A DNA stretch of 64,000 bases from Candidatus Bathyarchaeota archaeon (GTDB taxonomy: Archaea; Thermoproteota; Bathyarchaeia; Bathyarchaeales; Bathycorpusculaceae), in the NCBI GenBank assembly GCA_963777155.1, contig CAVZPM010000038.1, positions 32,001-96,000 of the forward strand, in the 5' to 3' direction. Made by a program: the position numbers and the translations under genes. The stretch's first letter is position 1; every line of letters begins with the position of its first letter. The notes beneath the pieces are model-generated. The model did not search any database. It was not told where the DNA came from and saw nothing but the letters and a program-made list of their open reading frames with translations. This document shows positions 1-64,000 of this stretch, piece after piece.

Positions 1-135
1 AGGGATTTGAATAAACCCATGCAAGTTAGCATTGGGGTGGCAAGAGACATTTATTGGGAAATGAAGGCTCGACTTGACGAATTAGGCAAGGAATTGGAAA
101 AGCGAAAAGCACTTGAAGAAGAAACAGAGGAATGA
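1..135 (+). CDS. 3' end of hypothetical protein (partial)
   Basis: Open frame 1 RDLNKPMQ...LEKRKALEEETEE ending TGA at 133-135; charged coiled-coil-like tail. Confidence 0.45.
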   Translation, partial: RDLNKPMQVSIGVARDIYWEMKARLDELGKELEKRKALEEETEE

Positions 136-293
136 ACAGAATTCAGAACCAATCGTCATAAAAAGAAAAGAGGAATTTTGGGTGAAAGCCCTTTTAGAGC
201 GTAGGATCAAATCCCTCCCTGTCCGCTTCCGGAAACGAACGCGTAACTATAGGCAGAAGACAAAATAATTCCAAAAATCAGCCCAAATTCCGT

Positions 294-515
294 TTGAACA
301 GAAATGTTATTCTGGACAAAAGCCAAGGCCAGTCGCAGGGATGCACCCAAAAAATTCTGGAAAAAATTTTGAGCCAAAATGATACAGTACACATTGATTG
401 GGCACTAATCCGCGAGAAGCCTTACAGTTGGGCAAAGCGTCCAAGAGTTGAGGGTTTGCTGAGGCTCCGGAACCAAAATAGGAGAAAAGAGCAAATGCAA
501 AAGCTCTTAAACTGA
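294..515 (+). CDS. hypothetical small protein
   Basis: 73-aa ORF, no recognisable motif. Confidence 0.2.
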   Translation: MNRNVILDKSQGQSQGCTQKILEKILSQNDTVHIDWALIREKPYSWAKRPRVEGLLRLRNQNRRKEQMQKLLN

Positions 516-575
516 TGGCTATTTCAGTGAATTTTGCCAGAGCCTACTCAGCCCCAACTTATCTCCAATGCTATT

Positions 576-600
576 AAAAAACTAAAAAAGGGAGGGAAAG
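576..600 (-). terminator. pyrimidine/oligo-T terminator of beta-propeller gene
   Basis: Minus strand reads CTTTCCCTCCCTTTTTTAGTTTTTT just after the stop; similar tracts follow the other three family members. Confidence 0.5.
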
Positions 601-621
601 TTTTTCCCATTGATTTGCACC

Positions 622-3324
622 TTATGGCCGTTTTCTCATCATTACTACAGCTAGCATAACTAGCACTATAATGATTAAGACAAACAGACCAGCAGTTGCC
701 GGTAGGAAGTATTGATCAGCCATAGATTGAGCCTGTGTTGGTTGCGGTGTTGCTGTTGCTGCTGGTGTTGCTGCGTAGAATGAGGTTGAGGCTGATGTTG
801 GCCAGTATGAGTTAGAGCCATCGAAACTGGCGAAGAGTGTATAGTCGCCTGAGATGTCTGGTGTCCATGTGTAACCGAATGTTCCACTAGGAGTACTTAC
901 TGTGGTGCCGATTGCTCGGTAGTTGCCGTTTTGGTCAAGAACGCTCAGTGTGATCGGAACGCCTGTTACGTCGGTTGGCATCGGCTGGTCCTGATAGACA
1001 TGCTCCATAAATTTGCTCTGGCTTGCATCTGAGATGCATGGTACGCCGTTGGGGAAGTTCTTGGCAACTTCAGATTGTGCAACGCCTGCTGAAACATCGG
1101 TTATGCTGCCTGTGATGCGTATCGGTGTGCCAGTGGTTACTCCAAGGTCAGGAGCATTAACTGTTATCTTTGTGGGTCCCTTGCCGAAAGCGTAAATTTG
1201 GTTGTCGTAGGCATTTAGTGATAGTAAGACGCCGTTTGCGATTGCTACTGAGCGGATGTAGGCGCCCAGTTCGCCCCAAGCCAGTGAGCCGTCGGTCATG
1301 TTTATAGCTAATAGTTGTCCTCCGTGGAAGAGTGGCGGGTTGTATTCGTGTCCGATTGCTATGTATGCGACTTCTGGTGTGTAGGCTTGCGAGCTGAAGA
1401 CCCAGAGTGGCCAGGTGCCGTATGGTGTTTCTATGCCTGAGTCGCCGATTAAGCTGGTGGTGTTGGTGTACCACTTTTCTTGGCCAGTTTTTCCGTTGTA
1501 TGCCCAGATGTCTCCTCCTAAACCGAAGAGAATAAGTGTGCCGTTAACTGGTGCGGCTTTAAAGCCAAATGTGTCGAAGGTGTTTGTGGTGCCGGAGGGA
1601 GTATCGAGGGTTGATGACCATGCTTTCTGTCCTGTGCGGATATCGAAGGCGTCAATTTTGTTGTTAACCACGTTGGCTATCACTCTGTTGCCGTCGATGT
1701 TGCAGCTGGTTGTTCTAGTGTAGGGTAGCAGGGATTGGTAGCCATCTGCGTATGTGAAGTTCTTGCACATCAAGATGTCGCCTGTTGTGTCATCCATGCT
1801 AGCTACTACTAGCCAACCGGATGTTTCGTCTCCGCCGCCTTGCATGATGGTGTATCCGCCTGTAAGAACTACTGCGTCGCCGCCGAGTGGGTTGATTGCA
1901 TCCATAGCGAGTGCTGGGCTGATCGTTTTGCCGTCGATTTGAGTGGGTACTGGTTTTGCCCACATGACACCTGTACCGAAGTCAATTGCGGTGTTCTTTG
2001 ATGGAGACCATCCCCATGAATTACCTAACGCCTGCGAGAAGTTGAAGCAGCACAGGACTGGGTGGCCTGCAGTGATGTTCACTACGCCTGTAACAGGTGA
2101 AGAACCAAATGTCGGGGCAGGACCGTATGTTCTCATTGTGCCAACAGTACTGTTGAGATAGTAGCCAATCAGGTCTCCCTGAGAATCTTCCTTCAGCGTT
2201 AATGACGAGCCGTTAACTATGCTTAGCACATACTGGCCAGTCTCAGCAGAGTATAGGTTGTACGCTGTGCGCCCTCCTGTACTTTGGATCAGGTTTCCAC
2301 CGGTTTCTGATGTAGGAAGGTTACCTGTAGTCCAGATGTATGGGCCGATTACGCCATACATGTTTATGGTCTTCCACTGGGTGGTCATTCCGCATCTTAG
2401 GATCGAGGTTGTGTTGATTGTCCATAGGGTTTCGCCTGTGTAGAGATCTGTGCAGACTATGCCGTTTGAGTAGCCTGTGGTTTCTGGGTAGTATGTCGAG
2501 TACATTTTCCCATTCATGATTACTGGTGCATATTGTGGCCAGTATTGTCTTGTTGACCAGTAGCTGCCTGTGTCTTCGGTTCCGCCTGCGCTGCCGCCTA
2601 CGACGCCACCTGCGCCCCAGGTTTTAGTCCAGAGGATGTGTCCGGATGTTACTGATGGGGTGTAGGGGTTGCATAAGCTGCTGACGTTGTATGCTCCTGT
2701 TGAGGCAAAGGTTATGGTGCCGAGTCCAAGCCAGGGTCCCATTATCTTGTACCAGTTTTGGACGTTTTGAGCTGATACTGGTGTTTCCCAGTAACTTGTT
2801 GGTAGGGGAGTTAATGGGTATGTTGTTTGGATTATGGGTTCTTGTTGAACGACAAGTGTATATACTGTGCTTATGCTGGGGTCTTCTATGAGTCCTCCAT
2901 TAGTTGGTGGTCCTCCTCCGAATCCTGAACTGCCTGCGGTGACTTGTCCGCCGTAGAACATTTGGAATGCCCAGTTGCCGATTTTGTCGGGGACGAAGCT
3001 GAGGAAGGTTCCTCCAGTTGTATCGCCTGTATATGGACCCATTGTTTTTACTTGACCCGTTGGATCAGTGATTTTGACTGTCATGTTTACTGGGCGGCTG
3101 CTGTCTATGAGTGGTGTCGCAAGGTAAAAGTTGACGCTGACTGCCTGTCCGACGCCGATTGGGTTGGGTGCTACGTTGATTTTTGCGTAGGTTGGTATGT
3201 GCGTGCCAGCTGGAATACTTTGCTGGCCGCTTGCCAATGGTAATGGTACTGAAAATATAGAAGCTACAACACAGATGATTAAAAATGCAGTCATTGTTGC
3301 TAAAGTTATTTTAGTGTTTTTCAA
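622..3324 (-). CDS. secreted PQQ-like beta-propeller repeat surface protein with C-terminal membrane anchor
   Basis: 900 aa; N-terminal signal peptide; W-containing propeller repeats (TGETLW, TGQKAW, TGQEKW, DGSLAW); Ig-like ends; Thr/Pro linker; TM helix plus RKRP tail; GGAG RBS before TTG. Confidence 0.85.
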   Translation of the reverse strand: MKNTKITLATMTAFLIICVVASIFSVPLPLASGQQSIPAGTHIPTYAKINVAPNPIGVGQAVSVNFYLATPLIDSSRPVNMTVKITDPTGQVKTMGPYTGDTTGGTFLSFVPDKIGNWAFQMFYGGQVTAGSSGFGGGPPTNGGLIEDPSISTVYTLVVQQEPIIQTTYPLTPLPTSYWETPVSAQNVQNWYKIMGPWLGLGTITFASTGAYNVSSLCNPYTPSVTSGHILWTKTWGAGGVVGGSAGGTEDTGSYWSTRQYWPQYAPVIMNGKMYSTYYPETTGYSNGIVCTDLYTGETLWTINTTSILRCGMTTQWKTINMYGVIGPYIWTTGNLPTSETGGNLIQSTGGRTAYNLYSAETGQYVLSIVNGSSLTLKEDSQGDLIGYYLNSTVGTMRTYGPAPTFGSSPVTGVVNITAGHPVLCCFNFSQALGNSWGWSPSKNTAIDFGTGVMWAKPVPTQIDGKTISPALAMDAINPLGGDAVVLTGGYTIMQGGGDETSGWLVVASMDDTTGDILMCKNFTYADGYQSLLPYTRTTSCNIDGNRVIANVVNNKIDAFDIRTGQKAWSSTLDTPSGTTNTFDTFGFKAAPVNGTLILFGLGGDIWAYNGKTGQEKWYTNTTSLIGDSGIETPYGTWPLWVFSSQAYTPEVAYIAIGHEYNPPLFHGGQLLAINMTDGSLAWGELGAYIRSVAIANGVLLSLNAYDNQIYAFGKGPTKITVNAPDLGVTTGTPIRITGSITDVSAGVAQSEVAKNFPNGVPCISDASQSKFMEHVYQDQPMPTDVTGVPITLSVLDQNGNYRAIGTTVSTPSGTFGYTWTPDISGDYTLFASFDGSNSYWPTSASTSFYAATPAATATPQPTQAQSMADQYFLPATAGLFVLIIIVLVMLAVVMMRKRP

Positions 3325-3632
3325 TTTTGTTTTTCTCCTTAATTCTGTAGTTTTGCTTCTCTGATTTTTGAGTATTTATGTTTTGGCAAAATATCAAAAA
3401 TATTGACATAAATTTCAGTATTTTGGCATTAATTCCGAAAATATCACCATAATTTTTGTATTCATAAAAACATTACAAGTCACAGTGCAAGGTAATCCAA
3501 AATCTTCAATCTGATTTAATTACGAAGAAATAAAGTCTTCAAAACGGTATTAATTTGGAAAAATTAATTTAGGTTACCCCCGATGATATTAAAAGCTGAA
3601 CCCCAAACTACACGAATCATCAACTCGGATGG

Positions 3633-4607
3633 ATAATAATAGATAAAGAAATTGACGAGATTGACGCTAGAATAATAGAAAATCTACTGGCAGATGCAAG
3701 AAAAAGTTTTCGTGAAATCGCACAGGACTGTAATTTATCCGTTACAACAATATGGGATCGCTTTGGGAAACTAGCAAATGCAGGAATCATCACCGGTTCA
3801 ACAATTCTAGTAAATCACAGAGTTTTAGGTAGCAAGATGACATGTAGTATTATAGTGGCTGTACATAAAGAGGAAATCAAACAAGTCTTTGAATATTTTC
3901 AAAAACTGCCTTTCAAAATAGGGCTAATATACCAAGATCCAAAAAATCGCATTGGTCTTATTGTTGGTCTGAATCACCCAGATGACCTAGGCAAGTTGAA
4001 AGAAAGCATAAAAAGGAACACTTTTGTTACCGATGTCAGGATTGACGTTTGGACTGGCATCAAGAATCTAATTGCGAATGTGGAGATAGGACAACAAGGT
4101 AATAAAAAAAGAGACATTAAACCATTTGAAAAACATGTCATTGAAGAGTATGATTTAGACGACATTGACCATCGACTGATTGATGCTTTAATTCTGAATA
4201 GTATTCAGCCATTTGGCAAACTTTCAGAACAGATAGGAGTTTCAGTCAACACAGTATCAAGAAGATACAAGAAATTGATCGATTGTGGCGTAATTAAATC
4301 TGCAATTCAAATCAATGTTCTGAAACTTGGCTATTGTGCAAATGTCAGTTTTGCCTTATCTTTTTCGTCCCAAGTTGACCAAAGTGACGCGATAAAAGAA
4401 GTTCTAGCAATAAAAAATAATTACCTTACAATAAAATTAAACGGTCCATACGATTTGATTATTCATGTACTATTAAGAGACCTCAATCAATTACTTCTTA
4501 CCCAGAAACAGATTGCAGATTTACCCGGAATATCAAGGTTTGAAATGCTGATATATCCTGCTATTCCACAGTGGCCCGTCAGCGGCGGTTATATATCGAC
4601 ATTTTAG
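3633..4607 (+). CDS. Lrp/AsnC family regulator with two tandem HTH-ligand-binding units
   Basis: The frame of ORF 3837-4607 stays open upstream to 3600 and encodes a first AsnC HTH (IDEIDARIIENLLADARKSFREIAQDC); second HTH LDDIDHRLIDAL...VSVNTVSRRYKKL; start uncertain (ATA codon or frameshift). Confidence 0.85.
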   Translation: MIIDKEIDEIDARIIENLLADARKSFREIAQDCNLSVTTIWDRFGKLANAGIITGSTILVNHRVLGSKMTCSIIVAVHKEEIKQVFEYFQKLPFKIGLIYQDPKNRIGLIVGLNHPDDLGKLKESIKRNTFVTDVRIDVWTGIKNLIANVEIGQQGNKKRDIKPFEKHVIEEYDLDDIDHRLIDALILNSIQPFGKLSEQIGVSVNTVSRRYKKLIDCGVIKSAIQINVLKLGYCANVSFALSFSSQVDQSDAIKEVLAIKNNYLTIKLNGPYDLIIHVLLRDLNQLLLTQKQIADLPGISRFEMLIYPAIPQWPVSGGYISTF

Positions 4608-5174
4608 TTTACCTTCAACCGATTGAAATCTGAGGTAATAATGGTTTTCGAAAATGTGGAATTAATACAGTTACTTACGAATCTAATTCACGATACAAAA
4701 CAGACCCGTGTTTTATCATTAACTTTTTGAACTTTTCCGTTTTTTTAATCATCAAATTATCTGTTTAAGCAATCTTGAACTAAAAGCTAAAAAAATCCTG
4801 GGAGAACTTTCTTTCAAAAGAAAAAAGAGGTAATCTGGTGATATCTCCACTTTGCGAGGGGTTCAAATCCCCCCTGTTCACAAGAATAACTCCAGGACAT
4901 TTTGGGATTTATTTTCTTTTTCTGAAAAGCATGTTTTCGCCGGAGTCTACCACTTCACAGAGTATTTAGCCCTATAAGCTTATAGATTCTTTCAAAAAAA
5001 CTTTTGTTATTCTTCTTGCGGCAAGGACCCAATTACTAAGAAAAAGATAATTTGTGAAATGGGAATAAGGGTTAAACAAAAACCAGTAATTAAAATGTTA
5101 TTTCCATAAGTAGAGCCAAAATCAAAAAGAAAAAGGATTTGTTAATTGAGTAAAGATGTTATAAGCTTAAGAGC

Positions 5175-5318
5175 TTAATATCTGCGTGGTGGTCTTCGTT
5201 TTGAGTAGCATTCTCGGCAGTATACTGGCCTGCTTCCGTCTGGTTTGAATGGAACGTCGCATTCTTTTCCGCAGTCTGCGCAGGTTGCCTTGTGCATCTC
5301 TTTATTGCCATATGACAT
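5175..5318 (-). CDS. CxxC-x17-CxxC zinc-ribbon small protein
   Basis: Hand translation, 47 aa, MSYGNKEMHKATCADCGKECDVPFKPDGSRPVYCRECYSKRRPPRRY; hallmark VPFKP...RPVYC; absent from ORF track. Confidence 0.9.
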   Translation of the reverse strand: MSYGNKEMHKATCADCGKECDVPFKPDGSRPVYCRECYSKRRPPRRY

Positions 5319-5718
5319 TTCTATTTTTCACTTCCTTTTACTACTTTGCAAATTCCTCTGCATGCTTGTGTAGCGCGGTGCTTACACTAAAACTTATCCG
5401 TTAAAAAAAAGCTTTCCGAGGTCGTTATTGCTTTCACTCACAAACAACCCCCCAACCGCAAGCCACGAAAACTGTGCGATAATAACCGCAGAGGTAGCGT
5501 GTATTTTCATATTCTTATATCTCGTTAATTATTCCAAAGTTAAAGAAAGAGTTATGCGAGTGAATCCTTTTCTCTGTCCTGGTTTCAAATCCCCCAGTCC
5601 GCTTAATTCTTGAAACTATCTGTTAAAATCAGTTGTCTCCCTGGCCATCAATGAGTCGGCGGGGCAACTTCAGGGTTAATTTATTAACGCATTGGAATTG
5701 CAGATTTGCTTGGAAGAA

Positions 5719-6339
5719 TTAAGGAGAGGGAGCGTAGTATGAAATGGGTGTGGCTTGAAACCAAGCATCAGGGTTCTGGAACTTTACAAATGGCACATTG
5801 CTTTCCTGTTTCTTTTCAGCAGTTAATTGATTAATTGTTTGAAGTATCTCAATGTGACGTTCTTCATCTGTAATAATTTTTAAGAATATCTTTTTTATTT
5901 TAGTTAAATCAACAGAATATTTCTCATTTATAAAAGCTGTCATCCTTTCAAGCGTCTGCATTTGTATCAGCATGTAGTATTCTTCGCCCATCTGACTTTC
6001 CAAGGTAATTAGAATTTCACTTATTTTCGGCAAATTCTCTGAGGAGACTTTCTCTATCTTTGCGAGGTCTTTAATGAAATTAGTTATAGTTTTCAGCGTC
6101 GGGTTGTTTTTTTGGCATTCTTTTAGTTTACACTTCGGTTACCTGAAGCTGTTACTTACTCCACTAAGCATAATGGAATGTTTTTGGCTATCTAACTCAA
6201 TTTCTTTTAAGAGTGTTTTTACTAGAGGAATATCAACTTTATCACATAAAGCTCCGTATAGTAAACTAGTCTGGTTCTCTAGGATACTCTGGCAATTTAG
6301 GTATTCCGAAATCTTGTCTGCTTCATTGTTACTCATCAA
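5719..6339 (-). pseudogene. ferritin-like/rubrerythrin superfamily protein, disrupted
   Basis: Two ORFs with ExxH-type helices (DSQKH, DEERH) separated by an in-frame TAA at 6139-6141 and a frameshift near the T run at about 6107-6112. Confidence 0.6.
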
Positions 6340-6429
6340 TAACTGCTTCCTGAATGTTTAGACCTTTTTTTCCATATATTGTTTATGAACTCTCAATAAG
6401 TAAGTTACGACATTTTCATCTACTCAAGA

Positions 6430-6450
6430 CTGACAGAACTATTCTGTCAG
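6430..6450. promoter_or_regulatory. palindromic putative operator
   Basis: CTGACAGAA-CTA-TTCTGTCAG perfect 9-bp inverted repeat between divergent genes. Confidence 0.4.
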
Positions 6451-6621
6451 ACGAGATTTTATTTTCCACGAGTTTTTACAGCAAAGAAGAACAGGCAACA
6501 AGTTGATCTTTTAACGCACCCTTGCACGCCCTGGCTTTTAATAGAAAAGGGCAAATACAAAGCATCCCTAGATTAATCGAGTAATTAATGCTACATAGAC
6601 GCGTCGGTGATAGGTGAAAAG

Positions 6622-7503
6622 ATGAAAATAGTTAAGTATCAATACAAAGGCAAAGAAAACTATGGCATCATACAGTCTGAGAAGCTTATGTGTCTTACTG
6701 ATTTAGCCAAAAACTATGAAATCGATTTGCCTAACACAATTGAAGATTTTATCAAAAGTCCAACAGCTGAGAAAAATGCAGACAGAATACTTGCGGAAAC
6801 GACAAGCAGTGAACTCGATGCATTTTCTATACCTACAAGTAAGACAAAACTTCTGACGCCAATAATTTCTCCACCCAAAATACTCTGTTTAGGTCTAAAC
6901 TATGCTAGTCATGTGAATGAAACAAAAGAAAAAAGACCTGAGCAGCCAGTTGTTTTCATGAAACCAAATACAACTGTAATTGGACCCAATGACAAAATAA
7001 TCAAACGCCCTTTTGTGGAACAACTCGACTATGAAGCTGAACTTGCAATAGTCATAGGCAAGCAAGCTAAAGATATCGCCATTTCGGAGGCGCCTAACTA
7101 TGTTTTTGGCTACACTATACTAAACGATGTTTCAGCTCGGGATTTCCAGTTTAAAGGGAGCCAATGGACCCCTGGTAAAAGCTTCGATACTTTTGCACCT
7201 ATCGGTCCTTGCATAACCACAAGAAAGCAAGTGCCCAACATTAACAACCTTGCAATCAAGACATGGGTAAATGGAGAATTGCGCCAAGACGGTAACACGC
7301 GGGATATGATTTTTAGCGTTAGCGAAATAATCTACCATTTAAGCCGAATCATGACGTTAAAACCATGCGACATAATCGCAACAGGTACCCCATCTGGTGT
7401 AGGAATGGCTATGCGACCGCAAAAATGGCTAAACAGCAACGACAAAGTTAAGATAGAAATTGAAGGTATAGGTATTTTAGATAACACCGTTGAAGAGAAA
7501 TAG
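6622..7503 (+). CDS. fumarylacetoacetate hydrolase family protein
   Basis: Motifs KILCLGLNY, DYEAEL, NDVSARD, GKSFDTFAPIGP, ATGTPSGVG; AGGTGA RBS before ATG 6622. Confidence 0.95.
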   Translation: MKIVKYQYKGKENYGIIQSEKLMCLTDLAKNYEIDLPNTIEDFIKSPTAEKNADRILAETTSSELDAFSIPTSKTKLLTPIISPPKILCLGLNYASHVNETKEKRPEQPVVFMKPNTTVIGPNDKIIKRPFVEQLDYEAELAIVIGKQAKDIAISEAPNYVFGYTILNDVSARDFQFKGSQWTPGKSFDTFAPIGPCITTRKQVPNINNLAIKTWVNGELRQDGNTRDMIFSVSEIIYHLSRIMTLKPCDIIATGTPSGVGMAMRPQKWLNSNDKVKIEIEGIGILDNTVEEK

Positions 7504-7647
7504 GCTTACTTGTCGGATAGTTCTGGGATCTGCTGAGTCAACAAAGAACAGTTTACAGAAATACTCTGCTGATAATTAACCAGTTTAACTGATACGGTTA
7601 GGTTATTAAGGGAGAAATCGCTTAGTTTAAATCCAGGTGATTTTCTT

Positions 7648-7977
7648 TTGGTTTTAGCAAGAATGAGTAAATGGACTTTTAAAAAAGATAAACGGAAAGA
7701 AGCTTTCTTAGAGCTAGACCATTTGTTAAATACTTTAGTCCATCAAACTGAGGGATTTCGAGGCTCCATGGCGATGCTTTCTCAAGATTTGAACTCTGCA
7801 ACAATCTTAACTCTATGGGTAGACATAGAGGCATTAAACAGATCAGAAAAAGACGTATTCAAGCAAGCCATCAAAAAAGTCCAAGATCTACTTGAGTGCC
7901 CTCCACAAATTGATAACTTCATGATTTTCCGAACAGAGCTCTTTCAAAGTTCACAATGGCCTACTCACTGGGGTTAA
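7648..7977 (+). CDS. ABM-like dimeric alpha-beta barrel protein
   Basis: 109 aa, ARMSKW...EGFRG...TLW pattern; AGGTGA RBS. Confidence 0.6.
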   Translation: MVLARMSKWTFKKDKRKEAFLELDHLLNTLVHQTEGFRGSMAMLSQDLNSATILTLWVDIEALNRSEKDVFKQAIKKVQDLLECPPQIDNFMIFRTELFQSSQWPTHWG

Positions 7978-8191
7978 TTAGCACAGAACATTTCGACATA
8001 GCACCGTTTAGATACAGTCAGCAACAAAGTCGCAGATAGTCTGCTAAACCAAGAGCCTTTCATTCAACTCTCCACACCTGCTTCCGATTATTCTTAAAAT
8101 TCAATCGATAATTAGAATTGATTTGAAAAACAAGACGAATTGTTGTTCTAAAAGAGCTAAAAAGAAGAATGGGATTGTTTTGATTTTAGCC

Positions 8192-8371
8192 TTATGGGTG
8201 TTTCCTGAGGAGTAACACTGTCGCCACGGCAACTGCTAGAATGATTGCGATTGCCGCGATTGCTGTGTAGGTCATCAAGTCTGTTGTAGTTGCTATATTT
8301 GATATTGGAGTGGCTGTTGGCGCTGGAGTAACTGATTCGCTGACGTGGAAGGATGTTTCAGCAGCTTTTTT
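8192..8371 (-). pseudogene. orphan C-terminal fragment of beta-propeller surface protein family
   Basis: Hand translation AAETSFHVSESVTPAPTATPISNIATTTDLMTYTAIAAIAIILAVAVATVLLLRKHP*; same linker-TM-RKHP layout as paralogs; no in-frame start. Confidence 0.7.
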
Positions 8372-8797
8372 TCAAGGACAAAATTTGTGAAATAAACTTA
8401 AAACAAATGGATTGAATAACTAAGAAAATGAAGTAGGGATTTTTATTTGAAATTTTTGTAAGCGCTTCTGGATCATAATTACTAATTTAACACTGGCAAT
8501 TGCTATTCAAAAATTTTTGCCAATACCTTATGTGAAATACACTTCAGTTGGTGGAAGCACAGTTAATGGATATGGTGAATCTGTTGGATCTACTGGGTTA
8601 TAACAAAGGATGCTTCAGCGGGTGATAGCCAATATGATTTGCTAACGCTAAATATCGCATATACCAAGTATATCTGTTGTTATTGATAGCTGTAGTGTCA
8701 ATTTGCACGGTTGTTGCAGTATCAAAGATGGTACTGTGATAAAGAGAAAAGATATGTTAGGTTTTTTCGGTTTAAGTAGCGTTAAAAAAATAAAGAG

Positions 8798-8866
8798 CTA
8801 CTTCTTTCCGGTTTTTTCTTCGTGTTTTTTCTTTTTTGCTGCATTCTTTTTTGCTAACGATGGCAT
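8798..8866 (-). CDS. 22-aa lysine-rich small protein
   Basis: MPSLAKKNAAKKKKHEEKTGKK; GAGGA RBS upstream and T-run terminator directly downstream. Confidence 0.45.
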   Translation of the reverse strand: MPSLAKKNAAKKKKHEEKTGKK

Positions 8867-8999
8867 AATATTCCTCAGTTAATTCCTTGCTACATTATTA
8901 TGCAGTAAAGCGCCTAAAAGCTTAACTATCAAAAAAACAGGTAGATGAATTAAATTATATATAATGGATCATACAGTTTCATGAAAAGCATAGTTAACT

Positions 9000-9452
9000 G
9001 TGATTTGGGGGAGAAATTGGTTGGATGAAATCTTAGAAATGCTAGATAAAACAGCAAAGCGTATACAGAAAGACGCGGACGAAACCAAAGAAGCCACTGC
9101 AAAACAAACAGCTATTTATGAGGGTCTTCTTGTTTCACCACTGGCGTCTCAAGAACAAAAATTAAGAGCGTTCATTGGAAAAACACTTGAATTAGACCGA
9201 TTAGAACGGCTGAATTCTCAATTAAGCCTGCTCTATACGTTGCAGATCTTCGCGTTCAAAGTTAAAGTGATTGAAGTTTCAGTTTGCAAAATAAATGAGC
9301 AACTTGTAAAATCTGGGGTTTTACAGAAGAGCGGCGAAGTAGAAGACATAAAGAAGAATATTGATGCCCTCAAAATCCTAATCGAAGCCCACTACGAGTC
9401 GATGAAAGAAATAAACGAAACACAGAACAAAAACTTGGGTTATATTCAATAA
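9000..9452 (+). CDS. hypothetical coiled-coil protein
   Basis: Helical heptad-rich ORF; likely start TTG 9021 after GGGGGAG. Confidence 0.7.
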   Translation: MIWGRNWLDEILEMLDKTAKRIQKDADETKEATAKQTAIYEGLLVSPLASQEQKLRAFIGKTLELDRLERLNSQLSLLYTLQIFAFKVKVIEVSVCKINEQLVKSGVLQKSGEVEDIKKNIDALKILIEAHYESMKEINETQNKNLGYIQ

Positions 9453-9486
9453 AATAAATTAAATAAAAAGGGCAGCCTGGTGGTCT

Positions 9487-10453
9487 TCACCACTCTTCAG
9501 GTTTTTTCTGCCTGCAACAGTTTAGCTTTTTTAGAAGAGTTTTTCCCAGCTTGTGACTAGGTCGAGAACTTCTTGACCTGCTTTTCCGCCGTAACTCTTC
9601 AGGCGTTCGCGTGTGTCTTTTTCTGCAATTGCTGTCTTTCTGGAATTCTTGCATTTGTGCTGCTTTGTCTGTGAGGTATAGGAGGCCGTCTACGCCTGCG
9701 CGTGCCATGCGGACTGAGACTGTTAAGAGTTCACTTGCGGTTGGTGTTTCTTTTGGATCGTCGCCGGGCCCGATGACGTAGAGTGCAATGTTTAGTTTGA
9801 CGTCTTTGAAGAGTTTCTTGAAGTTGCGTGTAAGCATTTCCCAGTACCATGGTGTAGCGTAGTTCTTGCTGAACATTACAACGAACATTTCGGTTGTGAG
9901 TGGTAGCATGTCGTCGAAGTTGACGCCGAAGCGTTCATAGTTTGTAACAGGGTCTGGTAGGACACCGATGTAGAATGGTTTCTTTGCTTTGTTGATATAC
10001 GCGTCGCTTACTTGTGCCATGTAGTCTGTGACTTCTTTGCGTCTCCATTCATACCATGATAAGTCCGCTTTTTGCGTGTAGTTCTTTGCATCGTGGGCAT
10101 GTGCAGTGGCCGTGTTCTGCGAAGTGGATGCTGTTTAGCCAGATGCCTTGGCTTTTGCGTGCGACGTCTTCCATGTAGTCGAGTTGTTCTGCTCGGTGTT
10201 CTGGTTGTGTTGCGCAGAGGACTTCCCAGCGTACGTTGTAGTTGTCGTTGGTTCTCCATGCGGGTCCCAGGTCGGATTGGCTGATCCAGTCTGGGTGAAT
10301 GCGGGCGGTTACGTTGTCTCCGAAAATTGCGATGTTGCTGTGCATGTCAGCTTTTGGCGGCATTCGTCTGCCTACTTCAGGTTTTACTCGGAAAAGGTCA
10401 TAGTCGAAGCCTGGAACTTTCTTTGCTTCAAACATGTATGTGCCGAATTTCAT
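9487..10453 (-). CDS. putative glycoside-hydrolase-like TIM-barrel protein with CxCxxC motif (frameshifted)
   Basis: ORFs 10049-10453 and 9487-10020 join (HPDW, LCATQP, HCTCPRC, WYEWRRKEVT, ERFG); 3' end probably also shifted. Confidence 0.6.
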
Positions 10454-10762
10454 CTTACTTCTACCTTTTTAGAAACCAAAACGTTCGGCGCTGTTATAAA
10501 GTTTTGCATAATAAGACTAAAATAATTTTCAGAACCTAAATCGGTGTTTCGCGATTGCTTAATTTGCAGTATTGCATGGAGTGTTATGATTAATACACTG
10601 AAATTCAAGAATACTAGAGCCCACTGAAAATAGAGATAGACAACCTCTCCTTTGAGGAGTTTGTAAAAAGATTACTAGTATCCTTCAAATAATATATTGC
10701 CTGAAAAAGTCAGGTATATTCTTATCAGCTTGACGTGCAATATAGAAAATGAGGCTAAACTG

Positions 10763-11587
10763 ATGAGAAACCAAAATGATTGGCAACAAATCCTGCACGA
10801 ATGTAAAAACAAGGTGCAAACAGCCATTAAACCCTGCCTCAAAAACCTAAAGGAAACAGAGTCGAATCTGGGTACAGGTGCAGGCGGCGACTTGATGAAG
10901 CCTGTGGATTTAGCTGCGGAGACTGCAATCGTTGAAACACTAAAAGGACATGACGTTTCTTTTACGTTAATCAGTGAAGAGTCAGGCATCAAAAAGTACG
11001 GTTCAGAACCTCATGACTGCTATGTCACAGTTGACCCAATTGATGGAACAACGAATCTGGTGCATGGCTTACCCTTCTATGCTTCTTCAATTGCCATTTC
11101 CCAGAAACCAGAGCTCGCTGATGTTTATGCAGGCATGGTTGTTGATCTTGCGCATGATGTGGCATACACGGCTTTTGAAGGCATGGGTGCTTTTCGAAAT
11201 GGCAAAAAAATCGAAACCTCCAGAGTTGAAACCTTAGATGACGCAGTCGTTGGTTTGGACTTAAACACCTATAAAGCCAAAGATGTTGTATCGAAAGTCA
11301 CTGCGTTAATTGTTAACACAAAACATATCAGACATTTTGGCGCCAACGCCCTCGAGGTCTGCTTTGTCGCGGATGGTTTAACCGATGCCTTTATTGATTT
11401 GCGGGGAAAAATCCGCACCACTGATGTCGCCGCAGGGTTTCTCATCGTTAAAGAGGCAGGCGGTATAGTATCCACCCCAGATAATCAAGCCTTAAATGTC
11501 AAGTTGGATCCCACGCAAAGGTTAAGCTTCATAGCTTCAGCTAATCTTGAGATTCATAGAAAAATCGTAAGCTTGGTTAAACCCTGA
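10763..11587 (+). CDS. suhB: bifunctional fructose-1,6-bisphosphatase/inositol monophosphatase
   Basis: GAGGD, ISEE, DPIDGTTN, RTTDVAAG motifs. Confidence 0.92.
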   Translation: MRNQNDWQQILHECKNKVQTAIKPCLKNLKETESNLGTGAGGDLMKPVDLAAETAIVETLKGHDVSFTLISEESGIKKYGSEPHDCYVTVDPIDGTTNLVHGLPFYASSIAISQKPELADVYAGMVVDLAHDVAYTAFEGMGAFRNGKKIETSRVETLDDAVVGLDLNTYKAKDVVSKVTALIVNTKHIRHFGANALEVCFVADGLTDAFIDLRGKIRTTDVAAGFLIVKEAGGIVSTPDNQALNVKLDPTQRLSFIASANLEIHRKIVSLVKP

Positions 11588-12429
11588 TGTTAAATCTGCT
11601 TTTACCCAACCCTGCAGCTATAGCAAAATCAGATAAAACCAAGACTCTTCTTATCGCTGATCCGCATTTGGGCTGGGAAATGCAGCTTCAAGAAAAAGGC
11701 ATCCATGTACCGAGTCAAACATCCAAAATACTCAACAAGTTAACTGCAATTATATGCAAGTACAAACCCGATAGGCTGGTTATTCTTGGCGACGTAAAAT
11801 ACACGGTGGTTTCGCATGAGTTTGGTGAGTGGCAAGATATTCCAGATTTTTTTAGAAAACTTCAAGATATTATTGGCAATATAGCTATCGTGCGGGGTAA
11901 TCATGACGCAAATTTAGAACCGTTGCTGCCAGAGAGTATTGAGCTTCTGCCTGCGACGGGGGAAGTAATCGGGGACGTTGGGGTTTTTCACGGCCACAAA
12001 TGGCCTTCGCCAGCGCTTTTAGGGTGCAAAACATTGGTTATGGGACATCTTCACCCTGTGGTTGTTTTTCATGACCCAGCAGGTTTTAAGATGACAAGGC
12101 AAGTGTGGATGAAGACTAAGGTTGATAGCGAAGGTTTAGCCAAGATTTTACTTAAGAAGGCTGGCGTAAAAATAGAGAATTCAGTAACTGAAACCCTGAG
12201 GAAACATTACAGTGTCAAACTCAAAGCTTCTGAACTCTACATAATGCCTAGTTTCAATGATTTTCTAGGTGGTAGACCCGTAAACGAAACAAGACCGCGG
12301 AAAGATATCGGTAGTGAAAAGTTGATTGGGCCTGTTTTGCGTTCGGAGGCGGTGGATGTTGATGATGCCGAGCTTTACCTTTTAGACGGCACTTTTCTTG
12401 GATCTTTAAATCAGCTTCGGCAATTGTGA
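11587..12429 (+). CDS. calcineurin-like metallophosphoesterase
   Basis: ADPHLG, GDVK, GNHD, HGH, MGHLHP, PSFN motifs. Confidence 0.9.
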   Translation: MLNLLLPNPAAIAKSDKTKTLLIADPHLGWEMQLQEKGIHVPSQTSKILNKLTAIICKYKPDRLVILGDVKYTVVSHEFGEWQDIPDFFRKLQDIIGNIAIVRGNHDANLEPLLPESIELLPATGEVIGDVGVFHGHKWPSPALLGCKTLVMGHLHPVVVFHDPAGFKMTRQVWMKTKVDSEGLAKILLKKAGVKIENSVTETLRKHYSVKLKASELYIMPSFNDFLGGRPVNETRPRKDIGSEKLIGPVLRSEAVDVDDAELYLLDGTFLGSLNQLRQL

Positions 12430-12508
12430 CCAGTTAGGGATTGCTACGCTAACTCTTATATCTGCCACATATTATATGCATGATATAGTTTGAGGAGGAT
12501 AAAACAAA

Positions 12509-12661
12509 TTGAAATTAGTAACAGTCCTATTACCAGAAGCTTACCTTGAAGGTTTAGATGAGTTAGTCCGAGCCAACATGTACCCAAGCAGAAGCAGCGT
12601 TATCAGGTCTTCGGTTCGCGACTTGCTTAAAAAAGAGCTTTGGGAAAACAAACGCAGATAA
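12509..12661 (+). CDS. ribbon-helix-helix (CopG/CdrS-like) transcription regulator
   Basis: Hand translation, 50 aa, MKLVTVLLPEAYLEGLDELVRANMYPSRSSVIRSSVRDLLKKELWENKRR; GAGGAGG RBS; absent from ORF track. Confidence 0.88.
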   Translation: MKLVTVLLPEAYLEGLDELVRANMYPSRSSVIRSSVRDLLKKELWENKRR

Positions 12662-12670
12662 AAACTGCGA

Positions 12671-13438
12671 CTATATCCCTTTTATTGAATCATAGAGCGT
12701 ACGGGCGGTTAGGGCTGGGTCACCCGAGTTAGTTATTTCTCTTCCAACGATCAAGTAACTGGCACCTGCTTTAATCGCTGTTTCCGCGGCACCGCCCTGC
12801 GCTCCTACACCTGGCGCATAAATGGCAACCTTTTCACCGAGTATCTGCTTGACTTCAGAAATCTTTTGAGGAACCGTGGCTCCTACCACCACGCCATCAG
12901 CGCCCCATTTTAAAGCTTTCTGGGCAAAAGAAACATATTGTGGGATTTGTTGGTTTGTTTCTTGGTCAATTATTGTTTGCCCGTAGCCTTCGCTTGCGCC
13001 TTTGTGACTCATATAAGTGAGAAGTATGACACCTCGATTGAGCCTTTTTGAAACATCGAAGAGCGGTTTTAAGCCTTCTTCCCAACCAACGAAAGGGTTA
13101 GCAATTATTGCATCAAATCCCGCGGCAAAATAGTATTCAGCGATTACTTGGTTAGTGTTGCCGATGTCGTTGACTTTGGCATCCATGATTGCAAGCATGC
13201 CCTCGCCACGTATTCGCTCCACAAGCTCCTGTACCCCATCAAAGGTGCCAAGAGGCAGAGTCAAATGATGATTAATCTTAACCGCACAAACGTAGGGGTG
13301 AACAGCTTTGAGTACCCTTTGCGCCTTACCCAAGATCTTGTCTCGGTTCACAGCAGCTTCGAAGGGAAAATCCAACGCCAATACTAAGCGAGAATTCTTG
13401 CTTTTTTCTGCTTCCTGCATTTTCGTTTTAAACGACAA
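12671..13438 (-). CDS. pyrF: orotidine-5'-phosphate decarboxylase
   Basis: LALD, DAKVNDIGNT, PGVGAQGG, IVGR motifs. Confidence 0.95.
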   Translation of the reverse strand: MSFKTKMQEAEKSKNSRLVLALDFPFEAAVNRDKILGKAQRVLKAVHPYVCAVKINHHLTLPLGTFDGVQELVERIRGEGMLAIMDAKVNDIGNTNQVIAEYYFAAGFDAIIANPFVGWEEGLKPLFDVSKRLNRGVILLTYMSHKGASEGYGQTIIDQETNQQIPQYVSFAQKALKWGADGVVVGATVPQKISEVKQILGEKVAIYAPGVGAQGGAAETAIKAGASYLIVGREITNSGDPALTARTLYDSIKGI

Positions 13439-13586
13439 TCGGTTATGCCTCTTTATGTAATGTTTAGCGCTTAACTATTTCATTTTTTCCGTTAAAAAAG
13501 AGTTAAGCCTTTGAGGTTTATCGAGTCTTAAAATTTTCCCTTCTCAATCTGGCTATAACTAACACTAAAGAGATGGGGAAAAAGGG

Positions 13587-14276
13587 TTAGACGTTCCAGA
13601 CTGTGCAGCTAATAAGTTTCCATGTGATGGCTTCGGTCTTTAAGGGGTTGTTATAGGCAGTCATGTTGTTTAAGTTAACAAGCATACCTGTTGCTTTATC
13701 AAAGTAAACGGCGGTGAAGTCGTAGCGTAATGTGCCTTGTGTTGGGTCGTTGACGTCATAGAACTCGTTTTCGATAAACCAATAGTTTCTTTGGCGAGTG
13801 CTGTCAGCATATGTTTTGGTATCTGTCGCGTTAACGGTTAATCTATCATCGGTTGGGCGTATCGGATCTCCTACTTTTAGGTTAGCTGAGTAGATAGCCC
13901 AGAATCCGTTTTCGACACTTTCTCGACCATCTGTCAAATTAATCGTTAGCTGTCCATTCACCTCTGTCCCGTTTAGGAACCGCCATACCGTACTAAGAGA
14001 AACATTTGTGTCGCTGATCCCTGCAACTGATACTTTGTAATAATCAGTCTGGTTGTACTGCTCAAACCCAGGGCTTACTGTTGCCTCCTCACTTTGCAAC
14101 GTTGAAATTCCCGTAATACTATAAGTAAAGCTGTCACCAACATGAACACCGACCGTCGCCTTCTTTAGAGGAGGCAGGGTTGCATAATATAATGCTACAA
14201 AGGCAACAACTATTATGACAACAAGAGAGATGGTTAGGTAGAGATTCTTGTGTGAACCTTTCTTTTTGAAAGCCAT
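13587..14276 (-). CDS. membrane-anchored extracellular hypothetical protein
   Basis: Basic N-terminus plus TM helix, beta-rich body with NxS/T sequons. Confidence 0.75.
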   Translation of the reverse strand: MAFKKKGSHKNLYLTISLVVIIVVAFVALYYATLPPLKKATVGVHVGDSFTYSITGISTLQSEEATVSPGFEQYNQTDYYKVSVAGISDTNVSLSTVWRFLNGTEVNGQLTINLTDGRESVENGFWAIYSANLKVGDPIRPTDDRLTVNATDTKTYADSTRQRNYWFIENEFYDVNDPTQGTLRYDFTAVYFDKATGMLVNLNNMTAYNNPLKTEAITWKLISCTVWNV

Positions 14277-14368
14277 AGCTTAACCATTGCTTAACTCAAG
14301 TATTTAGTTGTTTTCCCAAAAGTCATCTAGAGACAGCGGCATTTGCCTGAAGGTTAAATAGGTCAATT

Positions 14369-14743
14369 TTATAGAAATTTTATGTTGCTTTGACCGTCTT
14401 CCTTAGATTTGAATGATTCTGATTCAGAAGGGGTTTTTTCCTGGGTCTGCTTTTTGTTTAAACGAATCAGAAGCTTATGGTTTTTCTTAACCAAAACTAC
14501 ATCGGCTTCCTCTACATTCTCCGCCGTTACCTCTCCATTGTACTTCATTCGGTTAACATAACCCAATTCTTTTAGTTCGCTCATCAAAACCTCGCGTGAC
14601 TGCCGCAAAGCTTCGCTGGAAGTCTGTGGACCTCTCTCGAAGCAAAAAGTCAAAACCTTCTTTTCAGAATCATAGCTTGCCTTAGTGCCTTTGCCGATCT
14701 TTTCTACTTTACCCCATTCTATTTTTTCAGTGGGATTAGTCAA
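14369..14743 (-). CDS. hypothetical protein
   Basis: 124-aa ORF directly downstream of eIF2-alpha with AGGTAG RBS. Confidence 0.6.
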   Translation of the reverse strand: MTNPTEKIEWGKVEKIGKGTKASYDSEKKVLTFCFERGPQTSSEALRQSREVLMSELKELGYVNRMKYNGEVTAENVEEADVVLVKKNHKLLIRLNKKQTQEKTPSESESFKSKEDGQSNIKFL

Positions 14744-14757
14744 GTATCTGCTACCTT

Positions 14758-15547
14758 CTATTTTTCTCGTTTGAAGCTTCCATTTCCGCCGGCTTTAGTG
14801 ATGTTCTTCACTACGTTCTCACTTACTTTGTCAAGCACTTCTTCGGCGCGTTTCCAATTGTCAGCTGAAACTTCAACGCTGTATTTTGGGGCAGCTATAA
14901 CTGAAAATTCTATTTGGGCATCTTTTGCCTCTTGAGCTTTCTTGGCTCCTGTGAATGCTTGCTGGATACAGCGAACCCCGTTGGGTTTCATGCATCGAAC
15001 CTCGATGACGCCTCTGACCTTTACTGTCTTAATTTTTATGCGTTCCTCAGCAACTTGAACAATAACTTTAACGAGGTCGTCAGGGATATTGAGCTTTAGT
15101 TAAGACCTCTGAGCCTTCTTTAACCACTTTTTCGAAGCCATCGTATAAACCAAATTTTTCCTCAAGAATTGCTCCGGCTTTCTGATAGACTTCATGTATT
15201 GGTAAACCTGTTTTTTCTGCAACTGCATGCAGCAATGCGTCGCCTTTACGGTCTTTTTTCCAAGATTTAATTTTCTCGATTCTTTCACGTTTGGTTACTC
15301 GTCTTAGGGATAAGTCAATGTGTCCTTTTTCAATGTCTACGCGGAGAACTTTAAGGACCATTTTCTGGTTTTCACGAACGAAATCTCGAACGTTTCGTAT
15401 GCGGGCGCTGGAGATCTCGCTGATGTGGAGAAAACCGCGTCTGCTATACTCATCTAGGTTAGCGTATGCCCCGTAATCCATCACACTTTCAATTGTGGCA
15501 ATTACCAAGTCGCCGGATTCAGGCCATTCAGGTTTATGTTCAGACAT
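14758..15547 (-). CDS. eif2a: translation initiation factor 2 alpha subunit (frameshifted)
   Basis: S1 domain GFLHISEISSARIRNVRD, IDLSLRRV; C-terminal APKY motif in ORF 14758-14991; split by indels. Confidence 0.93.
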
Positions 15548-15814
15548 TATCTACATCCTACTCAAGGAAGACCTATCTTTGTTTTGACTGGTTTGTATTG
15601 TATGTTAAAGATAAGTTTTTCTACCCAAAGAAACAGCTTTTGGAACACTTTAACGTTTTGATATGTTGATGCAGTGGAATTCGGATTCTCGATCTTGTGG
15701 AGGCATCACCGGCATTTCCCACTTTTTTCTTTAGTACAATCAAGCCTTTACGTTACTACAACAATTTTGGGAGATAAGAAAAGCGACTAACTCCAAATTT
15801 CCAAGCGCAGGTTC

Positions 15815-16078
15815 TCACCATACTATCTGGTTTATTTCAAGTTGTCTACGTATAACCTGTAATGATATATCCCAGCCAGTCAGATGATAAATTAATTCTT
15901 TGAAGTCGGGTAAATTCATATCCGTTTTTTCTTGCTCTTTGATAATGGTGTAAATTGTGGATAGAGGAAAAACTTCCAAATTAGGTAGAGAACTTCTTAC
16001 TTTCTTCGCAAGACGTACTAAATCTTCAGTTTGCATAATTTCTTTCTTTCTCCAAATAGCGTCTACTTTCTTGTTCAT
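15815..16078 (-). CDS. hypothetical protein (islet-associated)
   Basis: 87-aa ORF in AT-rich region. Confidence 0.45.
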   Translation of the reverse strand: MNKKVDAIWRKKEIMQTEDLVRLAKKVRSSLPNLEVFPLSTIYTIIKEQEKTDMNLPDFKELIYHLTGWDISLQVIRRQLEINQIVW

Positions 16079-16391
16079 TTTAGAAAGATGCCTCGAGCCA
16101 GTTTATAGTTTTTTGAAAAATTCAGCAACCTTAATTGTCAACTTTAATCAATTTTTGCAAACTCAACTTGACAAAGCATGTTAAGTTTAGCAGATTTGCC
16201 ATTTTGAGACCAGAAGAACTTTACACTAAAAATCAGAACACCACACTGCTGGAACTCTCCGAAACAACGAATCTGACAAGAAAAGGATTCGTTGTTACAA
16301 GAAATATGCGAGTTTTAATTTGGGTATAATTCGGTAAAATCTTAATCTACGTAATTAGGTATAAGCAAAGAAAAAACTATTGGTGGTAGAA

Positions 16392-16484
16392 ATGGATTTA
16401 CATCAATTCATTTCCGATTTCCTAAATTCTTCGAACATACGCATCATTAAATTCGGAAGATTTGCAACAGAAGAGGAGTATTAA
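16392..16484 (+). CDS. 30-aa hypothetical peptide
   Basis: MDLHQFISDFLNSSNIRIIKFGRFATEEEY; GGTGG RBS; TAATG coupling to next ORF. Confidence 0.3.
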   Translation: MDLHQFISDFLNSSNIRIIKFGRFATEEEY

Positions 16485-16876
16485 TGATAAAAGAAGCACT
16501 AGATAAGAGCACATTCGGGCGACAATACCTCAATCTGGTCGGCAGAGATAGCTACATCGGAATAGAACTAACAGGGCAGGACACTGACGAACTTTACGCA
16601 GATTATTTAAAATCAGGCAAAAGTTTTGAGGATTGGGCGAGAAAACAAATGCCAGATAAAGTTTTCGCAGAGCTGAACGTGAAGATAACGAGTGTCATAA
16701 GCATCAAGGATACCGAGTATCTTGAGGATGCGTTGGCTGAAATCCTTCGCAAGATGGGACTGAAAGGCACAGTAAATAATCCTTGGGGAAATGACCTGAC
16801 AATCGAGAAGGGAGAAAGATGCCAAGAAATGAACATCAACAAATACCTTCTAAAAATCGGAGGATGCAGACTCTGA
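16484..16876 (+). CDS. hypothetical protein (virus/plasmid-like context)
   Basis: 130-aa ORF with GAGGAG RBS; no known motif. Confidence 0.55.
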   Translation: MIKEALDKSTFGRQYLNLVGRDSYIGIELTGQDTDELYADYLKSGKSFEDWARKQMPDKVFAELNVKITSVISIKDTEYLEDALAEILRKMGLKGTVNNPWGNDLTIEKGERCQEMNINKYLLKIGGCRL

Positions 16877-16971
16877 ATACCTTAGCGATTTTGACGCCAT
16901 GAGAATCTTTAGAAAACGCAAACTTTAACAAAACTATCACCCGAGCGGACCCCCATACGTTTTGCTTATAT

Positions 16972-16992
16972 TGGTGCAGGGGGATTTGAACC
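16972..16992 (-). repeat. partial duplicate of tRNA-Leu 3' end (att-like site)
   Basis: TGGTGCAGGGGG at 16972-16983 is identical to 17823-17834, followed by ATTTGAACC resembling the T-loop ATTCGAACC. Confidence 0.7.
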
Positions 16993-17173
16993 GCCAATAC
17001 GCTGACGACATCGTCAATTCCTCGTGTTCTACGCAACCATCTTCCTTTTTTTTAGACGAATAGGTTGCCAGTCTTTTTTTGCTACAAAAAGAAGATGTGT
17101 TAGAGGCAGGGGAAGAAGTGCTATTGTCTACCAACAAAACAAAAATGGAGGATACCCCTTTGAGATTCTTATT

Positions 17174-17401
17174 CTAAACTGCAGTGACCAATTTTTCCGT
17201 TTCCAGTATTTTGGTTACGAGTTCCTTCCCTATGTTCTTGGACGCATCAAGAACTTCAATGCCTATTATACGACCTCTTTTGTCAAGGTCCATAATCACA
17301 TTTTCCGCTAGCTCTTCGCTTATGTCATACTTGGCTCTCCTAAGCCAAATGTACATGGCATCACTCTTCTCGCTGTATTCTACTCGCACCATAATCGTCA
17401 A
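17174..17401 (-). CDS. DUF2283 family protein (putative antitoxin)
   Basis: YSEKSDAMYI...DLDKRGRIIGIEVLDAS signature. Confidence 0.88.
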   Translation of the reverse strand: MTIMVRVEYSEKSDAMYIWLRRAKYDISEELAENVIMDLDKRGRIIGIEVLDASKNIGKELVTKILETEKLVTAV

Positions 17402-17622
17402 GGTCTCCTAGTCCAGTAAACTGTCACGACGGTTATTTTATCGTTGCTCTTATCATAAATGACTTTCAGATACTTGTCTCCTTTCTTTTTGACTGCGATC
17501 ATTCTACCCGAACGAGACAGCGCAGTAAAGGAGGGCTGTGAAATCGCTTCTTCAACCTCTGTCTTCGAAATCTTCCTGAAATCCATTCTCGCCTCTGAAT
17601 GCTCGGTGTAAGTTATTCGCAT
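17398..17622 (-). CDS. DUF4258 family protein (RelE-like putative toxin)
   Basis: YTEHSEARM..RKIS..EVEEAI, LKVIY, VVTVY; 4-bp overlap with DUF2283 gene. Confidence 0.85.
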   Translation of the reverse strand: MRITYTEHSEARMDFRKISKTEVEEAISQPSFTALSRSGRMIAVKKKGDKYLKVIYDKSNDKITVVTVYWTRRP

Positions 17623-17822
17623 TATTTACCTGTTCAGTCAATTAAACGCTCTGCGAATAAAACATTTGCTGCCTAACTTCTTTTGGAAGAAGATGATTAC
17701 TTTGTATGTTTCAATAGACTTTTTGACACGGATTATTCTCTCTTACCCGTCATAGAGAAAACTTCCACCGCCGAAAATTCTTCGTTTCAAGAGAAGATCA
17801 TGGGGCTTACTTTGTTTATGAG

Positions 17823-17910
17823 TGGTGCAGGGGGTGGGATTCGAACCCACGAACGCCTACGCGATAGGGTCCTAAGCCCTACTCCGTTGACCTGGCTTGG
17901 AGACCCCTGC
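17823..17910 (-). tRNA. tRNA-Leu(TAG), CCA encoded
   Basis: GCAGGGG/CCCCTGC acceptor stem, TAGGG-CTTAGGA-CCCTA anticodon arm, long variable arm, GTGGG-TTCGAAT-CCCAC T arm. Confidence 0.97.
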
Positions 17911-18281
17911 ACACGGTTTGCGCAGTGTGAAATAGGCTAGGTTGCTTTAATATTTATTTGCCACTTCGTTTTCAGGTATTGTGTGGGTGTGGGGCTATAA
18001 AATTGCCCACTACACTGTGGGGTTTGGAAATGGTTGCTTTCTTGGTTTGGACTGTTTTCCTCTTAGGGTTTGAGTGTGGGAAGAGAGTTTAGCCCACACA
18101 GTCACCATGGACGCTATGTTGATAGTGCGGGTGTGAGTGTGGAAGCATGTTAACGTTACGATTGTGGGGTGGGCGGTTGGAGAAGGATTGTTTTTGGAGC
18201 TCTTCTTTGTTGCAACATGATAGTGTAACCGTAAGCTCTTTATTGCATACCGCAATCACTTTCAAGAAGAAAAAGAAAAAT

Positions 18282-18358
18282 GCCTTCGTAGCCTAGCCCG
18301 GTGGGGCGTTACCTTGGTAAGGTAATGGTCGCGGGTCCAAATCCCGCCGAAGGCTCCA
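18282..18358 (+). tRNA. tRNA-Thr(GGT), CCA encoded
   Basis: GCCTTCG/CGAAGGC acceptor stem, TTACC-TTGGTAA-GGTAA anticodon arm, GCGGG-TCCAAAT-CCCGC T arm. Confidence 0.95.
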
Positions 18359-18456
18359 CAACTCGCACCGATTCTTTAAATTAAGTTGATTTGAATTCTG
18401 ATTCAAGTCATCAATTCTATGACTTGGGCGAGAATTAATTTCTTATTTTTGGCAGA

Positions 18457-18681
18457 CTAACGCTTGAAAATAATTAGGTAGTTTTTATTCTCTTCGATGG
18501 AAAACATTGTATTCTTGAGAAATAACTCAATTTGTGATCGGTCATAGTTGCCTTTAATTTTCAATTGGTACTTGTCTGGTTTTCTCTGTTCAACTATAAC
18601 TAAATTAGGTTGAACATAACCTTGGGCAACTAACTCGGTAAATAGAGCTACCGCTTCTTTCCTATTCAATTTGTTCCCCAT
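18457..18681 (-). CDS. hypothetical small protein
   Basis: 74-aa ORF with AGGA RBS. Confidence 0.6.
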   Translation of the reverse strand: MGNKLNRKEAVALFTELVAQGYVQPNLVIVEQRKPDKYQLKIKGNYDRSQIELFLKNTMFSIEENKNYLIIFKR

Positions 18682-18922
18682 GGTCCTTGCCTGCTTGCCA
18701 CACTAATAACACTTTGGTAGGTCCAAAAAAAACCGACCCAAATTTGGTGTCAGCAGAATGTGAAGAAAAAGTTGCAAAAATCGTCTCTCACTTGCGATTA
18801 AAGTCCAAACTGCACGCAGGGAAGATACGAAAAATACCGTAGAACATTCTCAATAATAGAGGGCTGTTTTTGGAAAAAGCTTCTTATTCGATGGTATCGA
18901 GTATTTCTCCTGAGGGGAAACC

Positions 18923-20168
18923 GTGGTTGACTTCTCGTTTGCCAAACGCGAGATTATTATTTTAGCTTTGGTGCTCTCCGTTTCCGCCTTAGTCAGGGCT
19001 CTACTATTTCCCATGCAGGGGTTTCCCACTGACACAGGAGATTTCATCTCTTGGTTTACAACTGCCTCTCAGCACGGCATAAGACCATTCTATTCCCTAG
19101 CAGGCTTCGCCGATTACCCTCCCTTTAACGTTTATATCTTCTGGGCGTTCGGATCACTTGCAAACGCTCTCAACCTAAACATGGCAGCAATGGTTAAAGT
19201 TGTTCCGAACCTTTTCGATTTGGCGACGGCAACACTGATTTTCTTTTTTGTTAGAAAACAGTCATCCCTTAATGTAGCCCTTGCATCTACAGCACTCTAC
19301 ACGTTTAACCCCGCGGTAATCTATAACACGGCGATTTGGGGGCAATTTGACGCCGTCTACACCTTCTTTCTTGTCTTGTCAGTTATGCTTGCATTAAAAT
19401 CCAAACCAGTACCCTCTGCAGTAGTGTTTGCGCTTGGGCTTCTAACCAAACCACAAGGTATAGCTTTGCTCCCATTGATTATTCTGTTGATTTACAAGAA
19501 GAATGGGTTGAGAAAGTTGTTGTTTTCTGTGCTTGCGTTCGCAACCACGGTTTTTGTTGTTGTTTTACCCTTTGAAGAACATTTCAATTTCTTTTCTAAC
19601 GAATATCTATTCCTCTGGCTATGCCTACTATAATTATGGTTCAGTCAACGCTTTTAACTTGTGGGGTTTGCTTGGGTTAACTTGGGTGCATGACGGTAGT
19701 CTATATGTTGTAGGTTGGGTTTTGTTTGGGGCATTCGCAGCTTTCACCTTGTATGTTGTGCATAAGCGTTTTCACGTTTCGGGGGATTATTTGGCGATTT
19801 TTGCAGCATTCATGTTGCTGTTTTGCTTTTTTATGTTGCCCACACGGATTCATGAGCGCTATATGTTTCCAGCGATAAGCATGTTAGCTCTAATGTTCCC
19901 CTTAATCAAAAAAACACGTTTAATTTATGCCACACTGACTGCAACGCTTTTTCTCAATGAAGCTGTGGTTCTCAATTGGCTCAATAACGGTTATCCTTCT
20001 GATTTTCCTTTTGACCCTGTGATTTTGGCTGTAAGCGCTATTAATTTATTGATGCTCGCTTATGCTTCAATACTAATGTGGCACGAGCTAAAAGGACACG
20101 TATGGCTCAAAGTCGAACCTACCCCTGCCGCACTAAACCAAACCCAATCGAGAGATGAGCCAAAATGA
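18923..20168 (+). CDS. GT-C superfamily polytopic glycosyltransferase (frameshifted)
   Basis: DYPP, FNPA, WGQFD, KPQ, NAFNLW, HERY motifs across ORFs 18923-19633 and 19533-20168. Confidence 0.85.
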
Positions 20169-22027
20169 ACTTCGACTTAAAAATCACGAAAAAAGACATC
20201 GTAACTATGATTCTGCTATCGATCGTCTTTTTTGGCATCGCTGTTTGGAATGTGGGAGAAGTAAAAGCGCCAGTGACAAATTGGCAGAGTACCACAACGC
20301 AGTATTTCTATATTGATTTAGGTTCAGTTCAGCATGTTCAGACGGTTTATTTTTGGGTTCAAAGCGGCAACGCCTCAGTCGAGGTTTCGTTAGGTACACC
20401 AGGAAACTGGAGCCACACCGGACAACTAACAAATGGGCTTCAACCTCGAGCTACAGACTATCAAGTCCAGCAATCTATAACTTTAGACGTTAACACACGG
20501 TATCTGGAATTCAACGTTTCAGCCCAAAACTACGATTCGAGACCTAACTTCTACTGGTCTGTTCCTAACCCCTCTGACCAGGAACCATCACCCTTCATCG
20601 CTGTCTCGGAAATCGGTGTATCAAACCCAGCCAACGAGCAAATTCCTATTGTTGGTATAACAGGGGAAAACGGCACAGACACAACCTTGACCAAACTTGT
20701 AGATGAGCAGGGTTTGCTTCAGATTCCGCCGACATATATGTCAAAAATGTATTTTGATGAAGTTTACTTTGCCAGATCAGCAGTCGAATTTGTCAACCAT
20801 CAAATACCTGAAGAGAGAACTCATCCAGATTTAGGAAAACTAATTCAGGCAGTTGGAGTGGCAGCCGTTGGGGTGACACCGTTTGGCTGGCGTATAATGG
20901 GAGTAATATTTGGCACTTTGATTGTTGCGGTTATGTACTTGTTGGGCAAGAAGCTGTTCGGAACATGGATTGGTGGGTTCTCAGCAGCGTTCCTGATCAC
21001 GTTTGACTTCATGCATTTCACAATGGCACGTATCGGAACCGTAGACACATACCTAATATTTTTCTCGTTGCTCTCCCAATTATTCTTCCTAATCTACCTA
21101 ACGAAAGTTCTCAGAGTTGGCTGGAAAAAAACTTCAATCTTGCCGTTGATGTTAGCTGTGGTTTTCTTCTCGCTAGGGTTCTCCACTAAGTTTGGGTTTC
21201 CGCTTTTTCCAGCGTTGGGTTTGCTTGTGTTACTTGCAGCAATTCGTCTACGGGAGATCCGGAAGCAAAATGGAAGTTTAGCCGACAAATACGTTGCTTT
21301 CTTTGACCATCCATTCCTGTTGCTTATAGCCTGCATCGGTCTTGTAGCTTTAATTTACTTCGCAACCTACATCCCCGACATGCTCTTTGGCGACTCGTTC
21401 CCGTCGATTGTTAAGTTGCAGTTTGCCATGCTTAGCTTCCACGGAGGCGCCGTTGTTGATTCATCTTCCGCGCCGTGGTGGTCTTGGCCCTTAATGTTGG
21501 GTACAGGCACAGTTCCAAGATGGTTTGACATAACATATCTGCCTAACAACGTTGTTTCTACAATTTCTGTTTTCGGTAACCCCGTGGTCTGGTGGGTTGG
21601 TTTTGCATTGATGCTTGTGCTCGCTGAAAGAGCAATCCATGGTAGAGCGTTAGTAGCGAACCTTTGGAGCAGAATCTCCAAGTCATCTGTGACACAACAG
21701 GTTAGCATACGTGGAAGCGGATGGGATTTGCCAGCTATCTTCATAGTTGTGGTGTTTGCCTTTTCTTGGTTGCCTTACGTTTTCATTGGCAGAGCAACCT
21801 ACATCTATCATTACTACCTCAGCGTGCCTCTGATTTGCCTGGCAACAACATACTTTATCAACAAATATTGGAGTACTCGACTGGGTAAAGTCGCTGCAAT
21901 AGCCATATTCGCGGGCGCAACGGCGATGTTTCTGCTCTTTTACCCTGTTATTTCAGGTGCTCCCGTCTCATCTTCCTTCATAAATGATTATCTCAGATGG
22001 TTCCCAAGCTGGGGGGCTTACGCGTAA
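20165..22027 (+). CDS. dolichyl-phosphate-mannose:protein mannosyltransferase (GT39/PMT family)
   Basis: YFDEVYFAR, HPDLGK, FGWR, SAPWWSWP, GNPVVWW, YIYHY motifs; extracellular beta domain. Confidence 0.9.
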   Translation: MNFDLKITKKDIVTMILLSIVFFGIAVWNVGEVKAPVTNWQSTTTQYFYIDLGSVQHVQTVYFWVQSGNASVEVSLGTPGNWSHTGQLTNGLQPRATDYQVQQSITLDVNTRYLEFNVSAQNYDSRPNFYWSVPNPSDQEPSPFIAVSEIGVSNPANEQIPIVGITGENGTDTTLTKLVDEQGLLQIPPTYMSKMYFDEVYFARSAVEFVNHQIPEERTHPDLGKLIQAVGVAAVGVTPFGWRIMGVIFGTLIVAVMYLLGKKLFGTWIGGFSAAFLITFDFMHFTMARIGTVDTYLIFFSLLSQLFFLIYLTKVLRVGWKKTSILPLMLAVVFFSLGFSTKFGFPLFPALGLLVLLAAIRLREIRKQNGSLADKYVAFFDHPFLLLIACIGLVALIYFATYIPDMLFGDSFPSIVKLQFAMLSFHGGAVVDSSSAPWWSWPLMLGTGTVPRWFDITYLPNNVVSTISVFGNPVVWWVGFALMLVLAERAIHGRALVANLWSRISKSSVTQQVSIRGSGWDLPAIFIVVVFAFSWLPYVFIGRATYIYHYYLSVPLICLATTYFINKYWSTRLGKVAAIAIFAGATAMFLLFYPVISGAPVSSSFINDYLRWFPSWGAYA

Positions 22028-22770
22028 CTGCATCAACAAACAACCCCGTCCAATCTATCCAGATTTCGGTGGTTCTTCCTGCTTACAACGAAGTAGACTA
22101 TCTGCAGCCAGCGGTAGAAAAAACCATTCAAGCCCTAAAAGAGTTCACCGATTCCTATGAAATTATTATTGCTGAGGACGGCAGCATCGATGGCACGGCT
22201 CAGCAAGCAGATGAATTGGCGCAGAAGACTCCAGGAGTTAGACACATTCATCGTGAAAAGCGGCTGGGAAGAGGAACTGCCCTAAACAATGCGTTTAAGC
22301 ATAGCCGCGGGCAAGTTTTGGTCTACATGGATTTGGATTTAGCTACCAATCTTATCTATCTCAAACCGTTGGTTGAAGCCATAACCGTTGAAGGCTACGA
22401 TTTTTCAACAGGTTCAAGAATGCTTCCCCAAAGCAGAGCTGAACGCACCTTTAGTAGAAGTTTAAGTTCTAAAACTTACAATTTTCTGGTGCGACACATG
22501 CTTGGTTCTAAACTCTATGATCACCAATGTGGCTTTAAGGCCTTCAAACGCGAGCCCCTTTTGGAGTTGCTAGATAAGGTGGAGGCGACTCATTGGTTCT
22601 GGGACACAGAAATCTTGGTCAGAGCCCATAGGCGGGGTTTTAAGATAAAAGAGATTGCAGTAGAGTGGAAAAGCGGCAGGGGTACAAAAGTTAACCTGCT
22701 TAAGGATTCGTGGAAAATGTTCCGGCAGATAATGGGACTCTGGTGGAAACTAAAGATAAAGAAGAAATGA
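21997..22770 (+). CDS. GT2 polyprenol-phosphate glycosyltransferase (DPM synthase-like)
   Basis: PAYNE, EDGS.DGT, DLD, GSR, DHQCGFKAF, WFWDTE. Confidence 0.9.
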   Translation: MVPKLGGLRVTASTNNPVQSIQISVVLPAYNEVDYLQPAVEKTIQALKEFTDSYEIIIAEDGSIDGTAQQADELAQKTPGVRHIHREKRLGRGTALNNAFKHSRGQVLVYMDLDLATNLIYLKPLVEAITVEGYDFSTGSRMLPQSRAERTFSRSLSSKTYNFLVRHMLGSKLYDHQCGFKAFKREPLLELLDKVEATHWFWDTEILVRAHRRGFKIKEIAVEWKSGRGTKVNLLKDSWKMFRQIMGLWWKLKIKKK

Positions 22771-22772
22771 AC

Positions 22773-23312
22773 TTAGCGCTTAGCTAATAAAACAAAACTG
22801 CGAGAAATCAGCGCTAAACCGAAGATGAGCATTATTCCTGCCCAGAAAACAAACCATTCGCTTGGTATAGTCATGTTAACTAGGTAGGTAATTATTAGGT
22901 AGCTTGTACCAAGCCAAAACACGATGTTTTCTATAGTTTCAGCTTTACGTGGAACAGGCGAGTGAAATCCAACCCTGAGCAATAAGATTATGATTTCTAA
23001 TATTCCTACTGCCAAAGCAAATTGGAAAGCTGCGATGTACAGATTTATATGGGCAGCTGGATCTGCGGGTGCAGGCAAAGAGATGCCGGTTGAAGGAACC
23101 ACGGAAAGCTTAAGTGATGTAAAAAAGTTCACCAAGTCGCTCCAAAGGTTATTCGATATATGAATGTAGTAAACTACAGCTAAAATTATGAATACGGAGC
23201 CGATGTAAATGGCGTTTAGGAGGCTTTCTTTTCGCTTATCTGCTAACGAACCTAAACCAAAGTCAATCTTCAAGCCAAGTTTCTCCATTCGAAAATGCAG
23301 GGTTTGCCACAT
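22773..23312 (-). CDS. 4-TM membrane protein (paralog of 44271-44783)
   Basis: Hydrophobic helices; shared PA.PA.H, IVFWLG, WF.FW motifs. Confidence 0.75.
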   Translation of the reverse strand: MWQTLHFRMEKLGLKIDFGLGSLADKRKESLLNAIYIGSVFIILAVVYYIHISNNLWSDLVNFFTSLKLSVVPSTGISLPAPADPAAHINLYIAAFQFALAVGILEIIILLLRVGFHSPVPRKAETIENIVFWLGTSYLIITYLVNMTIPSEWFVFWAGIMLIFGLALISRSFVLLAKR

Positions 23313-23389
23313 ATATCTTTCTCTTTAAGCGGCATACTGCATGTTTTAAATACGTAAAGCAGATAAACTATTATTTGGGATGAAAATTC

Positions 23390-23809
23390 ATGTCGTATTG
23401 TCCAAAATGTGGCAATAAAGTGGATGAGACTATGGCTTTTTGCCCACGTTGCGGGGCTTCGTTAAAAACAACGGAACAAGTACACTCTACACCACCACCT
23501 GCTCAGCCATACCGGCGGCGGGATGAGAAATCAGAGAAAAATGAGAAGCAAGAAAAACAAGAGAAAAACCAAAGTTCCCAGCGTGGCGAAAAACAAGAGA
23601 AAGGCGAAAGCGGCTTTATTGGCTACTTAATTGGTGGACTTATTCTTGTCACTCTTGGTTTTTTCTCTGTGCTTCAGATAAGCGGTTACTTTACTGCAAG
23701 TTCTGGTCAAAGTTGGGCAGTTATGCTGTTAATCATTGGCATAATCATCATTGTTGGCGCTATCTATGTTGCTTTGATTGCACGTCGACGCTCTCCGCAA
23801 CCACCCTAA
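23390..23809 (+). CDS. zinc-ribbon domain membrane protein
   Basis: YCPKCG...FCPRCG, EK-rich linker, two TM helices. Confidence 0.85.
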   Translation: MSYCPKCGNKVDETMAFCPRCGASLKTTEQVHSTPPPAQPYRRRDEKSEKNEKQEKQEKNQSSQRGEKQEKGESGFIGYLIGGLILVTLGFFSVLQISGYFTASSGQSWAVMLLIIGIIIIVGAIYVALIARRRSPQPP

Positions 23810-24945
23810 ATTATCCTCCCTAAAAACGCTCGATAAAGCCGATGTTCTAGAAGTGTTGATGTTTTCTTTCTTCCGAATACTCGGTAATGGTTTTTTCCTG
23901 CAGCTTCAATCAAGTCTCCAATTTCGTAGCGTGGAAACATACATGAGGAAACAATCAAGCTACCCCATTCGCCCCTTCTTAGTTCATGCAACATCTTGAT
24001 ACCCCTGCCCGTTGCAACTTCAAACAAATATGAGTCGTAGTTTGGGGTAATGTAGGGTAAGTCGTCGAGTTGTTGACCGAAGACTCCTTCTGTGGCAGTG
24101 TACATTTCCACAATTGGCACTTCGCCGAAATATTTTTTGAGGATAGGTCCATATTTGAAATGGATTTTAGGAACACTGGTGCAGAATATAGCTTGGGTTT
24201 TCCATAGATCTGCGGGCTTCTTTCCGTATTTGCGTTTAATGTATCTGGCGAAGGACAGGATTACGGGGGTTACACCCATGGCTGCAGTAACATTTTGGTT
24301 TTGAGCCATCTGGTATGCAAGGTCGAAGCGTTTCTCCCAGTCTGCTCTGCCGACACCACTTCCTAAAACGTCGATTTCTTCTTGTCTCGGAAGAAGACTT
24401 ACTCTGTCAAACATCGGGTTAAGCCGTGCATAGGTTCCTGAACTGTAGCCATATGTAACTTGTTTGCCGTCAACTTCCATGGTGTGGACATTTGAGGGAA
24501 AATTTAAGTTGAGTATTACACCCATAAAGACCTCATAGCTTTTTTTCCTAACGGCATAGTTGATGAGTCCTCTTGCGCCACAACTATAGATTTGTTTTAG
24601 GTGGGTTTGAGTTGCAGGTAGGACTTTCGATTGTCCTGTTGATCCTCGTGTCATAACCCAGGTTTCTGGCGGTTCAGACAAAAATGCCTTGTAACTGCGT
24701 TCTTTTACCTGAATCAGATATGGAGTGAGCTCTGAATAATTAATTATGGGAAAATTAGCACGATAATCAGAAATGTTTTTGACTTGGGAGACATTGTGAC
24801 TTTGGCCATATTCAGTTGTCTGATATTTCTGAACCAAATCATCAAGCACCTGTCTCTGTGCTTTCTCAGGATTTTCGATTGAGTCATACCATGGTTGAAC
24901 GTATGGTCGCAATATACTGTTCACAGCATCTTGGTCAGGTAACAT
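23806..24945 (-). CDS. GH3 family acyl-adenylating enzyme
   Basis: TRGSTGQSKVLP P-loop, YTATEG, RYEIGDLI motifs. Confidence 0.85.
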   Translation of the reverse strand: MLPDQDAVNSILRPYVQPWYDSIENPEKAQRQVLDDLVQKYQTTEYGQSHNVSQVKNISDYRANFPIINYSELTPYLIQVKERSYKAFLSEPPETWVMTRGSTGQSKVLPATQTHLKQIYSCGARGLINYAVRKKSYEVFMGVILNLNFPSNVHTMEVDGKQVTYGYSSGTYARLNPMFDRVSLLPRQEEIDVLGSGVGRADWEKRFDLAYQMAQNQNVTAAMGVTPVILSFARYIKRKYGKKPADLWKTQAIFCTSVPKIHFKYGPILKKYFGEVPIVEMYTATEGVFGQQLDDLPYITPNYDSYLFEVATGRGIKMLHELRRGEWGSLIVSSCMFPRYEIGDLIEAAGKNHYRVFGRKKTSTLLEHRLYRAFLGRII

Positions 24946-25020
24946 AACTCTCGCTAAGTCTTTGTCATGGTTTTGCTTATATGCTTCTCCACTAATAGAC
25001 TAAAAATAGGTTGAAGCATC

Positions 25021-25944
25021 ATGGCAGAAATAGTTAAAGACACAGCGGAAAGAATAAGAATGCTCCAAGTTCAAGGCGCCCGAAACGTCGCCATAGCCGC
25101 TGTCAAAGCCATCCAAACACAAGCAGAAAAAACCAGAGCAAAAAACAAAGCCGCCTTTCTATCTGAACTTAAGGAAGCCCAAACCATCTTTGTTGCTTCC
25201 AGAGAAACTGAGCCATTGATGCGAAACGCCATTCGCTTCATAAACACAAAAGCCCAAGGTGCAGATACAGAAAAAGTTGCGGAGTTGAGCCGTCTGGTGT
25301 CTTCTGCCGCAAACCAGTTTTTGACTGAGTTGGATGCGTCAAGGGAACGCGTTGCAGAAATAGGCGCAAAACGAATCTGGGATGGCATGGTTATTTTTAC
25401 CCACTGTCACTCCTCAACCGTAACACGTATGATGGCTAAGGCAAAAAACCAGGGCAAAAATTTCAAGGTAATCTGCACCGAGACGCGCCCTGCCTTTCAG
25501 GGAAGAATAACCGCCAAAGAGCTTGTGGACTTAGGCATTGAAACCACATTTATTGTTGATTCGGCAACGCGAACTTTCATTGGTGATGCAGACTTTGTGG
25601 TTGTCGGTGCAGACGCAATAACCTCCGAGGGCAATGTCGTAAACAAGATTGGAACAAGCGCTATTGCAGTACTAGCCCATGAGGCCCGCAAACCGTTCTA
25701 TGCGGTTTCGGAACTCCTTAAGTTTGATCCGGAAACCCTTGGCGGCGAATGTGAAAAAATCGAGCAAAGAAGCCACACAGAAGTTTGGAGCGAAGCGCCA
25801 CCAAAGCTTACCATAAGAAATCCCGCTTTCGATGTCACCCCAAACCGTTACATTCACGGCCTAATTTGTGAAGAAGGTATAATCGCTCCACAAGTGGTCG
25901 TGGAAGTTATGCGTCGCAGGTTTCCATGGGTTTTCCTCTCTTAA
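25021..25944 (+). CDS. ribose-1,5-bisphosphate isomerase (eIF2B-like)
   Basis: VQGA, THCHSS, ETRP, VGADAI, NKIGT, NPAFDVTP; near RuBisCO and AMP phosphorylase. Confidence 0.88.
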   Translation: MAEIVKDTAERIRMLQVQGARNVAIAAVKAIQTQAEKTRAKNKAAFLSELKEAQTIFVASRETEPLMRNAIRFINTKAQGADTEKVAELSRLVSSAANQFLTELDASRERVAEIGAKRIWDGMVIFTHCHSSTVTRMMAKAKNQGKNFKVICTETRPAFQGRITAKELVDLGIETTFIVDSATRTFIGDADFVVVGADAITSEGNVVNKIGTSAIAVLAHEARKPFYAVSELLKFDPETLGGECEKIEQRSHTEVWSEAPPKLTIRNPAFDVTPNRYIHGLICEEGIIAPQVVVEVMRRRFPWVFLS

Positions 25945-26093
25945 CCTGCCAAATTGCTTACTATCGATCGCCTGTTTTACGTTGGATTAGTACAAAATAG
26001 TGTGTGAAGGATAACTGGTGAAAACTGAAATATTAGCCCTTAAAAAACATAAAATAAAAAAAGGAGAGATTGTTTTTTGTTTGTGTGGTTTTT

Positions 26094-28643
26094 TTATGGT
26101 CGTTTCTTCATCATCATTACTACTAGTAGAACTAGTACTATGATGATTAAGACGAATAGACCTGCAATTGCTGGTACGAAGTATGTGTCAGCTGTTGATG
26201 CTGGTGTTGGTGTTGGTGCTGTGGTTGCTGCTGGTTGGTCTTCAACGAAGAAGGCGCTTTGAGCGACTGATCCATAGTATGCTTCAGAGCCTGCGAAGGT
26301 GACGTAGACTGTGTATGAGCCTGAGATGTCTGGTTTCCAGTTGAGTTTGTATGCGCCTGTGAGGTCGCTTGTGGTTGTGCCAACTACACGGTAGTTTCCG
26401 TTAGCGTCAAGGACACTAACAGTTAATGGAACACCACTTGCGTTGTTTGGACATTCGAATTGCTTGTAGACATAGAGCATCCATGCACTTTGGCTTGCGT
26501 CAGAGACTGCTGGAACACCATTGGGGAACCGTGTTTTTAATGCGTCTGTTTGAGTGCCTGCTGAAGTGTCGACTACTGTGCCCTTTATAACGACAGTTTT
26601 GCCGAATTCAACTGACACGTCAGGAGCTGTTACTGTTAGTGCTGTTGGTCCTTTGCCGATTGCGTAGATACGTTGGTCGTATGTGTCCATGGTTGCTATG
26701 ATGCTGTCGCCGATGATGCCGTTACCGCCCCAGCGGGTTTCACGGTACATACCGTTAACACGCCAAATTTCTGATGCCGTCAGTTGCGTTGATGCATATG
26801 TATGGTCCGCCTCTTGGTATTGGTTGTTCAGCTGAGTGCTCAAGGGTGCCGATATAGATTTTACCGTCAGCAATCAAGTCAATCCAGCCCCACCAGTTCT
26901 CGCCAGTGACAGGTTCATTGTATGGGTCAGTCATTTGGTAGGTCCATGTTGTTGCGCCAGTCTTCAGGTCGTAAGCATATAGTATGCCTGCGACACCGAC
27001 TGAGTAGAGTTTGCCGTATGCATAGTACCAGGTGTGTTCAACGTTGCCCCAGCCGTACATGTCTAAGTAGTTTTCAGAGGCAGTTGCCCATAGGTATTGG
27101 CCGGTTTCAACGCTAAAGGCGTAGTGGGTTCTTAGTTCTTTGTCCCAGACTGCGATGACGCCGTCTTTGACATAGTTGGTTGCGCCGGAATAGTGCAGTG
27201 TGTTTGAGCCAGAGAGCCATTCAGAAGGTGCTGCCCAAAATACATTGAAGAGCAATGATGTTGATGTTGAAGTTTTTGTTAAGCCTGCGAGGTTTAGTGC
27301 CCATACTTCAACGGTGGTTTGGTTGAAGTAGATTGACATAATTCTGTCATTGTTGTAGACTTTTGCAAATGGTGCAAAGAAGGATGTGCCAGCTGTAATT
27401 CCTGAGGGGATTGTTACGTTCCATGAGTAGGATTTTGGATTTGTTGCAACGAGTGTCTTTCCGTGTACGTTGCTTGCCCAACTACCCAAGTCTGGAGAGT
27501 TTACGGTTGTAGTCTGTAGTCCACAAAGTGTTGAGTTCCAAAGTGCCATCCAATGGTTTTGGAAGTCTATTTGGTAGATTAGAATTTCACCGCTTGGACC
27601 GCGAACAGTAGCTATGCCTGAAGGAACGTTTGTGAAGGTGAATTCCCATGATCCGTCAAAAGGATCGTATGCATTCCATGTTGTGCCTTGGTTTGCGTAG
27701 ACGTATGTGTATACACCGTCGACGTTGTAGCTGTTCCAGTATAGAATTTGGCCGAATGATAGTGCTGTATTGTTCTTGAACCAGAGATCTTTTCCTGTGT
27801 GCAGGTCAACTGCTTTTATGCCTTGTACACCAAGAGTGCTGCTGTATGTTCCTCCTGGTGCGACGTTGTAGTAGAGTATACCGTTCATTATTATTGAGCC
27901 ACTGAATTTGCCTTCGTATGCGTCGCCTGATTCAGAAGATGCTGGAACTTGTCCATCGCCCCACAGTCCACCGGTTAAACCGCCAGTGGTTAAGTCTTTA
28001 GCCCATAGAGTGTGTGCGGTGGTTGGTGCATCATCATTGTAGAGTGCTATTGAGTTTTCTGGTATTGTCACCCAGTTGCCTGAGATGGAGTACCATTCTC
28101 TTAGCTGTGGATCGATTGGGCGACTCCAGTATTCAGTTGGAAGAGCATGACCTGGATAAGATAGTAATGGTTCAGTGGTGACTTCAAGGGTCATTGTGGC
28201 TGTGCTTGCTAGCATTACTGTGCCTGGGAGCAATGTAGGAGCCTCGTTCAAAGTCCATGAATCCAGGGACTGCTACTGTGTTGTTGGGGAAGTTTGTCGT
28301 TATCGTATAGTTTCCTTCCTGGGTTGGTGTGTATGTTGTGAAGCTTGAGCCTGTGGAGTCTGTGCTGAATGGGCCAAGTGTTTCTGTGGTGCCGTCAGGT
28401 TTTACAACAGTTATTGTAATACCTGTCCACTTTCAGATCGGCGGAGCCTAAGGCTTGAGAGATACCGAATTTGAGTAGTGTTTCTTGTCCAACTCCTGTT
28501 GGGCTGGGTATTGCGTCAGCTATGGCGTAGGTTTTCTGTGTAATTGCTGCCTGTGCATTTACAGGGCTTATGTGTACCGATGTTACAACGGACATTAGAA
28601 ATGCAAATATCAATAACATTCCGATTGCATTTTTTGTTTTCAA
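26094..28643 (-). CDS. secreted PQQ-like beta-propeller repeat surface protein (frameshifted)
   Basis: ORFs 28395-28643, 26755-28251 and 26094-26873 join into a paralog of 622-3324 (LPTEYW.RP, GVPAVSDAS, ADTYFVPA-TM-KKRP). Confidence 0.85.
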
Positions 28644-29048
28644 TTTTTTTTCCTCTTTGTATTTTTCTTTCTATCTTTTTTGAATAGGTAAACTATGTTT
28701 TATTCAAACAAAGGATTACCTATCTGCAAATCTATCATAAAATTCGCTTATAAGACTTTCTGGCAAGCGGTCACTGTCACCTGAGAAAAACGCCAATTTT
28801 TCATTGTAATGGCTAAAATGACAATGTCTTAAACATCTCAGGACCATGATAGGCACTACATAAGAAGGAAAGTCTACTTCTAATACGCACCGCAATAATT
28901 GTCCTATAGACCTCTTTTAACTCTGCTCAAGGAGCAGAATTTTTCATCACTGGAATCAGAAGCACACTTTTTCAGAAAAACTATACAGAGGAGTATTTGG
29001 GAGAGATTCTGTTCCGCTATAAACATGCGTGATAGATCTGTTGATAGT

Positions 29049-30272
29049 CTATACTTTCCATCGTTTTAGTGCATCATCAAGTTCCTGATGACTCTTTGCA
29101 TATTCATCAAGGGTTTTGCCTTCCAAAGTGGCGTCAACGGCTTGACGCATTGCTGTGGCACCACAGATTGTTCCATTTGGATGCCCATGGATGCCGCCGC
29201 CTGCTTGGATGACTAAGTCGTTGCCGAAAGTCGACATCAGAGCAGGAACCAAACGAGGATGTAACCCGCCACTTGCAACAGGCAAAACTGGCTCAAGATC
29301 GCCCATTTCTGCTTTGCAGGAAGATATGTTTTCGAGGACTTCGGCTTTGGTTTCCGACATTTTACCGACAACCGTTCCGACGTGGAGTTGGTCTACGCCA
29401 ATGATTCTGGCGACTGACGCGATGGGTTTCATGGAGATACCGTGCTGCTGGTTTTTGGTGAAAGCAGCGTGTCCAGCGCGGTGGGCGTGAATGACGAGTT
29501 TGAAGTTTTGGTCTCTTAGCGTTTGGAGGGCTGACCATCCACATGTGAGAATATCCACCATGACGTATTCGCCACCTTGGTCAAGGACGCTTTGGGCGCG
29601 CTTAAGCATGGTGTTTGTTTCTGCAGTGATGTTTATCATGTAGACTTTACGTTCACCTGTTTCTTTTTGGGCTTTGTCTCGGCTCTCCAAAGTCTGTATC
29701 AAGCGGGTTTCAAACGGGTTGAAACTCTGGCTACTCAGGTTTTCATCATCCTTTACAATGTCGCAGCCGCCTAGCCACGCCTCATATGCCACTTTAGCAT
29801 GGTCTTTGGTCTCTAACCCAAGTTTAGGTTTGATTATTGTTCCTACCAGTGGACGCTTGGGAACTTTGAGGAGCTTACGGATTCCGCTGATCCCAAAGGC
29901 TGGACCTTTAAAGCTATCTAAAAGTTGTTTTGGGAATTCTATGTTAAGTAGACGTAGGTTTTTTAGTGCTTTTAAGCCAAAAACGTTTCCTGCTATGCTA
30001 CTTAGGATATTTGGCATGTTAGCTGGTTCAAAAAGTTCGGGAGGATATGCTATTTTTACTACGTTATCTTCGATTCTAAAGACGTGGGCAGCAAGTCGCT
30101 TGACGTAGGGCTTCTCAGTGGTTAGTTCTGTCCATGTGCCCACTGAACTCTCCGCCGCCACACCTCCTGCAGCTTCCTTTAGGCTTAAGCCTTCGGGGTC
30201 AACTTGAAAAGTACACACCAATTCTGTTTCTTTGGGTTCGTAGGTTAAATCGACAAAGTCAAGATACTTCAA
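29049..30272 (-). CDS. rbcL: ribulose-bisphosphate carboxylase large subunit, form III
   Basis: AAESSVGTW, IKPKLGL, DIVKDDE, HAHRA, ASGG, GGGIHGHP catalytic motifs intact. Confidence 0.96.
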   Translation of the reverse strand: MKYLDFVDLTYEPKETELVCTFQVDPEGLSLKEAAGGVAAESSVGTWTELTTEKPYVKRLAAHVFRIEDNVVKIAYPPELFEPANMPNILSSIAGNVFGLKALKNLRLLNIEFPKQLLDSFKGPAFGISGIRKLLKVPKRPLVGTIIKPKLGLETKDHAKVAYEAWLGGCDIVKDDENLSSQSFNPFETRLIQTLESRDKAQKETGERKVYMINITAETNTMLKRAQSVLDQGGEYVMVDILTCGWSALQTLRDQNFKLVIHAHRAGHAAFTKNQQHGISMKPIASVARIIGVDQLHVGTVVGKMSETKAEVLENISSCKAEMGDLEPVLPVASGGLHPRLVPALMSTFGNDLVIQAGGGIHGHPNGTICGATAMRQAVDATLEGKTLDEYAKSHQELDDALKRWKV

Positions 30273-30352
30273 AGAGTAATCCTCGCGTCTGCTAATGAGA
30301 AATGGGGTTTCCTTAAAATCTTTAACTATTTCCCAGCTTAATTGGTATTGAC

Positions 30353-31906
30353 GTGTTCGAAATGGAGTTAAGCGTTGAAACCTTGATGATCACTACGGGT
30401 GGTAGCAGAATCGCACTACTTAGCGAGCAAACCGCCAGCCTTTTAGGAGTACATAGTTCAGACAGGATAAAAATAACCTGCGAAAAACAAGAGATGATAG
30501 CCATCGCCAACATCGCTGATTATTTTCCACAAAACCGCGTTGGACTCTACCGAGAAACCGTTACAGCACTCGGAGTTAAGGAAGGCGAAACTGTGAATGT
30601 GCAGTTAGCACCATTGCCTGAATCGCTCTTTAACATACGCGCCAAGCTGCATGGGGAACGCTTACGCGAGAAAGATATTATGGCCATCGTAAAGGACGTT
30701 ATAGAGAGACATTTAAGCACGGTTGAAATCGCCGCGTTCCTTACAGCACTTAGCATCCATGGATTGAGCACGGGTGAGACCGAATCTCTTTCAAGAGCCA
30801 TGATTTCTACTGGCAAAACAATTGATTTCGGCAAAAGACCCATCCTAGACAAGCATAGTGTAGGTGGAATCCCAGGTGATAAAACTAGCATGCTCGTTGT
30901 ACCCATTGTGGCAGCGGCAGGTTTCACGATCCCCAAAACTTCCTCGCGAGCCATCACCTCCCCAGCTGGCACAGCAGACCGAGTTGAGACCCTTTGCCCA
31001 GTCAACTTATCCATAAAAGAAATCAAAGAAGTCGTCTCAAAAACAAATGGTTGCCTAGTCTGGGGTGGGTCTTTGGAGCTTGCGCCAGCCGATGATCTCT
31101 TCATTCAAGTTGAATACCCTCTGGGAATCGACCCTATGCTTTTACCTTCGATTCTAAGTAAGAAGAAAGCCATCGGAGCAACACATGTAGCAATCGACAT
31201 CCCGACGGGTATGGGTGCTAAAATCAAAACCCGAACTGAAGCCTACACTTTGGCATCCGATTTTGTAGATTTGGGTAAACGGTTAGGGTTAAACATCCAA
31301 TGCGCGTTGACTTTTGGGGAACAACCCTTGGGTTACGGAATCGGACCCGCCTTGGAAGCAAGGGAAGCGTTGACTACTCTTATGGGTGCGGGTCCACCTG
31401 ATTTACGTGAAAAAGCCGTTTCCCTCGCTGGAATGCTCTTCGAAATGGTAGGAGCCAAAAACGGTCGAGCCATGGCTGAAAAAATGATTGATTCGGGCAA
31501 AGCAATGAAAAAGATGCGTGAAATCATAGCTGCTCAAGGCGGAAATCCATCGGTTAAGCCTGAAGAGTTGCCTATTGGTCAAGAATCAGCTATTGTGCGT
31601 TCAGAGCAGGCAGGCAGAGTCCTCTGGCTAAGCACAGACGACATTGTGAGGATAGCTAGAGAAGCTGGGGCACCAAAAGAGAAGGGAGCAGGCGTTGTTT
31701 TGCATGCAAAGTTAGGCGGGACAGTTCACAAAGGTGGTGTGCTCCTTGAAATCTATGCTGAGCGAAGCAGCAAGTTGGCTTCAGCGCTAGAACTAGCGGG
31801 GAAACTCTCTCCGATTGTATTAAGTAAGAAACCAGAGGAAAAAATGATTCTGGACAAAGTACCAGAGAAAACCAGACATGAAAAAGCGTTCAATATAGAC
31901 AGGTAA
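30353..31906 (+). CDS. deoA: AMP phosphorylase
   Basis: DKHSVGGIPG, KTSSRAITSPAGTAD, N-terminal extension typical of AMP phosphorylase. Confidence 0.95.
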   Translation: MFEMELSVETLMITTGGSRIALLSEQTASLLGVHSSDRIKITCEKQEMIAIANIADYFPQNRVGLYRETVTALGVKEGETVNVQLAPLPESLFNIRAKLHGERLREKDIMAIVKDVIERHLSTVEIAAFLTALSIHGLSTGETESLSRAMISTGKTIDFGKRPILDKHSVGGIPGDKTSMLVVPIVAAAGFTIPKTSSRAITSPAGTADRVETLCPVNLSIKEIKEVVSKTNGCLVWGGSLELAPADDLFIQVEYPLGIDPMLLPSILSKKKAIGATHVAIDIPTGMGAKIKTRTEAYTLASDFVDLGKRLGLNIQCALTFGEQPLGYGIGPALEAREALTTLMGAGPPDLREKAVSLAGMLFEMVGAKNGRAMAEKMIDSGKAMKKMREIIAAQGGNPSVKPEELPIGQESAIVRSEQAGRVLWLSTDDIVRIAREAGAPKEKGAGVVLHAKLGGTVHKGGVLLEIYAERSSKLASALELAGKLSPIVLSKKPEEKMILDKVPEKTRHEKAFNIDR

Positions 31907-31914
31907 CTACTTAG

Positions 31915-32271
31915 TTACCGTGTTATTGCTCCGCCGATTAAGCCGCCTATGGTTGCAATAACAGTAACAACGACGGCGAGAACAATTCCGAGCACTAAAC
32001 CAGCTAATCCCCCAAACAAGAAGCCTAGCAAACCATGCCTAACTGTTTCAAGAACGATTATATGGAGAAACGCTAGGATCGCAAAAACAATCGCACTTAG
32101 TACGCCCGCAACAAAACCAGCCATTGTGCCGCCTATAACGCCCCTTGCAATAAGCCCTGCGATTATTCCACCCAATAAGGCACCTAAGATGTGGCCTACA
32201 CCGGGAAAGATTACTCCAAGAATCATTGTAACCACGAAACCTAACAGTGCACCTAAACCGATGTTGACCAT
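31915..32271 (-). CDS. Gly-rich membrane protein (DUF5518-like)
   Basis: Four GxxxG-rich TM helices. Confidence 0.7.
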   Translation of the reverse strand: MVNIGLGALLGFVVTMILGVIFPGVGHILGALLGGIIAGLIARGVIGGTMAGFVAGVLSAIVFAILAFLHIIVLETVRHGLLGFLFGGLAGLVLGIVLAVVVTVIATIGGLIGGAITR

Positions 32272-32321
32272 TTTTTCTTCATTTATTGGTTGATTACAAA
32301 AAAGAAGATAAAGGTTTGTTT

Positions 32322-33020
32322 TTAGCGTGCCCTTGCATTGCGTACTTTGGGTTCAAGCAGCGTCCAGAGCCATTCAGTGAATTCTTGCATGTTCTTAGTT
32401 TGAATGTGGACGTCACCGGGTCCCGTGATTTGGGTAACTAAGCCTTCGCCGCTAAGCAGGGTTTCTTTTAATCCACCCAATCTTGTGACTTTGTAACTGC
32501 AAGATTCGCTAAAACCTACGAGATGAAAGTTGTCAACGATCAAGGTTTGCCCTGGTCTAAGGGTATGAGTGTCGATAGCACCAAACGTATTGATGAACAT
32601 CTGTCCGCTGCCTATGGCTTTAAGCATAAACAAACCTTGCCCAAACAAGCCTTTGGTGAATCCTTCCCACTTAACATCCAAATCAATACCCGATGTAGAT
32701 GCCACGTAAGCAGATTTCTGGATGACATAGCCACTGCCAGGGGCAATATCCAATTGCTTGATGTCACCCACTGGCGCCGCAACAAATGCTACTTCTGCTG
32801 GACCGCTTGTGGCGGTGTAGTCGTTGACCCAAAACGATTGCCCACCGATTAGGCTCAAGCCTAACGTTCCAAGAAGACTTTTTTCTCGTTTACGTGTGTG
32901 GACTTCGATGGCTGGGTCCATGTAAGTCATAGCGCCTGATTCAGCGGTGATTGTTTCACCTTGCTCAAGCGTAGCAACTAACATCGCGTATGAAGGTTTA
33001 TACTTAACTTCAAACTTCAA
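32322..33020 (-). CDS. AIM24/TIGR00266 family protein
   Basis: AESGAM, GLFGQGLF, VDNFHLV, GEGLV, GPG motifs. Confidence 0.92.
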   Translation of the reverse strand: MKFEVKYKPSYAMLVATLEQGETITAESGAMTYMDPAIEVHTRKREKSLLGTLGLSLIGGQSFWVNDYTATSGPAEVAFVAAPVGDIKQLDIAPGSGYVIQKSAYVASTSGIDLDVKWEGFTKGLFGQGLFMLKAIGSGQMFINTFGAIDTHTLRPGQTLIVDNFHLVGFSESCSYKVTRLGGLKETLLSGEGLVTQITGPGDVHIQTKNMQEFTEWLWTLLEPKVRNARAR

Positions 33021-33115
33021 GTTATTCTTCTCCTAACATGCGTTACTTATAAAAGACGGTTACGTAGACCTTCTTAATAAAAATTTAAAGCTTCAAAGCC
33101 TAATAGGGTCAGCAA

Positions 33116-33808
33116 ATGGAAACCTCTGTCGTAGTAATCTTAAAGAAGACTTTCAGTTTAGCATTAGTCTTCAACGCACTCATAACAATAGCTGCCGTTG
33201 CAGGAATCATATTTGGCTACTACAGGTCTTATCCATACTGGCAGCCTTATACGCCATGGTTAATCAACGGCAACCTATTTTGGTTTGCAATCGCAGCCGC
33301 AATAATCAACATCTTCCCGAGCGCAGCCATCGGCAGAGCCTTGCACACAGGGCGTTTCCTGTTTCACCACTACGTTTACGGCTTCTTTGTATTGATTTCC
33401 TCTTCAGCGTTTATCACCGTCTTTACGCCTATTCCGTTACCTAGCCTGTTTCTTGTGGAATCTAACAGTGTAGCGGTCAATGCTGGACGAGTCTTTGAGT
33501 TAGCGGGTTTAACCTTGCTATTGGATGATTTGCCTGATGTCAGTAAGAAGGTTGAAAGAGGTTTAAACTGGATTAAGACAAAGGCGTACAAAGTGCGAAA
33601 GAGCCTCCATGTTTTTCAATTCGCCACTGGTTGTTTTGCCTTCTACTGCGGCTTTTCCATTCTACTCGATACAATTGGAAATAGCGATCGTGCTCTGCCG
33701 AACTCTTTTGCTATCGTCAGCCTGCTGTTAACTGGCGTTACTTCTTTTGCTTGTGTAAAGAGAAAATCGTGGCTTAAGATTACACCGCCTCAGTCAGAAC
33801 AACTTTAG
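33116..33808 (+). CDS. hypothetical membrane protein
   Basis: About 6 TM helices; FLFHHYVYG, LLDDLPD. Confidence 0.75.
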   Translation: METSVVVILKKTFSLALVFNALITIAAVAGIIFGYYRSYPYWQPYTPWLINGNLFWFAIAAAIINIFPSAAIGRALHTGRFLFHHYVYGFFVLISSSAFITVFTPIPLPSLFLVESNSVAVNAGRVFELAGLTLLLDDLPDVSKKVERGLNWIKTKAYKVRKSLHVFQFATGCFAFYCGFSILLDTIGNSDRALPNSFAIVSLLLTGVTSFACVKRKSWLKITPPQSEQL

Positions 33809-34521
33809 CCTTTTTGGTTGATGATTTCTTTTCCGATGGCTTCAAGCTGTTCCCGTGAAAAATTAGATGAACTCCTGTATGTTGTGAGGTGTATTAGCAG
33901 TTGGGGAAGTCTCAGGACAGTCACGGTCGGGTTATTGATTTTGATTGAAGCATGCTTGTTTGTGAACACTACAACCCCTTCAACCCAGACGCTTAATTGT
34001 CTTAGGTTGGGTGAATTCTGGATCAATTGTTGGATTTTTTGCAGCGTTCCGCTTTACCCGCCGGCTTGGGCTACCTGAAAAATTTCGTTTGCCTGCTCTC
34101 TGCCATTCGTCGCCGTTGCAGACGATATTGCCGCTCCAGTTCTTTGTCTCTAAAACGAAAACACCGCTGGGCCCTAAAACGATGTGGTCTATATCTCCGC
34201 CGCCGTCGCGCAGGTACAAGTCGTTTAAAAGATAATAATCGTCATTCAATGCGTGGGTTAAGAGTTTTGCGACTTGTTTTTCGCCTTGCCAGCCGCCATT
34301 ATAGATACGGTATTTGCGAAGGAAAAAAAGAAAACACCCAAGGGAAAAAGCAAGAAAACGAGTCCTACTTCCTCTAAAATCCCAATTTGAAAGGTTGATA
34401 AAACTCTATAGATCAAGATTGCGAAGGCAGCTGCAAACACGAAAGCACTGAGGGCTGCTTTGGAAAGGTTTTTTCGAACCTGATTCTTTAGGTAGTTGCT
34501 TGAACCTTTGAGTTTTCGCAT
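33805..34521 (-). CDS. NERD nuclease-related domain membrane protein (frameshifted)
   Basis: N-terminal TMs then LLND, DIDHIVLGPSGVFVLETKNWSG; three partial ORFs. Confidence 0.82.
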
Positions 34522-34647
34522 ATAATCAATTCTTTGGCATGTAACTATATTACCATATGGCAATCTAGCCGTAACTTGCATCACGATAATAAACCTAATA
34601 ATAGCTGCATACGTCGCAGTGTTAACAGTGCTGCTAATCTATAAAGC

Positions 34648-34691
34648 CAAAAACAAAGAAGAAAAACAGAAAGGAGTCTCAAAAAGAGACT
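34648..34691 (-). terminator. hairpin plus U-tract terminator of Nfn operon
   Basis: AGTCTC-N5-GAGACT stem followed on minus strand by T-rich tract. Confidence 0.55.
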
Positions 34692-34699
34692 AAAATGGC

Positions 34700-36124
34700 T
34701 TATTTTTTGTTTGTTAGGTATTCGTGCATGGCTTTGGCTGCGCGTTTACCTGCACCCATTGCGCTAATGACTGTGGCTGCGCCTGTTGCAACGTCTCCGC
34801 CTGCGTAAACTCCATCTAAGCTGGTTTTACCAACTTCGTTGACGCATATGGTACCGTGTTTTGCATCGCTTTGGAGACCGTCTGTGGTACGTTGGATAAT
34901 TGGGTTCGGTGTTTGTCCGATAGCGATTATGACTGTATCGACATCCATCGTAAATTCTGAGCCTGGAACTGTTTTGACACCTCGTCTGCCTTTTGCGTCT
35001 GGCTCCGTGAGTTCCATTGCGATGACTTTCATGCTTTTAACCCATCCTTTTTCGTCGCCGTAGAATTCTACTGGCGCCGCAAGGAATTTACAGACTAATC
35101 CTTCTTCCTCAGCATTCTCGATTTCTTCATGCCTTGCAGGTAGTTCATCACGCGAACGTCTGTAGAGTAAACATACTTCAGATCCAAGACGCATGCTACT
35201 TCTTGCGCAGTCCATAGCTACGTTTCCGCCACCGATCACAACTACGTGTTTGCCGATGCGTATTGGTGTATCGTATTCTGGGAACAGGTAGGCTTTCATG
35301 AGGTTAACGCGGATGAGGAATTCGTTGGCCGAGTAGATTCCGCCAAGGTTCTCTCCCTTACAACCAGTGAACTGTGGTAAGCCTGCACCGCTTCCGATGA
35401 AAACTGCCTCGTAACCGTTCTTCATCAGCTCAGGTATTGTGTGGATTCTACCGACCAAGTTGCCAAGACGCAAGTCAACACCAAGTTTCTGGACATAGTT
35501 GACTTCGTTTTGAACGATGGCTTTGGGCAGACGGAACTCTGGAATACCGTACATAAGCACTCCACCGCCTACATGCAACGCCTCAAACATGGTGATTTCG
35601 TGGCCAAGCTTAACGAGGTCGGCTGCAACGGTTAGTCCCGCTGGACCTGCACCGATAACTGCTACTTTTTTGCCTGTTGCCGGAGCTGTTGGTGGAAGTT
35701 GAGAACCATTGTCTCGTTCCCAATCTGCTAGAAAACGTTCTAAACGTCCGATGCTTACGGGTTCACCCATCTTACCAATGACACATTTTGCTTGGCATTG
35801 TACTTCTTGGGGGCAGACACGTCCGCAAACGGCTGGCAACGCGTTTTTTGCTTTAATGGCAGCTATGCCTTCGGCATACTTCTTTTCTCTGATGCATTTG
35901 ATGAATGTTGGAATTGGAACTTCCACTGGACATCCGTTCCGACATTGAGGATTGGGACAGCAAAGGCATCTGCTTGCTTCTTCTTGGGCTTCTGCTTCAG
36001 TGTATCCCAAAGCGACTTCACTGAAATTTTTGGCGCGAACCTTAGGCTCTTGTTTTGCCATTTCTACGGCTTTCTTGTTTAACTTTGGTTTAGGCTTTGT
36101 TTCTGCCACACTTACAACCTCCAC
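34700..36124 (-). CDS. nfnB: NfnB/SudA NADPH-binding flavoprotein subunit (GltD-like)
   Basis: EASRCL.C..P.C..GCP, CGRVCPQE, GAGPAG, GGGNVAMD, YRRSR, GAATVI. Confidence 0.92.
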   Translation of the reverse strand: MEVVSVAETKPKPKLNKKAVEMAKQEPKVRAKNFSEVALGYTEAEAQEEASRCLCCPNPQCRNGCPVEVPIPTFIKCIREKKYAEGIAAIKAKNALPAVCGRVCPQEVQCQAKCVIGKMGEPVSIGRLERFLADWERDNGSQLPPTAPATGKKVAVIGAGPAGLTVAADLVKLGHEITMFEALHVGGGVLMYGIPEFRLPKAIVQNEVNYVQKLGVDLRLGNLVGRIHTIPELMKNGYEAVFIGSGAGLPQFTGCKGENLGGIYSANEFLIRVNLMKAYLFPEYDTPIRIGKHVVVIGGGNVAMDCARSSMRLGSEVCLLYRRSRDELPARHEEIENAEEEGLVCKFLAAPVEFYGDEKGWVKSMKVIAMELTEPDAKGRRGVKTVPGSEFTMDVDTVIIAIGQTPNPIIQRTTDGLQSDAKHGTICVNEVGKTSLDGVYAGGDVATGAATVISAMGAGKRAAKAMHEYLTNKK

Positions 36125-36935
36125 TCATTTCTGACAATACTGAACTCAACCTTTCTTCAGGAAGCATCGTTCGTTGACGCAGTATTAACTCGTCAAAATC
36201 TGTTTTGTGACCGTCAAATTCTGGTCCATCCACACAACCGAACATCATTTTGCCATCAACTGTAACTCGGCATACCCCGCACATACCCATCCCATCAATC
36301 ATTATGGGCGTAAGTGTTACGATTGTAGGTATGTTGTAGGGCTTGGTTATTTCGCTGATGTCCTTCATAAGAATAACTGGACCCATGACTACACAACGAT
36401 CAAACTTTTCTGTCTTAAGCAATTCTTTCAGGAAATCTAAGCCTTTGTAGCCTTTTGACCCATCGTCGGTTGCAACGTAGACTTTTTCACTGAGCGCTTT
36501 AGCCTCGTTCTCCATCATAACGAATTCTTTGGTTCGGGCACCTAAAACTGTAGTTACTTTGTTCCCTGCTTCCTTCATAGCTTTAGCCTGTAATAGCAAT
36601 GGCGCAATCATTACGCTTCCGCCCACACAGAGTACCTTGCCAAAGTTTTTGACTTCTGATGGGTTGCCCAGCGGACCAGTAACATTGTCTATACATTCTC
36701 CTTGATTCAGCAAGCCCAAGTTTTTCGTGGTTTTGCCGACTTCATGGAAAGCAAAGGAAACCGTGCCCTTCACTGTGTCATATCCACAGATTGTTAAGGG
36801 TATACGTTCACCTGTTTTTCCATGAATTACTATTAGAAATTGACCAGCGTGCGATTGAACAGCAACGTCTGGTGCCTCAACTTCAAAGAGTTTGATCTTG
36901 GGAACTAATTCTTTTTTCGATACTATTTTGTACGT
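36090..36935 (-). CDS. nfnA: NfnA/SudB NAD(H)-binding FAD/[2Fe-2S] subunit
   Basis: Frame open upstream of GTG 36773 to ACG-TAC-AAA-ATA (xYKIV, GQF, GERIPLTI); GPLG, TDDGS, DGMGMCGVCR, CVDGPEF. Confidence 0.9.
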   Translation of the reverse strand, partial: TYKIVSKKELVPKIKLFEVEAPDVAVQSHAGQFLIVIHGKTGERIPLTICGYDTVKGTVSFAFHEVGKTTKNLGLLNQGECIDNVTGPLGNPSEVKNFGKVLCVGGSVMIAPLLLQAKAMKEAGNKVTTVLGARTKEFVMMENEAKALSEKVYVATDDGSKGYKGLDFLKELLKTEKFDRCVVMGPVILMKDISEITKPYNIPTIVTLTPIMIDGMGMCGVCRVTVDGKMMFGCVDGPEFDGHKTDFDELILRQRTMLPEERLSSVLSEMSGGCKCGRNKA

Positions 36936-38149
36936 TTTGCAGTCGCCTCCACAGCTACTTCACGTTTGGGTAAAGCACATATTTTCTTATAGAATTCATC
37001 GAGTTTTGTTTCGAAGTCGCCAGCGCATCTGGGTGATTCCTCGTAGAGTTCAAATCTATCAATCAAACCCAGCTTTTTAAGTGAAACTTGCAATGCAGCC
37101 ACGTTGCGTTCTGCTGCGCTTCTTCCTTCTTGAAGTTTACAGTCCTTTGAGGAGCAAACCACACCCATGACGCCGTCGAAGCCACAGTTTAACGCGTTTA
37201 TGATGTGGACAGGGTCGAGGGATTTAAAGCATGGAACTTCAAGAGCTAAGACATTTTTACCTTCGAACGCTTTATTCGGGTTATCTAATGCCGAAAACTC
37301 GGACCATTGACAGACGAATGCAAGAACTGCGGGTCCTTTGTTTTTTGCTTTTAATTGTGCGAGCGATTTGCCGTAGCGGTCAACTACGTCTTCGAACTCG
37401 AAGCCTTTCACCTGTATGGCATGGTGAGGACAAACCAGTTGGCATGCGCCGCAGCCAGTACATTTTTCTTCATTCACTTTTGGAGTTGCAAACGATTCAA
37501 ACTCAAGTGCACCGTATGGACAGATAAAGATACATTTGTCACATCCCACACAAGCTTGCACATCGTAAACGGCTTTGCGAGAAAATTTTATGACTTTGAC
37601 CGCGTTCTCGTCGTACCCTAATTGTTTCAAAACATTTTTCGCTAAAACGAGTCGCCGAGTGTTAATTTTTGTGCCTTCTTTATAGCGGCAGAATGGGTCT
37701 TCACATTGAATCGAAACAATGTTTTTTACACCAGAGTTTAAAGCATCAAAAACAAAGTCTGTTGGAACTCTTCCTGCACAGGGCAAACGCAACGCCATGT
37801 AGTTGTCAACCTTCAACCCTTGCGCTTTAAGGATGTCTTGAACTTCACCTGTTGAAGGTGAGTTTCCTCGGCACATTAAAACAAGGGTTTCAGCTGCAGT
37901 TTTGGACTTTTCTTGGGCCTTTTTAAGGTAGTCAGAAAGTTTGTCATAGGTGTAATATTGCATTTTTATGGCTGCAGATGGACAAGCACTGTAGCATATT
38001 CCACAAACTTGGCAGTCCTGGCTGTTGACTTCAACTTTGCCCGTTGAATCCGCTTTTATAGCTTCATACGGACAGATAGATTTGCAGACGTAACATCGAC
38101 TGCATAGGTCTTGATCGATTTCCACTACAGCAAGACATTTTTCACTCAT
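36923..38149 (-). CDS. tandem 2x[4Fe-4S] ferredoxin-MvhD/FlpD repeat protein
   Basis: Four CxxCxxCxxxCP motifs and two MvhD-like domains (LMC...LPCAGRV...QCEDPFCRY; FVC...VPC...GFDGV...VCSSKDC). Confidence 0.88.
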   Translation of the reverse strand: MSEKCLAVVEIDQDLCSRCYVCKSICPYEAIKADSTGKVEVNSQDCQVCGICYSACPSAAIKMQYYTYDKLSDYLKKAQEKSKTAAETLVLMCRGNSPSTGEVQDILKAQGLKVDNYMALRLPCAGRVPTDFVFDALNSGVKNIVSIQCEDPFCRYKEGTKINTRRLVLAKNVLKQLGYDENAVKVIKFSRKAVYDVQACVGCDKCIFICPYGALEFESFATPKVNEEKCTGCGACQLVCPHHAIQVKGFEFEDVVDRYGKSLAQLKAKNKGPAVLAFVCQWSEFSALDNPNKAFEGKNVLALEVPCFKSLDPVHIINALNCGFDGVMGVVCSSKDCKLQEGRSAAERNVAALQVSLKKLGLIDRFELYEESPRCAGDFETKLDEFYKKICALPKREVAVEATAKRTK

Positions 38150-38252
38150 TTGTAAACCTCATTTCACTCGTTTTAAACCTAATATCGCTTTGGCAGAGCT
38201 TAAGCTGATTGAAAACATGAAAAGAGTTTAAGAATATTATAATCCTTTCTCT

Positions 38253-39185
38253 CTATTTTCTGTAATATGGTCGTCTAATGTAACTGTAAGCTTCCAAAGC
38301 CGCAGTTATGCCTTGACCCACAGCAGTACCCACCTGCTTTATCGGTTGATCTGTAACGTCACCTGCCGCGAACACTCCAGGCAAGTTGGTTTCCTGCCGT
38401 ACGTTGACTTTGATGTAGCCATGCTCGTTTATGTCTACACCTGCAGTTTTAGCAAGTTGGCTGTTTGGCGCCTCTCCAATCTGAACAAAAACTGCGTCAA
38501 CAGCTACCTCGTTTGTTTCTTTAGTCATGTTATCGAATAATGTTACTGTTCTGACTTGTTTGTCTCCTTTGATTTCTTGGATTTCGGTGTTCCACATTAT
38601 GCTGACGTTACTTTTTGTCGAAATATCCGAAACCAAACTCGCTTCTGCACGGAAGGCTTCCCGCCTGTGGATAACAAAAACCTGAGACGCCAAACCTGAA
38701 AGATAAAGTGTTGTGACACATGCGGTGTTTCCTCCGCCAACAACAAGGACTCGTTTGCCCTTAAAGAATGGCCCATCGCATACTCCACAATAACTTACTC
38801 CTTTGCCTTTGAATTCGGTTTCGCCTTTAACGCCAAGCTCCCTATAATGTGAGCCTGTGGAGTAGATGACGGCTTTGGTTTGGTATGCGGCGCTGGAGGT
38901 CTTCACGGTCTTTGCTTCGCCTGCGAGATCAAGTCCAGTAACAGGTTCAATGTCATGGATAGTTGCCCCCACTGTTCTAGCATGGGATGTCATTTTTTCC
39001 GAGAGTTCGCCACCGCTTATCTCAGCAAAACCAGGGTAATTAACGACTTTTGAAGCGTCAGAGATTGCGCCGCCAGCAAATTTTTCGTCTAAGATAAGTG
39101 TCTTCAAGCCACTTCGAACTGCGTAAATGCCAGCCGCTAAACCAGCAGAGCCAGCGCCAATAATTATAACATCCCAGTTCTCCAT
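38253..39185 (-). CDS. trxB: thioredoxin-disulfide reductase
   Basis: GAGSAG, GVSYCGVCDG, GGGNTA, HRREAFR, FAAGD. Confidence 0.93.
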   Translation of the reverse strand: MENWDVIIIGAGSAGLAAGIYAVRSGLKTLILDEKFAGGAISDASKVVNYPGFAEISGGELSEKMTSHARTVGATIHDIEPVTGLDLAGEAKTVKTSSAAYQTKAVIYSTGSHYRELGVKGETEFKGKGVSYCGVCDGPFFKGKRVLVVGGGNTACVTTLYLSGLASQVFVIHRREAFRAEASLVSDISTKSNVSIMWNTEIQEIKGDKQVRTVTLFDNMTKETNEVAVDAVFVQIGEAPNSQLAKTAGVDINEHGYIKVNVRQETNLPGVFAAGDVTDQPIKQVGTAVGQGITAALEAYSYIRRPYYRK

Positions 39186-39310
39186 AATATACAACTCTTT
39201 ACGGTAAATACTGAGCATGACAGGTTATAAAATTGTTCGATTTGCCTGAACTCCAATAAACTGATAAGTACCTATTGATTTAGTTTCTAATAGCTTTTTG
39301 AGGTTTGATT

Positions 39311-41071
39311 ATGGCGAAATACAGGTGCACAGTCTGCAACTACGTTTATGACGATGCGAAAGAAAAAGTGAATTTTGCTGATTTACCAAAAGAATGGGTA
39401 TGTCCGGTTTGCGGAGCGCCCAAGTCAGTCTTTGTGCTTCTTGCGGAGAAATCCGAGGAGAAAAAAGTAATTGACCATACGGTTTCTGAAGTTCTGATTA
39501 ACCAAATTGCTGCTTGGGGTGTGCAGTACGTTTTCGGTATTCCCGGAACATCAACATTGGGTATTGTGGATGCCATACGCAAAACTAACGGCAAAGTCAG
39601 GTATATACAGGTGCGCCATGAAGAAACTGCGGCGTTTATGGCTTCAGCTTACGGCAAGTTAACTGGGCATGTTGCGGCTTGCCTCGGAATTTCTGGTCCA
39701 GGGGCAACCAACCTTGTGACTGGCCTGTACGATGCGCAACTGGATCATTCCCCCGTTTTAGCCTTGACAGGCATGGTTGCTCGCAAACAGATAGGCCAAG
39801 GCGCAATACAAGAAATTGACCATCAAGCATTCTTTGAGCCCTTAACAGTCTACAACAAAACTCTGATGACAGAAGAACAAACCACAAGCATCACAACTTT
39901 GGCGATTAAACATGCACTTCTAGATCAAGGTGTGGCGCACATCGGAATTCCCAACGATGTCCAAAAGTTGCCATATAAAGCTGAGATTTTGCCGTTTGAG
40001 GGCAGAATGCCTAACATGGCGTATGGGCAGGAAGAGGGGGTGATCGAGAAGGCAGCAAAAGTTATCGATTCAGCGAGTAGACCGGTAATTTTAGTAGGGT
40101 TTGGCGCAAGAGGACAAGGTAACAAACTGTTGAAGCTCGCGTCGAAGATTGGTGCGCCAATTATGGCTACTTTTAGGGCCAAAGGTGTCGTTGACGAAAA
40201 CGAGACGCTCTATGTTGGTTGTCATGGCGGTGTAGGTTCAACTGCGGCAGGTGAACTCATGACAAAATCAGATTTGCTCATTGCGATTGGCTCGTCGTTT
40301 TCGGATTTGTCGCTGATACCTCAGAAACGTACGGTGCAAATTGACATTAATCCATTGATGATTGCCCGTAGGTACCCAGTTGAAGTCGCCTTGCTGGGCA
40401 ACAGCGCCGTTCTGATTCCGAAACTGACAGAGAACGTCGCACAAAAACAAAACACAGATTACTTAAATGAAGTTGCAAGATTAAAACAAGCTTGGGCGGA
40501 ACAACTAGAAAAAGAAACAAACCCAACCACCAAGCCAATCAGACCACAATACATAATGAAGGTATTAAACCAAAAAATCGCCGATAATGCAGTCATTTCG
40601 CTAGATGTTGGCGAGAACTGCTGGTGGTTTGGTAGAAACTTCCGCATGAAGAAAACGCAAAAAATGGTCATGAGCGGCGGTTTAGCGACAATGGGCTTTG
40701 GTTTGCCAGGAGCATTGGCTGCAGCGCTGGCTTACCCTGAAAGGCAGATTGTGTGTTTAACAGGCGATGGCGGCTTAACTATGGTTTTAGGCGACTTCTT
40801 AACTGCCCTCAAATATAATTTGCCAATCAAAGTGTTTGTAATAAACAACAAGCGGCTTGGAATGATTATGCAAGAGCAGAAAGTAGAGGGCTACGAGAGT
40901 TGGCAAACTGACTTATTCGATTACAGCTTCGCTGACTTCGCTGAACATTCGGGGGGCATGGGTATCAAAGTCACTGAGCCAAGTGAGCTTGAGGCAGCAG
41001 TTGACAAAGCACTCAAATCTACTAAAGCCACAATCGTTGACATAGATACTGACCCGAGAAGGTTTCTGTGA
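39311..41071 (+). CDS. rubredoxin-fused pyruvate oxidase-like ThDP/FAD enzyme
   Basis: N-terminal CTVCNYVY...WVCPVCGA; VRHEE, SGPGATN, GDGG...NN ThDP motif. Confidence 0.9.
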
Positions 41072-41080
41072 GGTGAAAAT

Positions 41081-41494
41081 GTGAGTGAAAAACAAGGATT
41101 AACGCTTGCATTTGTAATTTCACTAGTCGGAGCGTTAATTGTTCTTATCTTTAGCTTGGCAAATTTGGTGTGGTTTGGTTCCAATGCGCCAAATTGGGGA
41201 GGATTTGGCGACTACATGCGTAATATGATGGGTGGCTACCACAACTTCATGGGCAGCTATAGCAGCTCAACGGGTTTCTTCACGGCGATTTCAATTGTTA
41301 GCTTTGTTTGCGGAGTTATCATGCTAATGAGTGCGCTTGTTTTGAGGATTCATCCGCAGGAACATTTTCTGTGGGGAATAGTCATCGTTGTGTTTTCCGC
41401 CATAAGTTTCGTTGGCATGGGTGGATACTTTGTCGGTGCAACTTTCGGCATAGTTGGAGGAGTACTTGCCTTAACCTACAAACCACTAATATAG
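41081..41494 (+). CDS. membrane protein with Gly/Met-rich loop
   Basis: 4 TM helices; MRNMMGGYHNFMG loop; GAGGTGA RBS. Confidence 0.75.
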   Translation: MSEKQGLTLAFVISLVGALIVLIFSLANLVWFGSNAPNWGGFGDYMRNMMGGYHNFMGSYSSSTGFFTAISIVSFVCGVIMLMSALVLRIHPQEHFLWGIVIVVFSAISFVGMGGYFVGATFGIVGGVLALTYKPLI

Positions 41495-41561
41495 TTAAAG
41501 CGCCGAATCTCGCTAAAGGTGTGCCAATCTATTTGGTAGATTATCTGGAATGTTTGTTGTC

Positions 41562-41609
41562 TGAAAGAAGAAGAATTTTTTCGCAAGAGCGTTTTTTCTT
41601 CTTCTTTCA
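41562..41609. repeat. 14-bp perfect inverted repeat
   Basis: TGAAAGAAGAAGAA-N20-TTCTTCTTCTTTCA between convergent genes. Confidence 0.65.
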
Positions 41610-41953
41610 TGTTAGACGTTGTTTTGATTTCTGATCATGCCTTTTCTGTGTTTGTTTAGTGGAAGAACAAAAACAACATAATTTCCAGAAATCGATCAGT
41701 TGTTGTTCTTTAAGCTTTAGTTTATACATAATTTGTGTGCAGAATGTGCGAAAAGGCTATGAAAGGTGAGCTTTTCTTGCGGTAGCTAACTGAGCCAGAA
41801 AGTAATAAATCTAAATTATTAAATTGAAAATAGATAGACACAAAATAATGCATACCGCTCAGATTCAATATAGCAATGTACATAATCTGTTGAGGGATAT
41901 TTGGAAAGCGCCAAGAAAAGAGGCTGCTTTTGGCTTTTTCCAAACCAAAAATG

Positions 41954-42214
41954 TTAACTTTTCGTCTTAGATATGGTTTTAATCGTTTTTTCCGCTGTTG
42001 ACGCACTAAAGAGGAGATCGTCTATGGTCGCCGTGAAGGTGGCAAGTTTACAATCACAATCAATCTCGGTGATTACCTTGTTATTATCACGAGTTGTCTT
42101 CACTTTCAACCCAATTGGGGTTTTAAAGTTGTCAGGTGAAACCGCTTCGGCAACCGCTTGCGCCGTTTTCTTATCTTTATACTCAAGCGTGACTGTTGCC
42201 TGCAAGTTTTTCAC
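41954..42214 (-). CDS. pcc1: KEOPS complex subunit Pcc1
   Basis: AVSPDN...ATIDDLL signature; typical rps15-DHH-pcc1 order. Confidence 0.85.
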   Translation of the reverse strand: MKNLQATVTLEYKDKKTAQAVAEAVSPDNFKTPIGLKVKTTRDNNKVITEIDCDCKLATFTATIDDLLFSASTAEKTIKTISKTKS

Positions 42215-43649
42215 CCTTCAACTGCCTACCCACCAACTCATCAGCCAACTTTAGAAAAGTGTCAATCTTCTCCAAAGGTACCTGTGCACCAGCGGCTATG
42301 TTGTGACCTCCACCTTTGCCACCGTTGGCTTCCGATGCAAGTCGCATGACATCGCCAAGGTTAACGCCTTTACGTAATGCAGCTTCAGTGGTTCTGCCGG
42401 AAAACTTTGCAGCCTTCTCTGCTTCGATGTTAGCGAAGGCTAAGAGTGGTTTTTCGTTGTTAGCAAGGCTTGAAACAATAATGGAGGAAACTGTACCTAT
42501 GATTTTTTCGTTGATAAAGTTCTCACCGTAAATTACGTAGATGTTTTGGAGTTCACGCATGCGTTCGGGTTTTTCGCTCACCCAACTGAGATATTTGTTG
42601 ATGTTTTTGCGGTAGTCTTCAAGGATTTTGTTGGATTCTTCCAATGCTGCTTTGCGGTCACCCATACAGATTGCGATGCCTAGGCTCGGTCGATCCATAC
42701 GTCCTGTCGAATTCAAAACCACTGCAAACTCGCGTCCATCACGAAGCGCTGTGTTGGGTTCTTCCTTGGTTAAAATGTAAACATAGCCAATAAGGTTGTC
42801 AACTTCCATGTGTAAGCCCTTGGACAACAGGTAGTCGGCCAGAGCTGTACATAGTCGTTTGCGTTCTTCGTCAGTTAAATCGCATAATGCTCGAAGTTTG
42901 TCACCCTGCTTTAGTGGTATACCTAAGTTGGCAACAAAATTTAGTGCTTCAGTTTCCTGACCGCTCAAGCCAGGAATAAACGGGTTTGTTGTGGTTGCCA
43001 GCATCTTGTAGATGGGACGGGTTTCTCTTCCAAAGAAAATCAAGTCTTTCTCTACCCTAAGCAATCCCGCTGCGACACCATCGTTAACTATTATCTCGTT
43101 TAGACTGCGCAGACTACGTTGTTCATACTTGTCTTGCATATCCCCCAACGCACCAACGAGGGCTATGGGCGCCAAATCCACGTTCGCGGAATTTACAGCT
43201 TTAGCTGCAAAATAAGCTACACCTGAACCGCTAACATCTGTTGCCCCATCTATGCCAAAAAGGTGAGGGTTTACCTGAACAAAGTTGGGGTTAGCTACTT
43301 TACTTGTAATTTGATGATGGTCAAGAATGACGACTTTAACGTTTGGGATTTTCTCGTTTAGCAGGTCAAGGTAGCCGCTTCCAAAGTCAGTGAGGATTAC
43401 AAGACTCGGTTTATCAGCGATTACTTCGCCCACGATTTTCTCATCAACCCATTGCATTACTCTGATGCGGAAACGGGCCTCAAGCCGACTGAGCATTTTG
43501 CCTATAACGCCTGCTGCGGCAACTCCATCGGCATCCAAATGTGAAAACGCAAGAATAAAACCGTCTTTTTTGACCGTTTCCAAAATGACTTTTGCTGCCT
43601 CGTTTGCTGAAACCAAGAAGTCTTCGATGGATTTTTGCTGTGCCGCCAT
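42183..43649 (-). CDS. RecJ-like DHH family phosphoesterase
   Basis: SHLDADG, DFGSG, LDHH, GALGDMQ, GGGHNIAAG. Confidence 0.92.
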   Translation of the reverse strand: MAAQQKSIEDFLVSANEAAKVILETVKKDGFILAFSHLDADGVAAAGVIGKMLSRLEARFRIRVMQWVDEKIVGEVIADKPSLVILTDFGSGYLDLLNEKIPNVKVVILDHHQITSKVANPNFVQVNPHLFGIDGATDVSGSGVAYFAAKAVNSANVDLAPIALVGALGDMQDKYEQRSLRSLNEIIVNDGVAAGLLRVEKDLIFFGRETRPIYKMLATTTNPFIPGLSGQETEALNFVANLGIPLKQGDKLRALCDLTDEERKRLCTALADYLLSKGLHMEVDNLIGYVYILTKEEPNTALRDGREFAVVLNSTGRMDRPSLGIAICMGDRKAALEESNKILEDYRKNINKYLSWVSEKPERMRELQNIYVIYGENFINEKIIGTVSSIIVSSLANNEKPLLAFANIEAEKAAKFSGRTTEAALRKGVNLGDVMRLASEANGGKGGGHNIAAGAQVPLEKIDTFLKLADELVGRQLKGEKLAGNSHA

Positions 43650-43740
43650 GCCAAATCACTTCTTCGAGCTAAGAGGTGTTAATCGGATTTAAAGCTGGCG
43701 CATAAAAAAACAATAGAAATAGAATTAAAGAAAGAGATGT

Positions 43741-44181
43741 TTAGGTTACTGAAGCGATTTTTGGAACGTATTTCCAGTTCTTGGCGATTACGCCTTCACG
43801 TTTGTAGTACCGGCTGAGCTTGTGGATTCTTGCTTCGATTATTTGCATATTGCGTTTGTTGTGAAGGTCTTTCTTGTTTTTGTCCATGTGCACTGCGAGG
43901 CTCTGGGCTTTCTTCATCAGGTTGGATAGGTCTTCAGGCATTGTTGGAGCTAGGTTTGAGGCTTTTAGTGTGTCGCTTATGCTTTTGCCTGTGAGTGGTT
44001 TAACAAGCGGGATGGCGTATTGGTCGCGTAGGACAGTGCCTATGCTGCTTAGTGAATGGCCTTCTTTAGCCAATTTAATTATGAATGATTCTACTTCTTC
44101 AGGCTGGTACTTACACCAACTTGGAGGGCGCCTGCTGACAGGACGCATCGAATGAGATTTCCCTTTTTCTTGCTTTGGCAT
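43741..44181 (-). CDS. rps15: 30S ribosomal protein S15/S13e
   Basis: GKSHSMRP, IGTVLRDQY, PEDL, EARIHKLSRYYK. Confidence 0.96.
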   Translation of the reverse strand: MPKQEKGKSHSMRPVSRRPPSWCKYQPEEVESFIIKLAKEGHSLSSIGTVLRDQYAIPLVKPLTGKSISDTLKASNLAPTMPEDLSNLMKKAQSLAVHMDKNKKDLHNKRNMQIIEARIHKLSRYYKREGVIAKNWKYVPKIASVT

Positions 44182-44270
44182 CGTTACACCTTAAACTGCA
44201 CCCTTATCCACACCCAACGAATATTTAAAAGTAATCCCCTACAGAAGAAAAAACCGATTTTTCTATCTTC

Positions 44271-44783
44271 TTATTCGTGCTTCCGTCTAGATCTACTTAT
44301 AAAATACACGAAGAACCTTGCTATCAATGATAAACCGATGAGCACAATTAATGAGGACCAGAACTGGAACCAGCCGTTATGTGTTCCCGTCAACAGGAAA
44401 ACATTGGCTACGATGGCGGCGCCCAGCCAGAATATCAAGTCGCCAACACTTTGAGCTATCCGCCTAATACGCGAATGCACAACCAATCTGAGAGCTAAGA
44501 TCACGATTTGTAGGACCCCGACTCCTATCAGGAAAGTTAGGACTGCCGTGTAGAAGCCCTGGTGTTCGGCTGGATGTGCTGGTGCGAGTAGACTCGCGGT
44601 TGAACCCGGGCTGCCAAATGGAAAAGTCACTGTGGTTAGGTCTGAGAAGAATGCGCTGGTTTTCTCTGCTATACCAGGGGTGAATGCGAATACGGCACCT
44701 AAAAGTATGAAGAATCCGCCTATGGATATGGCGGTGATTAAGCCTTCATGCAAATACCCGTGTCTAACCGCACTGTAAACCAT
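44271..44783 (-). CDS. 4-TM membrane protein (paralog of 22773-23312)
   Basis: PAHPAEH, LIFWLG, WFQFW motifs. Confidence 0.75.
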   Translation of the reverse strand: MVYSAVRHGYLHEGLITAISIGGFFILLGAVFAFTPGIAEKTSAFFSDLTTVTFPFGSPGSTASLLAPAHPAEHQGFYTAVLTFLIGVGVLQIVILALRLVVHSRIRRIAQSVGDLIFWLGAAIVANVFLLTGTHNGWFQFWSSLIVLIGLSLIARFFVYFISRSRRKHE

Positions 44784-44853
44784 GTTATTGCGCCTTCACT
44801 AATTCTGCTTATGCAACAATTGCAATATAACACTTTGTTTTGGGATCTGTTGG

Positions 44854-45450
44854 CTAATGACTCTTGTACCATTTGGCAAACTTACGAATAGCAGCTGCCC
44901 GGTGCGAGTAACTATTTTTTTCCTCAATGGTCATTTCGGCAAAAGTTTTGATGCTTCCTTTTGGCTGGAAGATGGGGTCAAAACCAAAGCCTGACTTGCC
45001 CTGTTCTATGTGTTCAACCAATGTTATGACTCCTTTGGATTCACCGTCAAAGCATAGAGGTTCGAAAGGATTTTGGCTATCGCAATATGCGATGACAGAT
45101 TGGAAGTTGGCATGTCTGTCTTTGGAGTTTTCCAAAAGTTTTAGGATACCGCTGTTTTGGATGGTGTGGAAAACGTAAGCTGCATATGGTCCGGGAAAAC
45201 CGCTCAGGGATTCTATGAATAAACCAGCATCTTCAACAAAAATGGGTAGTCCACACCGTTTGTAAGCATTTAAAGCGCTTTTTTGGGCTATTTCTTTTAG
45301 GCTCTCACTTTGGATTTCGTCGCCTTTCAGCTTAAGCATACCCACCGCTATGCCATGCTGGCTAAGGATGCTACGTGACCTCATTGAACTTGTTAATGTT
45401 TCCCGTCGCAAAGAAAACAACTCGGTGCTTGGGAATTTGGCATATCTCAT
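44854..45450 (-). CDS. rdgB: non-canonical purine NTP pyrophosphatase (Ham1/RdgB)
   Basis: EDAGL, GFPGPY, GFGFDPIF, SHR; FATGNINKF lies in an alternate frame at the 5' end (compensating indels). Confidence 0.93.
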   Translation of the reverse strand: MRYAKFPSTELFSLRRETLTSSMRSRSILSQHGIAVGMLKLKGDEIQSESLKEIAQKSALNAYKRCGLPIFVEDAGLFIESLSGFPGPYAAYVFHTIQNSGILKLLENSKDRHANFQSVIAYCDSQNPFEPLCFDGESKGVITLVEHIEQGKSGFGFDPIFQPKGSIKTFAEMTIEEKNSYSHRAAAIRKFAKWYKSH

Positions 45451-46115
45451 TGTTTACGTTCTTCGACATAGCGGCCACGCCTCTCTATCTCCCTAATTTT
45501 CTCATAAACCTTTTCCGCGACTTCTATGCCAACGACGGATGAATAGCCGCATAACACATCCTTGAAGCATTTTTCCCAAAACATGTAATGGGTACTCTGC
45601 AACGCCCGCTTCATCAAATGTAAATCCACCCCTTGCGCCTCCAACTCCTCATTTTTTTCGCCCAAACCAAAGTCAACAAAAAAAAGTTTGCCTTCAGGCG
45701 TCAGAATCATGTTTGAGGTGGTTAAGTCGCCATGGATTAATCCGTGACTGTGAAGTTGTCCTACGGATTTGCCGATTTTAAGGCATAAGTCATGGCGGTC
45801 GACTTTTGAAGCTTTGTTCAAAATTTGTTTTACCTGCTGCCCTTCGACATACTCCATGATAATGGAGGCATCAGGAACGTTTACCATATAGATCAGCGGC
45901 GTAGACACCCCAGCGGTTTTAGCTTCATGCATAAGTTGCGGCTCATGGACCGTGCGGAAACTCCGAATCTGTTCATCCAAAGCTCGAGGACGGTACATTT
46001 TGGGGATGCGGACTTTGATTATTACTTTGCGTCCATGCCAATCGGCGAGGAATAGGCTAGCTTCGGCACCTTTCTTTAGCAGTTTTGCTTCATCTATTTT
46101 GTCTATTGTATCCAT
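45447..46115 (-). CDS. bud32: KEOPS kinase Bud32
   Basis: GAEA, HGDLTTSN, DFGL, IERRGRY. Confidence 0.95.
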   Translation of the reverse strand: MDTIDKIDEAKLLKKGAEASLFLADWHGRKVIIKVRIPKMYRPRALDEQIRSFRTVHEPQLMHEAKTAGVSTPLIYMVNVPDASIIMEYVEGQQVKQILNKASKVDRHDLCLKIGKSVGQLHSHGLIHGDLTTSNMILTPEGKLFFVDFGLGEKNEELEAQGVDLHLMKRALQSTHYMFWEKCFKDVLCGYSSVVGIEVAEKVYEKIREIERRGRYVEERKQ

Positions 46116-47137
46116 GGCACATCCACCTTGTCCACTCGCCAACGCAATTTCACAGAACTTTCATCAACTGGCGTAACCAACCCATGTCTAAAAGCCAAGA
46201 CGCCTGTCCAAGCAATCATAGCACCATTATCAGTGGCAAACTCCAGCGGAACCACACTGAACTTAGCATTATGCTCCTGGGCGATGATCGCAAGCATTGA
46301 TTGCAGGCGCTTATTTGCCGCTACACCACCAGTAAGTAAAACCTCCTTCTTCTCGGTATGTGCCAATGCCCGTTCGGTGATTTCGGTAACCATTGAGAAG
46401 GCATGTTCTTGTAGACTGTAACATAAATCTTCAAGTCGATAGCTGCCTTTCTGCCACGCAGTTGTCGCCGCCGTCAACAATCCGCTAAGCGACAAATCCA
46501 TCCCCTTCACTACATATGGCAACATAACAAGTTTTTCACCTTTAGACGCCAACTGTTCGATTGCAGCGCCCAGCGGCAAACCCCTCCGGTGCTTAAGCCC
46601 AGCTTCCCTAGCGAAGACATCAAGACAGTTGCCAAGAGCAATGTCTAGGGTTTCGCCGAAAATTCGGTAGCGTCCCGACTCCAAAGCTGTGACCATGGTG
46701 TTACCGCCTGAAACGTAGAGCGTTACTGGGTCTTGGGCGCCAGTTTTGAGTTTACCGATTTCGATGTGGGCAACGGAGTGGTTTATACCAACTAGTGGAA
46801 TCCCAAGGTATGAAGCTAAAGCTCGAGCAACAGTGGCTCCTGTGCGGAGGGATGGCCCTAAACCTGGACCTTGAGAGAAAGCAATAACTGATAATTCGCG
46901 CGGTTTCACACCAGCCTTTACGAGTGCCTCATGCAGGACTTTGTCTGCTACTTCCGCGTGGTGCCGTGCAGCTTCTCGAGGATGGATTCCACCTTCAATT
47001 GGGATGTAGCTATCAGATTTATTAGCCAAGATTTCACCGTTAAACGTGGCGATTCCAACACCAAAATCGTCGGCTGAGGATTCAATACCAAGGCAGTAAT
47101 TGCCCGAATTGTCTTTTCCAGTTTCTTTCATTCGCAA
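46103..47137 (-). CDS. kae1: KEOPS t6A synthase Kae1
   Basis: GIESSA, GGIHPREA, GPGLGP, HSVAH, VSGGNT, GGVAAN, DNGAMIA. Confidence 0.96.
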   Translation of the reverse strand: MRMKETGKDNSGNYCLGIESSADDFGVGIATFNGEILANKSDSYIPIEGGIHPREAARHHAEVADKVLHEALVKAGVKPRELSVIAFSQGPGLGPSLRTGATVARALASYLGIPLVGINHSVAHIEIGKLKTGAQDPVTLYVSGGNTMVTALESGRYRIFGETLDIALGNCLDVFAREAGLKHRRGLPLGAAIEQLASKGEKLVMLPYVVKGMDLSLSGLLTAATTAWQKGSYRLEDLCYSLQEHAFSMVTEITERALAHTEKKEVLLTGGVAANKRLQSMLAIIAQEHNAKFSVVPLEFATDNGAMIAWTGVLAFRHGLVTPVDESSVKLRWRVDKVDVPWIQ

Positions 47138-47213
47138 TTCACATTTAAGTGGGGATACATATTTTTATGTGAATCCAACGCTTATATTACTGTATTATTT
47201 GGAACTGATCTAA

Positions 47214-47633
47214 ATGCCTAAGCGTAATGACCTTGAACAGAAAGCACTCCACTATGTTGTCGGTACAGGCTATCAGGGTGTGCTTCAATCAGATTTATGG
47301 CGTGAACTGGGCGCAAGCAGCCGAGAAGGCAGCCGCGTATCCATTAAATTGGAAGAGAAAGGGCTTATCAGAAGAGAAAAAGAACTCCAAGAAGGCAGAT
47401 GGACCTATAGGCTCTACCCAAAAAGGTTGCCTGCATCCATAGAAACCATCGTGGACTGCCCATGTCTACTTTGTCCAGATAACGCAAGATGTGATCCAAC
47501 AACCGCCCTTTCACCAAAGAGTTGCCCAAAACTAACCGATTGGATACTTAACTTGGGAAAAGAAGCTCCAGCAAGCTTGCTCCTGAAGGTCCAAGCGCAG
47601 TATCGTACCAGAACCCAGCATACCCGAGGATGA
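47214..47633 (+). CDS. TFE-beta/Rpc34-like winged-helix protein with C-terminal Fe-S motif
   Basis: wHTH GVLQSDLWRELG..SREGSR; PCLLCP...C...SPKSCPKLTDW four-Cys cluster. Confidence 0.8.
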   Translation: MPKRNDLEQKALHYVVGTGYQGVLQSDLWRELGASSREGSRVSIKLEEKGLIRREKELQEGRWTYRLYPKRLPASIETIVDCPCLLCPDNARCDPTTALSPKSCPKLTDWILNLGKEAPASLLLKVQAQYRTRTQHTRG

Positions 47634-48271
47634 TTCCGTTGCCGAAAGCTTGGATACGTGAAAGAAAAAACGAGTATTATTATAAGAAAGCCAAGGAAGA
47701 AAATTATCGCAGCCGATCCACATACAAGCTGGTTCAAGCTAACGAAAAATATGGCTTCATCAAACTTCGCGATATTGTTGTTGATTTAGGTGCCGCACCG
47801 GGCGGCTGGATTCAAGCCGCAAGAAAAATGACCGGCAAATATGGCTATTTACTGGGCATTGACTTGAAACCCATAGAACCTTTCACCCAAGAATATATAC
47901 GCACAATAATTGCGGACTTCACTGAACCAGGGATAGTTGATCAAATTCTCTCATTTATTCCACGCAAAGCAGATGTGGTTCTTTGTGATGCTGCCCCAAA
48001 TATTACTGGGGTGTGGGAAGTTGACCATGCAAGACAAATTGACTTAGCAACTCAAGCCTTAGAAATCGCCCAATGCATTCTACGACCAAACGGCAACTTT
48101 TTTGTCAAAGTCTTCGAAGGCGACCTGCTCAACGATTTCATGCTAAACATGAAGAGGCTATTTGAGGAGGTAAAGTTGGTGAAGCCTCAAGCAAGCCGAC
48201 AGCAAAGCAGCGAAATGTATCTTTTAGCGTTGGGTTTAAAGACGGCGCGTGAATGTGCAGAAGAAAGCTAA
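47630..48271 (+). CDS. rlmE: 23S rRNA Um2552 2'-O-methyltransferase
   Basis: YRSRS.YKL, DLGAAPGGW, DAAP, KP.ASR..SSEMY. Confidence 0.95.
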   Translation: MIPLPKAWIRERKNEYYYKKAKEENYRSRSTYKLVQANEKYGFIKLRDIVVDLGAAPGGWIQAARKMTGKYGYLLGIDLKPIEPFTQEYIRTIIADFTEPGIVDQILSFIPRKADVVLCDAAPNITGVWEVDHARQIDLATQALEIAQCILRPNGNFFVKVFEGDLLNDFMLNMKRLFEEVKLVKPQASRQQSSEMYLLALGLKTARECAEES

Positions 48272-48310
48272 TTTTCCTGCTTTAACTTCATGTTTAGATA
48301 GGTGTAATAT

Positions 48311-49003
48311 TTGAAAGTTATATCGGCGGATTCTGCTGCGGCAATATTAGATGAGCATTTTAATGCTATTTATCATGTTGCTTCGGTGTCGGTACTGGTT
48401 GAACCACCTTATAGGGAACCATCTTTTCGTTTGGCTGAACCTATTTTTAGGAAAGTAGATGAGGGGTTTGATTTGATTGTTCATGAAGCTGAACTCTGCC
48501 GAGGTTTATTGGATAAAATGAAGGCGGATATCGTGCATTTGGATATGTCTTTGGGCGGAGTTTCTGTCGAGGAATTATCACCTGTGGAACTCATGAACCT
48601 AAGGGCGTCCAAGGCAGGAAGACAAAGCATTCTCAAAATACTGCCCAGGCTCAGGAAAATTGCGTGTGAAATCAAGCGGGTCCACGGCATAGATATGTTG
48701 GCTATTGGCAAAGAGAGTGTTCCTGTGCGGATTGCTGAGTTGACGGCGGGGGCAGAAGCTATTCTGTTTGCTTGTCAAAGAGCTCTTGATGAAAAAGATA
48801 GTGTTCTGTTGGGGTTGCCATTGAGTTGTCAACCCAGGTTTATCGGTAACTATGTGTATCTGCAGTCGCTTTTGGCAAACGAGCATGACGTACGAGGTTT
48901 TAGCGTGGATACGCTGGATGTTTTGACAAAGGTTAAATTATCAGAAACGTTAAACCCTACCGCAAGAGGATTCCGAGCTTTAAAGATAAAACCAGAAAAA
49001 TAG
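48311..49003 (+). CDS. DUF4152-like archaeal protein
   Basis: ISADSAAAILDE, LVEPPYRE, VHLD, GKESVPVRIAE. Confidence 0.7.
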   Translation: MKVISADSAAAILDEHFNAIYHVASVSVLVEPPYREPSFRLAEPIFRKVDEGFDLIVHEAELCRGLLDKMKADIVHLDMSLGGVSVEELSPVELMNLRASKAGRQSILKILPRLRKIACEIKRVHGIDMLAIGKESVPVRIAELTAGAEAILFACQRALDEKDSVLLGLPLSCQPRFIGNYVYLQSLLANEHDVRGFSVDTLDVLTKVKLSETLNPTARGFRALKIKPEK

Positions 49004-49017
49004 GAGATTAATTTGAA

Positions 49018-49599
49018 ATGAATTATCCCTCATTTTGGAAAACCGCTTCACTTAGACGCAAGAGGATTTACTCGATTATATTCATGTTTGCGTTTGCGGT
49101 ATCTTTGACTGTAATTGGCTCATTAGTGCCACTTAGTCCTCAATTTGCAAAAGAAATAAATGACAGCATAAATCAAACAAGAACTCAGGGATTAGAAAAC
49201 GGCACATTGATTCCGTCGATTCTTCTGAATAATTTTGGTCTTTGTCTTGCAATGTTTATTCCTCTCGCAGGCGCCGTCTTAGGCTTGTTCATAATGTTTA
49301 ATACTGGTCTTGCTTTTTCGGCTGCGTTTCAAGTGCAAAGCACAACTGCAGCTTCAACGCCTCCTCTTGACATATCACCTACTACAGCAGTCATTGCCTT
49401 GCTGGTTTTCGGCCTTGTGTTTCTACTAGAATATGTTTCCTATTCAATCGCTATCGCAGAAAGTATATGGCTGTTTCGACGACTAAGACAACGGAAGTGG
49501 GGAGAACTCAAAAATGCGGCGATTCTAATTGGAATTGTTGCAGTCCTGCTCATTGTTGGCGCTGTTGTGGAAACGTGGTTAATTTCAACCATCGGTTGA
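49018..49599 (+). CDS. SpoIIM-like membrane protein
   Basis: ILLNN, FIP..G, NTG, LE, A.VE pattern. Confidence 0.8.
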   Translation: MNYPSFWKTASLRRKRIYSIIFMFAFAVSLTVIGSLVPLSPQFAKEINDSINQTRTQGLENGTLIPSILLNNFGLCLAMFIPLAGAVLGLFIMFNTGLAFSAAFQVQSTTAASTPPLDISPTTAVIALLVFGLVFLLEYVSYSIAIAESIWLFRRLRQRKWGELKNAAILIGIVAVLLIVGAVVETWLISTIG

Positions 49600-49607
49600 C
49601 GATTGGT

Positions 49608-50466
49608 TTACTCTTTTTTCACTATTTCCAAACTTATGTCAAGAGCTTTAACAGTGTGAGTGAGTTCACCCAAACTTATGATGTCCACCTGCGCCGCTGC
49701 ATACTCAAGTAGATTTTCGCTCGTAATTCCTCCACTTGCCTCAAGTAACACCATGCTAAACCCTGCTTTTCTCAATTGTTTGGACAGCATCTTTAGCTTG
49801 TTTGGGAGAAAAATTGTCCAACAATACTATGTCAGCACCAGCCTTTGCAGCTATCACAGCATCCTTAGTGCTGGTTACTTCAACTTCGATTTTCTTGGTA
49901 AAAGAAGCATTAGCTTTTGCCCTCTTTACAGCTTCCTCAACACTTCCCACAATGGATAGGTGGTTGTCTTTAATCATAACCATGTCATCCAAATGCAACC
50001 TATGCGGATCCCCGCCCCCAAGGACCACAGCTTTTTTGTCGAAGTAGAGCAACCCGGGCGCGGATTTGCGTGTTGCCGCAATCTTTGCTTTCACGTTTGC
50101 CTTCTCAAGTTTCTCAGTCAAGGAGCGAGTTTTGGTCGCAATACCGCTCATTCGCGAAAGAAGATTAAGCAAAGTCCGCTCGACTGTAAGCACAGTTTGG
50201 GCATCTCCTGAAACCTGCATCAGAATTTGCTTGTTCTTTATTCTCTCTCCATCAGCAACCATAGCTTTAACAGTTAACCCCAAGCATTCAGCAAGTAATG
50301 TGGCTTCTTCGATCCCCGCTATTATTCCAGCTTCTTTTGCAACAACCTCTGCATTAACTTTCAAATTTGCGGGAACAACTGCTGACGCTGTTACGTCGCC
50401 CAATCCTATATCATCGGCGAGGATTTGTTTGAGCTTCTCCTCCACGATTCGCTTTGGAATAAACAT
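49608..50466 (-). CDS. nadC: nicotinate-nucleotide pyrophosphorylase (frameshifted)
   Basis: ERTLLN, TRK, HR, IKDNH, EVEV, LDN; EASGGI and LDISL in second frame. Confidence 0.94.
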
Positions 50467-50563
50467 ACTTGTAGTGTTGACGTTTAGAGCTTAAAATGCT
50501 TGCCTTTCCTTGGTTGAAGTAAGCTATAGTTCAAATATATTCATGCAGTAACCAGTATACCAT

Positions 50564-51708
50564 ATGCGACTGCTACTCAGCTGCTCCGAACTCGGATTGG
50601 GACATGTTTCGCGAATCATTCCTCTAGGGAAGCTGCTGAAGAAAAACGGTCATGAATTATTCTTTTTTTCCGGCGGAAAAGCCTATGAATTGCTCCAAAA
50701 AGAATTCAGCCACGTCTATAAATGCACACCAATTTCATGGTACGAAAATGCCCATGGCATAATCACCTCCGCCTCACTAATCAACCTGTTATTTCCCCTT
50801 CCACTCTTCAACGTGGAACTAAACAGACTAGAAATGAAAAGATCCAACGCCATGGAAACCATCAACCGCTACTATGATTTAAGAGAAAACCTGCATGATA
50901 TTGCACCAGATATGCTTATCGCCGACGGTGACATAAACGCTCTAAGGCTAGCTCAAAGATGGAAAATTCCCTCAGTCTACATTGCAAACATGATTAGACC
51001 AAGCTACGGCTTCTCATCTTTTCTAAGCCCAGGCGAACGGTTAGTCGAACGGTACGTTAAGCAGTGCTCAAAAATAATAATTCCCGACAACCCGCCACCC
51101 TACACTGTATCCGAATATAACATCGGCAACTTGGACAAAATGAATCTAAACCGAAAAAGTTGAGTATGTAGGAAGCTTTGTCGATACCACACCCGTTGCA
51201 GGTGAGCAAGAGCATATTTTCGCTCCAATAAGCGGTCCCAGTAGGAACAAGGGCAAAGCTAACGAAGACTCTTTTGCCAGTGCTCGAAAAACTAAAAACA
51301 AAATGCGTCATAAGCTTGGGCACACCTGGCAGGAAGGCTTCAGCGAAAATTGGCAACTGCGAAATCCACACCTGGCTGTCGCCTGAAGAACGCGAACAAG
51401 CTATGCGAAATGCCAAGTTTGTAATTTTCAGCGGCGGACATGCAACATGCTTTGAAACGATCAAGTACGCTAAACCAAGTATCTGCATCCCCACACAACC
51501 CGAACAGTTGGGCAACGCAGCTAAACTGCAGGACTTAAACTGTTCAATAACTGTAAAAAACCAGAAAGCAACTTGAAAAAGCAGTTGAAAAGATGGAAGA
51601 ACAAAAAATAGACTACGAACAGAAATGTGGAAGCGTTAAATCAGTTTTCTAATAGATATAATGGTTTGAACCGAGCGGTTTCGATTAGTTGAAAATCTAC
51701 TGGATTAA
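50564..51708 (+). CDS. GT-B glycosyltransferase (GT28/MJ1255-like, frameshifted)
   Basis: GLGHVSR N-terminus; GGHAT..E, PTQPEQLGNA C-terminal motif; several indels. Confidence 0.82.
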
Positions 51709-51710
51709 GG

Positions 51711-52337
51711 CTATTGTTTTGTTAGGTTTAATCGTTTGATTTCGCCGTTTGGTGTTACTTCATCAAAGACGATAGCTTTGAATTTGTAGATTCTAGCATC
51801 TTTAGTTAGCCAGCTGTCTGGGGGCACGCCTGCTTTCATGCAGCATTGACACAAAAACTCCTCCTCGCACCAACCCCATTCCACTGGCACCTGCGGCAAA
51901 AGCAATCCCTTGTAGGGACCCCGCTCAACGATTAAGCCGTCTTCGCCGACTTTAATTTTGCTTACGTATTCCTTTGGGTTTGCCACTTCCACAAGTTCAG
52001 GTGGTGTGAGCACGCTTACTTCAAAAACAACCTTTTCCAACTCATCTGACGATAAGGGCTCAAACCTTGGGTCTTCTGTAGCAGCATTAATGGCGTTGTC
52101 AATCACTGCCTCTACAAGTGGACATGTAGGGTATGGATAGCCGATACACCCACGGAGCTCCTTCTCATCACCTCGGAGGCTGTTTATGGTTACAAAAACG
52201 CCACATTGTGAAAAGAGTTTTTTGGGTGTCTCTTTTGGTGGTTTAAGGGCTTTGCCCGTTTTGAGGTACTGTTGTACGGTGTTTCTTGCAAGTTGGATTA
52301 GGAATTTTCCTTCTTCTTGGGTTAATTCAAACGACAT
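51711..52337 (-). CDS. AMMECR1 domain protein (TIGR00296)
   Basis: GVFVT, LRGCIG, DPRF, EVSVLTPP, GLLLPQV. Confidence 0.93.
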   Translation of the reverse strand: MSFELTQEEGKFLIQLARNTVQQYLKTGKALKPPKETPKKLFSQCGVFVTINSLRGDEKELRGCIGYPYPTCPLVEAVIDNAINAATEDPRFEPLSSDELEKVVFEVSVLTPPELVEVANPKEYVSKIKVGEDGLIVERGPYKGLLLPQVPVEWGWCEEEFLCQCCMKAGVPPDSWLTKDARIYKFKAIVFDEVTPNGEIKRLNLTKQ

Positions 52338-52414
52338 ACTTTTTCTACCTTCAAGGAGCCTATGCACCACTCAATAGCTCAGTTAACTAAAAAAATATTA
52401 AAAAGAAGAATAGG

Positions 52415-53114
52415 TTAAAACTTTATGGATTCTTCGGAGACGCCTTCCTTAGTTATGATAAGGAAGTCAATGCCGTCGCCACTCATGGAATCTCTACTTA
52501 CCGCAGACTTTATTGAGCGAGTGACGAGTTCTTTTGCTTCTTTCAGGCTCATGGTTTCTTTGTATCCTTCTTCTAAAACACCCATAGCGATTTCTGTGCC
52601 TGAACCCACAACGGCATACTTGTCAGGAATTAAGTGAACCTAAGACGTCAAGCACATAGAGTGATGCACCTTCTTCATCTAAGCCGCCGACGATTGTCTG
52701 GGTGAATAATGGTGAGTATCGTCGGTTGAACAGTACGTTAGCTAAGAGTTTGGATGCTGAACGTACACTGATTTTTCTTCCGACATCCATACTGAAAAGG
52801 TTCGCTTGCGCCTGCATTTCTTTGGCAAGAATCTGCATGTCTCCTACCAACCCCGCACATGCTACGCCGATTTGGTCTGTTACTTTGAAGACTTTTTTGC
52901 CGCCTTTACTCATGATGAAGTTTCCATATGTGACTCTTTTTTCTGAAGCTAAAATTACTCCATCTTTGAAGATAGCGCCCACTGTGGTGGCGCCTGGCAT
53001 CCATCCGCCTCCTTGCTGGGCTTGGTTGCCTTGAGCTTGTTGCTGGTCTTGCGGCATCAGCTGGATTTGTGGAATATTTGGTAATCCAGGTAATTGTGGT
53101 CCATAACCTTCCAT
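52415..53114 (-). CDS. psmB: proteasome beta subunit, probably non-catalytic (frameshifted)
   Basis: ATTVG, ASEKR, GLVGD, GSG, RDSMSG; split at about 52630. Confidence 0.92.
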
Positions 53115-53195
53115 AATTTTCGCCTTTTCTTGATATACACAACACAAATAATTAAGGTTACTTATAACCATTATAGAGTAAGCGGAGAGGCTTGA

Positions 53196-53366
53196 ATGAG
53201 TGAGTCTAAACCGTTAAAGTGCCTAAAATGCGGCAAACTCATCGGTTATATAACCGTAAGTGCCAAGAGCTTGTTAGTTACTAAACCTGACGTGGATAAC
53301 GTTAAGTTGACTGCTACCTGCATTGGTTGCTCTGGTCAAAACAGTTTTTATATCAGAAACTTTTAA
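53196..53366 (+). CDS. small zinc-finger protein
   Basis: Hand translation, 56 aa, MSESKPLKCLKCGKLIG...ATCIGCSGQNSFYIRNF; GGAGAGG RBS. Confidence 0.7.
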   Translation: MSESKPLKCLKCGKLIGYITVSAKSLLVTKPDVDNVKLTATCIGCSGQNSFYIRNF

Positions 53367-53405
53367 CATGCACTCCGACCATTCATCCACGGAGGATCGG
53401 TAGAA

Positions 53406-53990
53406 ATGATTGAAGTCTACAACCAAAACTTTGATAACACATGGTTTTCAATCGCCATAGATCAACAACAAATCGTGGCATCATCGTTTGGAGCAGACCA
53501 ATCCGCAACCGTAAAAAATGTTTTAGGCAACATATCCTTCAACTGTCCTTTTCAGGTCTTCCTTGAACCCACAACATTTGCCAAAAACGCGCTTGCAACA
53601 TTGAAGAACATTTACGACGGAAAGAAAGTCACCCTCAACTTGCCCTTGGCAATAGACAATTTACGATCCTACACCAAGAAAGTATTAAGAACAACCTTGA
53701 CTGTCCCGCTTGGGTACGTAACTTCTTATGGTGCAATTGCTAAAGCGGTTGGCGGTGGTCCAAGAGCGGTTGGAAATATCATGGCATCTAACCCGTTTGC
53801 CCCTATAGTTCCTTGCCACAGAGTTGTTAGAACGAATTTTTCGTTGGGTGGTTATGGTTTTGGTTTGAAAACAAAGATTGAGCTGTTGGGAAGAGAAAAA
53901 CAAGGATTTTCTTCTTGTAGAGAAATTGAGGTTCTGGGCGGGCGACTTATGGTTTTTCCAGTTGAACAGGTTCTCCGAAACTTCGCCTAA
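53406..53990 (+). CDS. ogt: methylated-DNA-protein-cysteine methyltransferase
   Basis: RAVG, NP..PIVPCHRV. Confidence 0.95.
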   Translation: MIEVYNQNFDNTWFSIAIDQQQIVASSFGADQSATVKNVLGNISFNCPFQVFLEPTTFAKNALATLKNIYDGKKVTLNLPLAIDNLRSYTKKVLRTTLTVPLGYVTSYGAIAKAVGGGPRAVGNIMASNPFAPIVPCHRVVRTNFSLGGYGFGLKTKIELLGREKQGFSSCREIEVLGGRLMVFPVEQVLRNFA

Positions 53991-54047
53991 ATTTCTGTGC
54001 ACAAATCATAAATGCAGGCGAGCCCCACTCAAAGCAAGTGAGCAATC

Positions 54048-54572
54048 ATGGTTACTCGAGGCTTATATGTTGGAAGATTTCAGCCTTTTCATCTGGGACA
54101 TCTAGACGCCATCAAGTATGCCTTGAAAAAGGTTGATGAATTAGTAATAGTCATTGGCAGTGCCCAATACAGCCATAACTCGAACAACCCGTTTACGGCA
54201 GGCGAACGGCTGGTTATGGTTCGCCGGTCGCTGTCGGAGGCTAAAGTGGATTACTCGAAACTCTGGATTGTTCCAGTGCCAGACGTTCACCTGCATATGC
54301 TTTGGGTAAGCGCAGTTGAAGGCTATACACCAAAATTCAGCGTCCTATTCTCCAACGAGCCCTTAACCAAGAGACTCTTTATGGAAGGCGGTTATCAGGT
54401 CAAAACTATTCCGCTGTTTGAAAGAGAAGTCTATAACTCAACTTTTGTTCGCGAAAAAATGGTTAAAGACAACAGCTGGACCGAACTAGTTCCCAAGAGT
54501 GTAGTTGACTTTATTTTGGAAATAGACGGGGTCAACAGAATTAGGGACCTAACCAGAACAGACAGGGTTTAG
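54048..54572 (+). CDS. nadM: nicotinamide-nucleotide adenylyltransferase
   Basis: GRFQPFHLGH, NPFTAGER. Confidence 0.95.
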   Translation: MVTRGLYVGRFQPFHLGHLDAIKYALKKVDELVIVIGSAQYSHNSNNPFTAGERLVMVRRSLSEAKVDYSKLWIVPVPDVHLHMLWVSAVEGYTPKFSVLFSNEPLTKRLFMEGGYQVKTIPLFEREVYNSTFVREKMVKDNSWTELVPKSVVDFILEIDGVNRIRDLTRTDRV

Positions 54573-55136
54573 TTAAACAACCACTTTATCCTTTGAAGCC
54601 TTATTGTAGTATCGCCAAGCCAACAGGTAAACTGAGATCAATACGAAAAGTTCTGCAAATATCCCTAAAAACATGTCACCTGAAAGAGCTATAAAATTGT
54701 TGGCTATGTGAAGGCTCACAGAAAGTAGGTAATAGGGCAGGGGATTCTTTTTGGCTATGCCGTAAGCAGTTATAGCTGCACTGGAAGAGTGAAAAATAAT
54801 GCCTGGAAATCTGGAAATAGGAGAAGCTCCTAAAGAGAAAACGTACAAAACAAACTCCGAAATACCAAAACCCAACCCAATCAAAACGCCCAAGGTAACA
54901 TATGATCTCTCTGTTTCTCCATGTCTATAGAATAGCGGGAAAACCTTTGCAAGCTCCTCGATGAAGGGGGCCAAAATAACAACCGCCAAAGCCGCAGGAA
55001 ACAGAGTATAGAATTGAGAGAAGAACAAAGCAAATGGAATGCTCACAAGAATTCCAGAGGAAAAAAAGAACACTAACTCTCTAATGGTCGGTTTATGAAT
55101 TGGAATAACACATTGGCGCTGGGGTTCAGATTCCAC
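54573..55136 (-). CDS. PrsW family intramembrane metalloprotease
   Basis: APFIEELAK, GLGFGISE, H...H.ANN. Confidence 0.88.
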   Translation of the reverse strand: MESEPQRQCVIPIHKPTIRELVFFFSSGILVSIPFALFFSQFYTLFPAALAVVILAPFIEELAKVFPLFYRHGETERSYVTLGVLIGLGFGISEFVLYVFSLGASPISRFPGIIFHSSSAAITAYGIAKKNPLPYYLLSVSLHIANNFIALSGDMFLGIFAELFVLISVYLLAWRYYNKASKDKVVV

Positions 55137-55197
55137 AAAAACGAGCTCCTACAAAATAAAGAATATTTTCTTCCTTATCTGCTTTTTTACTAAGACC

Positions 55198-56568
55198 CTA
55201 AAAGCCTGAGGATATAAGGTCTGAGGGCTTGATTATTTCCCTTAATACCACCGTGGCATAGGAGCCTCTTAGCAACATAAAACTCATCTTTGCCTCAGAC
55301 GTGCCTTCTTGATTCGCCGAAACACTCTGCAACTTAAAATCGCGGACAGGAGTAACAACAGCACGTAAACCTCCTCGTCCACCCGTCCTTGAAAGTACGT
55401 TTACCTGCAACCCTTCAGTTCCGATTCCTTCTTGCACAAGAACCTGATTTTCTATCTGCCCCATGATACCTTGGGAAAGCTTTTGTTTGATCCCAAAAAT
55501 TGGCAGAGCAACACGCAATCGTCCAGTTTTGATTTGAGCGTTAATTTCAACCAAATTCTCGTTAGACGCAACTTTAGCAACGTTTGTCATGGGCAATCCA
55601 GAACGTTCCACACCAACTACAAAATCACCTGCAACCGCCTTATTCAAAGGTAAATCATGCTTGACCCGTTCGCTTAGGAAACGATTAAACAAGTAGGATT
55701 GGTGGGCTTGAACAAAAAGCGCTTGCAGTTTAAGTGGTAAACGTTGGAAAGCTCCGGTGAAATCATCTGGATGATCGGATAGATGGTTTAGCATTTGCCG
55801 TTCGAATCGGAGTTGTTTAGGGAAACTGTCTTTGGCTAATTTGAAGTCTTTGGTGGTTTCTAATTCTTGGCGGGCTTGTCTTGAAGCAGGGTGTTCATGA
55901 ACGCTGGGTTTAGCCAGAAAAAGCATCGTTGCCTCCTCAAAATCACCTTGAACAAGGGCTTTTCCAACCAGATGAGTGATTGGACGGGTGGTCCCGAATC
56001 GCTGATGACCGAAAAAGTTTGGGGCTCCGCCCAAAACATTTAGTTCGTGGATTGTTTGGGTTATGCGCTCGACTACTTCCACCTCTGACAGATTTAGGTT
56101 CTTAATAGTTATCGTAAAGTTGTTTCCTAACAGGTAGAACAAAGACATCTGCTCTCGGACGTAACCAATTGGATGCACTTCAACGTCTTTTAATTCGACT
56201 TTCTGGGCATCCTCTACAGAAACGTTCGTTATGCTGACATGCTGGGCAGTTACTGCCTTAGCGTCTTTTATCCCTGCAAACTGGACTCTTGTCTGATCGA
56301 CGCCCAGGGACTTAGCCACGTTTTTAACAGCGATAAAAGTGTCCCAGTTACGCTTAACCAAGATACAAAGCAGGAAACGCTGCCTCTGAAGCGTGGAACC
56401 CAAAACTTGACTCGGAACTGAACCATCCACGGAAGCTTTAGAACCATCTACAAGAATCTCTTCAACCACAAAATCATCGACTGACTGTTTGATTTTGCCA
56501 CCGATGCCTTCAGTTGTGGTGGTGTAGACTTTCATGCCAAGAATGTTGTCGATTTCAGGAACAATCAA
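55198..56568 (-). CDS. truD: tRNA pseudouridine(13) synthase
   Basis: DFVVEE, AGIKDAKAVT, GNNF, PNFFGHQRFG, GSYAT. Confidence 0.95.
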   Translation of the reverse strand: MIVPEIDNILGMKVYTTTTEGIGGKIKQSVDDFVVEEILVDGSKASVDGSVPSQVLGSTLQRQRFLLCILVKRNWDTFIAVKNVAKSLGVDQTRVQFAGIKDAKAVTAQHVSITNVSVEDAQKVELKDVEVHPIGYVREQMSLFYLLGNNFTITIKNLNLSEVEVVERITQTIHELNVLGGAPNFFGHQRFGTTRPITHLVGKALVQGDFEEATMLFLAKPSVHEHPASRQARQELETTKDFKLAKDSFPKQLRFERQMLNHLSDHPDDFTGAFQRLPLKLQALFVQAHQSYLFNRFLSERVKHDLPLNKAVAGDFVVGVERSGLPMTNVAKVASNENLVEINAQIKTGRLRVALPIFGIKQKLSQGIMGQIENQVLVQEGIGTEGLQVNVLSRTGGRGGLRAVVTPVRDFKLQSVSANQEGTSEAKMSFMLLRGSYATVVLREIIKPSDLISSGF

Positions 56569-56576
56569 AAAATCGC

Positions 56577-56940
56577 CTATAGCAGCTTGAGTTTACCAGT
56601 TAATCGGTCAATCATAGCTGATGGCGCTGGACCAATACCCAAACAAGTAATAGTTCCCTCAGGAATCTGAGTTAAACCACGGTCAACAATCAACGCATGA
56701 GGCAACCCAAAATCCTCTGCAGCCTCCTCCAAATCGCATAACTCTTTCTCTGTCTGAACCTTAACTGCGACTTTCTTTTGCCCTTCATACAACCATGCGT
56801 CCCACCATTTTTTATGGTGTACGTATGCATCTTGGGCTGCGGAGATGGCTGCATGTCCTGCTTGCGCTGCGATTTTACCTTTACCCATTTGCAGGTCGGT
56901 GCGGAAAGACGAGGACTTGTTTGTATTCGAACTGACTCAT
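56577..56940 (-). CDS. pth2: peptidyl-tRNA hydrolase Pth2 (frameshifted near 5' end)
   Basis: YKQV, MGKGKIAAQAGHA, DRGLTQ, GIGP, TGKLKLL. Confidence 0.93.
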
Positions 56941-56974
56941 TTTAGTTCCCGACTGTATGTTAGCACTGGAGATT

Positions 56975-58227
56975 TTAAGGGTTTGCAGACAAGTAAAGCA
57001 GCCCAAAGTAGAGGAGAGCGGCTGCCATCGCTGGCTTCTGAACAGCGGTTAGCAACATTTTACCCTGAAAATCTATTTCATCCACTTCACGTAATGTTTT
57101 ATCGACACCCAACTTGCCACAGACGTGAAGCATCTCATCTAACTTTTCGTCGGAAAGAGAATTAAGAAACCGCCTTAGCCTTAACATAACGTTAAAGTCG
57201 AAACGCATCAAAGAATCACAACGCTTCTGATACGCCTGCAAAACTCTAGAAGAAACATCGTCTTGCGCAATGGCTTTAGCCTGCTGCTTCCGCAGCTTCC
57301 TTTGCAGCGGTTAACCCGAAGATGACGCCGCCGCCAGTGGTAGGCTTCACTTGGGAAGCACAATCGCCAACAGCTAGAAAACCGTTGGTGTATGCCTGCG
57401 GAATTGGACCAGCCAAAGTGATCGCGTGGAAGCCAACATTTGTCATTGTTGGCTTTTGCAAGTTGTTTTGAAGCAATTGGATGTCTTGTCATTAGTCTTT
57501 TTAGGTATTCTCGTGGATCACCTTTGTTTGTCGCTAACCCCACTTTTGCTGAGCCATCAGGCCTTGGAATAAGCCAACCATAAAAGCCCGGTGCATAAGC
57601 CTTTCCAAAATAAACTTCAACCGCGTCAAGGTCAACATTCTGAACATTTTCCATTTCTGCCTCAACAGCGTACACTATTCCGTTTGGTTTGAGTGGAGTT
57701 AAGCCTGTTTGCCGCAGAAGTCTCGATGAGATCCCTTCAGCGTCCACTACAATTTTGGAGTTAACTTGCACTATAGCGCCATGGTCCTGGAAGACATTGA
57801 TGCCTTTAACATATCCATCAGCCATTGTCAGTGATTGAACAGGGGAACTTAATGCAAAGGTTGCTCCAGCAGCCTCGGCTTGCCCTGCCAAATACTGATC
57901 AAAGCGTGTCCTGTTCAAAGCAACGGTAACTGGACAGGAAAGGTGTAGCGAGAATTTGGTGCCGTAGGGTGAGTAAAAGTTGGCGGTGCAAAACTTGTTC
58001 TCCAAAATGCCATCGGGAAGTGGATAGAGACCCATTGTTTTTAGACTTCGAATGCTGATATGTCCAGCGCAGTGTGAGGGCACTCCAATTTGTGGATGCT
58101 CCTCAAAAACTGTGACCATGACACCTTTTTTTGCCAGGTTTAGTGCTGTATATGAACCGACTGGTCCACCCCCAACTACAATAACGTCTGGATTATTGGC
58201 TATGAAGGGTTGCTTGTGGGCAGTCAT
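56975..58227 (-). CDS. geranylgeranyl reductase family flavoprotein (frameshifted)
   Basis: GGGPVG, PSHCAG, DAEG, YGWLIP, GDCASQVKPTTGGG across three ORFs. Confidence 0.88.
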
Positions 58228-58469
58228 GATTATGCAATAAAACTAAATCGTATATAAGCAAAAGGGCAAATCGTTAGGCTCAGTTTAAAGTACCTTGATA
58301 TACGATGTCACATATTTTTGGAGCTATAGGACTCATCAGAGAATAACTGGATCTAGAACCTCAAGGGCAGATTTATATCACTGTTTTTTCGAAAAACTTT
58401 GTTAGAAATGAATAGAATCAGAAAGAGATAAAATAAAAAAGAAAAGGGAGTTGTTTTTTCTCTATGGTT

Positions 58470-58865
58470 TTATGGGTGTTTTCTTGCTACTGACCAGACT
58501 ACTACGGCTATGAGAACTATTATGAGAACAATCATAACAGCGGATAGCGGTAGGAAGTATAGGTCAGCCATTGATTGTGGCGCTGCAGTAGTTGGTGCAG
58601 GAGTGATATTAGGTGTTTGCATGACGTTGAATGCGGTTTCAGATGACGATTGCCAGTATGAATCTGAGCCAGCGAATGTTGCGAATACCTTGTATGTTCC
58701 TGGAACTTCTGGTTTGTATGCTGTAGCGAACACGCCGAGTGCGTCTGTTGTGGCAGTACCGATGACGTAAGAGTTACCGTTGGGGTCAATGGTCGATAGA
58801 GTGACAGTTACTCCTGTTGCGTTAGCTGGGCGTGGTCCTTGTTGATACACGTACTGCATTGTCAT
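58470..58865 (-). pseudogene. 5'-truncated C-terminal part of beta-propeller surface protein family
   Basis: MQYVYQQ.P.P.NATGV...DPNGN...SMADLYFLP-TM-RKHP aligns to the last ~130 aa of 622-3324; no signal peptide or propeller. Confidence 0.8.
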
Positions 58866-59128
58866 ATCGTTAGATTTGACTAAGGGGTTTGGACAGCGAC
58901 CAAATCTACTGCAAATTCTCCTCTTTCACTAGAAACGAGACAATAAAAATAATCATAGCTTTAGATTTACGATTTTTCGTTTTTCTTTTCTCCTTAAAGT
59001 TTTGCGGAAAGACCAAGTGAATTGACTTACAAAAGTTGCGGAAAATATGAAAAGGTAAAATCACAAAAATCATATGAAGAAAAAACGTTATTAACAAAAA
59101 AAATTAATATACAAAAAAATGAATTGCT

Positions 59129-59365
59129 TTAACGTTGTTGAACCAATTCGATTCGGCGTTTGCCACGAGACATCGATGAAGTGCGGATTTTACCACTTAC
59201 CTCAAGCTTTAGCAATAGTTCATTGAAGTCCTTGAAGCCAAGATCTTCGTACTCATCTTTAAGCGAGTCAAAAAGGTCGTCGTCTGTGAGGTCGCCCTTC
59301 TTAGTTAAGACTTCTAGTAGATAAAAATAAGCTGGTCGGGTTTTCCAAGTTTTCATCTGTGGCAT
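59129..59365 (-). CDS. small winged-helix-like protein downstream of cdc48
   Basis: MPQMKTW...DFNELLLKLEVSGKIR; AGGAAGG RBS before ATG 59365. Confidence 0.75.
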   Translation of the reverse strand: MPQMKTWKTRPAYFYLLEVLTKKGDLTDDDLFDSLKDEYEDLGFKDFNELLLKLEVSGKIRTSSMSRGKRRIELVQQR

Positions 59366-59376
59366 AAACGTCCTTC

Positions 59377-61548
59377 CTATGCAACTGGGGTTGCTGGCTT
59401 TTGTACTTGTCGGATTTGCTGCATGAAGCTCTTGTACCACTTTTCCATGTCAGGTGTAATCGATGGACCCATCTCTTTGAGGGCATCCTGGAAATCCTTC
59501 ATCGTGACTTCTGTAGAGTTAACGTTCTTTCGGAGTGCATGCATCGCAGCTTCGCGGCACAGCGATTCTATGTCAGCGCCAGAATAGTATTTAGTTGCAA
59601 TTGTTATCTGGTTTAAGTCCACATCTTTGGCAATTGGCATACCCTTCGTGTAGATTTTGAGGATTTGCAAACGGCTCTTCTCATCAGGCTCAGGCACATA
59701 GATTAAACGGTCAAAACGTCCGGGACGCAACACAGCCGAATCAACCATGTCAGGACGGTTAGTAGCAGCGATAACTACGATGTCTTGCAACGTCGTAATA
59801 CCATCCATCTCCGTTAATAGTTGGCTTATGACACGTTCGGAAACACCGCTATCAGACATACCCATCCCACGTCTGGGAGTAAGAGAGTCGATTTCGTCGA
59901 GGAATACAATTGCAGGCGCTGCCATGCGGGCTTTGCGGAAGACTTCGCGGATGGCTTTTTCTGATTCGCCGACCCATTTGCTGAACACTTCAGGTCCTTT
60001 GATGGATATGAAGTTGGCTTCGCTCTCTGTTGCCACTGCGCGTGCTAGCAGGGTTTTCCCGCAGCCCGGTGGGCCATAGAGTAAGATGCCTTTGGGTGGT
60101 CTGATTCCAAGTTTGGTGAATATTTCCGGGGTCTTGATTGGCCATTCTACGGCTTCGATTAGGTGCTGTTTTACGTCGTCGAGTCCGCCTGCATCATCCC
60201 AGTGGACAGTTGAGACTTCAATGTAGACTTCACGCATAGCTGTGGGTGTGACTTCTTTGTATGCCCCCAAGAAATCGTCCATTTTAACTTCCATTTTCTC
60301 CAATACAGCGGGCGGGATACGTTCTTCTTCAAGGTTAATCTGTGGCAAATAGCGTCTTAGTGCTTTCATGGCGGTTTCTCTGCCTAAAGAAGATAAGTCG
60401 GCTCCTGTGTAGCCGTGTGTCATGGCTGAGAGTTTCGGAAGGTCAACATCTGTTGCCAGCGGCATACCTCGAGTGTGGATTTGGAGAACTTCATAGCGTC
60501 CTTTCTTGTCAGGGACACCGATTTCTATTTCCCGGTCAAACCTGCCTGGTCGACGCAGTGCTGGATCAAGGGCGCCAGGGCGGTTGGTCGCTCCGATGAC
60601 GATGACGTTTCCTCTACCTGACAAACCATCCATGAGAGCTAGGAGCTGGGCAACCACGCGTCTTTCCACTTCACCTGTGACTTCTTCACGTTTAGGAGCT
60701 ATGGCGTCAAGTTCATCAACAAAGATTATGCTCGGAGCATTCTGTTGGGCCTGCTGGAAAATTTCTCGGAGCCTAGCTTCTGATTCGCCATAGAATTTGC
60801 TCATGATTTCTGGTCCATTGATGCTGTAGAAGTTAGCTTCTGACTCGTTTGCGACTGCACGAGCGAGCAGGGTTTTGCCGCAGCCTGGTGGACCATGTAG
60901 CAGCACACCTTTTGGCGGTTCAATTCCTAAACGTTGGAAAAGCTCTGGGTGACGAAGGGGCAACTCGACCATTTCACGGACACGTTGGATTTCCGTGTGA
61001 AGTCCACCGATGTCTTCATAGTTTGTTCTGGGCAAACCTTTGCCTTCGGGTGCTGGCTCGTTTAGGATTGTGAGTTTTGTTTCAGCAGTAACTTTAATGA
61101 TACCGTGCGGACGCGTTTTTGAGACTGTGAAAGGTATAGCATGTCCTAGCATCATAACCAGTGTAGTGTCGCCTTCGACTAAGGTACGTTCCATTAGCCG
61201 ATTTTTAACGAAATTGGTGAAGTCCTCATCCACGTTAAGACGCATATCTACAGGCGCGAGAGTTATGGAAAGGGCGGTTTTGACTTTTGCAGGTCTAATA
61301 ACCACGTACTCGTTTATTGCGACTCCAGAGTTTTTACGTGTGAACCCGTCGATACGAATTATGTCGCGGTTCTGGTCTTCACTATACGCGGGCCAAGCAA
61401 TAGCGGATGTGGTACGTTTATTCACGATTTCAATTACGTCTCCAGCACTAATGCCTAGTTTCTGCATTGTTCGCTGATCAATTCTGGCGATTCCTCTACC
61501 CACATCTCGTTGTCTTGCATCTCCAACACGTAGTTGTATTTCGCTCAT
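59377..61548 (-). CDS. cdc48: CDC48/VAT AAA+ ATPase
   Basis: N domain RDVGRG; two GPPGCGKT Walker A and DE Walker B; RPGRFDR twice. Confidence 0.97.
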
Positions 61549-61686
61549 GAATAATTTCTCCTAAATAATCCTGACTTGCATTTTATGGATGCGTTTGAAA
61601 AAGCGGTTATGACTATATAAACTTTAAAGCGTAATCCGAAATACTCCCAAGATGACATAGGGGAGGAAAAGTTTGGTTTTTGTAGT

Positions 61687-61965
61687 TTAGTCGCGGCTTG
61701 TTCTGCGTATCTGGAATGTTTGAGCTTGGCTTACACCAGGGATTTTTGCGAGTTTCTCTTCGAATTCATCAACTAGACCTGATTTATCTTCAGGATATCT
61801 AATTTGAACTAAGAGTGCTACGAGCCCAAAAGCAACTGGTTCTTCGCCGTATCCTTCAATTGCGGCGAATTCAGGCAGGATTGCCTTGATTTGGGTTTTG
61901 AGGCCATCAAAACTTGGCATGATGTCTTCTGGGAAAACCTTATAGGTTACAAGTACACTACCCAT
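61687..61965 (-). CDS. ef1b: elongation factor 1-beta
   Basis: KVFPE...EPVAFGLVAL. Confidence 0.93.
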   Translation of the reverse strand: MGSVLVTYKVFPEDIMPSFDGLKTQIKAILPEFAAIEGYGEEPVAFGLVALLVQIRYPEDKSGLVDEFEEKLAKIPGVSQAQTFQIRRTSRD

Positions 61966-61977
61966 GCGGTTCGCCTT

Positions 61978-62157
61978 TTAAGGTCCACTAAAGCCGCATT
62001 TGGGACATCTGTAGAGGCGACCGAATTTGCGGCATTTTCCGTCTCGTTTAACCTGGATTTCTCCGCATTGTGGGCACAGGAACTTTGTGGATTCGCTGCC
62101 TGGCGGGATTGGTTTTCCGCAACTTGTACATGTGACTAGGGACAACTTTTCCGACAT
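61978..62157 (-). CDS. HVO_2753/DUF1610 family zinc-finger protein
   Basis: Hand translation, 59 aa, CTSCG...FLCPQCG...RDGKCRK...YRCPKCGFSGP; usual position upstream of EF-1beta. Confidence 0.92.
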   Translation of the reverse strand: MSEKLSLVTCTSCGKPIPPGSESTKFLCPQCGEIQVKRDGKCRKFGRLYRCPKCGFSGP

Positions 62158-62450
62158 AAACTTTGCACTTCTGTGCCGTCATAATTGTAAGGGTTCCTTA
62201 TATTTGCTATGCTTAAAAAGTGCGCTTAAGCCAAACTTATGAACGCCAACTGCTTCTGCCTTAACCATAAGTCCTTATTTAGACGTGGAATAAACTCATT
62301 CGGAAATGCTCTTTGATTTAAGCAGTCTACCCACCCCCTTACCCACAGAGACAAAGGGTTAGCAGGTTTCTATCATGTTGATGCCCCGTTTGAGGATTTT
62401 CTAATTTGCCTTGTCGGAATGTGTATTGCGCACCGCAATGCCTATAAGTA

Positions 62451-62464
62451 AATATTCTAATATT
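62451..62464. promoter_or_regulatory. putative ArsR operator
   Basis: AATATT-CT-AATATT palindrome; near-identical site at 63503-63516. Confidence 0.5.
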
Positions 62465-62604
62465 ATAATATATGCTTTGAAGTTGTAAGTTGAAACAACA
62501 GAAAACAGCCATTCAAATGCCGTATAAAACGTTTCAAAAACTGTTTCACAACCGTTTCAACCAACTCCTATACCACTCCAAAGCCATAGTAATAATATCA
62601 AAAA

Positions 62605-63435
62605 ATGGAGGAACAAAAAATGAAAATTTGGAAAATATTAACAGTCTCGATTGCCGCTTTCGCGGTAGTCGCAGCCCTCTTAGCTTCAACAGTCTATGCC
62701 ATGGGTCCATTTGGTGTTAACGCCTACGGTGGATACGGTGGCATGATGGGCGGGCGCGGAATGATGGGAGGCGGATACGGGTATGGTTACCCAACCCAAA
62801 CCACACCAAACGGCCAATACTACCAACCCGTTTACCCGTCTATGTTCGGAGGCATGATGGGCGGATTCGGCCACGGCTTTGGTGGAATGATGAGAAGCTA
62901 CGGATATTCAGCGCCATATGCTTACACTGGAACGCCGCTGACAATAACTCAAGTCCAAACCATCGCTCAGAACTATGTCGCTTCAACCGGTAATCCGGAC
63001 CTAGTGGTAAAACAGATCGAAGAATACTCAGCCAACTTCTATATCCAAGTTAACGAGAAAAGCACCGGCAACGGAGCCTTCGAACTCTTAATCAACAAAT
63101 ATACCGGTAGCATTTACCCAGAGATGGGACCCAACATGATGTGGAACACCAAGTACGGCATGATGCGAAGCGGTGCTCTTGGCGGAATCTACGGAACCCC
63201 AACAACAACCCTGCCAGTCAATTTAGCCCAAGCAACAACTGACGCACAGCAGTACCTAACAAGCTACGTGCCTGGAACAACAACAGGAGACGTCACAACC
63301 TTCTACGGGTATTATACCATAGAAGTCCTCAACGGAACAACCACATATGGCATGCTAAGCGTCAATGGTTACACAGGACAAGTTTGGTACCACACTTGGC
63401 ACGGAACCTTCAAGCAAGAACTACAAGTTAGTTAA
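62605..63435 (+). CDS. secreted Gly/Met/Tyr-rich protein with PepSY-like repeats
   Basis: Signal peptide, GGMMGG repeats, two units ending LLINKYTG and LSVNGYTG, WYHTWHG. Confidence 0.8.
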   Translation: MEEQKMKIWKILTVSIAAFAVVAALLASTVYAMGPFGVNAYGGYGGMMGGRGMMGGGYGYGYPTQTTPNGQYYQPVYPSMFGGMMGGFGHGFGGMMRSYGYSAPYAYTGTPLTITQVQTIAQNYVASTGNPDLVVKQIEEYSANFYIQVNEKSTGNGAFELLINKYTGSIYPEMGPNMMWNTKYGMMRSGALGGIYGTPTTTLPVNLAQATTDAQQYLTSYVPGTTTGDVTTFYGYYTIEVLNGTTTYGMLSVNGYTGQVWYHTWHGTFKQELQVS

Positions 63436-63502
63436 TTGGTTCCACTAACCTTCAGTTTTTCTTTAGTTTTTTGTCTTAATGTAAAGCATAAATGGGTGAG
63501 AG

Positions 63503-63516
63503 AATGTTAGAATATT
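63503..63516. promoter_or_regulatory. putative ArsR autoregulatory operator
   Basis: AATGTT-AG-AATATT just upstream of the GAGG RBS and ATG 63534. Confidence 0.5.
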
Positions 63517-63533
63517 CGAATAAGAGGCAAAAT

Positions 63534-63884
63534 ATGTCTAATCCAGAATTCGATCTAACCATATACCAGCTGCAGGCGGAAATTTCCAAAACCTTAGCCC
63601 ACCCCCTGCGACTGGCGATCCTGCATAACCTAAAAGGCGGAGAAAAAACAGTCAACCAACTAACCCAAACCATCGGCGCAAGCCAATCCAACATATCCCA
63701 GCACCTAGCGATTCTACGGCAACGACAAATCGTCAAAACACGAAAAGATGGAACAAACATCTACTATCGCGTGGCAAGCCCCAAAATCAGCCAAGCCTGC
63801 GATATGGTGCGCGAAGTGCTCATAGAGCAACTTAACCAAAAACATGAATTAGCAAAAAACTATGCACAGGGAGTTGAGTTTTAG
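63534..63884 (+). CDS. ArsR/SmtB family transcriptional regulator
   Basis: LAHPLRLAIL, EKTV, SQSNISQHLAILR, RKDG.NIYY. Confidence 0.93.
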   Translation: MSNPEFDLTIYQLQAEISKTLAHPLRLAILHNLKGGEKTVNQLTQTIGASQSNISQHLAILRQRQIVKTRKDGTNIYYRVASPKISQACDMVREVLIEQLNQKHELAKNYAQGVEF

Positions 63885-64000
63885 ATGTGTGGTTGTGGAT
63901 GCGGCTGTGGTTCGGATTCCAGCTACGAACGAACAGAAACAGCTCCAGAAGTTGAGATGAATCCCTGCAAGTACTGTGGGGCACTCTTCCAACAAACCGC
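63885..64000 (+). CDS. Cys/Gly-rich small metal-binding protein (partial)
   Basis: MCGCGCGCGSDSSYERTETAPEVEMNPCKYCGALFQQT, abutting the ArsR stop; GGAG RBS; runs off window. Confidence 0.65.
   Translation, partial: MCGCGCGCGSDSSYERTETAPEVEMNPCKYCGALFQQT

Follow-up and report, generated by a model that had tools for sequence, protein, structure and literature searches.

A doubled ferredoxin-MvhD iron-sulfur protein encoded with NfnAB in Bathyarchaeia: a candidate wire subunit for a bifurcating enzyme

NfnAB is among the model enzymes of flavin-based electron bifurcation. In the 64,000-nucleotide stretch of a Candidatus Bathyarchaeota archaeon genome analysed here (the window), an nfnA-nfnB pair lies directly downstream of a gene for a 408-aa iron-sulfur protein in which ferredoxin and MvhD-like domains alternate, (Fd-MvhD)2. 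On balance the evidence inclines us to the view that these three genes encode a specialised NfnAB paralogue with a dedicated six-cluster wire subunit that couples it to Mvh/Hdr modules. Within this model we infer from the sequences and their context that the proteins associate physically, which Nfn branch the wire serves, what its distal partner is and in which direction electrons flow.

Four co-oriented genes, trxR (trxB), the Fe-S gene, nfnA and nfnB, are found on the minus strand in the ORF list, and together with the Pfam matches this bears out the gene content given in a preliminary description of the locus (Table 1). That description also gave the last three genes overlapping ends. The overlap of nfnA and nfnB (35 nt) stands, and that of the Fe-S gene and nfnA (13 nt) stands if nfnA starts at an ACG codon but is lost with a canonical start. 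The gap reported between trxR and the Fe-S gene, 38150-38252, was confirmed at 103 nt. The likely start of trxR is the ATG at 39185, internal to the longer frame, which gives a protein of 310 aa and matches the point at which the alignments of relatives begin (residues 7-12). There are three nfnAB pairs in the genome, with the Fe-S gene present only at that of the window, and the best reading of the Fe-S gene, nfnA and nfnB is as a three-gene operon.

Table 1. Features of the locus, in window coordinates.
Feature	Position	Strand	Details
Terminator-like hairpin, putative	34650..34691	-	AGTCTC-TTTTT-GAGACT, then T-rich tract; just 3' of nfnB stop; sequence reading
nfnB	34700..36124	-	474 aa, GTG start; ORF list; solved relative 4ylf_B
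nfnA	36090..36935	-	281 codons, ACG start (36935-36933); start position from relatives' alignment
(Ferredoxin-MvhD)x2 Fe-S protein	36923..38149	-	408 aa; Pfam FlpD x2 + Fer4 x4
GGAGG ribosome-binding site for nfnA	36946..36950	-	Within Fe-S gene 3' end; 10 nt before ACG
MvhD-like domain 2	36965..37333	-	Residues 273-395; Cys 280, 307, 332, 337
Ferredoxin domain 2	37400..37582	-	Residues 190-250; Cys 200, 203, 206, 210, 230, 233, 236, 240
MvhD-like domain 1	37595..37885	-	Residues 89-185; Cys 93, 124, 149, 154; FlpD family match
Ferredoxin domain 1	37940..38125	-	Residues 9-70; Cys 16, 19, 22, 26, 46, 49, 52, 56
GAGGT ribosome-binding site of Fe-S gene	38156..38160	-	6 nt before ATG; columns nearly invariant
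Candidate BRE/TATA promoter	38232..38252	-	Purine-rich block + TATA-like box TTATAATA (38242-38235); directly after trxR stop
trxR, low-Mr thioredoxin reductase	38253..39185	-	ORF from upstream ATG reaches 39218 (321 aa)

A survey of gene neighbourhoods across Bathyarchaeia showed the linkage to be conserved. The nfnA gene was found directly 3' of the Fe-S gene at 20/20 related loci, at 15/15 in a sample reaching down to 41% identity and at 79/80 loci from species representatives, with nfnB next in order at 19/20, 13/15 and 79/80; the three samples overlap in genomes and related genomes are not independent, and at least ten families are spanned. At the one exception among the 80 the sequence ends 147 nt past the Fe-S gene, and the order is present at every locus with room for nfnA. 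It is retained from 93% to 41% identity while the flanking genes vary. The Fe-S family as a whole was found in 63 of the 301 genomes of the class, and a maximum-likelihood tree placed the 20 NfnAB-linked proteins on one side of a branch with support of 100/100. Across 19 genomes, pairwise distances of the Fe-S protein were correlated with those of NfnA (Spearman 0.88; partial 0.76 given NfnB) and of NfnB (0.71; partial 0.28). This closer tracking of NfnA than of NfnB weakly favours the wire-subunit model.

The architecture of the 408-aa protein was examined by profile search, and Fer4 and FlpD/MvhD models both matched it more than once (Pfam FlpD, 2.8e-36 in two stretches; Fer4, 2.7e-25 in four). 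Against the FlpD profile (PF02662) it scored 124.7 bits over two stretches, with a cut-off of 22.3, and both copies were recovered by a genome scan. Twenty-four cysteines are invariant in 47/47 family members, eight plus four in each of the two units. The internal duplication of a unit of two 4Fe-4S motifs and a four-Cys MvhD-like domain, seen in the preliminary description, is thus upheld, and the predicted cofactors are four [4Fe-4S] and two [2Fe-2S] clusters. The four cysteines of MvhD-like domain 2 fall on those of solved MvhD (5odc_D, 5.9e-8; 7bkb_F was aligned too), an alignment that covers repeat 2, repeat 1 being judged by its four invariant cysteines. Foldseek also related domain 2 to 5odh_D (TM 0.77), and the AF2 model of the whole protein had a pLDDT of 85.8 and a pTM of 0.83. 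Ferredoxin domain 1 aligns with the C-terminal ferredoxin domain of HdrA (chain residues 586-646), and each unit matches the C-terminal tail of the HdrA2 profile (positions 573-750), although the score against the HdrA2 model is 179.7 bits with a cut-off of 1100. Identity to the HdrA::MvhD fusion of the same genome (G000:C35:4203-6656) is 28%. The protein is a doubled fusion encoded with nfnAB and not the stand-alone subunit of about 140 aa that is encoded with mvhAG and docks on HdrA.

NfnB is identified as a large subunit with FAD/NADPH Rossmann domains by Pfam (Fer4_20, 2.7e-40; Pyr_redox_2, 5.4e-34), by similarity to solved 4ylf_B (3.1e-163) and by TIGR01316 (580 bits, cut-off 471.75). It carries the motifs RCx2Cx4Cx3CPV and GRVCPQExQCx3C, printed for large subunits in a passage of PMC6405883, and these are invariant in 19 orthologues. 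NfnA is likewise a PyrK-type small subunit with FAD-binding and [2Fe-2S] domains (NF004862, 348.3 bits, cut-off 220; DHODB_Fe-S_bind, 1.5e-10), related to 5jca_S (1.6e-75) and 4ylf_A (3.2e-71). Its residues D214, C219, C222 and C234, which we take to be cluster ligands, are invariant. The solved NAD-using enzymes and the two other NfnA paralogues of the genome have a glycine motif of the GGGVG type, whereas the window NfnA reads GGSVM. The last Gly is replaced by M, W or F in 16/16 linked NfnA proteins and in 7/7 of a second sample, and is retained in 19 of the 22 readable unlinked proteins; two unlinked proteins (L238, L242) also have F. The substitution alters the NAD(H)-binding motif and may affect binding.

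The start of nfnA lies within the Fe-S gene. Its frame is open back to 36959 and contains no ATG, GTG or TTG before the GTG at 36773 from which the ORF list begins it (36090-36773). An ACG at 36935-36933 occupies the exact position of the ATG of relatives, the GGAGG before it is kept in the 20/20 relatives shown, and a start there brings the stop codon of the Fe-S gene (TAG, 36925-36923) into the overlap. Across 78 scored species the codon at this position is ACG in 57, ATG in 16, GTG in four and CTG in one. These data support a conserved non-AUG start for nfnA that is coupled to translation of the Fe-S gene, in which case the operon would be a natural example of a conserved ACG start in archaea. 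At the level of genes the locus also departs from a two-gene Nfn served by soluble ferredoxin, since a third, overlapping gene is conserved. The earlier proposal that the Fe-S protein is a dedicated third subunit or electron wire of Nfn gains from the synteny, the overlap, the non-AUG start and the change in the NfnA motif, and loses TrxR as the partner (see below). The evidence supports a role of the Fe-S protein as an additional component dedicated to the present NfnAB paralogue.

MvhD domains are known to act as docking adaptors. In the mechanism that we propose, each half of the Fe-S protein would be equivalent to the electron-input tail of an HdrA::MvhD fusion, a 2x[4Fe-4S] ferredoxin followed by a [2Fe-2S] MvhD. 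NfnB would retain its NADP(H)-binding bifurcating FAD and two [4Fe-4S] clusters, and NfnA its FAD and [2Fe-2S] cluster; as the glycine motif for NAD(H) in NfnA is altered, one Nfn branch would be served by a protein-bound wire and not by a diffusible carrier. Via its MvhD domains the wire may join NfnAB to an Mvh-type [NiFe] hydrogenase and/or Hdr subunits, so that H2/H+ (or heterodisulfide) would be coupled to NADP(H) and that branch would need neither free ferredoxin nor NAD.

In line with the preliminary description, tblastn with MvhA/G, HycI and HdrA/B/C queries at E<=1e-15 gave no hydrogenase or hdr hit within the window. In related genomes the Fe-S gene is immediately preceded by mvhG-mvhA(-hycI) at L095/L096 (family f21), L097 (f18) and L143/L146/L152 (the genus from which the window comes), and the same genes also accompany the paralogues L100, L102 and L103 that are linked to MetFV. 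Hydrogenase genes thus adjoin 9/121 sequences (120 loci and the window); among NfnAB-type loci the figure is 6 of about 115. The large subunit encoded beside the Fe-S gene resembles that of Mvh (5odc_F, 3.5e-109), and the window's genome contains an orthologue with 89% identity to it, inside an hdrC-hdrB-mvhG-mvhA cluster on another contig. An Mvh-type large subunit (E<=1e-60) was found in 61/63 genomes with the Fe-S family and 131/238 without it; within family f1 this discriminates little, because nearly all its genomes (46/48) have the hydrogenase, operon or not. Two genomes, G059 (100% complete) and G211 (94%), have the operon but gave no such subunit at E<=1e-60, so the hydrogenase cannot be an obligatory partner everywhere. 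The context in relatives suggests as partners the Mvh-type hydrogenase and the Hdr subunits, whose genes lie elsewhere in the window's genome. More tentatively, and as a possibility that we regard as rather doubtful, (Fd-MvhD)2 may be a modular plug that connects one Mvh-type [NiFe] hydrogenase (and/or HdrBC) to alternative flavoenzymes, to NfnAB in the window, to MetFV in other Bathyarchaeia and, classically, to HdrA. In that case the operon of the window would specify part of a bifurcating or confurcating NADP(H) enzyme that is linked to H2 and lacks HdrA, MvhAG-(Fd-MvhD)2-NfnAB, with the wire taking the place of NAD(H) at the flavin of NfnA. This would mean direct coupling of H2 to NADPH (plus ferredoxin) in these non-methanogenic archaea, which to our knowledge has no precedent in any characterised enzyme.

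The distal partner could instead be Hdr and not a hydrogenase, with the wire and NfnAB exchanging electrons with HdrBC or HdrA::MvhD, which would give an organism that is not a methanogen a heterodisulfide reductase linked to NADPH. This is suggested by family f7, in which hdrC and hdrB directly follow nfnB on the same strand (L093, L051), by the divergent HdrA::MvhD gene 3-5 kb upstream in L088 and L089, and by HdrA proteins of ANME-1 into which an NfnB-like domain is inserted, as reported in a passage of PMC9012536. We consider it improbable, as hdr genes occur near the operon in few lineages and are absent from the window, and in solved complexes MvhD bridges the hydrogenase to the ferredoxin domain of HdrA, a domain that is already built into the 408-aa protein. 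Comparable doubt attaches to the simpler idea that the protein is a private multi-cluster ferredoxin of an otherwise canonical NfnAB, a low-potential carrier, whether bound or loosely attached, that docks on nothing further. NfnA and NfnB are indeed close to solved bifurcating enzymes, ferredoxin is the usual partner of Nfn, and most loci lack a nearby hydrogenase or hdr gene. A private ferredoxin would nevertheless leave unexplained the two MvhD domains with four cysteines conserved in 47/47 proteins, the paralogues beside MetFV and hydrogenase, and the loss of the canonical glycine motif in the linked NfnA.

The preliminary description had suggested the adjacent TrxR as a possible partner, with the Fe-S protein linking it to NfnAB in a split HdrA-like arrangement. 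Such a flavoprotein would use bifurcated electrons to reduce thioredoxin or some other disulfide. The core of HdrA has a thioredoxin-reductase fold according to part of PMC9012536, and the match of each unit to the HdrA2 tail would fit this arrangement. The trxR gene also lies upstream on the same strand at 18/20, 7/15 and 72/80 loci, families f2, f6 and f9 included. However, it is missing there in families f7, f11, f18, f21 and f29, and the interval between it and the operon, which can contain other genes, measures about 100 nt to 5.5 kb. The protein matches the curated model TIGR01292 of thioredoxin-disulfide reductase (348.1 bits, cut-off 343.45), its best solved relatives are TrxRs (7aaw, 1.7e-71; 4zn0), and it is the sole TrxR homologue in the genome. 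It contains CGVC and GGGNTA...HRREAFR; we take CxxC to be the redox centre of low-Mr TrxR and GGGNxA and HRRxxxR to be NADPH motifs, and neighbouring orthologues have CxxC in 84/84 cases and HRRxxxR in 71/84. HdrA is a single flavoprotein that combines a TrxR-like FAD domain with its own Fe-S clusters and ferredoxin domains, whereas Pfam finds only Pyr_redox_2 here (9.8e-51), with no Fer4 or other Fe-S domain. A T-rich tract and a promoter-like block also separate trxR from the operon. The columns GAAA..ATTATA of this block are invariant in an alignment of 15 species, and we read them as a candidate BRE/TATA element by the archaeal promoter consensus; trxR thus probably forms its own transcription unit. 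Transcription may also run from trxR into the Fe-S operon. TrxR is therefore not supported as a split-HdrA partner, a role that we judge very unlikely. It would rather be the ordinary NADPH-dependent enzyme of the cell, with its own promoter, and its adjacency, which exceeds chance, would be explained by use of NADPH made by Nfn and not by docking, although some functional tie beyond NADPH supply is conceivable. Least probable of all is that the three genes are conserved neighbours whose products do not associate, for example co-regulated redox genes; kin do inherit gene order by descent, but the order is kept over the full range of identity and at least ten families while its flanks change, the frames overlap and nfnA depends on a non-AUG start.

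Passages of PMC6405883 describe Nfn as a two-subunit enzyme that depends on ferredoxin and NAD. A literature search found no paper describing the (Fd-MvhD)2-NfnAB architecture, and an Fe-S 'cable' protein as a third NfnAB subunit is apparently undescribed. If a widespread third subunit derived from the Hdr input module is confirmed, Nfn could have its branches wired permanently to other enzymes and a reusable adaptor family, serving MetFV too, would be defined. The role of Hdr/Mvh genes in Bathyarchaeia that do not produce methane is stated as an open question in part of PMC7886697, and the model would provide a testable answer.

Several known systems share parts of this arrangement. MvhD/VhuD of MvhAGD-HdrABC (5ODC, 7BKB, 8RVU) has the same fold and four cysteines, and some relatives of the window protein lie beside mvhGA; here, unlike there, the domain is doubled, each copy follows a 2x[4Fe-4S] ferredoxin, and the gene accompanies nfnAB and not mvhAG/hdrA. 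The units align with the ferredoxin and MvhD tail of HdrA2-type HdrA::MvhD fusions (NCBIfam NF040770) but lack the flavoprotein core. The Moorella MetFV-HdrABC-MvhD methylene-THF reductase (mentioned in PMC6085437 and in PMC5736913) is a case of an MvhD module serving as the wire of a flavoenzyme other than Hdr, as it would here, and (Fd-MvhD)2 paralogues adjoin metV and metF; unlike that system, the bathyarchaeal clusters have no hdrA and a doubled MvhD protein, and the partner in the window is NfnAB. NfnABC/Stn (Bfu-type transhydrogenase; 8OH5, 9N5U) is also a three-subunit NADPH/NAD/ferredoxin enzyme with an NfnB/GltD-like domain, but its subunits are HydB/HydC-like and unrelated, with no MvhD and no NfnA-type subunit. 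NfnAB/NfnSL of T. maritima (4YLF) and P. furiosus NfnI (5JCA) resemble the window proteins in both [4Fe-4S] motifs of NfnB and the Fe-S domain of NfnA, whereas the window adds a further gene, coupled in translation, for a candidate third Fe-S subunit, and M/W/F stands for the last Gly of GGGVG. P. furiosus NfnII (5VJ7) is likewise a paralogous Nfn whose small subunit departs from GGGVG (GAYTGIV). Passages of PMC12506544 and PMC6405883 report abnormal behaviour of its high-potential branch, and an extra subunit gene is not among what they report. The window NfnA is nearer to NfnI (1.6e-75) than to NfnII (1.5e-50).

The four genes lie on the minus strand (see table), and both their arrangement and the duplication within the Fe-S protein noted in the preliminary description are borne out by the ORF listing, Pfam and cysteine alignments. 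An HMM scan for Fer4 and FlpD/MvhD found both families in the 408-aa protein, Fer4 in four places and FlpD (MvhD) in two; NfnB contains Fer4_20 and Pyr_redox_2, and NfnA a PyrK-type Fe-S domain (Pfam). In alignments of 17 and 47 members of the Fe-S family 24 cysteines are invariant, each half having eight of ferredoxin type and four of MvhD type. The protein is predicted to bind four [4Fe-4S] and two [2Fe-2S] clusters. The four cysteines of the second MvhD domain coincide with those of solved MvhD chains in alignment, and superposition of this domain on 5odh_D gives a TM of 0.77 (Foldseek). Each half corresponds to the C-terminal ferredoxin and MvhD tail of HdrA2-type fusions, at scores far under the family cut-off (NCBIfam). 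The AlphaFold2 monomer is compact and confident (pLDDT 85.8, pTM 0.83). Sequence and structure searches found no solved chain spanning more than one domain of the protein, and whole-chain analogues were limited to hits covering one domain, either ferredoxin or MvhD, with a best whole-model TMq of 0.31 (Foldseek, VIA-align wide); structure matches of this kind provide no evidence for a new fold in the modelled chain. Lineage-specific conserved positions number 21 in the second half versus eight in the other, which is a lead only. An ESM Atlas look-up suggests that doubled Fer4+FlpD proteins also occur in Chloroflexota.

Positions of the genes discussed, in the window and in loci from relatives
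Sequence	Feature	Position	Strand	Remark
Window	RuBisCO large-chain homologue (407 aa) and divergent nucleoside/AMP-phosphorylase-like gene (517 aa)	29049-31906	minus (RuBisCO homologue)	Pfam
Window	nfnB	34700-36124	minus	ORF listing
Window	nfnA	36090-36935	minus	apparent start at ACG (36935-36933); ORF listing had GTG at 36773
Window	Fe-S gene, 408 aa	36923-38149	minus	ORF listing
Window	trxR	38253-39185	minus	upstream ATG lengthens ORF to 39218
Window	rubredoxin-TPP enzyme gene	39305-41071	plus	divergent from trxR
L045	trxR	10410-11355		two overlapping tblastn pieces
L048	nfnB	11036-12450		two overlapping tblastn pieces
L051	Fe-S gene, nfnA, nfnB, hdrC, hdrB	8953-15065	one strand	family f7
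L093	Fe-S gene, nfnA, nfnB, hdrC, hdrB	5142-10152	one strand	family f7
L113	second nfnAB pair of the window's genome	6159-9726		G000, contig C21
L143, L146, L152	mvhG-mvhA	about 2770-5490 in each		window's genus

It had been proposed that the Fe-S protein is a third subunit or electron wire of NfnAB, with TrxR as its possible partner in a split HdrA-like arrangement. The first part of this proposal is supported by synteny, gene overlap and a motif of NfnA, and the second is not. The gene order was surveyed across Bathyarchaeia in three synteny samples, some genomes being in more than one, and the adjacency of the Fe-S gene and nfnA was retained in each. In a sample of 20 genomes drawn from the genus and order, the Fe-S gene was followed by nfnA in 20/20 and then by nfnB in 19/20, the one miss falling at a contig end. 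A second sample of 20 genomes was drawn across the class; 15 of them reached 41% identity or more, and in these nfnA came next in 15/15 and nfnB after it in 13/15; nfnB lies 5-6 kb off in loci L095 and L096. The third sample took the top 80 out of 333 stretches matched in species-representative genomes; both genes were present in 79/80, the miss having 147 nt of room. The records are labelled Bathyarchaeota or Bathyarchaeia almost throughout, and the Fe-S family is present in 63/301 genomes of the class and in 38/48 of the window's own family. In a maximum-likelihood tree of 41 proteins, from which the row N_L085 was omitted (it has a stop within its stretch), the 20 NfnAB-linked rows all fall to one side of a branch supported at 100/100. 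Correlations of pairwise distances between the Fe-S protein and NfnA or NfnB are confounded by shared descent and carry little weight. The idea that the Fe-S protein would form part of NfnAB is well supported by comparative evidence. Three loci with other labels (L160, Acidoferrum; L179, Limnocylindrales; L190, Methanocella) also have this locus, their proteins being 76-83% identical to those of the window, and probably represent misbinned contigs. The split trxR of L045 and the split nfnB of L048 may reflect frameshifts or errors of assembly.

The overlap of the genes depends on where nfnA begins. A start at the listed GTG (36773) would remove the flavin domain at the N-terminus; no stop interrupts the frame as far back as 36959, and the residues upstream of the GTG match solved NfnA, beginning at its residue 2. 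The ACG in the window occupies the exact position of an ATG in relatives, with a conserved GGAGG 10 nt before it. The 78 species-level loci compared have ACG here in 57 cases, ATG in 16, GTG in four and CTG in one, always 10 nt after GGAGG. The ACG start gives an overlap of 13 nt between the Fe-S gene and nfnA; that between nfnA and nfnB is 35 nt. The retention of a non-AUG start in so many species, within the 3' end of the upstream gene, suggests that synthesis of NfnA may depend on translation of the Fe-S gene, and the site resembles a translationally coupled, conserved non-AUG start in an archaeon.

Of the three nfnAB pairs in the genome, only that of the window is accompanied by the Fe-S gene. 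The NfnA of the window is nearest to P. furiosus NfnI (1.6e-75) and reads GGSVMIA in place of the GGGVG(I/V)A found in solved enzymes that use NAD. In NfnA proteins encoded beside the Fe-S gene the last Gly is replaced by M, W or F in 16/16 examined, with a two-residue deletion further on, and the two other NfnA paralogues of the genome retain the Gly. An independent class-wide draw gave M or F in 7/7 linked NfnA and GGGVG in 19/22 readable unlinked ones, the exceptions being L238 and L242 (F) and one degenerate second copy; two further loci were unreadable. The small subunit of P. furiosus NfnII likewise departs from the GGGVG motif, and the high-potential branch of NfnII is reported to be poorly functional (PMC12506544, PMC6405883). 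From these comparisons we infer that linked NfnA has either lost its NAD(H) site or has it in altered form, and the wire may serve the NfnA branch. Alternatively, the wire could dock on the ferredoxin site of NfnB, a subunit that is itself canonical, matching 4ylf_B at 3.1e-163 and carrying both cluster motifs printed in PMC6405883.

Several observations argue against TrxR as the partner of the wire or of NfnAB. The protein scores 348.1 bits on the curated model for thioredoxin-disulfide reductase, above the cut-off of 343.45, has flavoprotein domains only (Pfam) and is nearest to ordinary TrxRs among solved structures. It has CGVC and GGGNTA...HRREAFR, and its neighbouring orthologues have CxxC in 84/84 and HRRxxxR in 71/84. 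It is the sole TrxR homologue in the genome (90.6% complete), with thioredoxins on other contigs. Right after the trxR stop there is a purine-rich block with a TATA-like box, invariant in 15 species and promoter-like; next come a T-rich tract and the GAGGT site that belongs to the Fe-S gene. The two genes are between about 100 nt and 5.5 kb apart, and TrxR is missing upstream in families f7, f11, f18, f21 and f29. We read TrxR as a housekeeping NADPH-dependent enzyme, often beside an NADPH-linked enzyme, and not as part of the complex. Two wetland metatranscriptome runs hold 7-8% of the words, in contigs of 141-257 nt on parts of all four genes; these are mostly 90-99% alike to the window and are therefore from relatives. 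No contig in the two runs bridged 38150-38252, and one stops at 38171, 22 nt before the ATG of the Fe-S gene; contigs do not reveal transcript ends, and the Fe-S gene may still be co-transcribed with trxR. A 712-aa TrxR::Fe-S fusion seen in locus L104 is an artefact for which a run of N is responsible. Divergent from trxR is a gene for a thiamine-pyrophosphate enzyme (three TPP domains) with a rubredoxin domain at its N-terminus, the pair being retained in most genomes of the genus. A second nfnAB pair of the genome is overlapped upstream by a peroxiredoxin (AhpC/TSA)::cytidylate-kinase-like fusion, so that this Nfn paralogue too has a neighbour of thiol-redox type.

A distal partner of hydrogenase or Hdr type is suggested by gene context in some relatives. 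No hydrogenase or hdr gene was found within the window, and hydrogenase genes occur in 9/121 sequences searched (120 loci and the window). The genes mvhG-mvhA-hycI lie immediately upstream of the Fe-S gene in L097 (f18) and in L095 and L096 (f21), and in L143, L146 and L152 mvhG-mvhA is inserted between trxR and the Fe-S gene, preceded by an hdrB fragment of roughly 60 residues; it looks as if a piece of an hdrCB-mvhGA cluster was copied or moved into these three loci. The large subunit of L146 is Mvh-like (7t2r_D, 2.8e-116; 5odc_F, 3.5e-109), its best NCBIfam scores being to VhuA and VhuG, both under cut-off. Its orthologue in the window's genome is 89% identical and lies on contig C36 in the order hdrC-hdrB-mvhG-mvhA-flavodoxin-like-YgbA-hycI, without mvhD; the other MvhD domains of the genome are in an HdrA::MvhD fusion (C35) and a small Fd-MvhD protein (C7). 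In family f7 the nfnAB genes are followed on the same strand by hdrC and hdrB, without hdrA. A Mvh-type large subunit (E<=1e-60) is present in 61/63 genomes with the Fe-S family versus 131/238 without it, kin not being independent. The hydrogenase link is recurrent but neither universal nor proven, because genomes G059 (100% complete) and G211 (94%) have the operon and no Mvh-type large-subunit match, because kin are not independent and because hydrogenase is almost universal within family f1.

The operon bears on how Bathyarchaeia move electrons, and combines two known kinds, Nfn and the MvhD adaptor, in a new variant. Full-text literature searches found no description of a doubled Fd-MvhD protein with NfnAB; supplementary gene tables could list the genes. 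There is likewise none in the available parts of PMC9012536, PMC11237513, PMC6085437, PMC11631310, PMC6405883, PMC11697101, PMC9723716, PMC7886697, PMC5736913 and PMC12506544. The Bathy-6 genome paper, as far as its text was accessible, lists MvhAG, MvhD/HdrA and HdrCB and not Nfn, and the 'NfnABC' of the print sources is of the Bfu/Stn type and unrelated. Five homologues with 35-38% identity to the Fe-S protein (L099-L103) are without nfn genes and adjoin metV (DUF5981) and metF (MTHFR), which are fused in L102. As mvhGA is also found in 3/5 of these loci and no hdrA is in the cluster, they may encode an HdrA-free, H2-linked methylene-tetrahydrofolate/methanopterin reductase. Elsewhere in the window a RuBisCO large-chain homologue is divergent from a nucleoside/AMP-phosphorylase-like gene, a pairing which we take to be that of the archaeal AMP salvage route.
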